Source of the DNA: Eledone cirrhosa | Lineage: Eukaryota | DNA length: 64,000 nucleotides | Assembly (NCBI GenBank): GCA_964016885.1 | Contig: OZ024744.1 | Span: 33,356,001 to 33,420,000, forward strand | Direction of reading: 5' to 3' | Part shown: positions 1 through 64,000 of the stretch, piece after piece | Layout of the letters: each line of letters begins with the position of its first letter | How positions within the stretch are numbered: position 1 is the first letter of the stretch | Made by a program: the position numbers and the translations under genes | The notes under the pieces: model-generated | Database searches by the model: none | What the model was told of the DNA's origin: nothing | The model's input: the letters and a program-made list of their open reading frames with translations, nothing else

Positions 1-1225
1 TATGATATTCTTGCTGGCCCTACCTAGGTCCGATTTGGAGGGTGCTATTAACCTAACGGGGAGATTTGTCCTAAAGTCTAATTTATGATCCTTAATGGAT
101 ATCAGCGGTTTTCTGGATACATAGGGTTCTGTCCTATCATCTATTTCTAGTCCTGTCATTATTTTTTTGGTCGCGGCGTTGCTGTTATCTAGGTTGTCCT
201 GTCCTGTGGTCCTATAGTTTTTCCTAACCTCTTCCCCGATGCAGTCGTTGTATGTAAATTGGTCAAGCATGTATACATTACCAGTTTTGTCCGAGGGCAC
301 AAGTAAATCCGGGCATCCTTCCAAGCTTTTGATTATGGAGCTGAGTTTCCTGAGGTATTTATTTTTGCGTGTATTATTCCTTCGGAATTTGATGTTTCGG
401 ACGATATCTGAGGATACGGTTTTCAAATTCTTCCAGCAGTGCGTTTTGTGGTGGGTGTCGTCTTGATTTGAAAATCCGTTTCAGGCGGTCGTGAGGATTA
501 TCGTGTGCGTGCTGCTGGGTCCTTCTGTCGTGATGGAATGCGCGCCATCTCATGCGTCTAACGAAGGAGTTGGTGTGGTGGATCAATAGGCTCATGTAGG
601 TGTTATCAGAAAGGATCGGAGTGTCCTTTAAAGAGGAAGGGTACTGGAATTTCTCCATGGCGATTCGTTGCAAGCGCTTTGCTTGTAGAAGAACGTAATA
701 TATGTCTAATGATAGCTAAGATGCTTCCATAGGCGGTATGCCGGTTGAGCACTCTATGCTCTTACAGAGCAGAGTATGATAGAATGGAAATCGAAAAATC
801 AGTGATGCATCGGAACTCAGTTTATTGGGTGTTACAATTATTTCCCCAACGAACAGCTCGAGGTGTGATCTGTGTGTGGATCGACCTGACTCGACTCGCA
901 GGTTTCTCGGACACATCTATTGATTTCGGAGCATATCCTCTTTCTGGGGTTTTCTGAGCCTACAGGTCTACATTGTCCACCTTCATCCGCTTTGCGTGTC
1001 CTTGGGTTGTTCATTGGTTAGTGACGTCATCATTATTCTGACCACTGGTAGCAACCCGCTGACCATCAGGGCATGAGCTGTCACTCTCCCACATTCCCGT
1101 CGGCAAAATTACTGCAGTTTCTCAGCTAACACCCCCACCCACACACACAAGCACAGAGATACGGACAGTTACATACAGAGTAGCTTGTGTGCTTACGTTC
1201 ACACATGTACGCCCAGAAGCATACA
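1..1225 (-). mobile_element. Naiad-type Penelope-like element, 5' part (upstream non-coding region plus frameshifted N-terminus of the RT ORF; runs off the window edge)
   Basis: The minus ORF from ATG ~658 (MEKFQYPSSLKDTPILSDNTYMSLLIHHTNSFVRRMRWRAF) aligns by eye with the N-terminus of the 46668 ORF (KNIPVPSRKTYLKLLIQKTDTFIKRLRWRAF). Other frames continue with VPSDKTGNVY and VRLIAPSKSDLG. Confidence 0.85.
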
Positions 1226-1985
1226 TACATATCCATGTATACATACATAAATAGTCACACAAGTTTATTCTGCATGCATTTTCTATATACGGCCTGAGCA
1301 TAACCTTTACATTAATACCACGTACTCCCCATATGTAGCCTTGCTTGAGGTGTCTATCCGTGGATTAACCCACGTTGGCAACATAATATCAACTCTGTCA
1401 GCACGTACATCAAGGTGCATTTTTGTATGTACAGCCCAATGTGTATCTTTATATGCTTTTCTTATATGTATTTTTTGCATATTTGTTTATGTGTGTGTAG
1501 ATGTGTGTATATACATATATACATATATGTAAGAATATATGTGCGAGTCGGTATGTGTGTATGCACACGTGTAGAGGAAAAAATATATAGAGGTATGTAT
1601 GTATATGTATATATATATAAATTAGTGTGTGTGTATATATATACATGTGTGTAGATGTATGTGTGTATACGTGTGTGTGGGCGCGTGGGTAGGTGTGTAT
1701 ATATATGTGTGTATGTATGTGTGTGTGTGTATGCTTCTAGGCGTACATGTGTGAACGTAAGCACACAAGCTACGCTGTATGTATTTGTGTGTGTGTGTGG
1801 GGGAGTGGGAGCTGACAAACAGCAGTAATTTTGCCGACGGGACAGTGGGTGAGTGACAGCTCACGCCCTGATGGTCAGCGGACTGCTACCAGTGGTCAGG
1901 GTAATGAGGACGTCACTAACCAGTGACCAATCCAAGGACGCGCAAAGCGGATGAAGTTGGACCAAATAGACCCGTAGGGTCTCAT
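955..1985. repeat. Diverged inverted repeat (~955-1225 vs ~1728-1985), probably an inverted PLE pLTR copy
   Basis: CTTCATCCGCTTTGCGTGTCCTTGG...AGCTTGTGTGCTTACGTTCACACATGTACGCC reappears as its reverse complement at 1728-1985 with scattered mismatches. Confidence 0.8.
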
Positions 1986-2109
1986 ATCTATATGAGCAGG
2001 CTGAAGCTATATACAGATGAGAGTATACATCTACATACATACACATATATACATATACAAACTTACATTCACACACATACACACACATACACATGTATTT
2101 ATGTAATAT

Positions 2110-2577
2110 ATCTATCTATCTATCTAGGGCGGGTAAAATTCCCGAGATCCATGGACGAGTTCTCTCCAGCGGTCTCTGTCCCTCATTATCGCTGCCATGT
2201 CCTGCGTCTCCAATAGACCGGTGTCTGTTCTTAGGGTATCAACATACGTTAACTTTGGTCTTCCCCTTACAGTGTGTCCATGTAGCGACTCCGAAAGGAG
2301 CACTGAGTGCAATGTCAACTCTGGATGTCGGTGAGCATGTCCAGCTAACCTCAATCTCCTCTGTGGCACTTTTGAGCTTACTTTTGGGAGGCTCCCATAT
2401 AGCTCTGAGTTTTTCATCCTCAGTGTATATTGATTAATGTTCAGAGCCATCCTCAGCATTCTCGTGTAGCACCCATCCACCATCTGAGTGAGTTTCTTGG
2501 TCAGTGTCCAAGTCTCAGACCCGTACAGCAGCACAGACTCCACTACAGCAATGAAGAGGCGGATTTTCAGGTCTTTA
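2110..2577 (-). mobile_element. 5'-truncated RTE-like LINE 3' end with (TAGA)n tail
   Basis: KIRLFIAVVESVLLYGSETWTLT...QRRLRLAGH...GRPKLTY...DRDRWR; nearly identical to 52357-52839. Confidence 0.9.
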
Positions 2578-2952
2578 TGTAATATATGTACATATATATA
2601 TTTGTTTGTATCTATATATAAGCGTATATAATTATCAATTTGAACAGGCTTGTATACAGAATCTTTATATACAGACTTATATACGCACATACATACATAT
2701 ATGATGGCTGCCCCCTTGTTATCGAGTATGGCCATTGCACGATATAACATTATTAATAATTATTAATTTATTCTATCGTGCAATGCCTGTGGATGAAGAT
2801 ATTTTTTTAAAGTGAGGAAAGACTGTGCACTGAGCCAATCCCGCTCTCTGAGCGACAGTAGCTATAACCCGGAAAGAAGAAAAGATCAACATACATACAT
2901 ACATACATACATACATACATACATACATACATACATACATACATACATACAT

Positions 2953-3539
2953 AGTGGCTGCCAACTCGTTTTCGAGTACGGCCACTACTTTATATCCATG
3001 TAGGAGAACCTCTACCGAAACCCTACGAGTGTGACTTTTTAGTCCAGCCATTGACTTGAAAACTCTGGTACAAACACTACGCTTGTGACAATTATTGACA
3101 CATATTGCTGGGCCCATGGTACCATGTGACGACAGATATAAAGCAATGCCTGTGCCGTGAAGCTTTTATAGTGAGCAAAGGCACTGCACAAAGCCAGTCC
3201 CACTCTTTTAACCAAGATGATATTTACCAAAAAGAAGAACAAGTCAACATCATTGGATACCATCAGGGTTGCAGGTGTTATATCAGAGTTTTCCTTCTCC
3301 TAGAATTCTGCCTTGACAAAGGCTAAGGGGTCATCTCTCCCGGTGACTTTGGATGGCCATTGACTCTTAAGAGCTCCTTTGCCTTTTGACAGGTTTGTTT
3401 TTAGTCCTGCAGGATGTCCAAAGTCACCCTCCTCACCAAGAAAACTTGGTGGGGTTGCCAGTTTAGTCGCCAACGACCCGACCAAGGGACAGGTTGTACT
3501 GGAATACATGTTACCAGTAACACCAACTGGTGACCTGAC
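2953..3539 (-). mobile_element. ~600 bp non-autonomous RTE-derived element (family A) flanked by (ATAC)n
   Basis: Same sequence as the copies at 16.8-22.0 kb and 34.3 kb. RTE-like 5' UTR motif GGAGAAGGAAAACTCTGA, C2H2-like 3' remnant ([16 protein letters not shown]) and (TATG)n tail. Confidence 0.8.
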
Positions 3540-3892
3540 ATACATACATACATACAAAAGAAATTCCACCCAAAAATTAAAAGAAAAAATCAAGACAATA
3601 ACCTAAAGTTTGACTCCAAACTTCAGGTTCATGTCTTGATGTGAATTAAATTCAACATTATTGGATCGTCTATGATTACATCACACACATAGACACACAC
3701 TCACACATGCAGATGTACAAGCACGCATACGCGCGTACACAAATACACACATATTCGCACCTAATCACGCACATACACACACTTGGTTTCACGAGCGCAC
3801 ACATTCTCATGCGTACAGACACACACACACACACACTGTATGTACCGCTCATATGTATGTATGTTCTGATTTTACTATTTTATTAATTTTCA

Positions 3893-4612
3893 GGGCAGTG
3901 GATTGGCAGTATTGTTAGAGAGTCGGACACCATGCTTTGCAGCATAGAGTTACGGCCCTTTACTCTCTGAGTCCAAATCCAGCCGAGGTTAACTGCCTTT
4001 CATCCTTACGTGGTCGATAAAATAAAGTACCAGCAACGTACTGGTGTCGGTTTAATCGACTTTCCCCTCCCCCCAAATTGTTGGACTTGTACCTATACTA
4101 GAAATCATTATTTTATGTGGATAAAATAAAGTACCAGTAATGTACTGGGTAATTGCTGGCCTTGTGCCTAAAGTAGAAACAATTATTTTATGTGGATTGG
4201 CAGTATCGGTAGAGTCGGACGCCATGCTTTCCAGCGTAGTTACGTCCCTTTACGATCTGAGTTCAAATCCCGCCGAGGTTAACTTTGCCTTTCATCCTTA
4301 CGGGGTCGCTAAAATAAAGTACCAGTAAGGCACTGGGTAATTGCTGGCCTTGTGCCAAAAGTAGAAACAATTATTTTATAAATTTTCAGGGCCGTGGATT
4401 GGCAGAATTGGTAGAACATCGGACAACATGCTTAGCGACATACAGTTATGGCTCTTTACGTTCCGAGTTCAAATCTCACCGAGATTAGATTTACCTTTCA
4501 TCCTTACGGGGTCGAGAAATAAAGTAGCAGTAATGCCCTGCGGTCGATTTAATCGACTTTTCCTTTCCCCCAAAATTGTTGGCCTTGTGCCTAAATCAGA
4601 AATCATTATCTT
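3893..4612 (+). mobile_element. Cluster of three tRNA-derived SINE copies (plus a partial tail)
   Basis: Repeated GTGGATTGGCAG..GGTAGA (A box-like), GAGTTCAAATCC (B box) and GAGGTTAACTTTGCCTTTCATCCTTACGGGGTCGATAAAATAAAGTACCAG core at ~3893, ~4192 and ~4388. Confidence 0.85.
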
Positions 4613-4793
4613 ATAAATGTTCAATGGAGAGACAGAGCCGGTTTCTAACATAGTCCCACAAGACTCGTTCATTGGAATTTAGACATCAACTAAGTAATAC
4701 GCATGTATGGGTGTGTGTATGTGTATGTGTATGTGTGTATATTTGAGTGTGTGTGTCTGTGATTGTGTGTGCGTTTGAGTGCGTATGTATGTC

Positions 4794-4832
<39 letters not shown>

Positions 4833-4834
<2 letters not shown>

Positions 4835-5312
4835 CAGGTCGCTCTCCAGTGCTACTGGTAACATGTAACCCAGTAATACCTGTCTCATGGTCGGGTCGTC
4901 GGCTACTAAACCGGCAACCCCACTAAGCTTGCTTGGTGAGGAGGGTGATATTTAGACACCCTGCGGGATGAAATACAAGACCCAGCAAAGGGCGGAGGAA
5001 CTCAGCAGAGTCAACGGCCATCCAAATAGTAGTTTTTTTTTCCACCTGGGAGTGAAAGGCCCCCAGTTGTTGTTATTACAAAACCTTTCTAAGAGAGGGA
5101 AAGTCTGAAAAAGAAACTTGCGGCTTCGGAAGCATCCGATGATGTTAACAAGTTCTCCTTTTCGGGTAGTGTTTTCGATGCCCAGAGAGTGGGATTGGTC
5201 AAGTGAAAGGCCTTTCCTCACTAAAAAAATCTTCAAAGCACAGGCATTGCTTGTTCAGGGTCTGTTACAAGCGATTGCAATACTCTTAGCAGATTCTGCA
5301 GCCATGATGTGA
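4833..5312 (+). mobile_element. Non-autonomous RTE-derived element (family B): 5' leader homologous to family A, different 3' end
   Basis: The 5' part GCTACTGGTAACATGTAACCCAGTA..ACCTGTCTCATGGTCGGGTCG..GAGGAGGGTGA matches family A. The 3' end GATTGCAATACTCTTAGCAGATTCTGCAGCCATG matches the RTE 3' end at 20406-20450. Confidence 0.7.
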
Positions 5313-5459
5313 GTCTATGTATGTCTGTGTTTGAGTGCGTATTTGAGTGCATGTATGTCTGTGTTTGTTTGTGTGTATATGTGTGTGTGTTTGCATGAGT
5401 GGGTCTGCATGTTTTGCATGTTTGCGTTATATGTGTACATGCACATATGTTTCCGTGTC

Positions 5460-5795
5460 TACATGCAGAATTTTTGGAATGTTTTACATATTTTTACTGT
5501 TCCATTAATGGATTGTACTTGCAGCTTACTAACTAGCGTGCTCTTTCTGGTTCTGTGAAGCCCAGCTTCTCAGATTTTATACTGAGGTAGTTACTAACAT
5601 ATCCCAGGGTCGTAGTTATCACAGGTATAAATCTGAAAGTATAGTAAGGGTGGAGTATTTCAGATTTCTCATTAGTTCTGCATAGATATTCTCCTTTATG
5701 TGTTTATTGACAGGGTTATCTTTTCTATGGATTGCATTGTACAGTGTTTTGGCCACTACCACATGCCTCACAGGTAGATAGTTGCCGCGATGACA
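5460..5795 (-). mobile_element. R4/Dong-type (RLE) non-LTR retrotransposon 3' fragment, internally deleted
   Basis: Reverse complement of the family at 20808-21140 and 22795-23600 (ENIYAELMRNL...QVQSINGTVKICKTFQKF; YYLP.RH). Confidence 0.75.
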
Positions 5796-5799
5796 TTCT

Positions 5800-6712
5800 A
5801 AGAAATTCTAAGGAGTGTGGATGAAATTAGGCTAGGTAGAAAGTAGGCGAAAATAGAATTCTGGAGGAATCTGAGAGTGGTAAATTATAAAATTAAAAGG
5901 TTAATAAATTGAGTTTAAAAAATAAAAAAATAATAAATAAAAATAATAATAGTATTAAAATATTAAATAATAAAAAAAAAATAATAATAATTTTAAAAAA
6001 CTAGAGTCTAAAGCAGATGCTATATTTTTAGCTGGTATTGCGTTTTCGGCCAGTGCTATATAGAATTGAATGGGGTGGGGGTACTGAGGCTACAAAAGCC
6101 CAATGGGCTGCCTCGGGGTAGGCGAAAGAGGAAAAAGGAAAAGGAAGAGGAGAGGGAGTGAAAGTAAGTGAGAAGAAGAGATAAAGGGAAAAAAGAAAAG
6201 AAGTACATCTACCTATGTAAGCTGGGTTTCCCCTATCTTGTTCGGCAAGTGGAGAAAATAATGATGTTGCAGCCATTGTCTACCCACCATGAGGGGGTTT
6301 GAGGACCAGGTAAGTCCTACGTAATCGGTGTTTACATGCAGTTACAAGTTCGTCTTTTTTGTTTAGGAGTTGGTCCTTCGTAAACAGCATTTGTATTGTT
6401 TCCTCCGAGCATAAGTTACACGGATGGCGTCCTCCCGTGTAAGAGTTAGCCCTGGACAGTAAGCTCCAAGTAAGATGGTATGTTATATTATCTTGGAGGT
6501 CCCAAATGTGGCCCGAAAGTGTAGTGGCATGTCGCCGGGCCGGGTTTCTGAACGTATGTCGGTGTTGGTAGAGCCGGGTCTTAACGTCACAAGCGGTTAA
6601 TCCTATATAGGTTCTGTTGGAGTGGCTGCAACATCATTCGTTTCCCCACTTGCCGAACAAGATAGGGGAAACTCCAGCTTACATAGGTAGATGTACTTCT
6701 TTTCATTTTTGT
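5800..6712 (-). mobile_element. Naiad-type PLE 3' end (GIY-YIG C-terminus and downstream region) with a short inverted copy at its 5' junction
   Basis: Minus 6612->6280 reads TYIGLTACDVKTRLYQHRHTF...TTLSGHIWDLQD...CNLCSEE...LLNKKDELVTACKH. 6622-6703 is the reverse complement of ~6195-6275. Confidence 0.85.
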
Positions 6713-6714
6713 TA

Positions 6715-7935
6715 TGCCTTAGGTAAAGTCTATGCTGTCTGGCAAAGAGATGTAGGAAGATTGTCGAGTCGAAGTTAGCTGATAAACAGTGTGGTTTTCG
6801 CCCCGGACACAGCACAGTCAACAAAATATTCACTCCGGCAGGTATTCAAGAAATCGTGGGAGTATTGCCAAGAAGCATATTCTTGTTTTGTCCAGAAGGC
6901 ACACCACCGCGTTCCTCAGAGCCTGCTGTCGAAGTCTGTGCACGTGTATGGCTCGATGTTCAGCCTCTTGCTGATTTGATGTCTTTATACGAATGCCCGA
7001 GTGTTTCTGTTCAGCAAAATGGTGCTAAATCGAAACTATTCAATGTGGGAATCGAACTCCGCCAAGGGTCCACCTCCCCTGTTCATGATTTACATGAACA
7101 GAATTGACATGGTGGGTATAAAATCAGTCGGCTGGAATTTGCAGACAACATGGTGTTACTCAACCAGAAGATGATCTTCGACTTGCATTTGATAGGTTTG
7201 ATGCTGAGTTCTGCATGGCTGGAATGAAAATCATTGCTGTGAAAACTGAGACGTTCGTCTTCTCAAGGAAACCTGCGTGGTGCAGGCTATATGTGAATGA
7301 TGCAGTTCTACTGAAGCAGGTAGAGAATTTCAAGTATCTCGGGGCAGTGTTCACGAGTGATGGAAGACAGGAGGTTGAATTAAGGCAAGAATTACAAATG
7401 CTGGTGCAGTAATGCACTAGCTTCCGCATTCAGTAATCAGAAGACGGGAGGTGGGCGTAAAAGCCAAACTCGCTATCTTCAATTTGGTTTTCGTGCCATG
7501 CCTTACCTAAGGTCATAAATCTTGGGTAATGACGGAAAGAATACGATCGCGAATACAACCACCGACCAAAATGTGATTCCTCTTTGGAGTAACGTTACTC
7601 GTTAAAGTGTGTAGCTCGGAGATCAGACAGTTACTCCAGGTAGAGCCGCTACTTCTCTGAATTAAGAGATCACAGCTCTGATTCTGTGGACATGTGGTTA
7701 GAACCGCTGGAGAGATTTTGCAGGTAAACCCAACAGGCAAGAGAACCAAGGGTATACCCCAAGAAAGATGGTTTGATAACGTCCATGAGCTTGGATGGTC
7801 ACGCTTGGGGATCCAGCCGGATCAGTTGAAGATGGTTGCTTCTGACATGACCCGCTAGAGGGAGTATTTGAGGACTCTGCCCCCATGACGCTCTCAGGTA
7901 TAAGTGGGAGAATAAAAGACGGAGATGCCTCAATG
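6715..7935 (+). mobile_element. Decayed RTE-clade LINE (RT domain to 3' end)
   Basis: Broken frames read QCGFRPGHST, FKKSWEY, NVGIELRQG, FADN, KQVENFKYLGAVFTSDGRQE, with many stops and frameshifts. Confidence 0.8.
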
Positions 7936-8049
7936 AAATTCTGCCAAAGTTCATGCATAAGAGCCAACTTTCCCTGTTCAACACCCCCTGTATTTGAACC
8001 TATTACGACTCATACAAGCTCGATAAATTGGTGGCCCTGTCTTTGTGCT

Positions 8050-8540
8050 AAATAGTTAATCAACTAGCCTAAAGGCATCCTTACCCAATCCAGCTCTGAG
8101 ATAAAGACCTATCCATGCCATCAATTAGATATAATCTGTTTCTGTCCACTTTACACCGCAGACATCTCCTCCTTTTTGATTTGTTGCTCCCATAATAAGT
8201 TCCACCATTTCATCCGTAAAAAAGAAACTAAATGTAGCAGAAACAGTATGTTTAGGTATAGCTACATGAACGCTTGCTCTTTCACGAAGCACATTTTGTC
8301 TAATATTCCGTCTGTGTCTAGGAGGTTCATTGCACCATGCAGTGCATTTGTCTCTACCTACCACAGTATTTAGTTGATCAGTTCCACTACAATCCTCACT
8401 ACTATCAGTTATGCCAACATTGGATTCTTCAATTAAATTATTTTCCCCAGTGTCAGATATGTCAGTGTATGAATCACAAGCTGGTTCAAAATAAACTTCA
8501 TTTGGTTCATCTATAACTGCTCTATTACAATAAAACATTC
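8050..8540 (-). mobile_element. piggyBac-like transposase N-terminal remnant
   Basis: Acidic N-terminus, then FSFFFTDEMVELIMGATN...KWTETD..*LMAWIGL, which resembles the F.LFF......IV..TN...W...EL.AFIGL signature. Confidence 0.7.
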
Positions 8541-8879
8541 ATAGTGGGATGGACATTTTCAATAAAATGAATTTTATCAGAATATTTTAAAAAAGAAGAA
8601 AGCAATTAGTGTTACGAAAGGTCGATATGGTCCAATCGGACCATAAACAAACAGTTTTATGCTATAACATCCATATGACAGGGACATTTTAGCTCAGAAT
8701 GTGTACCTACATATATAAATTATCAACAATAAAAGTCAGGAGATATAAAGTCTTTAAAATATAACATTTAAAAATGATATAATTTAAACATTTGCCGGGG
8801 TCCAGGGGGATATTACCTCTCACTACATATCTTAATTAACAACATGAGCGAATTAACAATAATCACACTCGCTCCGATC

Positions 8880-9127
8880 GATCGACGAGATTCCAGACTT
8901 CATTCACTTGCAAGTGGGGTGGACCTCGTCAAATCAGACTAAGGGAACAATGTTTCCATTGGTCTTTCCATTGCTGCAACTCTCTGCCGGTTGCAACTCC
9001 TGGCAGAAAGAGCAACATGAAATAGAGTGTCTTGCTCAAGGACATAACGCATCACCCCGTCCAAGAATTGAACATGCAACCTCACGATTGCGAATCAAAC
9101 TTTCTAACCACTAAATTACGCACCTTC
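8880..9127 (-). mobile_element. tRNA-derived SINE (second family)
   Basis: Minus strand TAGTGGTTAGA...GTTCAATTC (A/B boxes) followed by GTCCTTGAGCAAGACACT, a common SINE central-domain motif. Confidence 0.65.
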
Positions 9128-9251
9128 AGAACAATACTAAGAGCAAATGGGAATATATATACCCATCAAATAAATCTTTCCTTGTTAATAAACGCATTTT
9201 CTGGTGATGGTCCAATAAAATCCAAAAGGAGATACACAAAATAAAAACCTA

Positions 9252-9294
9252 GTCACTGAGGAGGTCACAGAATGTGTGACGAAAGAGCTTTGAC
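9252..9294 (+). ncRNA. Type I hammerhead ribozyme (PLE-associated)
   Basis: GTCA-CTGAGGA-g-GTCACA gaatg TGTGAC-GAAA-gagc-TT-TGAC. Confidence 0.7.
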
Positions 9295-10093
9295 AATATA
9301 TAAATAACTATCCGGTTATTGATCAAACCGACCGGAAGTTTATAATAAATTGAAGTGAAAACCAACAGATCCGTGCGTTTTTATTGGCAGCATGACCCTT
9401 CCAAAGTACAACAATATATATATATATATATTTATAAGTCGTTTGGAAGCCTCGACAATGCAAATGGGTAAATCTCCGGGTAACAAGGTCCGGTGGTGGA
9501 GAGAGAGATATGTAAGTGGGTGTACGTTGAGATGCGTGGTGTGTATAAGATGTGTGAGATGTGTAGAATGAAGGGAAGAGTAAAAGAATAAAAATAATAA
9601 TGACAACACAAGAGAGAGAGAGTTACCTTGGGAGAGATTTAATAGTACCTATATATTTCGGATTCACATCCATCAACTGGGTTTTTCCGGGGTGGGGGAA
9701 AAGGTTGTCTGTCGGACAACTCGGAACGCGTCTTTCGCTGTTTGTTGATTTGAATATCTGAGGTATTCGGCCGAGCGCGCGTGCGCGTGAAATGGGGTCG
9801 GTCGTACAGAGGTCAGCGGCCGAATGAGGGAGTGGGATGGCGCTAGCTGTCAGTCCATTCTCTGCCTGTTTGTTAAATGTTACTGTGTGTGTGTGTGCGT
9901 GTGTTGTTGTCTCGCTTGAGTGTGTGTGTGTGTGTGTGTGTGTGTTGTTGCCTTGTTCATCTGTATTGGCAGTGTAGTATGTTCGTATGGTGGAATGCTA
10001 CTGTGTGTGTGTGTGCGCGTGTGTGTGTAGTTGTCTCGTTTGCGTGTGTGTGTGTGTGTGCGTGTGTTGTGTGTTGTTGCATCGCTTGTTAAC

Positions 10094-11461
10094 TTAAACC
10101 AGCCATTTCATTTCGCTTCTCTCTAATCGGTTGTTTATTTGCGGTTGCAGTTGTTTGATAAGAAGCGCTTCCTTAATACGTAACGTGCCGACGTTTCTTT
10201 CAGTCGCTAGAATTGTGACAATGGGCCTTCCGTCTTTGTTTCCGCATTTGTCTATGTGTTTCCGGAAAGACGAGGCCCTGGTTTTAATGTGTTCCTTGAT
10301 CCGGATGTGCAAAGGTCGAATTGTGCTACCTATGTAGTATTGGTTGCACCTGTCACATTCTATCTTATACACGACGTGTGTGCGTAGGCAACAGTTAGCA
10401 TGGCGTATCGGGCAGTCTCTGAGGGAGCATGCGTCAGTAGATTTTTCGGGTTTCCTGGAGAGGGATCTTCGCAGGGAGGGGCCCGAGTGGGCCAGGTGGA
10501 TGTCGAGGCCCTCCCTCCGTATAGCCTTGCGGATAGCGTTGGTGGTTTTCTCGCCCAGGTGTGGCATTTTAAGAAAGCACTTACCTTGGGTGCTTCTCTG
10601 TCTCTTGCGTCTGGTGTCTCCTATTCTGTCTGTGATCGAGGTAGGGTACCCGTTCGTCTCCAGCACCTCGAGGAATCGCTTGGTATGAGTGACACCACTG
10701 GCGGGATCGCTGCATCTGTTTTTGATTCGCGCGATCTCGTTCGTGATGTATCCTCTTTTGGCACTGTTAGGGAGCGCGGACTTGTAGTGAACGAATAGGT
10801 CCCTGCAGGCTGCCTTTCTGTAGAAGTTGCAGTGGATCCCTCCTTGTTCCGTGATGTTGATTCGGAAGTCGAGGAGGGCAAGTGACCCGTCTTCGTTGGG
10901 GTGTTCAACACTGAAGTCAATGTTCTCGTCCGTGTTGTTGAACGTCTCATAGATTCTGTTCGCCGTGTCTTGGGCAGATGTGAGGATGAGGATATCGTCC
11001 ACGTATCTTGAGAAAAAGGCTACGGCGTTGGGGTGGCAGGCGTTGAGTGCCTTGCGTTCGAGGTTGTCCATGTAGGAGATCGCTAGCACACCTGATAGAC
11101 TTGATCCCATGGGCAATCCCGAGGTTTGTTGGTATATTTGGTCAAGGAATCCGAAGTAGGTGTTGTCGACGACGATGGATAGGAGTTGGTGGATGTCAGT
11201 GGTGGTGAGCCCGAAGCAGTGTAGGTCGGTGGATTGGACGCGTTCCATTAGTATATTGACGGCCGGGAGTGCCGGGACCGAGGTGTAGAGAGCGACTACA
11301 TCAAGGCTGAAGGCATATCTGTTATTCCTTCTGGTGTCGGGATCCATTTGATGCAGGCGCTTCAACACCTCCTCGGGGCTGTTAACGTGTCCCGGCAAGG
11401 TGTCTAAGATGGGTTTGAGTATTCTGGCTAGGAGCCATGAAATTTTGTAGAGTGGTCCCAA
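10094..11461 (-). CDS. Penelope/Poseidon-type PLE RT + GIY-YIG endonuclease; open frame of 455 aa, 5'-truncated
   Basis: SLDVVALYTSVP, GLPMGSSLSGVLA, SRYVDD, LLDF, YRK, VVYKIECDRCNQYYIGSTIRPLHIRIKEH, KEALLIKQLQPQIN. The downstream non-coding part runs to ~9440. Confidence 0.93.
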   Translation of the reverse strand: MGPLYKISWLLARILKPILDTLPGHVNSPEEVLKRLHQMDPDTRRNNRYAFSLDVVALYTSVPALPAVNILMERVQSTDLHCFGLTTTDIHQLLSIVVDNTYFGFLDQIYQQTSGLPMGSSLSGVLAISYMDNLERKALNACHPNAVAFFSRYVDDILILTSAQDTANRIYETFNNTDENIDFSVEHPNEDGSLALLDFRINITEQGGIHCNFYRKAACRDLFVHYKSALPNSAKRGYITNEIARIKNRCSDPASGVTHTKRFLEVLETNGYPTSITDRIGDTRRKRQRSTQGKCFLKMPHLGEKTTNAIRKAIRREGLDIHLAHSGPSLRRSLSRKPEKSTDACSLRDCPIRHANCCLRTHVVYKIECDRCNQYYIGSTIRPLHIRIKEHIKTRASSFRKHIDKCGNKDGRPIVTILATERNVGTLRIKEALLIKQLQPQINNRLERSEMKWLV

Positions 11462-11517
11462 GGCTCTGATACCATCAACACTCTAAACACAGAGCTGGCA
11501 TATCTAAGAACTGACTA

Positions 11518-11573
11518 ACTGCCTGATGAGGTCATAGCCATTCAATGGCTATCATCGAAATATATATAGCAGT
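11518..11573 (+). ncRNA. Type I hammerhead ribozyme
   Basis: ACTGC-CTGATGA-ggtcATAGCCATT c AATGGCTATcatc-GAAA-tatata-TA-GCAGT, followed by AATAAA. Confidence 0.8.
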
Positions 11574-12045
11574 AAATAAAGGATTATGAGTTCATGCAAT
11601 TGACTTATGTTTCGTCACTATATATATATATATATATGGATTATTGACGTAATCCATATATATATATATATATATATATAACGAAGGAATTGTGGTAAGG
11701 AACCAGATGGACCATAACGCACCAGAGTACTCAATACTTAGGGTAGTAGAGTGGGAAATAGGCTATTCGACGGCTATTTCTGAACTGAGTCCAGAAATAG
11801 CCGTCGAAACGGCTTGAACTCTGCCGTCGGGGCCATACTTTTTCCTATATATATATACATATTTATATATATATGGATTATGTCAATCCATCGTTACTTA
11901 CAGGCACAACAAGCTTCTTTGAATTACAATGTCTTGTCCTTCTCTTTTAATCCTCAGATTGATAAGTCGTATGGTATGTGTGTCATGTTTTTGTAGTCTC
12001 TCCCATCAGTGACATGTATTTTTGAATTTTTTGTTTATTTTCCTT

Positions 12046-12174
12046 TTGGTTCTGAAGATGAGATCAAATCATAGTTCGGTTTTTATATCATCCGTACTTA
12101 TCGATTCTAAAATTGATAGATTTTATTTTTACGGGCCGAATTATGGTCCAGCTTCTGAAACAATTGTAAACCAA
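12046..12174 (+). ncRNA. Type I hammerhead with ~100 nt stem II expansion
   Basis: TTGGTT-CTGAAGA-(98 nt)-GAAA-caattg-TA-AACCAA; palindromic stem III, GUA cleavage triplet, then AATAAA. Confidence 0.6.
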
Positions 12175-12334
12175 TAAATATTTTTTCAAGAATTTGATTG
12201 TGTATCCTCTGACAATAATTTTTATATTAACGCTCTGCCTATACACCTTTTGCAAGACGTATGGTTCTCTTGCTTACTTTCATTGTTCGCTTATCTTGCA
12301 CTTAATACGTATTGAGCACACTGTCCTCTTCACT

Positions 12335-12426
12335 ATTGGTTTTTAATTCTCACAAGTAATCTCTTATCTCTCCATCTTGATTGGTTTGTACATTACAACG
12401 TCATACATAGTGTATATATACATAGC

Positions 12427-12460
<34 letters not shown>

Positions 12461-12552
12461 GCTATGTATATATACACTATGTATGACGTTGTAATGTACA
12501 AACAAATCAAGATGGAGAGATAAGAGATTACTTGTGAGAATTATAAACCAAT
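12335..12552. repeat. Near-perfect fold-back (~95 bp arms) centred on (TA)n
   Basis: ATTGGTTT..TTCTCACAAGTAATCTC...CATAGCATG-(TA)n-CATGCTATG...GAGATTACTTGTGAGAA..AAACCAAT. Confidence 0.9.
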
Positions 12553-12624
12553 TATAAACCAATATGTTGATTTAAAACTGCACTATCCACAAGTGTTTTT
12601 TAGCCTTCATATCATGTTCTCCTG

Positions 12625-12691
12625 TTTTATCTGATGAAAACACAAATATTATTGCATGATGATGTTTGTTTTTGAAATGCGCATAATAAAA
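12625..12691 (+). ncRNA. Type I hammerhead ribozyme (same family as 54822-54888)
   Basis: TTTTAT-CTGATGA-long stem II-GAAA-tgcgca-TA-ATAAAA. Confidence 0.8.
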
Positions 12692-12723
12692 TACATGGAA
12701 CTCCTTTAACCATCTTTTGATCT

Positions 12724-12759
<36 letters not shown>

Positions 12760-12949
12760 ATATATATATATATAGAGAGGGGGGGGGGGGCAATGAAATC
12801 TACGGGACTAGAACTGCTTCACATGAATGAAAAAGTTCTTGTTCCGTAGATGTCATTTCTATATAAGATAAAGCTGCCTAAACTCTACCAATGTTTTGAG
12901 TACTTTTTTTAACTGTGAGCACCGATCACCTCCCAATGCCCTTCGGAAA

Positions 12950-13330
12950 CTCGCCCATAATTATAACTATTGAATCCATGCATTCTTTGAGGTGAAGTTT
13001 CGTGTTTTAATATCGATGACCAGGATTTCATCCAGCGGATTGCATGGTGAAGATTCGCATAGCGTGTTTACAAACAAACCTAAGGATGTTTCTAATGTTT
13101 TCCTTTAGTTAAATGATGGGCCTGGTTTGTTGACTTATACCCTATCCTTCAGATATTCTCAAAGAAAAATATCTGGGTGATGTCTTGGTGGTTTAAATCA
13201 GGGCTGTGTGGGGCCCACACAAAATTAGTTTTCAAACTGATCACACGATTTCTAAAGTTATTTTCTCAGCCATGCTCGAGTCACATCGTAGGTGTGAGGG
13301 CTTGCTTCGTCTTGTTGGAACCAGAACTTA
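12950..13330 (-). mobile_element. Tc1/mariner-superfamily transposase C-terminal remnant
   Basis: Minus strand FWFQQDEASPHTYDVTRAWL...FRNRVISLKTNFVWAPHSPDLN (consensus WFQQDGAP.H...WPP.SPDLNP). Confidence 0.75.
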
Positions 13331-14654
13331 TTCATGAGAGATGGGTACAGGACTGAGGGGGAGGGGCGCAGTGTGCCATTCATAAATGATTCCAAATTCC
13401 GAGCCTAATATCTATATACAAATTTGAGCAACTTTCGTCCGTCACACAATGTGTGTGTTTGTGTAAATGTATGTGTGTGTAAAAGAAAGGAAATGGATGG
13501 GGAAAAAGCTTTAGTAAAACAGCGGTTGACGTTCCATTTGCTGCGCTGTGTGTGGGTGTACGAGTGTGTTTGTGAAAATGTATGAGTGTGTGTGTGTGTT
13601 TGTGTGAATGTATGTATGTTTTTGTGTGAATGTATGTCTGTTTTTGTGTAAGTCTATGTGCGTGTGTATTTGTGTGAATGTATGTGTATCTGTGTTTGCA
13701 CGTTTATATTTGTTATGCTAATACATATAAATGTTTGCATATGTACATACACACACACACACATATACACGCGTTTATATTTATATATTTATACATATAA
13801 ATGTATGCATCTGCACATGCACACACGTACATACATATACGTGTCAGGGTGTTGAAAACATTTCAAAATTTTGTAAACTTTAATAGCTGCTGAGAACATT
13901 GTCTGTTTGGATGCTGAAGTGTGCATAATTAGAGTCCAGTCATTAAGACATTGTATTTTAATTATCTGTTCTGATATGGGTTTGAATGGCCGCCTGTATA
14001 GCTTTCTAATTGTGGAAAGGTTCCTGCCAAACTGGAAGTTATGAGTCATTATCTTCCCTCATTCTACGACTCTGATTTAAGGTGAAGTTCCACAGATCAG
14101 ATTAATATTAAGTAGCATAAAACCTGCTTTTATACTGAACAGCTCATATATACTCTGCACCTAAGTGGTAAGAAAATCTCAGGTGAGCTGAACAACATGT
14201 CTTCAAAGAAGAAACCCTTTCAAGCAAGTGTTTCGGCTCTTAACTTCTTATACTGTAAGGTGGCGAGCTGCATCCACGTCATGACTACTGGGTGGCCTTC
14301 TCATGATATTTAACCATTCGGATATAGGAGACTTTCTGTGAATCTAAACCATATGGGGATTTTGTTGACAGGATCTAGCGGAAACTCCTCTCTGCTGTAT
14401 CTGGAGAAGAATTCCAGCTAGATCCTGTTAATAAATTAAGTTATCAAGCCTGTGTATAACTGACAGAGAAAGATGCACGAGTTCGAACAATCTTCACAAC
14501 TTTGAGAATATCTCACAGAAGTTCCCTATATGGAGTTATGTCAAGAGCTTTTGTCGGATCCAGAAAGGTCATGAAAAGATCAGGGTGTTGCTCACTGCAT
14601 TAAAACTCCGACATCATCAACACCAATACTAACATCAACATTACCACCACTACC

Positions 14655-14935
14655 AACAAAACCCACATCACCACCACCACCACCAATCACAACGACAAAA
14701 CAATGCTAAGACCACTAACAAAACCCACATCACCACCACCACCACCAATCACAACGACAAAACAATGCTAAGACCACTAACAAAACCCACATCACCACCA
14801 CCACCACCAATCACAACGACAAAACAATGCTAAGACCACTAACAAAACCCACATCACCACCACCACCACCAATCACAACGACAAAACAATGCTAAGACCA
14901 CTAACAAAACCCACATCACCACCACCACCACCAAA
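14655..14935. repeat. 62 bp minisatellite, ~4.5 near-identical copies
   Basis: Unit AACAAAACCCACATCACCACCACCACCACCAATCACAACGACAAAACAATGCTAAGACCACT starts at 14655, 14717, 14779, 14841 and 14903. Confidence 0.95.
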
Positions 14936-15247
14936 AACAAAACAACAATAACAATTCGAAGACCACCAACACCTCCACCAGGAACACTAACCACAAAAGA
15001 TGACTCGACGACCACCACCGCCAACAACAAAATAACACTAAAGCCACCAACGCCAACACCAACACCAACACCTCCACCAGCAACACTAACTACCACCAGC
15101 ACTACCAACAACTACAACAAAAAACAATGACGTAAGAGTTATGTAAAGTTAGAACTGCTGACTGAGCTGATGATGAATTTCAATAGAACAGGTCATGTGG
15201 TATCCATCCCAACTGATATATGATTTACTAATGAAAAATATGATTAT

Positions 15248-15251
<4 letters not shown>

Positions 15252-15333
<82 letters not shown>

Positions 15334-15363
15334 TAACAATAATAATAATGGTGATGATGATGA

Positions 15364-15398
<35 letters not shown>

Positions 15399-15469
15399 AG
15401 AAGAAGAAGAAGAAGAAGGAGAAGAAGAAGAAGAAGAAGAAGAAGAAGAAGAAGAAGAAGAAGAAGAAG

Positions 15470-15503
<34 letters not shown>
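15252..15503. repeat. Compound trinucleotide microsatellite (AAT)n(AGA)n(ACA)n
   Basis: Directly visible. Confidence 0.98.
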
Positions 15504-15504
<1 letters not shown>

Positions 15505-15835
15505 AAGCAAGAAAAGTTGGGAGGGGGAATTATATGGGATTGAAGAAACATAAGTATATATAATATGTTGATGAGTGAAATCGGTGGTTGAGGGGGTGGG
15601 GGTTGGGAGAGAGGGCTGGAGTGATAGAATGAGAGGGAGGAGAAGTACAAGACGGAGATTGTTGGGCGTTGGTTGGTTTGTGTGTGTTGTGTGTTGTTAA
15701 GGCGTTAGTAGCCAAGTGTAACAATAGTAACGAAATAGTCCTCTGAGGCATTGTGCAAAACCATTTATTCTGGAAGCTGACACGTCTGAAAATGGTACTG
15801 GCACTGTTATATACTTATACACATATATATATGTC

Positions 15836-15990
<155 letters not shown>

Positions 15991-16122
15991 TTATTAAAAT
16001 ATATATATATGATATTATATATGTATATATATACACACACACATGCATGTATATGTATATATATATATATACACACACACATATATATATATATATGTAT
16101 ATATATATATGTATATATATGT

Positions 16123-16189
<67 letters not shown>

Positions 16190-16346
16190 TAGATATAGAT
16201 ATAGATATATATAAAAAATATGCTAGGTAGCAGAGTGTGTAACCGAGACTTCACCAATGTCTATATGACTATATAGTATTTTTAATACGTAATCATGTAA
16301 ACATGCCACGAAATACGAGTTTCAGTGTAAATTGAAAAAAAAAATG

Positions 16347-16403
16347 ATAAACACTTTTAATCGATTTTCTGAGCTGATTGGGCCCTCATCAGAAGGCGTC
16401 TAT
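16347..16403 (-). ncRNA. Type I hammerhead ribozyme
   Basis: Minus: ATAGACGCCTT-CTGATGA-GGGC ccaatca GCTC a-GAAA-atcgat-TA-AAAGTGTTTAT. Confidence 0.7.
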
Positions 16404-16474
16404 ATCATCCAATCATATATATATGTATGTGTGAGTGTGTCTGTGTGTGTATGTGTGTGTATACTTTTATATAT

Positions 16475-16575
<101 letters not shown>

Positions 16576-19018
16576 TACATATATACATATACACATATAT
16601 ACATATACATAGGTGGTGCTATTAAGTTAGTCATGGCCTGTGTGTCCACCTACGCATGTATGCATGTACATATACCTAAATATATGCATACATACATACA
16701 TACATACATACATACATACATACATACATACATACATACATACATACATACATACATACATACATGTGGTGGCTGCCAACTCGTTTTCGAGTATGGCCAC
16801 TACTTTATATCCATGTAGGAGAACCCCTACAGATGCGCTGAACGAGTGTGACTTTTTAGTCCAGCCAGCGACTTGAAAACTCTGGTACAAACACTACACT
16901 TGTGACAATTATTGACACATAGTGCTGGGCCCATGGTACCATGTGATGACGAGTGCAGAGAGAACTCTAGATATAAAGCAATGCTTGTGCCGTGAAGCTT
17001 TTATATTGAGCAAAGGCACTGCACAAACCAGTCCCACTCTCTTAACCAAGATGATATTTACCAAAAAGAAGAACAAGTCAACATCATTGGATACCATCAG
17101 GGTTGCAGGTGTTATATCAGAGTTTTCCTTCTCCTAGAATTCTGCCTTGACAAAGGCTAAGGGGTCATCTCTCCCGGTGATTTTGGATGGCCATTCACTC
17201 TTAAGAGCTCCTTTGCCCTTTAACAGGTTTTGTTTTAAGTCCTGCTGGATGTCCAAAGTCACCCTCCTCACCAAGAAACCTTGGTGGGGTTGCCAGTTTA
17301 GTCGCCAACGACCCAACCATGAGACAGGTTGTACTGGGATACATGTTACCAATAGTACCAACTGGTGACCTGACATGTGTGTGTGAGTGTGTCTGTGTGT
17401 GTATGTGACAGTATACTTTTATAAATATATACATGTTTTATACATACATACATACATACATACATACATACATACATACATACATACATACATACATACA
17501 TACATACATACATACATACATGGTGGCTGCCAACTCGTTTTCGAGTACGGCCACCACTTTATATCCATGTAGGAGAACCCCTACCGATGCGCTAAACAAG
17601 TGTGACTTTTTAGTTCAGCCAGTGACTTGAAAACTCTGGTACAAACACTACACTTGTGACAATTATTGACACACATAGTGCTGGGCCCATGGTACCATGT
17701 GACGACAAGTGCAGGGAGATCTCCAGATATAAAGCAATGCCTGTGCCGTGAAGCTTTTATAGTGAGCAAAGGCACTGCACAAAGCCAGTCCCACTCTCTT
17801 AACCAAGATAATATTTACCAAAAAGAAGAACAAGTCAACATCATTGGATACCATCAGGGTTGCAGGTGTTATATCAGAGTTTTCCTTCTCCTAGAATTCT
17901 GCCTTGACAAAGGCTAAGGGGTCATCTCTCCCGGTGATTTTGGATGGCCATTCACTCTTAAGAGCTCCTTTGCCCTTTAACAGGTTTTGTTTTAAGTCCT
18001 GCTGGATGTCCAAAGTCACCCTCCTCACCAAGAAACCTTGGTGGGGTTGCCAGTTTAGTCGCCAACGACCCAACCATGAGACAGGTTGTACTGGGATACA
18101 TGTTACCAATAGTACCAACTGGTGACCTGACATGTGTGTGTGAGTGTGTCTGTGTGTGTATGTGACAGTATACTTTTATAAATATATACATGTTTTATAC
18201 ATACATACATACATACATACATACATACATACATACATACATACATACATACATACATACATACATACATACATACATACATACATACATGGTGGCTGCC
18301 AACTCGTTTTCGAGTACGGCCACCACTTTATATCCATGTAGGAGAACCCCTACCGATGCGCTAAACAAGTGTGACTTTTTAGTTCAGCCAGTGACTTGAA
18401 AACTCTGGTACAAACACTACACTTGTGACAATTATTGACACACATAGTGCTGGGCCCATGGTACCATGTGACGACAAGTGCAGGGAGATCTCCAGATATA
18501 AAGCAATGCCTGTGCCGTGAAGCTTTTATAGTGAGCAAAGGCACTGCACAAAGCCAGTCCCACTCTCTTAACCAAGATAATATTTACCAAAAAGAAGAAC
18601 AAGTCAACATCATTGGATACCATCAGGGTTGCAGGTGTTATATCAGAGTTTTCCTTCTCCTAGAATTCTGCCTTGACAAAGGCTAATGGGTCATCTCTCC
18701 CAGTGATTTGGGATGGCCATTGACTCTAAAGAGCTCCTTTGCCCTTTGACAGGTTTTGTTTTTAGTCCTGCAGGATGTCCAAAGTCACCCTCCTCACCAA
18801 GAAACCTTGGTGGGGTTGCCAGTTTAGTCGCCAACGACCCGACCATGGGACAGATTGTACTGGGATACATGTTACCAGTAGCACCAACTGGTGACCTGAC
18901 ACATACATATATATTTATATATGTATGTATATATGTATGTATGTACATATATATGTATATATATATATGTATGCATGTATGTATATATATATATACATAC
19001 ATACACACATACACACAC

Positions 19019-19051
<33 letters not shown>

Positions 19052-20405
19052 TACATATATATATACACACACATACATATATACATACATACACATATAC
19101 ACATATACACATATACATATATACATACATATATATATATACATACATATACATATACATACACATATACACATATACACATATATACATATACATACAC
19201 ATACACATATATACATACATATATATATATATACATACACACACATACATATACATACATACATATATATACATACATACATATATATACATACATACAT
19301 ATATATATATATATACATATATACATATATATACATACATACACATATATATATACATATATACATATATACATACACATATACATACATATATATATAT
19401 ATATACATACATATATATATGCACATATACATACATATATATATATACATACATATATACATACATACATATATACATACACATATACATACATATATAT
19501 ATATATATATATACATACATATATATATGCACATATACATACATATATATATATATATACATACATATATACATACATATATACATACATACATACATAT
19601 ATATACATACATACATGCATACATACATACATATATATATACATACATACATATATACATACATACATACATATATACATACTTACATATATACATGGTG
19701 GCTGCCAACTCGTTTTCGAGTACGGCCACTACTTTATATCCATGTAGGAGAACCCCTACCGATGCGCTGAACGAATGTGACTTTTTATTCCAGCCAGCGA
19801 CTTGAAAACTCTGGTACAAACACTACACTTGTGACCATTATTGACACATAGTGCTGGGCCCATGGTACCATGTGATGACAAGTGCAGAGAGATCTCCAGA
19901 TATAAAGCAATGCCTGTGCCGTGAAGCTTTTATAGTGAGCAAAGGCACTGCACAAAGCCAGTCCCACTCTCTTAACCAAGATGATATTTACCAAAAAGAA
20001 GAACAAGTCAACATCATTGGATACCATCAGGGTTGCAGGTGTTATATCAGAGTTTTCCTTCTCCTAGATTTCTGCCTTGACAAAGGCTAAGGGGTCATCT
20101 CTTCCGGTGATTTTGGATGGCTATTGAGTCTTAAGAGCTCCCTTGCCCTTTGACAGGTTTTGTTTTTAGTCCTGCTGGATGTCCAAAGTCACCCTCCTCA
20201 CCAAGAAACCTTGGTGGGGTTGCCAGTTTAGTCGCCAACGACCCGACCATGAGACAGGTTGTACTGGGATACATGTTACCAGTAGCACCAACTGGTGACC
20301 TGACATACATACATACATACATACATACATACATACATACATACATACATACATACATACATACATACATACATACATACATACATACATACATACATAC
20401 ATACA

Positions 20406-20778
20406 TGATAGCTGCAAACTCTGCTAAGAGTTTTGCAATCACTTGTCAGATTCAGATGTTGTGACGCTTGGATATGGTATTTGAAGCCTGCTAGAGACTT
20501 GCACACCTTCGCACACTGACCGCAACCATGGACCTTTCTGGCCTCAGGTCTTTCATCGGGTTGCCTGTGAACTTTCCCAATACCATGGAGATCATATTTC
20601 ACTGGTTCTCTTTGAACATGGCTGCGACTGTGGCTCCTGAGACCAGATTTGCTCAAGCAAATCTTTCCACTCTCAGGGCACTTCAATTCAATGGAAACAC
20701 CGATCGTTTCGAGAGATACACCAGGGCATTACTTACGCACATCCCAATTGATCCTCTCGTGCTCTATGCGTCTGACCT
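20406..20778 (-). mobile_element. RTE LINE 3' end with two C2H2-like fingers and (TATG)n tail
   Basis: KCPESGKICLSKSGLRSHSRSH ... CGQCAKVCKSLAGFKYHIQ. Confidence 0.7.
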
Positions 20779-20807
20779 ACATACATACAAACATACATAC
20801 ATATATA

Positions 20808-21350
20808 ATACAAATATAATCTTATGGGACAAGGAGAAGAAAGCATGCACAGTAGTGGAAATTAGCTGCCCAGCAGATGCCAATGTAATATCAAAGATTA
20901 GTGAAAAGGAGAATGTTTATGCAGAACTAATGAGAAATCTGCAGATACTCCACCCTGATTAAACCTTCAGATTTATACCTGTGATTAATGGGGCACTTGG
21001 ATATGTTAGTAACTGCCTCAATACAAATATTGGGATGTTGGGCTTCACAGGAACAGAAAGAACACAAATAGTTAGGAAATTACAAGTACAATCCATTAAT
21101 GGAACAGTAAAAATATGTAAAACATTCCAAAAATGTTGCATCTAATAACTGCAAATACACATGTACAGATACAAAGCGTATGCACATGCACGCATACAAC
21201 TCAAAACATACACATCCACACATACAATAACATCCATATCTACACATGCAGACATACATACATATCTACCTAGTTGATGTTGTGTAAATTCCAATGAGAG
21301 AGTCTTGTGTCTATGTTAGAAACCGACTCTCTCTCTATTGGCAAACATTT
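20808..21350 (+). mobile_element. R4/Dong-type RLE 3' fragment
   Basis: IILWDKEKKACTVVEISCPADANVISKISEKENVYAELMRNLQILHPD; same family as 22795-23690. Confidence 0.8.
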
Positions 21351-22117
21351 GTGAAATTATAAAATCAGAAGAACATACATACATACATACATACATACAT
21401 TCATACTTACATATATACATGGTGGCTGCCAACTCGTTTTCGAGTACGGCCACTACCTTATATCCATGTAGGAGAACCCCTACCGAACCCCTACGAGTGT
21501 GACTTTTTAGTCCAGCCATTGACTTGAAAACTCTGGTACAAACACTACGCTTGTGACAATTATTGACACATATTGCTGGGCCCATGGTACCATGTGACGA
21601 CAAGTGCAGAGAGATCTCCAGATATAAAGCAATGCCTGTGCCGTGAAGCTTTTATAGTGAGCAAAGGCACTGCACAAAGCCAGTCCCACTCTCTTAACCA
21701 AGATGATATTTACCAAAAAGAAGAACAAGTCAACATCATTGGATACCATCAGGGTTGCAGGTGTTATATCAGAGTTTTCCTTCTCCTAGAATTCTGCCTT
21801 GACAAAGGCTAAGGGGTCATTTCTCCCGGTGATTTTGGATGGCCATTGACACTTAAGAGCTCCTTTGCCCTTTGACAGGTTTTGTTTTTAGTCCTGCAGG
21901 ATGTCCAAAGTCACCCTCCTCACCAAGAAACCTTCGTGGGGTTGCCAGTTTAGTCGCCAACGACCCGACCATGGGACAGGTTATACTGGGATACATGTTA
22001 CCAGTAGCACCAACTGGTGACCTGATACATATATACATACAAACATACATACATACATACATACATACATACATACATACATACATACATACATACATAC
22101 ATACATACATACATACA

Positions 22118-22535
22118 TACTCTCGGGTACCAAATAATAGGGGGATGCAATAAGTGGGGTGGGGTTGGACTTAGTGGTGTGTTGGATTAAGTGAAGTGGG
22201 GAATTGGTAATTTTTCTAGATTGTCTCCGTTGATTTAAAAAAAAACAGAATCAGTCGTTTAGATTACATGTTGAGACCCCAACCCATCCTATTTATTTTA
22301 TAACGTATGTAATTTCTAGTAATGTATTTTTTTGTCATGTATAATGTATTTTAATATCTAAAGAAAATTAATTGTCGCAGGAATGCTACTACTTAAAATA
22401 AAATGTCGCCGGAGAAAGATTAGGAAAAATCTAATAATCGGGTGGAAGAAGAGCGTGACTTGGTGGAAAAAATCTGAAAAATTGATAAGTTGTGTGTGTG
22501 TGGGGGGACGGACGATTATTCGGGGCGCGAGATTA
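22118..22535. mobile_element. Possible MITE with degenerate terminal inverted repeats
   Basis: TACTCTCGGGTACCAAATAAT at the left resembles the reverse complement TAATCTCGCGCCCCGAATAAT at the right; non-coding AT-rich interior. Confidence 0.35.
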
Positions 22536-22794
22536 AATACATGATAAAACACAAGTTGTAACCAGTACTAGAAATTTCCATACCAACAATGGCATTGACT
22601 GCCTCTAACTGAAACGTAAACAGAGTGGTAGAGATTTAGGATCAGTTCAAACAGCATCTGAGTGTCGTTTAATATGTATCCGACTACATCTACGAACCAC
22701 CATGCGTAGAAGTAATTCTGAAGAGAGAAATACTCCCTGCATAATAACCAAAAAATTCACACTCAGGTAAATTGCCCAGCAATACCGGAATAAA

Positions 22795-23690
22795 ATCATG
22801 GTTGAAAAACTGCATGATTATAAGCAAAAAATCATGCATGGGTATGTTGCCAGGAAGCTCCAGAGTGAGAGTAATATAGATAAACAAATTAGTCTATCTT
22901 GGACCAAAAACACTATATTTGCTCCCACTTTGAAGGATATGCTTTTGCAATCCAAAAACAGGAAATCAACACAAAATACCTCATTCACAAAAGAGATAGG
23001 GATGCAGGCAAAACACCTAAAAGTGACAACAAATGCAGAGTCTGCAGAATTAACATCGAAGAAGTCACCCATGTCATAAGCAGCTGTTCAAAGATGTCAT
23101 CACAGTACTATCTACCTATGAGGCATGATGTAGTGTACAATTCAATCCGTAGAAAAGATAGCCCCGATAATAAACACGTTAAAAGCTACAACAATGTGGA
23201 AGACATAATATGAAAGAATATTGGTAGAATGTTCCAGTAAAAACCCCAATAAAATGCAGGCATAACAGACCAGATATTATGATATGGGACAGGGAGAAGA
23301 AAGCATGCACAGTAGTAGAAGTTAGCTGCCCAGCAGATGCCAATATAATATCAAAGATTAGCGGAAAGGAGAATATTTATGCAGAACTGATGAGAAATCT
23401 GCAGATACTCCACCCTGATTCCACCTTCAGATTTATACTTGTGATTATTGGGGCACTGGGGTATGTTAGTAACTGCCTCAATACAGTTCTTGAGAAGCTG
23501 GGCTTCACAGGACCAGAAAGAACATAACTAGTTAGGAAGCTGCAAGTACAGCTGGAACTGTAAATATACGTAAAACATTTAAGAAATTCTGCATGTAATA
23601 ACTGCATATACACATGAATAGATACGGAAACGTACGCACGTGTACACATATAACCCAGACCATACAGATCTACACATGCAATAACACTAA
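22795..23690 (+). mobile_element. R4/Dong-type retrotransposon 3' fragment (CCHC knuckle + restriction-like endonuclease), frameshifted
   Basis: EGYAFAIQKQEINTK, CRVC...EEVTHVISSC, RHD, NRPDIMIWD...VEVSCP...K...Y, IIGALG. Confidence 0.88.
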
Positions 23691-24180
23691 ATCATTCTGC
23701 CATAATTTGCATAACAGTAAAGCAGGCATTGGCAACGTTTAATTAAAACGAGGCAACCAGAGGCTACAGTACGAAACATTTGGCCAACGCAGCGCCTCTA
23801 TAATTAATTTTATGATTTTTTTCTCTAATAAATAACTGCTTTACAATTTACATTATAGTTTATTACTGAAATAATTACAACTTTCTCACACAATTCTTTA
23901 CATAGTTTTATTTAAAAAGAGAAGTAACTTATAATTTTAATCATTCTTTTATATTTTATAACATTATTCCTTAATCTTAAGCTATATTTTTTTAATGTCA
24001 ATAGGTATGGCTGTGTGGTTAAGAAGTTCACTGTATAACCAAGTACATCTGCATTCGATCCTGTTGCTCCCTGTACAATTTTTATTTTGTTTTGTGTGTG
24101 TTTTCATTTATTTTTTAAAACAGTCACAAGTTGACTAATGGCACACGTGTGGGACTTGTTAGCCGCAAAGCCGGAAACCG

Positions 24181-24257
<77 letters not shown>

Positions 24258-24258
<1 letters not shown>

Positions 24259-25345
24259 ATACAATGTATATAATAATTAAAGAGTTTTTAATCTTTCAAA
24301 CATTTAATAACTAACAATCGTTTCATCCTAGCACAAGGCAGAAATTTTCAGGGTTATTATAAAATTTAAACACACATATAAGATCAAAACTTTGTCACAA
24401 GAACATTTGGGGGATACATATTATGAGAGGTGAGATAAGCGCAAGAATTAATATTTATGTAAGGTAACTGAGGCGGAAAAGTAGGAGCAGATACAATGCA
24501 ATAAAATAAAATAAAGTAAAAAAAACATACGGTTACAGATAAATGAAATACAGTAAAATCATGTATCATATGTAGTTGTGGACAAAATTGATGCTAAGAA
24601 AGTTAGTAATAGGAGACGGAGGAAAACATGCATTTCGAAATAAAGCTTAAGGATTTAAGAATTTAAAAAATATCAAAAAGGTTAGATGCACGTCTAGTAC
24701 AGCAATGGATTACAGAGAAGTGCAAGACTATAAGTTCGATCACACAATTCAGCCATAATAAGATTTTTTTTCAATACGTCCAAAGGAGTTATGTTGTGTT
24801 GAATAAACAAATAAAACAATCAAGCCTTCAAAATGAAGAAAAACTTAATATACATAGAAGTATTTTTTTTTACAACTACAACGGTACGCGATGGGGCCCA
24901 CCCACAGCCCCGCCCCGGCGGACAGAATGGCGAAGGCGTTTCCCCGGAGGACGGCGAGGAGGAAGATGCGCTGGAAGAGCCACTCTAACTCGTGGGGCTC
25001 ACACCTGCAGCTGGCCAGCTCAGCGCCTATGGCGGTGAGTAAGCAAGTAGCCCTGGGTAGCCGAGGACACACCAGAAGTCTCCACTGCCAGGGGTACGAC
25101 CGCAAACCTGTCGGAAAGCGAGCGGTATTTGAGGAGTATGGCCCCCTCAGCCCGACGTGCAGCAGAACCTGGGTTAGTTGCAGACTGCACCAGGTTGCGG
25201 CTGCAGAAAGTGTCGGTGCAAAGTTATTAAATATTTGAAAGATTAAAAACTCTTTGATTATTATTTACATTGTATTTCTGCTCTGTACTTATTATTTTAC
25301 ATCGAGCTACATTCATACTTGTGACTGGGTAATACTTAATATTAC
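24258..25345. mobile_element. PLE pLTR-like element with inverted ends (24258-24312 vs 25222-25276) and a degenerate minus-strand hammerhead at 24305-24360
   Basis: AATACAATGTA..AAAGAGTTTTTAATCTTTCAAA is mirrored at 25222-25276. Minus: TAATAACC-CTGAAAA-stem II-GAAA-cgattg-TT-AGTTATTA. Confidence 0.6.
24862..25222 (-). mobile_element. CRE-clade non-LTR retrotransposon 3' end (RLE C-terminus) with short poly(A)
   Basis: Minus reads CTDTF...PGSAARRAE....KYRSL...VPLAVETSG (frameshift) AIGAEL...WLFQRIFLLAVLRGNAFAIL; GC-rich island ending in A9. Confidence 0.8.
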
Positions 25346-25356
25346 TGACTATATAT

Positions 25357-25571
25357 ATATTTATTAAAATAACAGATTAAAGTTTAAGCAACGAATCGCT
25401 GCTTTCACCCTTAACGGCATCCCGTTAAGGGTGAAAGCAGCGATTCTTTGCTTAAATTTTAATCTGTTATTTTAATAAATATTTACTCTAGTGATCTTAT
25501 ATATTTGATATATATTTATCCTTATCGAGCCCTCTTTGGATTTTAGTCTTCAAATTTATTATTATTACTAT
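25357..25571. repeat. Fold-back (25357-25482) built from the Naiad (46 kb family) pLTR and folded inside the hammerhead, plus a tail to 25571
   Basis: ...GCTGCTTTCACCCTTAACGG catc CCGTTAAGGGTGAAAGCAGC...; the right arm and tail match 46476-46626. Confidence 0.88.
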
Positions 25572-25720
25572 TATATATATAAGAGTTACGGCCCTTTATG
25601 ATCTGAGTTCAAATCCCGCCGAGGTTAACTTTGCCTTTCATCCTTACGAGGTCGATAAAATAAAGTACCAGTAATGAACTGGGTATTTGCTGGCCTTGTG
25701 CCAAAAGTAGAAACAATTAC

Positions 25721-25793
<73 letters not shown>

Positions 25794-25877
25794 AGCATAC
25801 ACATATGTGTGTGTCACGAGTTGACCAATGCCCCTCGAGAAGGATTTGTGAGCCGGAAACTGTACGTACATGCATAA

Positions 25878-25968
<91 letters not shown>

Positions 25969-26758
25969 CATGTGTATGTGTGCGTGCGTGTTACTTTGTA
26001 TTTCTCATTTTTCTTAAGAACGCTGCTCTCCTTCCAACCCGCTTTTAGTTGCTTTAATTATGGTTATTAAATTATTTTTCGGTGAGTTGACGCCGAAATG
26101 AAGCAAAAAGCGAATTCCGTGGCCCATTCCGTGGCCCATTGTGCAAGGTAACGGAAGAAATAATGTACTTGTTGACCCTGCTACTGTGATCAGCTCCGCC
26201 CATTTAGCCACGGCTGTATACACAGACCAGTTTATCTAGCTACTGACTGACATATCACTTAAGAAGGCGGGTTTAGGGTTACCTTGTCCAGTCAAAAATG
26301 AAACAAAGGCCCTCTTCACTTTGCGACAATGAGTTAAAACCTTAAGAACAACAGAAACAATAATAACCACATTTATCGTAGAGTTGGGGAGGGCTTTTGT
26401 TATTATTGTTTCGCCCTTATAACTTTTTATTTGTTTTTTTATGTTTTGTCTACTAGGATTTTTTCAACACGCTGACACGTATGTGTATTTATATGTGTGT
26501 GAGTGTATGTGTTTACATGTATGTGTGTGCTTATATGTAAATATAAACGCGCAATCACAGACACACTTATAAAAACACACACTCACAGACATACATTCAC
26601 ACAAGCACACACATATACATTTACACTTATTTTCACAAACAGCGTAGCAAATGGAACGCCAGTCGCTGTTTTGTTATAGTCTTTTCACCATCCCCTCTTT
26701 TTCTTTTACACACATGCACATTCACACACATTCACACACACACACATTCACACAAACG

Positions 26759-26844
<86 letters not shown>

Positions 26845-27224
26845 CTTTGTATAACAGGCGGGCAGTAATCGCTCAAATTTATATATAGATATACTACTGC
26901 TCTGTTTATTTGCTTTGTGTTTTAGTTGCTGTTGCTTTCGTTCAGTGGTTTTTCTCACCCTCTTAAAGGTATGAGAGAATAGATACATGAGTAGAAAAGT
27001 GACGTGTATTCCGCCAACCACACATGTGAAGGTATGGCTGTGTGATGAAGAAGTCTCATTCCGCAACTATATAACTCCAACCACTTCAATCCCACTGAGC
27101 GGCACCATGCGCAATTGTCATTCTGTGTAGGCTTGGCTTGTTTAAAACCATATTGAAGGAATTTGGTGGACGGAGAGTGTGCGAAACGCCAGTGATTATA
27201 TTTTGTATTATTTTACTCATGTAT

Positions 27225-27665
27225 AGGGCGGTGGATTGGTAATATCGGTAGAGAGTCGGGCACCATGCTTTGCAGTATAGAGTTACGGTCCTTTACGGTC
27301 TGAATTCAAATCCCGCCGAGGTTAACTTTGCCTTTCATCCTTTCGGAGTCGATAAATAAAGCACCAGTAATGCACTGGGTCGACTTAATTGGCTTTCCCC
27401 TCCCCCCAAATTACTGTCTTTGTGCCTATACTAGAAATCATTATTTTATTTATTTATCGTATTCATATATAATGGCGGTGGATTGGCAGTATCAGTAGAG
27501 GGTCGGACGCCATGCCTTCCACCATAGTTACGTCTTTTTACGATCTGAGTTCAAATCCCGCCGAGGTTGACTTTGTCTTTCATCCTTACGGGGTCGATAA
27601 AATAAAGTACCAGTAATGCACTGAGTAATTTCTGGCCTAGTGCCTAAAGTAGAAACACTTATTTT
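27225..27665 (+). mobile_element. Two tandem tRNA-derived SINE copies (same family as 3893-4612); a partial copy also lies at 25585-25722
   Basis: Same A/B boxes and CTTTCATCCTT.CGG.GTCGATAAA core. Confidence 0.85.
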
Positions 27666-27844
27666 ATTCATTTATTTATTCATTCACTTATTTATTATTA
27701 ATTTCGATTTTTGGATTGCAGCCATGGCAAGGAATCACTTTTAATGGATTAGATGACCATACTTATTAACTCTGGTACTTATATCATCGAACTCTATTTG
27801 TCGAACTATAACGTTATAAAACACATATAGATACATGCATATAT

Positions 27845-27942
27845 ATATTGTTATACTTTGGGAGGGTCATGCTGCCAATAAAATCACACACACACCTGTT
27901 GGTTTTTATTGGCAACATGACCCTCCCAAAGTATAACAATAT
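27845..27942. repeat. ~39 bp-arm palindrome made from a PLE-like terminal sequence
   Basis: ATATTGTTATACTTTGGGAGGGTCATGCTGCCAATAAAA-20 nt-TTTTATTGGCAACATGACCCTCCCAAAGTATAACAATAT. The same arm occurs at ~9377-9415 and ~42627-42663, next to hammerhead-like sequences. Confidence 0.85.
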
Positions 27943-27998
27943 CTGTTTCAACACACGTTTTCAGATAAGAATATTGCAAAACAAATTAAAAAACGAAG

Positions 27999-28164
<166 letters not shown>

Positions 28165-28182
28165 AGGGGAGGGGGGGGGGGT

Positions 28183-29065
28183 AAATTCCGATTATTGAAA
28201 CTAAATTTGGAATCAAACGGTCTGAGAGTAAACTTAGCCAAAACTAAAGTGCTCGTGAGTAGGAAAGAAGACAGGACCCAGATTTCCCCAGGAAAGTGGC
28301 CATGCTCATTATGTAGAAAGTGGGTTGGCATAAATTCCATACAATTTACACATTGTAAATCTTGGGTACACAAAAGATTTAGTGGAATAACGAGTAGACT
28401 AACAGGAAGGGACAACTTTGCATGTAGAAGATGCACAGGAGAAATCGAGAAGACGAGTGCTAATGATATAAATATTTTCCAGTCAAAGAAAGGACCCATA
28501 GGCGTGTTTGATAGCTTTTGCTATCTAAGTCACCTAATTAGAAGTGGGGGAAGGTTCTCTGAGAGTATTATAGCTAGAACAAGGATAGGATGGAAGAAGT
28601 TCAAAGCGCTACTCCCACTGTTGACAAAAATAAGGTTTTTCCTGATGTACAAAAGGAAGGATGTATGATACCACTGTGCTGTGGGGTGATGTAGCATGGT
28701 AGTGAAACATGGGCAATGACTGCAGAGGACGTGTGAAGACTGGAGAGAAATGAAACAACTCATATGTAAATATGAGAAAAAGGCAGAACTTGAACGAACT
28801 GAGGGAGAAGCTGGGTTTAAGGGGAATCGTGATGGTGTGCAGCAGAGAAGACTGCATTGGTATGGCCATGTGATGTTCATGGATAATGACCGATGAGTGA
28901 AGAAATGTCAGGAAATCAGAGTGGAAGGAAACCTAAGGAGAGGACGACCAAGAAAGACCTAGGCAGAGGTTGTGAGAACTGACCGTAAATCGCTAAGACT
29001 GGAAGAGATGCAGTGCTGAGAAAGACCCGTCCAACCGAAGCAAGCATGGAAACGCGGAGGTAAAA

Positions 29066-29105
<40 letters not shown>
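28183..29105 (+). mobile_element. RTE LINE 3' part with a Cys/His-rich insertion in the RT and a (GAT)n tail; degenerate
   Basis: NLESNGLRVNLAKTKVL, WPCSLCRK..INSIQFTHCKSWVHKRFSG..FACRRC, DSFCYL, RLHWYGHV, RGRPRKT. Confidence 0.88.
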
Positions 29106-29106
<1 letters not shown>

Positions 29107-29229
29107 ATGTATATATATGTATATATATATCATAAGCTTATTGTATAGCATTTCTACGCTTCAGCAGATCGTCCTTCATACTTATATATATATATATATA
29201 TATTAGAAAGTGAGGGTTTTTTTTTTGTT

Positions 29230-31410
29230 TTTTTGTTTTTTTTTTACAAAATGAAAAATAAGCGAGGTGTCCTACACAAGTGAAAGTATAAAGAAAAGAA
29301 GATGAAATCGAAAATGCAACTGGAGTCTTATTTTTAAAAAAATTATATATTTATTTAGTTCCTTTACCGGTTTCGCAGTTCTTCTGCTTTTCAAAAGTAG
29401 AGTTGAGATGGAGGGTCTGTGGTTTTTCTCACATCTGGTTGGTCTTTGAATGTTACTTGTTTTATTTGGAAAAAAGTGGCTCGAAACGCCAGGTTTTTAG
29501 AGAAGTAATTTGATTGGTTGGTCAATAAGTATAATAAATTTCGCGCCAGTTCGCGTTACAAAGTTCTTCAAACAAGGGGGGTTCAGGTTGTTTTTTTCAT
29601 ATATAAGTGCTTGAATTTCTTTTTACTTAAAAAAAGAGGCTCACGAAGGCTTTTTTTTCTTATAAATGTAATTTGACTGGTTATAAATGAAATTATGGCT
29701 GTCACGTGAACAAGTTCATTAAATATCGCGCCCGTATTTGTGAATTTATTTTGTAGCCTTTTAGAGAATTTTATGACAAACATGAGATAATGGTCAAGAG
29801 AAATAGGATGGGAGAATTGTTCTGGTTCAGTGAATATAGCAGGTTGTTTTTTCATATATGAGTGAAGTTTGGTTGGTTGATGTAGTCACGTGACTAATTA
29901 TATCAGCTTTCGCGTAAGTTTGTTTGAATTTCTTTTTACTTTAAAAAAAAGTGGCTCACGAAGGCTTTTTTTAATAAATATAATTTGATTGGTTATAAAT
30001 GAAATTATGACTGTCACGTCAACAAATTCATTAAAATTCGCACCCGTATTTGGGAATTTATTTTGTAGGATTTTAGAGAATGTTATGACAAGCAAAAGAT
30101 AATGGTCAAGAGAAATGGGATGGGAGAATTGTTCTGGTTCAGTGAATATGGTTAGTTCACTGGGGTGTCAGAATTCAGATTTTCTATTGAAATAAAGAAA
30201 GTAAAGATATGTATGTTTATTTGTGTGCTTGTGTGTGTGTGTATAGGAAGATGATTCTATTAGTAGAAATGCGGGAGGGAGTTGTATGTGGGTGTTATGT
30301 GTGTGTGTGTATGTTTGGGAGTATGCTAAGATGGAGAGAATATATATATTTTGTGTGTGTGTATATGTGTGTAAGAAAGTGATTCTATTAGTAGAAATGG
30401 GGGAGGGAGTTGTGTGTGCGGGGGGGGGGTTATGTGTGTGTATGGGTGTTATGTGTGTGTGTGGGGGGGGGGGGGGTTATGTGTGTGTATGGGTGTTATA
30501 TGTGTGTGGGAGTATGGTTAGCATGTTAAGATGAAGAGAATATATATTGTGTGTGTGTGTGTGTAGGAAAATGATTCCTTTAGTAGGAATATTTTTGAAT
30601 GAACATATTTTCCTTACTTATTCGTATTTGTTCTGTTGTATTGTCAGCTCAAACGTATGTTAAGGTTTATTTAGTTCGGGTTTTTATTTTCTAAAGTAGA
30701 AGGTGTTGTGTGTGTGTATGTGTTTGTTTGGATGGTTAGCATGTTACGGTGTTGACATAGTGTATATTAAACCATATTTAATGCTGGTCTATATTTTTGA
30801 ATAAACATATTTTCCTTATTTATTCGTATTTGTTCTGTTGTATTGTCAGCGCAAAGATAAAGTGGGAAGACTTGGAATTTGGGTGTCTTATTACTTGCGC
30901 ATATGTCTAGATGTGTACTTAGTGGTATCTGTCTCGTGATTGGAACTCGTAATTGTTGGCGATAAACTGTCATTCTGTTTCTGAGTGTGAGTTTAGTTTG
31001 TCCTATATAATCTTCATTGCATCCCTTACATTTAATGGCATAAAGTAGATTTTTTGATGAGCAAGTGAAGTGATTTTTTACAGCAAAATTTTGTCCTGAT
31101 TTAAATGTATACGTGTTGCCTTCAATGAGGTGAGTGCAGGTTCCACAATTAGAGCAACCACATTTTTTGACAGTTGGTTGTGGATTTGTGGTAGGTAATT
31201 TGGCATTGGTGAGTAATGTTTTCAGTGATTTCGGTTGTCTTTTGCTTTTGATTATTTTGTGTGTTTCAAGGGCTTTTTTCATTCTTGGGTCTTGTTTCAG
31301 TAGTGGGATGTTATTGTGAATAGTGTTGTAAGCTTCCGCATTTCTTGGGTTGTGTGTTGAGATATATAATAGAATATTGGACGTACCTTGAATTTGTTTC
31401 TGTTTTGGTA
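29230..31410 (-). mobile_element. Neptune/Nematis-like PLE 3' part: Zn-finger + GIY-YIG ORF (30767-31282), long 3' region with an internal ~240 bp duplication, and a degenerate hammerhead at 29360-29400
   Basis: KKCGCSNCGTCTH...FTCSSKNLLYAIKCKGCNEDYIGQT...RNRM...KENMFIQKYRPALN. Minus: TTGAAAA-GCAG aagaa CTGC-GAAA-ccgg-TA. Confidence 0.82.
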
Positions 31411-31435
31411 ATTATATACATATATATATATATAT

Positions 31436-31855
31436 AATTATTGAGTAAAATGACAGGTGGCTGGACTGGTGAAAATCCTTAAAGGTTTATTATAAACACT
31501 ATTCACATTTCAATAAACGGGCTCTGCAGGAACCCGGTGACATCATCAGGTGTTACGAAATTTATCTAATAAAGAACTATAATAATGGTAGACACAATCC
31601 AAGGGGCTGAAAAGTAGAGAGATATGTTTAAGACCTGAAGTCGACCAGAGTCAGCAGTTGCCAGCCTGGGTGATTACCTTCAAGTCCTTGGATTGTGTCT
31701 ACCATTATTATATTCCTATATTAGATAAATTTCGTAACACCTGATGATGTCACCGGGTTCCTACAGAGTCCGGTCATTGAAATATGAATAGTGTTTATAA
31801 TAAATCTTTAAGAATTTTCCCCAGTCCAGCCTCCTGGCATTTTAATCAATAATAA
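31436..31855. repeat. Fold-back mini-element (~170 bp arms, ~80 bp spacer) with two divergent hammerheads (minus 31495-31554, plus 31736-31795)
   Basis: Plus: AACAC-CTGATGA-tgtcACCGGGTTC ctaca GAGTCCGGTcatt-GAAA-tatgaa-TA-GTGTT, mirrored on the minus strand in the left arm. Confidence 0.85.
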
Positions 31856-32065
31856 TTAACTCCGTTCTCGCACCACCAACAAGATTCAACATAAACGAAG
31901 ATGGATGTGTTGCATCACGTCGAGTGCTTTTCCTAATATTACATCATGGTTGACTATACGGAATGACCAATTCTATACAGTGGTGAACTAACAAACCTAA
32001 ATATATATATATATATATATATACAGAGAGAGAGAGTGAGAGAGAGAGAGAGGGAGAGGGAGAGA

Positions 32066-32131
<66 letters not shown>

Positions 32132-32559
32132 TCCAGGAGTAATAAACTGCGGTACAAAAAGTCTTATTAGTTTCACGCTTTATAGGGAAAATGAAAAAGA
32201 AAGTTTGAGATGTCGGGCTTTGGCCCTTCTTCAGGAGTACAAAATAGAGACAGGATCACAATGGAAATAGAGGAATGAAGGAGTCCAAGTAAGGAATGCA
32301 AAGTGAAGTGTGTGTGTATATTAGTGTAGATAGTATGTGTGAGAGTATGTGTATGTTTAAACGTGTGTGTTTTTAAGGTATATTTTGGAAAGTAACAAAG
32401 TTATTGTTTGATATGTGTATACATGTGGTATGTCATAGTGGACTATTGTGGGAGTAAATAAATATATTCAATGTATGAAGGCTACTTCGTTACTCTGGAG
32501 TTTCGCCTGTTTATAACAGGGTCATCCGACAAGAATGCCGATATAATATATATATATAT

Positions 32560-34295
32560 ATGTAATGGAAAAATTTGAACAGGGACAAAACAGAGAGGCA
32601 GTACAACGAATGTTTATTAATTTCACGCTCTGGAGAGTGGGTGTTGGTGGGGGACGACGTTTCGGGCATAAGCCCTTCCTCAGGTGAGAAGTGTGTGGGA
32701 ACAGAGTTCAAAGGGTGTGTAGGGGAGTGGTGGAGAGACATATAGCGAAAGGAAACGGTGCAAATGAGAAAAATAAAAATAAAATTAAAAATAAAGCATG
32801 ATCAAAATACAAGGAATGAAATAAATTTAAATATAAAAGCATGATCAAAATAAACTGAAATTAAAAGGGGGGTAAAACAGGTGGTGGAAGGGTGTGGGGT
32901 GTGTAGGGTCGGTGGCGGGTGGAGTGGGGAAAGGGAGACGGGTGTCCGAGCGGGGAGGGCTGAAGGTGGTGTGTGTGTGTAGGTGTACGTGTGTGTGTGT
33001 ATGTGAAAGTAAGGGTTGGGGGAAGAACGGGGTTGCATGTTCAGGAAGAGGTGGGGGGGGGGGGGTCGGAGTGTCTGTGCGTGTGTGGATAGAGGGAGGA
33101 GAGGAATCAGGAGGCTGAGGGTGTAAATATGTGGTGGAAAGCACGTGTGTGTGTGGTTTAAGCGTGTTGTGGGTGTAGGTGCCGTGTGGAGAAAAAAATT
33201 TGTTTGGGGTGTGTGTGTGGCTGAGTTATATAGGTGATTACGTAAGAGGATGGTTGAAAAGTTGGTAAAATCCGAAGGTGTTTAGTGGATTCTGTGGTGG
33301 TCAATTTCTGCGTGCGAGTATTCCATGAAGCGATGGTCGGAAGAGGAGAGATGTGGGGTACGCGCGCAACAGGAAGTGGTCAAGCAGTGGGAGTGCTGTG
33401 TGTCTGTTTGTGCTGGGAGGTGGTCAGAGGGCATAGCAGCAGTCGGTGGAATGGTAAGGGGGCGAGGATGGGTAGGTGTGAAAGTTGGAGTGAGGAGGGT
33501 GTGTGTGTGTGCATTAGTAGAGGTGTTAGTGGGATGAGTGAGTGTGGAGCGAGGGTGTGGGTGGAGCGGGGAGAGAAGGGTGTGTGTGGTTCTATGGAGG
33601 GAGTGTGGTGTACTGGTGTGTGTGTAGTTTGATGAAGGGGTGTTAGTGGGTGTTAGTATACGGGAGGTGGGGAGGGGTTGAATGCAGGTGTGAGTGGAGG
33701 TTAGTGGTGGTAGGGTGTGTAGAGTTGGTGGTGTACGAGGGTGTGTGGGTACGTGTGCGTGGGGTTGGGGGGTGTTAGTGATGTTAGTTGCGTGTGGGGT
33801 GGGTGGTGTAAGTGGGTGTGTGTGTTCGTGTGCTTGCGGTTAGGGGGGTGTTAGTGAGGTTAGTTGAGGGGTGGTGGGATGGAGGTGTGGGGGTGAGAGG
33901 TGTGGGGGTGAGGGTTAGTGGTGGTAGTAGGGTGTGTGTTTAATGTGAGCGCGTGTATATATGTGCCGGTGGGTGTGTGCGTGTGATAAGGAAGGGGGAG
34001 GAGGAGAAGAAGTGAGGGATGTTAGTATGTTAGTTGGGGAAGGGTGGTCAGATGAGGGGTGGAGTGGAGGTGTTAGTATTGTTAGTTGTGGGGTGGGCGG
34101 TGAAAAGGAGGGGTGTGTTAGTGGTGTTAGTGGGGGATAAGTGTGGGGGGAGGGGGCGGTCGAAGGCTAAAGGAATAAGGGTGGGGAGTTCAGGCTGGGG
34201 GGAGTGTGTGTCTGTAAGATGAAGATAGTTCGTTGTTCGACCCTAAGGCGATTGGCGGGTGTTCCGTGGCACTGGAGTAGGCCACAGACTGTGAC
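32560..34295 (-). mobile_element. Neptune-type PLE 3' end with long low-complexity pLTR and a minimal hammerhead at 32654-32685
   Basis: Minus 34295->34200 reads TVCGLLQCHG....RLRVEQRTIFILQTHTP (Neptune endonuclease C-terminus). Minus: CTGAGGA-a-GGGC ttat GCCC-GAAA-cg-TC-gt. Confidence 0.72.
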
Positions 34296-34604
34296 TTGAC
34301 AACTCTGGTACAAACACTACACTTGTGACAATTATTGACACATAGTGCTGGGTCCATGGTACCATGTGACGACAAGTGCAGAGAGATCTCCAGATATAAA
34401 GCAATGCCTGTGCCGTGAAGCTTTTATAGTGAGCAAAGGCACTGCACAAAGCCAGTCCCACTCTCTTAACCAAGATGATATTTACCAAAAAGAAGAACAA
34501 GTCAACATCATTGGATACCATCAGGGTTGCAGGTGTTATATCAGAGTTTTCCTTCTCCTAGAATTCTGCCTTGACAAAGGCTAAGGGGTCATCTCTCCCG
34601 GTGA
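34296..34604 (-). mobile_element. Internal fragment of the family A non-autonomous RTE derivative
   Basis: Matches the central ~310 bp of the copies at 16.8-22 kb. Confidence 0.85.
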
Positions 34605-35529
34605 TATGTTAACACATACCTACATATTTTGATTCAATTTGCCAATGCCTTATGTGTTCAGGTATCTATATTGTTACAATTTGCAGATTTATTTATTTAT
34701 CAGGGGGGGGGGGGGGGGCATGTGTGTGTGTATGTGTGTGTGTATGTATGTGTGTGTATGTATGTGTGTGTATGTGTATGTGTATGCGTGTGTGTATGTC
34801 TGTGTATATGTGTGTGTGTATGTGTGTGTATGTGTGTATGTGTGTGTATGTGTGTCTGTGTATATGTGTGTGTGTATGTGTGTGTATGTGTGTGTGTGTA
34901 TGTGTATGTGTATGCGTGTGTGTATGTTTGTGTATATGTGTGTGTGTATGTGTGTGTATGTGTGTATGTGTGTGTATGTGTGTCTGTGTATATGTGTGTG
35001 TGTGTGTGTGTGTATGTGTGTGTGTGTATGTGTGTCTATGTGTGTGTGTATGTGTGTGTGTATATGTGTTTGGGTGTATGTCTTTGTATGTGTGTGTATG
35101 TGTGTGTATGTGCATGTGTATGTGTGCGTTTGTGTGTGTCTGTGTGTGTGTGTGTGTGTGTGTCTGTGTGTGTATATATGTGTGTGTGTGTGTATTTATG
35201 TGTGTGTGTATGTGTGTGTGTGTGTGTGTATGTGTGTGTGTGTGTGTGTTTGTAAAAAAAGATAGGTAAGACAGACAGTCAGATAGATAGATAGATAAAT
35301 TTCTATTTATTTGCCACGAGGGCACAAAAGAAGGGGACATTTACACAGTGGGGGAGTTTACATAAATCGAGTAAAGAAAAAAGGAATAACAATAATAATA
35401 TAACAATAAAAAGTCCTCAAAAGGGAGGGGGCGTGTTGGGGATTGCACATACCCCCGAAAAGTGTGCAACTCTTTTCGCGGGGGAAGCCCAGAGAGGAGG
35501 CGCTCCCCCTTTCCTCTTCACTTCTTCAC

Positions 35530-38500
35530 CTACAGAACAATGTAGAGAGAAGGCCCATTTACACGGGCCATTCTCGCTTCTTTCACCCACCTTTCATAAA
35601 ACTGTCTGGGACCAAGCACTTCTCTCTCCATCCTGATTCTTCTTCCGAAGTGGTATCGGAAGAAGTAAACCAGGTGATGGCCGGAGAGAAAGTCACCCGA
35701 CCTCAGACCTTTCAGGCGCGTCCACCACACAACCTCTTTCATCATGGCTATTACGCACAGAAAGACCGCTTCTGCTTCGTTTCTGAAGGGAGGAGGCGGC
35801 TTGATGTTCACCACAGACTCGGCGGTTAATCGAATCGGCGCCACACGCGACAGCAGTCGTTCGACGTAGCCCCACAGATCGGCAACGCCCGGGCAGTGTA
35901 CCAGTGCATGCGCAACGGTTTCCTCGTCGCGCACGCATCTGGGACAGATCTTTTTCGCGGGATCCCTGCCCGGGCGCCCGTGTCTGTAGAGCTTTTCTCG
36001 AACGGGCAGAGCCCCCCGGTAACACTGCCAGGCTAGGGACCTCTGGAAGTTGTCCATGGGTCCCGGGCCGAAAGTTCTACCGAACAGGCTGGCCAGTTCG
36101 TCCTCCTCCATGCCTAGCGACTCTCCAAGGGTGTCGTCGCCCCTGCTAGCCACCAACCCTCTATAGAATGTCGAGGTGGATTCTCCACTGACAGTCGGGT
36201 CCGCTTGCCAGATAGCCGTGAGCGCCTGGGCACACTCAGTGTGCCAGTTGCCCAGTTTTCTCGGTCTTTGCTTCACCCAGGATTGCAGTTCGGTGAGCGA
36301 GACGAGCTGTGGGAAGGCTCGCCTCACAAACGGGGCCCACACCGGCTGACCGTTGAGGAATACCTGTAGATGCCGTAGCCTCAATGCGTGCCTACGCATC
36401 AACAGCCACGGCATACCCAGCCCTCCTTTCGAAGGGTGCTGGCAGCAGATGGATCTCCTCACCATGGGAGGCCGCTTCTTCCAGAGGAACTGGAAGAGCA
36501 TGCGTTCCATGATGGTGAGCTTTTCCTTGGGGCAAGGCACGACGGTCAGGCGGTAGTAGATGACGGACGCTATGTAAGCGTTCGTCACCTCCGCCCGACC
36601 TTTCAGTGATAGTTTGCACTTGGCCCACTTCTGGGTCAGCGCAAACACCCTGCTCGTCACCTCGCCCCAATTCTTCTCCACCTGGAGGTCCGGTCCGAAC
36701 CAGACCCCGAGCAGCTTCACCGGGCCCTCCGTCCACCGCCCGACGACACCGTCTAACGGCATCGGTTTGCCCCTCCACGTTCCGAGTTGCAAACCGACTG
36801 ACTTGTCCTGGTTCAGCTTAGCCCCCGTCAGCCTTTCGTATTCCTCCAGTAGGGTGGCGATCGCCCCGATTTCCGAGGCGTCCGCCACCATTACTGTTAC
36901 GTCGTCGGCATAGGCCGAGACCGCTTTGTGCAATCCCGGTTCCAGGGGTATGCCCCGCAGCAACTCCAACTTCCGCAGCAGTGGCTCGAGAGTCAATACG
37001 TACAGAAGGGAGGAGAGGGGGCACCCCTGTCTGATGGATCGGGTGATTTGAAACGGCTCCGAGAGGTAGCCGTTTACTTTAATCCTAGAGTAGATGTTGC
37101 CACTGTGCATGGCAGAAATCCAGCCCCTGAAAACGGGTCCGAAGCCCGCCGCCGCTAGCACCGCATCCAGGTAACCATGGTCGACCCTATCGAACGCCTT
37201 AGATTGATCCAAGTTGATCAGGGCCCCACCAAAGCCGGGTTCGTAGCCAACCCTCTCTATGATGTATCGCATGAGGTGGAGGTTGTCGTGAATGGACCTG
37301 GACGGGATAGCGCATGTCTGCGCGTCTCCCACCAAACCACCCACCACAAGCGCCAACCTCTTCGCCAACACCTTGGCCAAAATCTGTAACTCTGCATTCA
37401 GCAGAGTTATGGGCCTAAAGTTACTTAAGTCGTCCCCCTTGCTCTCGTCCTTCCTCACTAGCGTGACCACGCCCTTGGTCACAGAACAGGGAATTCTCCC
37501 GTTCTGTTGCCAGTTGCAATAGACAGCCTCGAGGAGTTCGGAGAACAAGACCGGCATAGCTAAATAAAATTCGTATGGTAGACCATCGAGACCCGGGGAT
37601 TTGCGTCTGCTGCATTGGCTGAGCGCTTCCCCGATTTCAGTGGCTGTGATTGGCCCTTCGCAGCACTCCGCTTCGCCGCTCGAAAGACGCGGTAGACCGT
37701 CGAGGTATGGACCGAAGTCCACATCCCCGTCCGGCCCCCCGCCACCTCCGAACAGTCGAGCAAAGTGCCTTTGAAAGGTCTCGCACATTCGCTCAGGTTC
37801 AAGGATCACCCGTCCATCCTGGTCTCGCAAAGACCGAATGGTGGATTTAATCCCACTCTTGGCTTCTGTCACGCGGGCCCAGCTAACAGCTTTGGTCCCC
37901 TCGTTTCCTAAAGCACGTATTTTACTTCGGACAACGCAGCCTTCGTGCTTCGCGTCAAAGAACTGGCTCAATGCCGTTCTCGTCGCTAACACTCTGGCTA
38001 CGTCTCCGCTCCTAATCGCCTCTTCTAGTTTATCTGTTAACTCCCTTTCCCTCCTATTTCTATTCGCCGCTAGTTCCTTACTGTAACCTATCGAACTTAC
38101 TCTAATCTCTCTCTTTAGAGATATCCACCACCTACTGTTGACGATCGCTCCCGTCAACCGCATCTTAACTAAGCTACTAATCCGGTTTCTGTAATCTTTC
38201 TTTGTCGGTAAGGACAAGTTCATCTTCCAGTAACCGGGACCCTGTCTATGCGTTCTATCAAGGTTGACCACGCAGGTCACTAATTTGTGATCTGAATAGC
38301 CAACCATGATCAGTTCTGGACAACTAAATACGTCCCTATCCTTACTCCTAACCAAAAACCTATCTAGGTACGATCTAGATTGTCCACTGCGGTTTGCCCA
38401 GGTCCAGGTTGGCGCAGTTGGACAATCTAGTCGAAATCTATCGACCAGGTCGAATCGATCGAGTAACCCCTTGAGGCTGCTACACCCCCCTCTATCGGGA

Positions 38501-38962
38501 CATGCCCCTGCATAGTCCCAACGCGCATCTAGGATTCCATTCCAGTCCCCCACTAAAAGCAGGGAACGCGACGTTCCTAGAAAAGTCTCCAGACGTTGGA
38601 AGAAGTCGGCTCTCTCCGCCCCGAAGGGAGCATAAAGACCGACCAGTCTGAAAGCCCCGCCTTCACCACCTCCGACGTCCAGCACCAGTAATCGACCCCC
38701 CGGGTCCGAGTGAACAATCTGTACGTCGAGAGTTAGACGTTTATCCAGCAGTACGGCAACTCCCCCCCCCCCCGCCTCCGGGTTGACAGAGAGATGCGTG
38801 CATCTCAAAGTCATCGAAGGCGGGCGCCAGCTGTCTCACGCTGCTGATCCGACTCTCGCAAACAACCATCACATCTATACTTTGTGACCTGAGGTCACTT
38901 AGAAGCTTTGCTTGCTTCCAAGCTGAGCTCAGGCCACGCGCGTTCAAACAGCCAACTCTCAA
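35530..38962 (-). CDS. Tx1/L1 ORF2: APE endonuclease + reverse transcriptase + C-terminal Zn finger; one frameshift in a 12-nt homopolymer (38762-38773)
   Basis: LNARGL, CES, GVAVL, YAP, GDWN, YLDR, SDH (APE); KSPGLDG, NFRPITLLN, DQSKAFDRV, RQGCPLS, YADD (RT); CPRC..ETVAHALVHC. Confidence 0.92.
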
Positions 38963-38967
38963 TTGAT

Positions 38968-40830
38968 CTATTTTGGTGTTGAAAGTGAAGAAAGAAAAGC
39001 ACTTACCTCTCCGGGTTGCGTAATTTCCATGGCATCAGGTGTGTTGGGTGGAGGGATGTTTTGTGGTGGTGTGGGGGTACACGTGTGTGGTGGGGTTGGG
39101 GTATTTGGAGTTGTGTCAGGGAGAGGGGCGGTTATGGGGAAATCTTTCAAGAGGACGCGATTCAACGGTTTTAAACAGGGGGGGCTCACGTCCCGTCTAA
39201 ATTGTTCTTTTAAGGAACGATAAAGGTCCAGAGGGACCTTTATCATTTTTAAATGGGTGAAGTTCTCTGTTGAGATAAAGTTTGGCCCTTCGGTCTGCAC
39301 CATAGGGTTATTGTTTATTAATTTAACCAGTTTTTTGTTTTCTTTATTTATATATGTGTATTGCAACGTCTTTTTTTGTGATGCTGTCAATGTTTCGGAG
39401 AGGGGAGGCGCAGATTTATTTTTGTTTGTTGAGGGTGGGGTGTTTTTGATTGGAGTTGGTGTTTGTGTGTGGGTTATTTGTGGTGTGCTGGGTGTGTGTT
39501 TTCTTTTTTTTCTTTTAACTTGTCTGAAGGCTTCTCCTCCTTCTTCTTCAGAAGTTGGGGGAAACTCTTCAGCGCTAGGTGGGAGGGACGTGTTGTGTGG
39601 TTGTTTTTTTTTTGCGGGAGGGGTAGATTTGTTACTGTTTTTTTTATTATTTGTTTGGAATGGGTTTTGTGGTGGTGGTGGTGGTAATGTTTGTGTCGTG
39701 CTTGTGGTTGGTAATGGTGGTGGTGATGTTTGTGTTGTGGTTGGTGGTGGTGATTTTTGTGTCGTGCTTGTGTTTGGTGCTGGTGGTGGTGATGTTTGTG
39801 CTGTGTTTGTGGTTGGTGGTGTCTGTATTTTGTTTGCTGTGTGTGGTATTAGTGTATTTTTGGAGGTGGGTGGTGCTGGTGTACTGTTTGTGGTGGGTGT
39901 GGGCAATAGTCCTTTTTGGGGGATACGTTTCGGGCAGTTAGCCTTAACGTGTCCCCTTTCCATGCATAAATAGCATGCTGGTCTTCTCCCCTCTACAATT
40001 ATGTCTATTGGGGTAAGGTCATCCAGCCAGATGCGATCCGGGATTTGTGCTATTCTTTCGGGCCTCATTTGGACTAGTATGTCGAGGCCCATTCCCAGGA
40101 ACGCATCTCCAGTTGCCTTCCCCATTGACAGCATAGTGTCTTCGCCCATATCAATGAAGCCAGCAATAGCCCACCAGAAGTCCATTGTGGGCAGCATTGT
40201 TTTTACTTTTATTCTTTGTGTTCTTCTACCCATGTAGGAGGGATAGAAGCTATATGTTGTCGACGAGAGTGGGCTTAGGGAAAGCTGAACCGCTGTTTCT
40301 TTGTCTCTTGTTAGGACCGAAATGCTGCCATAGAGTCGGTCCTTTCGTATGAAGAGAATATTCTTCATATAATCTTTTAGGACTAACTCTATTTCCATTT
40401 GGCTGGGCTGTGCTGGCTTTCTTGACTGGTTTAGTATAGTTCTGTATATAACTGTGTTTTCTGCTCTGGCTTTCTTGAATTCTGGGGGGGAGTTAATGGA
40501 AAACATTCCGTTCTCCCCCAAAACAATATGTTTCTTTGCTTCGGCCAGTTTTTCTCTGGCGGCAGTTAGGTCAATTGGTGTGTATGTAATGGATTGCTTT
40601 GTTTTCTGGGCGAAAGTTGCCCTGTCGTTATTTGTATTATTTTCTGTTTGTTTGTTTTCTGTTTGCTCATTTTCCTTAACATTTGTTTTTTCATTTTGTT
40701 TGTTTGTTTCAATGTCTAATTTTGTTGTAATTATTTTTTGTTCTTCAGACTTGGGGGGCGTGGCAGAGCTAATGGCAGACATGTCTGCCATCTTTTCCGC
40801 CATGCTGCCAAGAAAGAAATTTTTCGGCAA
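38968..40830 (-). CDS. Tx1/L1 ORF1, gag-like protein with CCHC zinc knuckle and Pro/Thr-rich linker
   Basis: 620 aa open frame; EGRRPACYLCMERGHVKANCP; basic RKKRK motif. Confidence 0.9.
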   Translation of the reverse strand: MPKNFFLGSMAEKMADMSAISSATPPKSEEQKIITTKLDIETNKQNEKTNVKENEQTENKQTENNTNNDRATFAQKTKQSITYTPIDLTAAREKLAEAKKHIVLGENGMFSINSPPEFKKARAENTVIYRTILNQSRKPAQPSQMEIELVLKDYMKNILFIRKDRLYGSISVLTRDKETAVQLSLSPLSSTTYSFYPSYMGRRTQRIKVKTMLPTMDFWWAIAGFIDMGEDTMLSMGKATGDAFLGMGLDILVQMRPERIAQIPDRIWLDDLTPIDIIVEGRRPACYLCMERGHVKANCPKRIPQKGLLPTPTTNSTPAPPTSKNTLIPHTANKIQTPPTTNTAQTSPPPAPNTSTTQKSPPPTTTQTSPPPLPTTSTTQTLPPPPPQNPFQTNNKKNSNKSTPPAKKKQPHNTSLPPSAEEFPPTSEEEGGEAFRQVKRKKRKHTPSTPQITHTQTPTPIKNTPPSTNKNKSAPPLSETLTASQKKTLQYTYINKENKKLVKLINNNPMVQTEGPNFISTENFTHLKMIKVPLDLYRSLKEQFRRDVSPPCLKPLNRVLLKDFPITAPLPDTTPNTPTPPHTCTPTPPQNIPPPNTPDAMEITQPGEVSAFLSSLSTPK

Positions 40831-41003
40831 AAATAGATATTTATTTTACCCCCTAAAAAGGGGGTAAATGCAAAAATGTTTCCCTAAATAACAGGGTTAG
40901 TGTTCCAAATGTGTTGCACTAAAAAATTTATCCGGTACTTACAATAGTAAGGGTAAATCCCGATGGAATAGCGGAGCCGATGCGAAGCGTGTCTTACTCT
41001 ATC

Positions 41004-41034
<31 letters not shown>

Positions 41035-41051
41035 GTAGATAGATAGATAGG

Positions 41052-41084
<33 letters not shown>

Positions 41085-41152
41085 GTGATGTTACTTGTTG
41101 AGACTGGTAAGACTTATTCAACATAGTACTGCATACTTAAGGAATGTAGAGA

Positions 41153-41242
<90 letters not shown>

Positions 41243-41359
41243 TCTATTTAGTTCTATTTATTCATTCGACGGAGTTCACTTTGACATAGAGCTTTATTGT
41301 ATCACAGTCACGGACATATTTTACAGGAAATACTACGTCTCTTATTCATGATTGTTTAG

Positions 41360-41393
<34 letters not shown>

Positions 41394-41739
41394 TCACACA
41401 CACAAACAACACACACTCTCTCATGCACATACATCAGTTCATGTGGTGTATATTTATGCAAATGAAACACATGTGGAGGTGTTTTTAAGGTAGACTTTGA
41501 GATATTTTAAACGTATGTCAGCACTGATCGATCATACAACTCCACATTTTACCTCCAACCTTTAATCGCAACCTTTTTTTTATTGTTCATACATATAAGG
41601 AAATTGTTTTCCAATATATGTTGTTCAACTTAAACTCGTATGTGGTTCGGAATTGAGGAAGATTTTGTTGTTCTTTTCAATAGATATTGTGAAATAAGTG
41701 TTTGTATTTAGTAGTTGTAGAAGTATATCGTATAATAAT

Positions 41740-43170
41740 TGTTTCTATTTCTGGCACAAGCGCCAGCAATTATCCCAGTGTATTACTGGTACTTTATTTT
41801 ATCGACCTCCATGAGGATGAAAGGCAAAGTTAACCTCGGCAGGATTTGGATTCAGACAGCAAATGGACGTAACTCTATACCTTTATAATAACTAGCAGAA
41901 TGAAGAGCAATAGTGACGAAGCTCATTCTACTGACATGGCTTTAAAATTGAGGCTTGTTTGCATTATTGCAAACGAATCGAATGTTATTATTAATATTAG
42001 AAAAGCGGTTGATTGGCAGTGTCGGTAGAAGGTCGGACGCCATGCTTTGACGCATAGAATTACGGACCCTGCCATTCTGAGTTCAAATCTCGCCGAGGTT
42101 AACTTTGCCTTTCTTCCTTACGGGGTCGATAAAATAAAGTACCAGTAATGCACTGGGTAATTGCTGGCCTTGTGCCAAAAGTAGAATCAATTATTAATAT
42201 CAGAAAAGCTCAGATTACATTTATTGTATTCAAACATGTAGAACGAAATTTTCTCTGTCGTTGAGGTCATTCATTTTCCTATTACCCACTCTACTACCCT
42301 AAGTATTGAGTACTCCGGTGCGTTATGATCCATCTGGTTCCTTACCACAACTCCTTCGTTATATATATATATACATATATACCACGATAATATATATATA
42401 TTGGAAGGGTCATATTGTCAATATAAATACACGTTCCAGTTCAGTTTCAATTCAGTATATTATTAGTTGAGTAACGAATCTACCATCGGTAATTTAGTAA
42501 GCGGGCGGTTGTATAATTGTCAATACGCTTTCGTCATACATACTGTGACCTTAGTATTGACGGTCAAAAGAGCAAGGATAATTAGGAAAATGGCCACAGG
42601 AAATGTGTGTGTGAGCACGCGTGTGATTTTATTAGCAGCATGACCCACCCAAAGTATAACAATGTAAGTATATTATTATTATAATAAAGGGGGAATGCGG
42701 GACTGCGTCTTGAATAGATTTTTTTATTCCGTTTGTAAAATACGTTGGATTACTTTAAATAAATAACTGTTTCTACTTTAGGCACAAGACCAGCAATTTT
42801 ACCAGTACATTACGGGTACTTTATTTTTTATCGACCCCGTAAATGAATAATGAGTGAATATTACATAATTTATGTACTAAATTTGGTAGCTATTGATTAA
42901 ATATGAATGATTTTATTGTTATTTCAAGATTCACATCTTTAAAATGTTCTAATGTCAACACTTCCGGTTAGCGTCCATTATATTATATGGATTGGCAGTA
43001 TCGGTAGAGAGTCGGGCACCATGCTTTGAAGCATAAAGTTACGTCATTTATGATCTGAGTTCAAATCCCGCCGAGGTTAACTTTGCCTTTCATCCTTACG
43101 GGGTCGATAAAATAAACTACCAGTAATGTACTGGGTAATTGCTGGCCTTGTGCCTAAAATAGAAACAATT
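41740..43170. mobile_element. SINE copies (minus 41740-41880; plus 42003-42195; minus partial 42765-42840; plus 42988-43170) with PLE pLTR fragments between them
   Basis: Same SINE core as 3893-4612. 42280-42360 is the reverse complement of 11680-11760. 42400-42663 is related to 9250-9415. Confidence 0.75.
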
Positions 43171-43184
43171 ATATTATAATACTT

Positions 43185-43324
43185 ACCAGCAGAATGGCCC
43201 GGCGTTGTTCGGGATTTGCTCTAGGGTTCTTATATATTTGATATATATTTATCCTTATCGAGCTTCGTGAAATAAATATGTTTGTTTATATTTTGTTATT
43301 GTGTATGCAAAAATATCTGTACAC

Positions 43325-43372
<48 letters not shown>

Positions 43373-43598
43373 GTGGTTACCCAACAGTTAGTTCACCATA
43401 CCGAGAACAATTGTTTCACCTTAGCGTATCTTCAGCTCGGAATGGGCATGGTTATAGGACCATTCCGAGCTGAACATCCGCTAAGGTGAAACATTTGTTC
43501 TCGGTATGGTGAACTAACTGTTGTGTAACCACTTCTACCTAACTCGTCCCTTGGACTGAGTGCTCTACCACTAAGGATATTACCTTCCAGTGTTCCAC

Positions 43599-43647
<49 letters not shown>

Positions 43648-45612
43648 TAACAGATTAAATTTTAAGCAAAGAATCGCTGCTTTCAGCCTTAACAGGATCT
43701 TCTGAAACTTAATAAATCAATCTGTGAACGCAGAAGTAAATATTTCGAAAAAGTTACACACTATATATATATATACACACTATATATACATACACACACA
43801 CAGAGATAGTGTCATAATGTCGTAATGCAGACAGCCAGACATACAGACAGATATTATAAGGGCGCGACGTTGTAGCTATGTATCTATATAAAAAGAAAGA
43901 CTAAGAATTATAGAGAGATCGCTAAATCACCTAATGCGGTCCCTAGGGCATTGGAAATTTGAAATATGTTTTGCTCAAAATACTCACACGACCATAAGCA
44001 TTACATGTGTAAAGTTTGAAAACAATCGGTTGGGTGGTTCTCGAGTTTTAGGGAGTCAGACAGACAGACAGACATTTTCCGTTTTAGATATATACTAGCA
44101 GAATGGCTCGGCGCTGCTCGGGATTCTAAACATAGATTGGCATGTATATCCCTCCTTTCTGAAACAGTACAGAGAAGTACGGAATACCTCACCCTCGGGA
44201 TGGTGTCTACATTTTGTGCTTATAAAAAAAATTCGTCGTAGATTACCAGGGTTTTTTCCGTGCGAAGAAAATCAATACTTTATCGCGAAATAAATACTTT
44301 TGTTTATATTTTGTTATTGTGTATGCAAAAGCATCTGTACACGAATATATAATTATATATATATATATTGAAATAACAGATTAAAGTTTAAGCAAAGCAT
44401 CGCTGCTTTCACTCTTAAAGGGATCTTCTGAAACTAAAAAAATCAATCTGTGAACGCAAAAGTAAATATTTCGAAAAACGTTACACACTATATACATATA
44501 TACACACACTACATATACATATATACACACATACACGGATAGCGACGTCATAATGTCGTAATTCAGACAGCCAGACCTACAGACAGATATTATAAGGGCG
44601 CAACGTTATATCTATGTATCTATCTAAAAAGAAAGACTAAGAATTATAGAGAGAGATCGCTAAATCGCCTAATGCGGTCCCCAGGGAATTGAAAATTTGA
44701 AATATATTTTGGTCAAAACACTGACAGGACCATAAGTATTACATGTGTAAAGTTTGAAAACAATCGGGTGCGTGGTTCTCGAGTTTTAGGGAGTCAGACA
44801 GACAGACATTCTCTGTTTTATAAATATACTAGCAGAATGGCCCGGCGTTGCTCGGGATTTGCTATAGGGTTCTTAAATATTTGATATATATTTATCCTTA
44901 TCGAACCTCGTGAAATAAATACGTTTGTTTATATTTTGTTATTCTGTATGCAAAAATATCTGTCCATAAATATATAATTATATATATATATATATTAAAA
45001 TAACAGACTAAAGTTTAAGCAAAGAATCACTGCTTTCACCCTTAACGGGATATTCTACCTAAAAGCAGTATGAAGTACATACACTAAGACTAATTGATGT
45101 AATCTTTGGCCTTGTTTGTTTATATTTTGTTTTTGTGTATGCAAAAATATCTGTACACGAATATCTATATTAAAATAACATATTAATGTTTAAGCAAAGA
45201 ATCGCTGCTTTCAACCTTAACGGGATCTTCTTAAACTAAAAAAAATCAATCTGGAAAAGAGGAAGACGATACTTTGGTTCGTGAAGACGTTCCCTGGCAT
45301 AAGAATATATATACACACACACACTGATCGCGTCATAATGACGTAATGCAGACAGTCAGGCATACAAACAGATATTATGAAGGCGCGACGTCATATATAT
45401 GTATCTATCTCAAAAGAGAAAGACTAAGAGAAAGAGAAAGAGATCGCTAAATCGCCTAATACGGTCCCTAGGGCATTGAAAATTTGAAATTTTTTTAGCT
45501 CAAAACACTTCCAGGGTCATACGAGTTACATGTATAAAGTTTGAAAAAAACCGGTTGGGTACTTCTCGAGTTTTAGGGAAACAGACACACAGACATCCTC
45601 TGTTTTATATAT
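43185..45612 (-). mobile_element. Head-to-tail array of three non-autonomous Helitron units (~43185-44092, ~44093-44826, ~44827-45612) carrying captured Naiad pLTR pieces
   Basis: On the minus strand each unit ends with a CCCGA(G/A)CA(A/G)CGCCG(G/A)G hairpin, then CCATTCTG and CTAG/CTGG-T (the Helitron hairpin-CTRR 3' end). Units start in AT sequence ((TC)TAAAAC..ATGTCTGT). Interiors match the 46 kb Naiad pLTR. Confidence 0.78.
43368..43602. repeat. Fold-back mini-element (78 bp arms, 43368-43537, plus tail) in (TA)n with two divergent hammerheads (minus 43401-43440; plus 43465-43504)
   Basis: Minus: CCGAG-CTGAAGA-tacgctaaggt-GAAA-caattg-TT-CTCGG. Plus: CCGAG-CTGAACA-tccgctaaggt-GAAA-catttg-TT-CTCGG. 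Confidence 0.85.
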
Positions 45613-45705
45613 ATATATATGCAAAAGTTTTATTTAAAATTGTTGGGTTACAACAAGTAAATATTTTATAACTGATATAAAGCACTCGACAAGTTTTTGG
45701 AGTAG

Positions 45706-46041
45706 ATATACGATATTAAACAAATGGAAACTATATTTATAAAACCATATTTATTTCATTATACATATTTCAGGGATACCATATTAAAAATATGGCATGC
45801 CTTCGTCAGATAAAATAAAATATATAACCAGTTTTATAAATAATTTTGACGTACCATAAATATAGCGACCATTAAGGTAGGAGGCTGGCTTGGTACGTCA
45901 AAATTATTTATAAAACTGGTTATATATTTTATTTTATCTGACGAAGGCATGCCATATTTTTAATATGGTATCCCTGAAATATGTATAATGAAATAAATAT
46001 GGTTTTATAAATATAGTTTCCATTTGTTTAATATCGTATAT
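45706..46041. repeat. Apparently perfect fold-back (151 bp arms, 34 bp spacer) with two divergent hammerheads (minus ~45752-45817; plus 45930-45995)
   Basis: TATTTTAT-CTGACGA-aggcATGCCATATT ttt AATATGGTATccct-GAAA-tatgta-TA-ATGAAATA; arms 45706-45856 and 45891-46041. Confidence 0.9.
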
Positions 46042-46463
46042 ATATATATATATAGTAATAATAATAAAATTGAAGACTAAAATCCAAAGAGGGCTCGATA
46101 AGGAAAATATATATCAAATATATAAGAACCGTAGAGCAAATATTTATTAAAATAACAGATTAAAGTTTAAGCAAAGAATCGCTGCTTTCACCCTTAACGG
46201 GATCTTCTGAAACTAACATTGCCAGAGAACGTCTCTATGCACCACCTAAGAGAACATTAGTCTACGACCTCTTTTATACCATAAACGTGGTTTTATCTTT
46301 GCGCGTAATTGTTTTTCACCGCTCCTATTAATGAGGTATTATTCGTTTTTCCCCGTTCTTTGCCAGCGAACGTTACCACGAACCAAAGTATCGTCTTCCT
46401 GTCTTCCTCCGGTTGCAACGTTTTTTGAAATATCCAGTTCTGCGTTTACAGATTGACTTTGTT

Positions 46464-46514
46464 AGTTTCTGAAGATCCCGTTAAGGGTGAAAGCAGCGAT
46501 TCTTTGCTTAAACT
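46464..46514 (+). ncRNA. Type I hammerhead ribozyme in the Naiad 5' pLTR (canonical core)
   Basis: AGTTT-CTGAAGA-tCCC gttaa GGGt-GAAA-GCA gcgattctt TGC-TT-AAACT. Confidence 0.8.
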
Positions 46515-46667
46515 TTAATCTGTTATTTTAATAAATATTTGCTCTACGGTTCTTATATATTTGATATATATTTTCCTTTTCGAGCCCTCTTTGGATTTTA
46601 GTCTTCAATTTTATTATTATTACTATTTGTCTCCTTCGGTTGAGCACTCTACTGACTTATATTCATC

Positions 46668-48797
46668 ATGCAGAAACAACATCTGAATATTTTTACAAAG
46701 AACATACCCGTACCAAGCAGGAAAACATACCTAAAACTCCTGATACAGAAAACAGACACGTTCATTAAAAGGTTGCGTTGGCGTGCCTTTTATTTCGATA
46801 ATCCGCGAAAAGCAGACAACAAACAGGATAAATTTGGATTTAAAACTTATAATAACCCTCCGTGGAACCCAGCATTGCTACCCTTCGAAAATGATGTCTT
46901 GGAACTCATTTGGAATATCAAATTTCGGAATAGGAGCAATTCCTTCCAGCAAGACCTGAAGAATAGAATTCGTTCTATTAAGGATTCTAACGCCGTGCAC
47001 GTCCATTCCGACAAAGCTGGCAACCTATATCAAGTGGAGCGCAGTACTTACCATCAACTACTACATAATTCTGTAACTAAGGATCACCGTAAAACTAATC
47101 GGTGCGTCATCAATGAAATCAACGATGCTGGGTTTAAAATCACATCTGATCTCAACATCCTGGACCGGACCGAACCTCTGAACCCTATTTCTACCCACTT
47201 TACCCTGAAGGATGACAAATCCAATTTTCCGAACAACCCCTCTATTCGGCTTATTAACCCTACGAAGTCCGATTTAGGTAGACTTAGTAAAACGATTCTT
47301 GATAGAATTATACCTGAAATTAGAAGTTTGGCCCCTCTCGCACTGTGGAACAATTCTTTCGCGGTGATTGATTGGTTCAACGGCATATGTAACAAGGAAC
47401 ATTGCCGTTTTATCCAATTCGACATCAACAATTACTACTCCTCCATCACTTTACCACTTCTCCTTAGAGCTATCAATTTCGCTAAAACACTCACAGTGGT
47501 TAAGGATTTTGAAGTTGATGTCATCCTTAATGCCCGAAAGTCGGTGATTAATTTCGACGACTCTATTTGGATTAAAAAATCCAATAGTACCCCATTCGAC
47601 GTGAGTATGGGCGCCAGTGACTCTGCGGAGGTTACTGATCTTATTGGCCTTTTCCTTCATTTCTCTATCAAGGACGAATTCCCCAACGTGGGCGGTGGTT
47701 TGTACCGTGACGATGGTCTTTTGACCATGACTAAGTGCGGACCTCGTGCTTGCGACAGGTTCAGAAAAGAACTCACAGCCTTCTTTAAAGGCTTCAACCT
47801 CTCTATACAGGTTGAGGCCAATCTCTCGGTCGTTAATTACCTCGACGTTACCCTCAATTTATTGAATGGGTTGTATTACCCGTATAGAAAGCCGAATGAT
47901 ACGCTTAATTACATAAGTAAGCATTCCAACCATCCTGCCAGCATAACCAAGAACCTGGTAAGAAACGTTTCGTTGAGGCTTTCCCGTCTTTCCACCAACG
48001 AGCGCATTTTCAACGACCATTCCACTTATTACAATGAAGCTCTTGCTCGAAGTGGATTTGTCGATAAGGTAGCATATACAGAGTACGAAAATAGACCTAG
48101 AAGAAATAGATCCCGTCGCATTTGTTGGTTTAACCCACCATATAATATGGAGGTGGTCACACCATTAGCTAAGATCTTTCTTTCCCTTATTACGAAGCAT
48201 TTTCCCCCTACACATAAATATAGTAACATTTTTAATAGAAATACTATTAAAATTTCTTACTCTACGACTCCTAACCTTGCACATAACATCACAGCTTCAA
48301 ATTTAGCTAAACTACCTAGCCGTAGGAACACGTGCAACCCTGTAGTTAGTACTAAGTGTAATTGTAGGAATCAGGCTGATTGCCCCCTATCCGGGAAATG
48401 CCTCTCTAGTAACATTGTCTACAAATGTAAGGTTGTAACACCCACGTCCCGTAGGGCCTAAATAGGGTTAACCGCCAATAGTTTCAAGCAGCGTCTTTAC
48501 ATGCATACCCATTCTTTTCGCTACCCTCTAAGAAGGAATATGACGTCACTTTCAGATTATATCTGGAGTCTAAAAGACAACCACACCCAATATAAGTTAC
48601 ACTGGGAGATCCTAGCTAGGGCTTGATCGTATAACGGAAATAAAAGACCATGTGACCTCTGCGCCGCTGAGGCCCTGGAAATACTCTACGCTACAGACCA
48701 CATCTTAAACAAAAAATCTGAGGCAATTTCGGCTTGTAAACATAAATTGCACAAAACTTTCCTGCATTACAGCCCCGCGTTATACCTTAACGGATAG
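46668..48797 (+). pseudogene. Naiad RT + GIY-YIG ORF (709 codons) with two in-frame stops (TAA 48459, TGA 48624)
   Basis: SDKAGN, FIQFDINNYYSSI, FDVSMGASDSAE, LYRDDGL, WFNPPY, CNC..CPLSGKC..IVY..A*IGLT..FKQR..H..SLSDYIWSLK..CDLC..LNKKSE..CKH. Confidence 0.92.
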
Positions 48798-49798
48798 CAC
48801 GATCTATACGTGGATATTTTACGTCTTGATGTGGGAGCTAAGTATATGTTTTGTTTATTCCTTTACTTATTTGCATAGGTAAGTATATATTACTCGTATG
48901 TTTTGTGAAGGTATGTATACCTTCTCGTACGTATATTTGACTGTTATAGCGTATAATTTTTACATATTCTGGTATTTAGGGTTTGGCTATGTGTATACGG
49001 GAGCTTTGCGTCCGCGTGAGTGTGCAGGTTCGTACGTATGGTGGGTGTGTGTATATGTGTACTTCTTGTTTTAGTTGACTTACGTCTCCGAACATTCGTG
49101 TATTTATATGTAGGTATGCGTGTGCGCTTGTTATATACGTATTTATTTACTTATATACGTTTATATAATTATTTATTTATTTGTACACAAGCATACACAC
49201 ACACACACATATTTATATGTGCGTGGTTCTGTATACCCATGGTAAGGTTTTGCGTATGCTTGTGTATGTACGTATCTGTTTGCGTGTATGTATTTATTTG
49301 TTTCTATTACTTCTGTATTGCATTTATTTACTTTGTTCTTAACTCTGTAGCGGAGATTCATTTGGTCTCCTAGTTAGAATTTTAGTCTACGATTTCTGCT
49401 ATACCATTTACGTGGTTTTGTCTTTGCGTGCTATTGTTCTCCACGCTCCACATATGACTTATTATCTTCGTTTTTTCGTTCATTGCCAGAGAACGTCTCT
49501 ATGCACCACCTAAGAGAACATTAGTCTACGACCTCTTTTATACCATAAACGTGGTTTTGTCTTTGCGCGTAATTGTTTTTCACCGCTCCTATTAATGACG
49601 TATTATTCGTTTTTCCCCGTTCTTTGCCAGCGAACGTTACCACGAACCAAAGTATCGTCTTCCTGTCTTCCTCCGGTTGCAACGTTTTTTGAAATATCCA
49701 GTTCTGCGTTTACAGATTGACTTTGTTAGTTTCAGAAGATCCCGTTAAGGGTGACAGCAGCGATTCTTTGCTTAAACTTTAATCTGTTATTTTAATAA

Positions 49799-49894
<96 letters not shown>

Positions 49895-50380
49895 TTATAT
49901 ATATATAGATAGATATATATACTCTATCGATTGGTCTATTTTAGATCATTCGAGGGAGTACCAAAGGGGCACAAAGAATTGTTCTTCGTGTACCACTGAA
50001 AAATTTAGGATTTTACAAAACTTGAAAGCCACTTCAACTTGCCTGAACTCCAAGACCGAGATCTTCAGATGTTGTCCTCACCTGAAATCGCATCTGATCT
50101 GTAACTGGATTGACATTCCTACGATGACTCAACCACCTTGAACTTCTTCTCTGCTCTTACATCCACTACGAGTGCCTTAGATCCACTACGATTTTTTTAC
50201 TTTCTGAACTCACTTTCTGTACTCTTATATTCTTTTTCTCCCTCATCTCCCCTTATATTTAAACCTTTTCCTATGTCATTTATTTTCCTTTTTCCTCCCT
50301 ACTTTCTACCTTACCCTTTACATACCCACCTTTTTTATTTTTAGATATTTATTTCTGTGTGTGTGTATTGCGTATATGTG

Positions 50381-50453
<73 letters not shown>

Positions 50454-50817
50454 ATGTATGTATATGTATGTGTATATATAATTATATATATCTGTATGTA
50501 TATGTATGTGTGTATATAATTGAATTTTATATGCTTCTGTTGTATTTGTGTGTGTATATATATATATATATATATAAAGAATTAAAAAGAACAGAAAGAT
50601 GCAGTAAAATAGATTTATTCGGTTCTTTCTGTTCTTTCTGTTCTTTTTAATTCTTTATACACGCCCCGGAATATAGCTAAACTGGAATATACACCTTTTT
50701 TCTGCATTTCGTTGAGCACCACTCTGTTGTAAGCTGACATTCCACTACACGGTACATAACACTGTGTCCTGGAAAACATTAATGCACTCGTGCATAACAA
50801 ATATATATATATATATA

Positions 50818-50858
<41 letters not shown>

Positions 50859-51384
50859 CTGTGTGTGTGTGTATATATGTATGTGTGTGTGTGTGTGTGT
50901 GTGAGTTTATATATGTGTGTGTGTATATTTATTAAGGTGGTGACGAAACTTTTTGTACATATGTCTGGGTCTGTGTATATATGTATTTTTATATATTTGT
51001 TTATATGTGTATATATATATAAATGCCCCAGAAACGGCTTGAGCTCTGCCGTCGGGGTCATACTTTTTCCTATATGTATATATATATGTATATGAATGTA
51101 TATGTATGTATATGTGTGTGTATATGTATGGTTGTGTGTGTGTATGTGTGTGTGTGTATATATATATATGTATATGTATATATGTATGTGTATGTATATG
51201 CATAATTACATACAGTGATTTAATGCTTATTTTCATTGATCATTTTCTCCAGGAATATTTTGAGTGCTCTAAATCAGCTATAAACATTTATACCCTTTTC
51301 TAATTATTTATTTATTTATTATTTGTCGTATTCCCAACTATTTGTTTACCCCTTTCACCTTTTTATTTTTATATATATATAATA

Positions 51385-52852
51385 TTTCAAGCTGTGACAC
51401 GCCGCCCAGGCCTTGCCCTTCCTCTCAACCACATCATCTTCCGTATTCCCAATCTTTGCTCCCAAATACAGGAAGTCCTCAACCAATTCCAGCGGCTTCC
51501 CGCCTACATTAGTGATCCCCTCTGGCTTCTCAACATTCTCTACCAGATATTTTGTTTTAGTCTCATTCATTCTCAGCCCCACACTCATCGACACAGTCTC
51601 AACCTCCCGCATCAAATCCTCTGCCTCCTTCACTGTATTTGTCACCAGAACTATGTCGTCGGCAAATTCAGCATCCGATACCTTTTTCGCCCCAACTCTC
51701 CTGCTCTGAGCCGGTGCTACAGCAAAGCCAGAGTCCTGGTGTTTCTCCAGTGCAAGGCGCATACAATAGTCCACTACGATGATAAAAAGGTAGGGAGCCA
51801 ATGTATCTCCCAGGAGCACTCCAGCCAGTATCTCAAAGAACTCTGTCATCCCATCAGGTGTAATGACTTGGGCTTTGGTGTTGGTGTAGAGCAGTGATAT
51901 CAGGTCCACTATCCTCTTGGGGATTCCATAAGCCTGTAAGATCTTCATCAGCCAGTAACGGTCCACAGAATCAAAGGCCTTCCTAAAGTCAATGAAAACC
52001 ATGACCGCAGGAAGTCACTTTGCTCTAGCTCCCTCTAATATCCTCCTCAGCATCAGGATGTGACTGGTGGTTGATCTACCCTCTCTGAAGCCGTTCTGGT
52101 TGTCCCTGAGCTTCTTCTCCATCTCAGGCTGGATCCTGTTAAGAATCATCCTGTTGAGGGTCTTTCCCACAAGTGACGTCAGTGAGATCCCCCGGTAGTT
52201 GTTGGTGTTAGAGAGATCTCCCTTCTTTGGCACTGGGACGATGTTACTGATCCTCCACTGATTCGGGGTAACTCCTTTCTCCAGTGCCCCGTTACAGAAC
52301 CCCAGGATGATATCATCAAAATCACACCTCTTCATCACCTCTGATGCCACTCTAGCTTGAGATCGGTGTGGAAGTCGGACCTTCGTAGAGACCTGAAAAT
52401 CCGCCTCTTCATTGCTGTAGTGGAGTCTGTGCTGCTGTGTGGGTCTGAGACTTGGACACTGACCAAGAGACTCACTCAGATGGTGGATGGGTGCTACACG
52501 AGAATGCTGAGGATGGCTCTGAACATTAATCAGTATACACTGAGGATGAAAAACTCAGAGCTGTATGGGAGCATCCCAAAAGTCAGCTCAAAAGTGACAC
52601 AGAGGAGACTGAGGTTGGCTGGACATGCTCACCGACATCCAGAGTTGACATTGCACTCAGTGCTCCTTTGGGAGCCCCTACATGGACACACTAGAAGAGG
52701 AAGACCAAGGTTAACATATGTTGATGCCATAAGGACAGACACTGGTCTGTTGGAGATGCAGGATATGGCAGCGATAATGAGGGACAGAGACCGCTGGAGA
52801 GAACTCGTCCATGGATCTCGGGAATTTTACCCGCCTTAGATAGATAGATAGA
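51385..52852. mobile_element. RTE-like LINE with 5' inversion (minus 51385-52354; plus 52354-52852) and (TAGA)n tail
   Basis: The minus part encodes PVPKKGD, NYRGISL, QNGFR, FIDFRKAFDSV, GDTLAPYLF, FADD ... KAWAACHSL. The plus part resumes at SLRSVWKS..LLCGSETW. Confidence 0.92.
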
Positions 52853-53435
52853 TATAATATTTATGTATTTTCTTATATATATATGTGTGTGTGTGTATAT
52901 GTATGTATATATATATGTATATATATGTATGTATATAAATATATTTAAGAGTGAAACAAGGTTCAATGAATACATCTAAGAATGAGTTTTACACACATAC
53001 ATATGTGTGTGTAAGTATTTATATGTATGTATATATATATATATATGTGTGTGTATGTATGTGTATGTGTTTGTATGTGTATTTGTATATGTATGTGTAT
53101 GTATGTGTGTGTGTATGTATTTATTTATATGTATGTATGTGTATGTGCAATTGTGTGTTTTGCTTACCACGTGTGTTTGTTCAATTATTTGTTGCCTGTA
53201 TCGCTGTCAACTTTATAATAATTTTTACATTTATTTTTATTCTTATGTGACGGTATTTTTATTATTATATTTGTTCTTATAATTATTTGTGTGTGTGCGT
53301 ATGTAGGTGTGTGTACATATATCTATATTTGTGCATGCGTATGTATGCGTGTATATATGTGTATGTATGTGTATGTATGTACGTGTGTATATATGTATGA
53401 TTGTGTGTATGTATGTATATATATAGAGAGAGAGA

Positions 53436-53482
<47 letters not shown>

Positions 53483-53753
53483 GTTTGTGTGTGTTTGTGT
53501 ATTTGTGTGTATGTGTGTGTATGGATATGTTGATATATATGCGTGTATGTATATGTATATGTATGTGTATTTGTACGTGTATGTATATGTGTATGTATGT
53601 ATATATATATATATGTGTGTATATGTATGTATATATATGTGTGTGTGTGCATGTGTGTTTATTTTTCCTTTCCTTCTTCCTTTTCCAGCCTCATATTCAT
53701 ATAGGTTATATTTTTGTTTTTACAATCCAATGTCAATAAATACACCAGGATTT

Positions 53754-53815
53754 TTTCATTCTGATGATTGAAAGCGAAAATGTGTTTGTTTTCAAGAAAC
53801 CACTGGTAAATGAAA
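53754..53815 (+). ncRNA. Type I hammerhead ribozyme
   Basis: TTTCATT-CTGATGA-TTGAAAGCGAA aatgtg TTTGTTTTCAA-GAAA-ccactgg-TA-AATGAAA. Confidence 0.85.
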
Positions 53816-54015
53816 TAATTATCTTATGTTGTTTATTACATAACTATATATATAGTAGTAATAATATTTATACGTATATATGTTTAATATGCAATTATAA
53901 ATAGGAACTAGCCGGTTACCGGTATGAAAATAGGCTGAATGCAAATTATCAAGTGTTTTACAGAGCCGATATACAAAGTCTTAAAACAATCAAATCTTAG
54001 TTTAATACATTTATT

Positions 54016-54062
54016 TGCTGACAATTGTTTCTTCCAGAGTGAAGTCTGGATTCATCGGAGCA
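54016..54062 (-). ncRNA. Type I hammerhead, core variant CCGAUGA
   Basis: Minus: TGCT-CCGATGA-aTCCAGA cttcac TCTGGAa-GAAA-caattg-TC-AGCA. Confidence 0.7.
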
Positions 54063-54525
54063 TAGGGAATGTCTGAACAGGTGATTAAAATCCTAGTCAT
54101 TTAGAAAATTTAGGTAGATACATAAGAGTTGTTAGTGTGCTAGACATCATGTATAGTATCAGGAGTTAAAAAGATGTTATTGAGAGAACACAATTACAAG
54201 GAGCAATGGTTGAAAGTGTAAGAGGTACAAGCAAAAAAATACAGGCAAAAAAAAGTAGCAAGCAAGGAAAAATGAAAGATAGGATAGACATAAGATATAA
54301 GATTTAAAGTATCCTAGCTTTGGAGATAAGGTAATGTTAGGGGTATACAATGCAGGAGTCAATAAAATCAATAAGGCATGTATGAGGAAAGAGTTTTATT
54401 ACAGCTGAAATAAGCATATTTCGTGTAGAATATTAAAGATGTTTAAAATGGCGTGCTATGTGGTAGTGAGAGATGTGGTGATTCTCGACTGTTTTCAAGT
54501 CCAGCAGTAGCAAGCGGTGGGAGGG

Positions 54526-54569
54526 ACCGTCCTGAAGAAGACCAGTTAAGCCTGAAATGCATAGACGGT
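54526..54569 (+). ncRNA. Type I hammerhead ribozyme with extended stem I
   Basis: ACCGTC-CTGAAGA-agaccagttaagcct-GAAA-tgca-TA-GACGGT. The flanks GTCCAGCAGTAGCA / TGCTTCTGCTGGAC also pair. Confidence 0.78.
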
Positions 54570-54716
54570 TGACCCCCCTGCTTCTGCTGGACACCACCAG
54601 AGGGCGTTAGTCCCCGGTGATTGCATAGCTACGGCTTCCTAAAACGGTGTTTCTTCAGAAATACGAAATTTCTATACATTTTTGTATAAAGGTATGCTTG
54701 AAGCGAAATCTTATTT

Positions 54717-54789
<73 letters not shown>

Positions 54790-54792
<3 letters not shown>

Positions 54793-57572
54793 ACAAAAGA
54801 TGGTTAAAAGAGTTCCATGTATTTTATTATGCGCATTTCAAAAACAAATATCATCATGCAATAATATTTGTGTTTTCATCAGATAAAATAGGAAGACATG
54901 ATATGAAGGTTAAAAAACACTTGAGAGTAAAAAGTGGAGAGGGAGGAGAATAATGAGGAAGGATGAGATAGGAGGAGAGATGGGTGATAGAGAGAGAGAT
55001 AGCTTTTATAACTGAGAAAAATATATTGTTTTACATAGAGAGGTTGAAAAACCGTTGGAATATAATGTATAAATTAAAAGAATTTGAAAATTAAGGAAGA
55101 GAAAAATAATGTAAAGTTAAGGTTTGTATATAATATGTACGATGAAAAGAAAATGTTAATATGTATTAAGAATAATATTTAAGGGTTTAATAATATGTGC
55201 GATGGAAAGATACTGTTAATATGTATTAAGAATAATATTTAAGGGTTTAATAATATGTGCGATGGAAAGAAAATGTTGATATGTATTATTAAAAAGAACA
55301 ACAAGTAATGTACGTAAGGATATATTGTGAGATGAGCATGAGTAAGTTAGATGAAAGGGAGAATAAAATAATGAATTGAGGATGAATAATCTAACGTCAA
55401 AAAATGTTTATGTTTACGAAGGATTTTTGCAAGGTAATATGAAGTAAGAATGTATTGTATTGTGTCATAATTGTTTCTATGTTAGGCAACAGTGAGAAAA
55501 GGTACAGATTAGGAGTTAGACATTAAAAGAAAAAGAGAAGAAAGGGAAAATGAAGAAAGGGAAGTGATAAATAGGAGTGATATAGAATGAGTAACAAGTA
55601 TTATATAATGTATAATAAATAACTTTGAAATAAGGTAGAAAGATGGGTATATTTTTAAAGAAGTATATATATATATATATATATGTGCCTTTAAGAAAAA
55701 GATTCTAAATTGATAAAGTTTTGGATATTAGCTGTATACTTTGTGGAATGTTTTGTGGAATTTATGCAAGCAGAGAGAAAACAAGTCAGTGCGTCTATTT
55801 ATTATAGAATCTAAATTAGATATAATGGTAAATTTTTCATTTAGCCTCTGAGATTATGTCAAAACTTGGCATCGAAAAAAAGACCGAACCATTCCTCCCA
55901 AGAACTCCGAGGATAAATCTCAAGGATGACAAAAACAATTTTCGCACTGAACTACCTGTTAGATTAATCGCCCCCTCTAAATCAGATCTGGGGGTTGTTA
56001 GTAAAGCCATCTTGGATAGAATTATCCCACAGGTTCGTTCTAATTGCTCTTCTTTGAACTTAAATTTATGGTTTGGTACTTCTGAAGTGATTGGCTGGTT
56101 CAACAAATTGAATAATAAAAACAAACTAAAATTTGTTCAATATTGCCAGCTACTATTCTTCTATTTCGCCTTCACTTCTCAATAATGCTCTATCTTTCGC
56201 ACTTAAATATTCTGACATCACCACAGATGAACTTCACATCATTCTCACCGCACGTAAAACCATCCTAGAGTTCAACAATGAATATTGGACCAGAGCCGAT
56301 ACCTCTAACAACTTCGACACCCGATTCATCCCAATTGACAGATTTAATTGGTATCTTTATTTTGAACTCTTTGAGTCGGAAAATTCCTCAACTTCGCGGT
56401 GGAATTTATCGTGACGATGGACTCTTTACTATCTTAAATTGCAACATAGTTAACCTTAATATTATTAAGAACAATATACGTAATCTCTTTAACCAACATA
56501 ACCTAAAAATTGAATTTGATAACAGCATCAAACTAGCTAATTTCTTGGATGTATCTCTTAATCTTGACACTGGCCTATATTACCCTTACCATAAAAACAA
56601 TGAGAACCTAAATTATGTTAATTTTAAATCTAACCATCCTACTAATATCAAGAATGCTATAGTTAGTAATATTGGAAAAAGAATATCTAACCTATCTTCT
56701 AATAAAAACATCTTTGATGCTAACGCCAATTACTATAATAACGCGCTTTCTAAAGCCGGTTATCCTGATAAAATCAAATATAGTAAAGAAACAAATTCTA
56801 GAAGATCTTACAGTAGAATAATTAATCATGATCATTCCAATAACTTTAATAAAAGACCTAGATACAAAAACATAATCTGGTATAATGCTCCTTTCTCCAT
56901 CTCTATTAATAATAATATTCCTAAATTATTCTTTAGTGCCTTAAATAAATGCTTCCCTCCCTCACATATCTATAGTAAAATATTTAACAAACACACTATA
57001 AAATGTTCCTATTCGACATCCTCCAACATTTCCAACATTATCTCTAAACACAACAATAAAATACTAAATACTAAATCTCTTCCTTCCAACACTGAATATC
57101 ATAATAATAGTAATAGTACTCCCGACGTCATTGTAAACCCTAGGCTAATTTCTGCAAACCCAAATACAACGTCAAACAACTTCGCTAAATGTTCTTAATC
57201 CCATTCTAAATCAAGAAACTATTATTCCTATCGCAAATAACTTCTCCAATCCAATTCCTTCTATAGATAACACTAGGTCACTCGTTAATAATCTATTTAA
57301 TCGCAATTGCAATTGCCCTGTTAAAAATAAATGTCCTCTCAACAACCATTGTCTTGATAAAAACTTAATTTACGAATGTAAAGTTATAACTGACACCAAT
57401 TCCTTCACCTATTTTGGCTCCACTTCCACCTCCTTTAAAGCACGTCTTTGTAACCATCATTCGTCTTTTAAATACAAACTTAAAAGAACCAACACGGCTC
57501 TCTCAGAACTCATATGGTCCTTGAAAGACAAAAATATTAAATATAGCATCTTTTGGAAAAAGGTTTCTTCTG
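54790..57572. mobile_element. 5'-truncated Naiad-type PLE (plus ORF remnants 55840-57572) preceded by an inverted Naiad 3' end/pLTR (minus 54790-55838) with a hammerhead at 54822-54888
   Basis: Plus: KTEPFL..VRLIAPSKSDLG, IYRDDGL, WYNAPF, CNCPVKNKCPL..IYEC..YFGST..FKAR. Minus 55838->55730 reads EKFTIISNLDSIINRRTDLFSLCLHKFHKTF (Naiad C-terminus). The hammerhead matches 12625-12691. Confidence 0.85.
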
Positions 57573-57970
57573 CGTATGTGTGTGTGTGTGTATATATGTG
57601 TGTGTGTGTGTTCGTGGGTATGTGTGTGTTTATGTATATATGCGTGTGTGTGTATGAATGTATGTATATGTGTGTATATATGTGTGTATATATGTATGTA
57701 TATGTATGTATATGTATGTATATTTTGTCTGTGGATTATAAACATACAGAGACATTAGCCCTGAATTTTTATATTTACATACACTTTTTCGACATGCGTA
57801 TACATGTGAACATACATTTTTATGCATATCTGTGAACGAAGTTACTTGCATATATACACACACCTAACTGTATTTTCTTGATGAATGTTTATGTATTTCA
57901 TTGGTCTATTTAAAATCTATTCCCAAACAGACCTGTAATTTTGAATTGTTGTTATTATCAATAAATATAC

Positions 57971-58113
57971 TTCATTATTTCTGAAGACAGCAAATATATG
58001 TGTTGGTATGTATATTCTCTTTGATAGTTTGTATAATTTTGTACATAGATCTTTTGAATATGCATGCCAATTCTAACACATATATGTCCTAGAAACGATC
58101 GTTAAATAATGAA
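57971..58113 (+). ncRNA. Type I hammerhead with ~104 nt stem II expansion
   Basis: TTCATTATTT-CTGAAGA-(104 nt, including ATATATGTGTTGG..CTAACACATATAT pairing)-GAAA-cgatcg-TT-AAATAATGAA; perfect 10 bp stem I. Confidence 0.72.
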
Positions 58114-58163
58114 CTTTTTTTGTTTAATATAAGGAACTGTTTCATTGTTTTATTCATTATTTT

Positions 58164-58247
<84 letters not shown>

Positions 58248-58274
58248 AAAGTGAATAACACAAATTATAATTGC

Positions 58275-58342
58275 TCCATTACCAAACGTTTCTGGATCCC
58301 AGACAATAATTAATATATGTCTGGATCGGTCATCAGACAAGC
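58275..58342 (-). ncRNA. Probable type I hammerhead (weak stem I)
   Basis: Minus: gcttgt-CTGATGA-ccgatCCAGACA..TGTCTGGgatcca-GAAA-cgtttgg-TA-atggagc. Confidence 0.55.
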
Positions 58343-58406
58343 TCTGTTTTATATATAGAACACTCTTTTTTCCTTTGCCTTTCCTTCGGAATTATCTAAC
58401 ACACAT

Positions 58407-58451
<45 letters not shown>

Positions 58452-58639
58452 CATGTGTGTGTATGTGAGTGTGTGTGTGTGTGTATTTATGTGTGTATAT
58501 GTGTGTATCTATTTGTGTATCTCTATGTGTGTGAGCGTGCGTGTGTACGTATCTATATACATACAACTTACGCAATTCGCGCAAACAGGTTCATTCAGAG
58601 AACATACAAACGCATGCAGGTGTATACGTATAATATATA

Positions 58640-58670
<31 letters not shown>

Positions 58671-58810
58671 TTATGAACGTGCATATGTATATATATATAT
58701 ATATATATAAATATATATATATATGTGTGTGTGTGTCTTCATGTGTGTATATATATAGATACTACTGTACGTCTGTATACATATATGTATGTACGTATAC
58801 ATACATACAT

Positions 58811-58877
<67 letters not shown>

Positions 58878-58944
58878 GTATATATGTATGTGTGTATGCA
58901 TGTATACGTGAATGTGTATTTGTCTATTTGTGTGTTTGTGAGTT

Positions 58945-58984
<40 letters not shown>

Positions 58985-59009
58985 TGCGTGCGTGCGTGCG
59001 TGCGTGCGT

Positions 59010-59062
<53 letters not shown>

Positions 59063-59077
59063 TGTGAGACTATGTGA

Positions 59078-59128
<51 letters not shown>

Positions 59129-59143
59129 TGTGAGACTATGTGA

Positions 59144-59200
<57 letters not shown>

Positions 59201-59370
59201 TGTGTGTGTGTTTCTTTGAAATTTCAAACAATGAAGATGTTATCTGCTGTGGTTTCCATTCAGTTCATAATTCAAATTAATTGACCGAATTAAAACTATT
59301 TTAAGGTTAGGTCACATCAATGAACCTCCTTGTTTGAATCAAACGCACAAACACACATATGTATATTTAC

Positions 59371-59401
<31 letters not shown>

Positions 59402-59435
59402 CATGTATATGTATATATATATATATATATACATG

Positions 59436-59467
<32 letters not shown>

Positions 59468-59626
59468 TGTATATATTTATATATATATGTGTGTATGTGT
59501 GTGTATATATATATATAAATGCATATATGCATTGTATATATGTGTGTATGCATGTATATATACAACGGATATAACTATATATAGGTAAAAAGTAAAAGTG
59601 AAAAGACGTAGAGGTATATATTGAAA

Positions 59627-62600
59627 TTATTATTATTATTACAGTTACATTTATCTTGCTTTATGTTCATACGAGTTATCACCAAGTCACAACCAGTGAC
59701 CTCAAGAGACAACAAGGCCCGCCATGTTCAAGAAAGAACATACATACTCACACATGCATCCTTAGTGTTTAGACTTGTGATGTACTTATATTGACAGAAT
59801 CTTCCTTAGTATATGGGCAGTTCCCATTAGTACTATCTTTTGTATTTCTCCTATACGCGGGTTTCCTGGGATTTGCGATAAGTAATCATTAGACCCCTTA
59901 GGTATCATTCCCAGAGCGCCTACAACCACTGGTATTGTTTTAGTTCTCAATTTCCACATTTTTCCAATTTCTATCTCCAAGTCCTTATACTTGCTCAATT
60001 TTTCAAATGTTTTTATAGATAGATTCTTGTCTATTGGAACGGACATATCAATTAGCAGGCATACCCTCTTTTTAAAGTCCTTCAATATTATATCAGGTCG
60101 ATTTGCATCTATTTTTCGGTCTGTTTGGATGCTAAAGTTCCACAAGATTGAGATGAGATCTTTTTCAAGTATGGGAGGTGGTTGATGCTCCCACCAATTC
60201 TTTTGATGGGGCAGGTCAAAATGCTTACACATTATCCAATGTATGTATTGTGCAGCTCTGTCATGCCTGTTTAGGTATTCGGTTGGAGCTATAGAACTGC
60301 ACATTGAAATTATATGGACAATGGTCTCTGTTTGTTTTTTGCATACACGGCATAATGGGCTGCACCCATTTTTTATTATGTTGGCTTGGTAATTTTTTGT
60401 TGGCAGACACTGATCTTGTGCTGATATAATCAGTCCTTCAGTCTCCGATTTCAGTCCAGAGGATGCCAACCACTGATGGGTTAAAGTTTTGTCAACATCA
60501 GGATTGTTAGCTCGTTCTGGGTATTTTCCATACAGAGGCTTTTCTTACCATTTCTTAGCCAGTTTCTGTAGCAGTTCTTTCTTTGCAGTTACTTTTACCT
60601 ACTTTGCTTTTTCTGTGTTTTCCATTTCAGCAGTAAATGGGACTTCTGAAATTTGTAGTCCATTACTGTATCTTTGTGCATCTTTTGTAATGGAATATGA
60701 TCTTTTTATGCTTTCGTGTTTCAAAACGAGTTTGATCATCCAATCATGTGATTCCCTTAGATATGTAGATAATCCAATTGTTCCAGTTTTCAACGCAATG
60801 TCTAACTGGATTAACCCACGTCCTCCTTCTTTCCTAGGGAGATATATTCTATCTATATCTGCCTTAGGGTGATGCATTCTGTGCATGGTTAAGAATTTTC
60901 TAATTTTTGTATCGAGCCTACGTATCTCTGTGCTTGACCAGTTGATGACATTGTAACTGTAGGTTACTACTGGTATGGCAAGCGTGTTTATGGCATCGAT
61001 CCTATTCCTTGCATTCAATTCCGTTCTTAAGATTGCTCTTACTCTGCGGTAACATTCCTTCCTTATCCTTTCCCTCATTGTCGAGTGCTTGATTCCGTCT
61101 CCTTCACAAACACCTAGATATTTGTGAGTTTTTTCTTGATCAAGTTCTCTTATCACGTTTCCCCGATCAAGATTAATGTCTGAACTCTTCAGCAGCTTTC
61201 CTCTGGTGAACGTTGCTTTGGCGCATTTATCTAGTCCAAACTCCATTTTAATGTCATCACTGAACTGCTCCACAGTGGATAATAGCCCTTGCAATTGTTC
61301 ATCATTTTTTGCAAATAGTTTCAGGACATCCATGTAGAACAAGTGATTAATGGTTTTGTCATAGACTTTATATCCATGTTTTGTTTCATTGAGCATTTTA
61401 CTTAATGGTATAAGTGCGATGCAAAATAAAAGCGGTGATAAAGAGTCACCCTGCAAAATTCCACAATTAATATTAACTTCTCCAGCTTCCAGTGATTTTG
61501 TTTCACTATTCAAAAGGAGTGTCGTTTTCCATGTCTTCATACTGAATGACAAAAACCTCCTGACAACGAGGGATATTTTGAAAATCTCTAAACATTTTTC
61601 AATCCAACTGTGTGGCAAACTATGGAATGCTTTTTTATAATCTATCCAAGCCATTGATAGGTTTTTGTGTCTATTATGACAATCTTCCAGTATCAGTTTG
61701 TTAAACAAAAGCTGATCCTTACAGCCATATGAGCCTCGTTTACACCCTTTCTTCTCAATGGTAAATAGGTCATTTGTTATCAGGTGGTCATATGTGTATC
61801 CAGTTAGGACTGATGTTAAAATTTTATACATTGTGGTCAAGCAAGTTATCGGTCTGTAATTTTTGGGATTGTTTGTCTCATCATTCTTCGGAAGCAGGAA
61901 TGTAATGCCGTTAACTAGCCATGATGGTATCTTTTCTGGCTCCTTAACTATTTCATTGTAAAGTTGGGCTAACAGCTCATGAGACTCTGTGAAGGCATTT
62001 ATCCAAACATTTTGTATTTTGTCTTTTCCTGGGGATTTCCATTTGCTGGTTTTTCTTAGAGCCAAGCTCAACTGTTCAACTGATTTTTCAATTTTCTAAG
62101 TTTAGTTTGTTTAACATGTTCACCTACTTTATAGTTTGTTAAAATTTCTATGTCAGATCGGAGAAGGTTTATTTGGCGATTGATGTTCTCTTGCCAAGTA
62201 GATTTCTTGTGTGAATTCCTTTGTTTTTTCATCTTCACTCCACATAAGTGAGTGGTGACTTTAGCCGATGCATAATAGAGATGATTTAAATCAGTAATGT
62301 TTAGTTTGTTTGTGATGATAATGTTTTTGAGAATTATGTTAGTCTTGTGTATTATCTTTTGGTTCTGTTTGGAGTTCTGGATCTTAGGGAGGGTGTCTCG
62401 TTGCCCCATGTCAGATTCTTTCATTTTCATCCATTCGATCATAATTTCATCCTTCGAGTTGGCAAGTTCATTCTCATTCATTTCTTTATCATTTACAATC
62501 TCATTGTTTTCATTTTGATTTTCATCTTGAGTGTTGTTACATTCGAAGTGTTACAATTTACCTCGTTTTCACTGACACATGTTTCATTTCCCCTTCGCTG

Positions 62601-63190
62601 ACTTTGTGCTAATATATCAGTTAGTAACTTTTTTTTTACAATATTTCTTCGTATATTGTCTAGTTTGTTACTGTCAATATAGCCTCTGTTTTCGGGATGT
62701 TTCTTTTTCCAGTTGATATATGTCTGTTCTGTATTCGATGTATTTGATGGGTAGTACATGGCAGTGTAGAAAGCCTCAAGGACTTCTTTATTATCTTCCC
62801 TTGACCATTTTTCTCTCTTTTTCTTTGGATTTCTTGGTGGTGAGCATGGAGGGCCAACAGTAGGTGTATTCCGCTTATGGGAGGTCTCCAGCTCCGAAGT
62901 GATGGGAAGGTTTGAACCATTAGCTGATTTTTCGACCCCAGTCTGGTTCCTCTCTGAGGGACGCGGCCCGTTTTTACCCGGGTGACGGCCGATCCGGTAT
63001 GAGATTTCATCATTAGACATTTACTTTATTTTGTCGCGTTTTATCCTTATCCGCCAAGGGGTAATCATTTCGTGTTACCACTTCTAGAACGAGTGTCAAC
63101 CAAGACTAGAGGGGTCGTTCTCCCCTAGAGACACGGCTATTCCCCGCCGGCCGCCATCCCGGTATTTCTTGGTCACGGCGTTTTCTTTTT
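59627..63190 (-). mobile_element. R4/Dong-type non-LTR retrotransposon (RT + CCHC + restriction-like endonuclease); near full length but disrupted, ending in (TAA)n
   Basis: ORF pieces 63020->59786: REKWSREDN, KSPGKD, NYRPITCL, GCKDQL, WIDYKKAF, GILQGDSLSP, YMDV (YMDD mutated), CRVC..ETIVHI..C, RHD, NRPDI..IDMSVP..EKLSKY. Apparent internal deletion near 62070. Confidence 0.92.
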
Positions 63191-63655
63191 TGTTGTTTTT
63201 TTAAATTGTTATTATCCTGAGTGGTTCCTTAATGTGAGCATTGCGTGGCTTAAGAATGAAATTATTAATAATAATAATTGTCTCCACTCCAGGCACAAGG
63301 CCAGCAATCACCCAGTGCATTACAATAATATAATATACTTTTTGTGAAGTTGTCTGTTATTGTTGTTGGCTATGTCGGTGGTGGTGCTGGGGCTTTTTAT
63401 ATTGTTGGTGAGGAAGGGGGGAGCCAGCAGTGCCATAGTTGTTGACGTTTGGCCGGTGGCCAGGTCACTAAGTCAATCTATTTATATCTTTTGCTAGCCT
63501 CTCCCTTGTCTAGTGATACCGCCACCTTCCCCTTTCTTAAGTTAACAGGGGAATAGTGGTGGTAGCAATAAAGGAGTGGTAGCGGCGGTGATAGGGTAGT
63601 GGTAGCAATGATGGATGGAGTGGTTGCGGCGGTGGCGTTGTCGTTACTGAGTTTT

Positions 63656-63797
63656 GTTGAATGGACTAGTTTTTTTTTTTTATATGTAGTATCTATGCGT
63701 TTGTGTCGCGTATGTTTAATATCTGTGTTGAATAGACTAGTTTTGTTTGATTTGTAGTATATATGCGTTTGTGTCGCGTATGTTTAATATATGTGTT
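63656..63797. repeat. ~70 bp tandem duplication
   Basis: TGTTGAAT.GACTAGTTTT...GTAGTAT.TATGCGTTTGTGTCGCGTATGTTTAATAT occurs twice. Confidence 0.85.
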
Positions 63798-64000
63798 GTG
63801 ATATTCCCGTAAAATTGGAATTAAACATTTTGTTAATACTTGAGACAATAATAATAGTAATTATTATTATGATGCTGGGATTGGTGGTGGTGGTGGTGAA
63901 ATTGCCGTTATCTGGCTGTTATATTTAGTGTACACAGCGGGGTGATGGGGTAGGTGGTGTATCAAGTCTCTGGTGTTGGTGAAATTGCTGTTATTTGGCT

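Follow-up and report, generated by a model that had tools for sequence, protein, structure and literature searches.

The amplification of retroposed sequence inside Helitrons is described from bats, where retroposition into a Helitron was followed by amplification, empty sites exist and Helitrons carry retrotransposon pieces (PMC4224331). Among Penelope-like elements (PLEs), Naiad is defined in PMC8557442 by an N-terminal endonuclease, whereas Neptune and Nematis have a C-terminal endonuclease with a CX2-5CxxC-like linker. Non-LTR retrozymes are described as short tandem repeats with canonical hammerheads that are expressed as circles (PMC7229834; bioRxiv 10.64898/2026.07.22.740005). A literature search that largely covered the main texts of freely accessible papers listed no Helitron with either a PLE pLTR or a hammerhead, and in the available part of the Octopus vulgaris repeat annotation (PMC13282606) the word hammerhead is absent.

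Here, a window of 64,000 nt of Eledone cirrhosa DNA (C28:33356001-33420000; genome 3.0 Gb) was analyzed, in which three Helitron units with pieces of a PLE pLTR lie next to a PLE. They represent a genuine chimera that is mobile and present in many copies. Its kind is known, its history can be traced in unusual completeness, and its pLTR sequence is most likely a passenger and not a spreading ribozyme.

Array units and the neighbouring PLE

As the sequence-only reading had described, the units at 43185..45612 lie head to tail on the minus strand, and all three have at their 3' end a common short hairpin with CTRR, after which stands a T. Unit 1 (43186..44094), a non-autonomous Helitron of an older subfamily, is composed of a 5' body, a pLTR piece, a TA tract with a private PLE insertion, a spacer, an inverted tail and a 3' end of short hairpin and CTGG (43186-43213, minus strand). 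Unit 2 (44095..44828) also belongs to an older subfamily, and an older set of dispersed relatives at 87-93% was retrieved when it was used as query; its 3' module is a different one without the tail, and its 3' end (44095-44122, minus strand) has a hairpin with private changes and CTAG. Unit 3 (44829..45620) is a member of a young subfamily and harbors two pLTR pieces, the inverted tail and a remnant of the sequence immediately preceding the RepHel start; its 3' end is a 28-mer with hairpin and CTAG (44829-44856, minus strand). The 5' TC is absent at all three window junctions, that of unit 3 included. Over the common 5' half the units are 77-88% identical, in agreement with the divergence noticed before.

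When the array was compared with the neighbouring PLE by BLAST, pLTR matches of 88-94% identity (E 1e-9 to 1e-41) were obtained, and all pLTR pieces lie on the minus strand. In unit 1, the 3' piece of the pLTR at 43641..43752 (BLAST match 43635-43752) contains a hammerhead-like motif with the core CAGAAGA and private damage in stems I and II, and it stops at the pLTR terminus, which is followed by (AT)n. The 3' piece of unit 2 at 44367..44485 (BLAST match 44361-44485) again has the core CAGAAGA, with a privately damaged stem II. The first piece of unit 3 at 45169..45305 (BLAST matches 45168-45257 and 45260-45305) has the core AAGAAGA and an internal deletion, and the second at 44994..45057 (BLAST match 44988-45056) is truncated through stem I and the core, which reads TAGAATA. 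The segments that had been called hammerheads are therefore pLTR pieces that sit where claimed, but none of their four cores is CUGANGA. The tail was found in units 1 and 3 only and, as observed earlier, in the orientation opposite to the pLTR pieces: at 43214-43263 in unit 1 (plus strand, inverted relative to the Helitron; 94-96% identity to 46537-46585 and 46093-46141) and at 44857-44907 in unit 3 (plus strand, likewise opposite to the Helitron; 88-90% identity). The unit interiors had been taken for rearranged pLTR pieces, but the pLTR-derived bases amount to ~168/910, ~125/733 and ~256/786, roughly one sixth to one third per unit, and the remainder is Helitron sequence. Taken together, the earlier observation of the array is partly confirmed and its interpretation partly supported.

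The large PLE at 46048..49800 (plus strand) is a young element with an inverted 5' copy (46052-46218), two pLTRs (46217-46538 and 49481-49800) and an ORF at 46668-48797 (plus strand) that contains two in-frame stops. It had been named a Naiad; the ORF, however, runs RT first and GIY-YIG endonuclease last, with the RT motif YRDD near residue 346, the endonuclease from about residue 585 and a linker CxC...CPLxGxC between them, and no N-terminal GIY-YIG was found. With CNCRNQADCPLSGKC ahead of the endonuclease and CDLC and CKH behind it, a C-terminal GIY-YIG, a CX2-5CxxC-like linker and CCHH-type cysteines are all present. The protein aligns with P0073 over 704 residues at 40%, and P0073 has a Pfam GIY-YIG match at 599-639. 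The window PLE has SDKAGN (DKA instead of DKG), and since P0073, with its C-terminal endonuclease, has ADKTTN, DKA is not diagnostic here. In Pfam and NCBIfam no family was found for the window PLE protein; the domain order was read from the translation, the GIY-YIG relative and an Atlas lead to RT-bearing clusters. The element is thus not a Naiad; by its domain order and linker we provisionally label it Neptune-type. A comparison of the other PLE-like ORF of the window with the window PLE was not significant. A reading of the TGA in the endonuclease as selenocysteine was rejected, as an ordinary codon stands there in another copy (L224).

This neighbour had also been regarded as the source of the pLTR pieces. 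Instead, an older subfamily is the donor: 17 of 118 upstream positions of the Helitron pLTR piece do not match the young PLE beside the array, and among the first 30 of the 5,201 places of a Helitron-type diagnostic 27-mer, 17 were ordinary older-subfamily PLE copies, 12 were Helitron-borne and one was unassigned. This sample suggests roughly two thousand Helitron-borne copies of the 27-mer. For annotation it carries a warning, as with ~40% of the older pLTR sequence copies being Helitron-borne (a rough value, 12/30 sampled) PLE counts and ages would be inflated.

Sequences of two further PLE-type families adjoin or interrupt the array. Between unit 3 and the large PLE lies a palindromic remnant of a second family (45620..46044, strand undefined), with inverted arms at 45703-45856 and 45891-46044 that are 99% identical and with canonical CTGACGA cores; this element was also found in a Helitron TA tract at L101. 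Its family has a long stem II, and relatives with paired stem II changes occur at many loci. The private insertion in the TA tract of unit 1 (43368..43600, strand undefined), which the sequence-only reading had missed, belongs to a third family; on its minus strand the core at 43435 is a canonical CTGAAGA. The remnant is a 239-nt palindrome, each arm of which has canonical hammerhead cores. For its family 4,097 first-look candidates were obtained, and 40 of 40 scored had nearly the same ends and lay in TA tracts. Boundaries as constant as these suggest that it is a separate non-autonomous unit, and none of the 29 other copies fetched (L246-L274) adjoins a Helitron module.

Elsewhere in the window, further PLE remnants or canonical hammerhead-like motifs of other families were seen at 10094-11560, 9252-9290, 12627-12690, 54060, 54886 and 55832-57835. 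On the minus strand, 35530-40845 holds two long open frames, one of 625 aa and one of 1,101 aa. Motifs like those of an endonuclease and an RT are seen in the second, and we take the pair to be an apparently intact non-LTR retrotransposon of the Tx1/L1-like kind. Beside the array, an abundant SINE-like repeat, presumably of the octopus type, is present in two copies (42000-42190 and 43000-43165), and a short piece of it occurs inside the older Helitron subfamily. Beyond the large PLE, TCTA-TCTATATATATA at 49890-49915 (minus strand) may represent 5' ends that units 2 and 3 have lost by displacement, although GATA repeats are common here.

Dispersal and coding parent of the Helitron family

With unit 3 as query, 6,550 first-look candidates were obtained, and all 40 that were scored were near full length at 94-100%. 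Exact copies of the 28-nt 3' end of unit 3 were found at 1,363 places in the genome, the first 70 of which, on contig C1, were used as the sample for family counts. pLTR sequence (motif segment or tail) was present in 60 of these 70 copies, the motif-bearing segment in sense orientation in 52 and the inverted tail at the 3' end in 45. PLE ORF sequence was detected nearby in only two copies and a tandem neighbour of the same family in only six. The chimera is thus dispersed and mobile away from any PLE, as had been anticipated. In the C1 sample T follows CTAG in 69/70 copies, and a 5' start was located in 46, with A|TC in 31 and a TC start in 38. The 29 dispersed unit-3 copies end in CTAG|T in 28 cases, and their 5' junctions are 16 A|TC, 10 CTAG|TC, one C|TC and two without TC (TC start 27/29). 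As flanking direct repeats only TA repeats were found, so that the proposed A|T-type insertion without target duplication holds at dispersed copies, and with copies elsewhere ending in CTAG|T the chimera is neither confined to this locus nor bounded by ends that mean nothing beyond it.

The CTAG|TC cases are composite junctions. Ten of the 29 unit-3 copies (L004, L005, L007, L012, L017, L021, L022, L024, L027 and L029, in their 5' flanks) begin directly after a palindrome with CTAG on both sides, which was seen in 6/70 of the unbiased sample; it belongs to larger composite elements with inverted Helitron pieces and is possibly a second Helitron-type end joined as CTAG|TC. By folding, the 3' hairpin is short and weak (z -0.2 to -1.5). 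The diagnostic core of the unit-3 subfamily has 152 exact places. Since the 30 unit-3 loci were those that matched unit 3 best, their divergence of 1.4% is biased low. In contigs from three runs of one sample, depth at the dispersed copy L002 was very high over the unit and no listed joint crossed it, which is uninformative on polymorphism.

A coding relative was found at L223 (C28:42276707-42282386, minus strand), a decayed RepHel element of 5.7 kb that combines the window-type 5' body, a pLTR piece, Helitron_like_N (E 6e-24), PIF1 (E 9e-36) and the family 3' end, with broken frames. In an older subfamily, the N-terminus of RepHel is fused to the C-terminus of the helicase, as in deletion derivatives. 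From the RepHel parent L223 and these fusions it follows that the units are deletion derivatives of a coding Helitron, and they are non-autonomous Helitrons. No intact RepHel was found among the eight coding candidates fetched, all of which are broken. Judged by the ends and the coding parent, the units would have been moved by rolling-circle transposition through RepHel. Just before the ATG of L223 a pyrimidine run ending in TAG resembles a splice acceptor, and the PLE cargo of this element may lie in a 5' intron.

The hammerhead-like motif

The sequence-only reading had assumed an intact ribozyme. However, the core departs from the canonical one both in the donor and in the carrier: within the sequence context of the young donor, CAGAAGA was found at 10,969 places and CTGAAGA at 28, and older donor copies have CAGA in 15/16. 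In the window PLE, CTGAAGA at 46469 is one of these 28, and the cores at 49733 and 46209 are CAGAAGA; the canonical core that adjoins the array is thus a rare mutation. In the Helitrons, a canonical core was found in 0/69 cores of the unbiased sample (37 CAGAAGA, 10 TAGAATA, 9 AAGAAGA, 6 TAGAAGA and 7 others) and in 0/188 when 188 of 191 cores were compared. The 'PLE_young' group, which is enriched for CTGA by eight loci chosen for that base, was left out of these frequencies.

In a pairing scan, GAAA, stems I-III and the CUU site were found in the donor and in older Helitron copies, and in the unit-3 subfamily C3 is lost and stems I and II are broken. In sibling families of this genome, that layout is combined with canonical cores (55/59 canonical in the third family). 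On both counts, the motif is still a hammerhead homologue. The hammerhead fold was not obtained among minimum-energy folds. An Rfam scan of 38000-56000 with E up to 1 gave 51 matches without any hammerhead family, and the canonical-core motifs at 43435 and 45938 were missed too. In the Neptune-type family, the motif with A at position 4 is constant from old to young, at an upstream pLTR drift of ~14%.

Some constraint on the motif in the donor lineage is indicated by a comparison of the ancestral Helitron insert (see below) with one young window PLE, in which core and stems differ at 1/51 positions vs 17/118 upstream (Fisher p=0.014). In the young Helitron, no sign of motif constraint was detected (4/75 changes in the motif vs 6/71 in the adjacent body of the unit-3 subfamily). 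At the consensus level of older Helitron subfamilies the motif is changed at 0/76 positions vs 0-2/71 in the body, which are too few changes to tell. Two observations speak against a passenger: several Helitron deletions stop at or before the motif, and some Helitron copies hold it two or three times. From the core and stems, little or no self-cleavage is predicted for the Helitron-borne motif, and none in the unit-3 subfamily.

The alternative that survives best is that CAGAAGA is a working natural variant of the hammerhead (U4 to A), and that older Helitron subfamilies, including RepHel-coding copies, would spread a functional ribozyme that cuts their own transcripts. We consider it unlikely. 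The type I architecture is kept and matches that of the sibling families with canonical cores, with the same U-U closure of stem II and a different but paired stem I; in L223 the motif lies ~250 nt ahead of the RepHel start codon, and the conservation of core and stems in the donor lineage fits as well. According to PMC3088659, U10.1-U11.1 is a known natural variant, and U4C loses much activity in vitro yet retains enough in a viroid; cleavage is described as poor for canonical metazoan PLE hammerheads too (PMC4209133). On the other side, the active core has U4 in contact with the backbone (section 8 of PMC3088659), CTGA was found in every other well-represented hammerhead family of a relaxed scan, minimum-energy folding did not return the hammerhead, and the youngest Helitron subfamily spread with its C3 lost and its stems broken. 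Moreover, the constraint test compares with one young copy, and another function of the pLTR could explain the constraint. In the literature searched, largely the main texts of freely accessible papers, no U4A hammerhead was found. It is a quite improbable course of events that an active U4A hammerhead would have been kept unchanged through a PLE family of 11,000 copies and handed to a Helitron, and that this DNA transposon would have spread it to about two thousand sites, among them the 5' leader of its own RepHel gene, and would use it.

Either outcome would matter. If the U4A core cleaves, the hammerhead consensus would have to be widened, together with the descriptors by which some PLEs are said to be free of hammerheads. 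Without cleavage, a motif that is conserved but inactive would have accompanied a PLE family up to ~11,000 copies, a point of relevance for the role of pLTR hammerheads.

Origin of the insert and the array

To trace the entry of the pLTR into the Helitron, a gapped pattern of the two Helitron flanks without the insert was searched, which gave seven places. Four of these (L210, L211, L214 and L216) are empty-site relatives, in which a TA tract stands by itself and PLE sequence is absent; in two of the four an ORF read as the RepHel start follows. The other three are deletion derivatives of filled forms. A pattern of the tail-pLTR junction gave 179 places, of which 20 were fetched, and in six of them (L226-L228, L230, L235 and L237) the ancestral filled form was recognized: a TA tract, the inverted tail of ~90 nt, a 5'-truncated pLTR of ~210 nt that reaches its natural terminus, and again a TA tract. 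The insert measures 275-304 nt in the six copies. (AT)n-AATT flanks it on both sides, clearly in two to three of the six and best in L228 and L237, in low-complexity TA sequence. Upstream, the filled form has ~40 additional bases that are lacking in the empty copies, so that the latter are close relatives and not the exact parent; given these bases and the low-complexity flank, a target duplication is likely but not certain. Free PLE insertions of this genome (L193 and the window PLE) show the same layout, as do PLE insertions in general as described in PMC8557442. Among the junction copies, intermediates were found in which the tail is shifted behind the motif and then beside the hairpin. Together with the tail/pLTR layout of the filled ancestors, they show that the opposite orientations represent the native 5' inversion of the PLE, later permuted.

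The explanation that accounts best for these data, and in which we have high confidence, takes the units for non-autonomous Helitrons. Into an (AT)n tract of their ancestor, a short piece of a Neptune-type PLE was most likely inserted once, and it was then copied along as a probably inert passenger. The insertion would have occurred by target-primed reverse transcription, and a RepHel acting in trans would have mobilized the filled Helitron. Through deletions and template switches at short common words, the pLTR may later have been shortened, 5' ends exchanged, the motif duplicated and the tail brought beside the 3' hairpin.

With its empty sites and filled ancestral copies, this history reverses the direction of the earlier reading, in which a Helitron had captured the pLTR. 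Capture at the DNA level, by end bypass or by gap filling from a neighbouring PLE copy, is a mechanism known from Helitrons (PMC6544945), and the family is strongly mosaic, with junctions at short common words and with a word, TTTTAAT, that is common to the empty site and the pLTR end. However, both natural PLE ends (inverted tail and pLTR terminus) are present in the ancestral insert, which lies in an (AT)n tract with TA-AATT on either side and resembles free PLE insertions such as L193; it is located in the 5' part, upstream of RepHel, and no old 3' end stands ahead of it. Capture is thus largely refuted, and we hold it to be very improbable.

PLE insertion followed by amplification of the filled Helitron leaves the array itself to be explained. 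In a tree of 28 rows, built from the 5' body only and with rough support values, unit 3 groups with young dispersed copies at 100/100, and units 1 and 2 fall unpaired into the older radiation. A retrozyme-like tandem hammerhead array, for which a single template would have been multiplied by a rolling circle or duplicated locally, can practically be dismissed and is refuted for unit 3: although the array has head-to-tail CTAG|T junctions, exact CTAG|TC junctions occur elsewhere too and tandem arrays are possible for Helitrons (PMC12001565), unit 3 is closer to dispersed copies (98%) than to its neighbours (77-79%), the units stem from different subfamilies with different 3' modules, tandem neighbours are confined to the 6/70 copies mentioned above, and units of 730-910 nt with non-canonical cores stand against the ~300-nt canonical-core repeats described for non-LTR retrozymes in PMC7229834. 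Tandem repeats of 150-450 nt with a canonical hammerhead in each unit, by which such retrozymes are recognized, were not found in the array. Unit 3 is followed by the second PLE-type remnant and the large PLE, both of which have a TA tract on either side. On the best reading, elements with TA targets in common have piled up at this locus. They would have entered TA-rich ends one after another, the two neighbouring PLEs being the latest arrivals.

The Helitron family described here is a well-resolved case of an element within an element, as the empty site, the filled ancestor, the coding parent and young derivatives are found in one genome. As in HelibatN424 and other Helitrons of bats described in PMC4224331, a Helitron contains a 5'-truncated retroposed insert, examples of the empty site are known and it is the filled form that was amplified; the bat inserts are LINE-1-mobilized mRNAs with poly(A) and 118 copies, whereas here a PLE pLTR with an inverted tail lies in a TA tract and the carriers exceed 1000. 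With canonical non-autonomous Helitrons of the Helitron1 type, as described in PMC4224331, PMC12001565 and PMC6544945, the units share the 5' TC with a TATATAAA-rich start, the 3' hairpin and CTRR, the lack of a target duplication, a RepHel parent, stepwise mosaic subfamilies and occasional tandems, but they differ in their non-coding retroelement cargo and in a hairpin that is short and folds weakly. The donor resembles the endonuclease-bearing Neptune and Nematis PLEs of PMC8557442 in RT and C-terminal GIY-YIG, linker, pLTRs, inverted 5' copy, tail and TA-microsatellite targets, and is unlike them in a pLTR hammerhead with A at position 4 throughout the family. Finally, like the PLE hammerheads and non-LTR retrozymes described in PMC4209133, PMC7229834 and bioRxiv 10.64898/2026.07.22.740005, the cargo has a type I hammerhead-like fold near the pLTR end, is derived from a PLE and is amplified without a protein of its own, whereas in the present case the ends are those of a DNA transposon, the motif is mostly single and its core is non-canonical.
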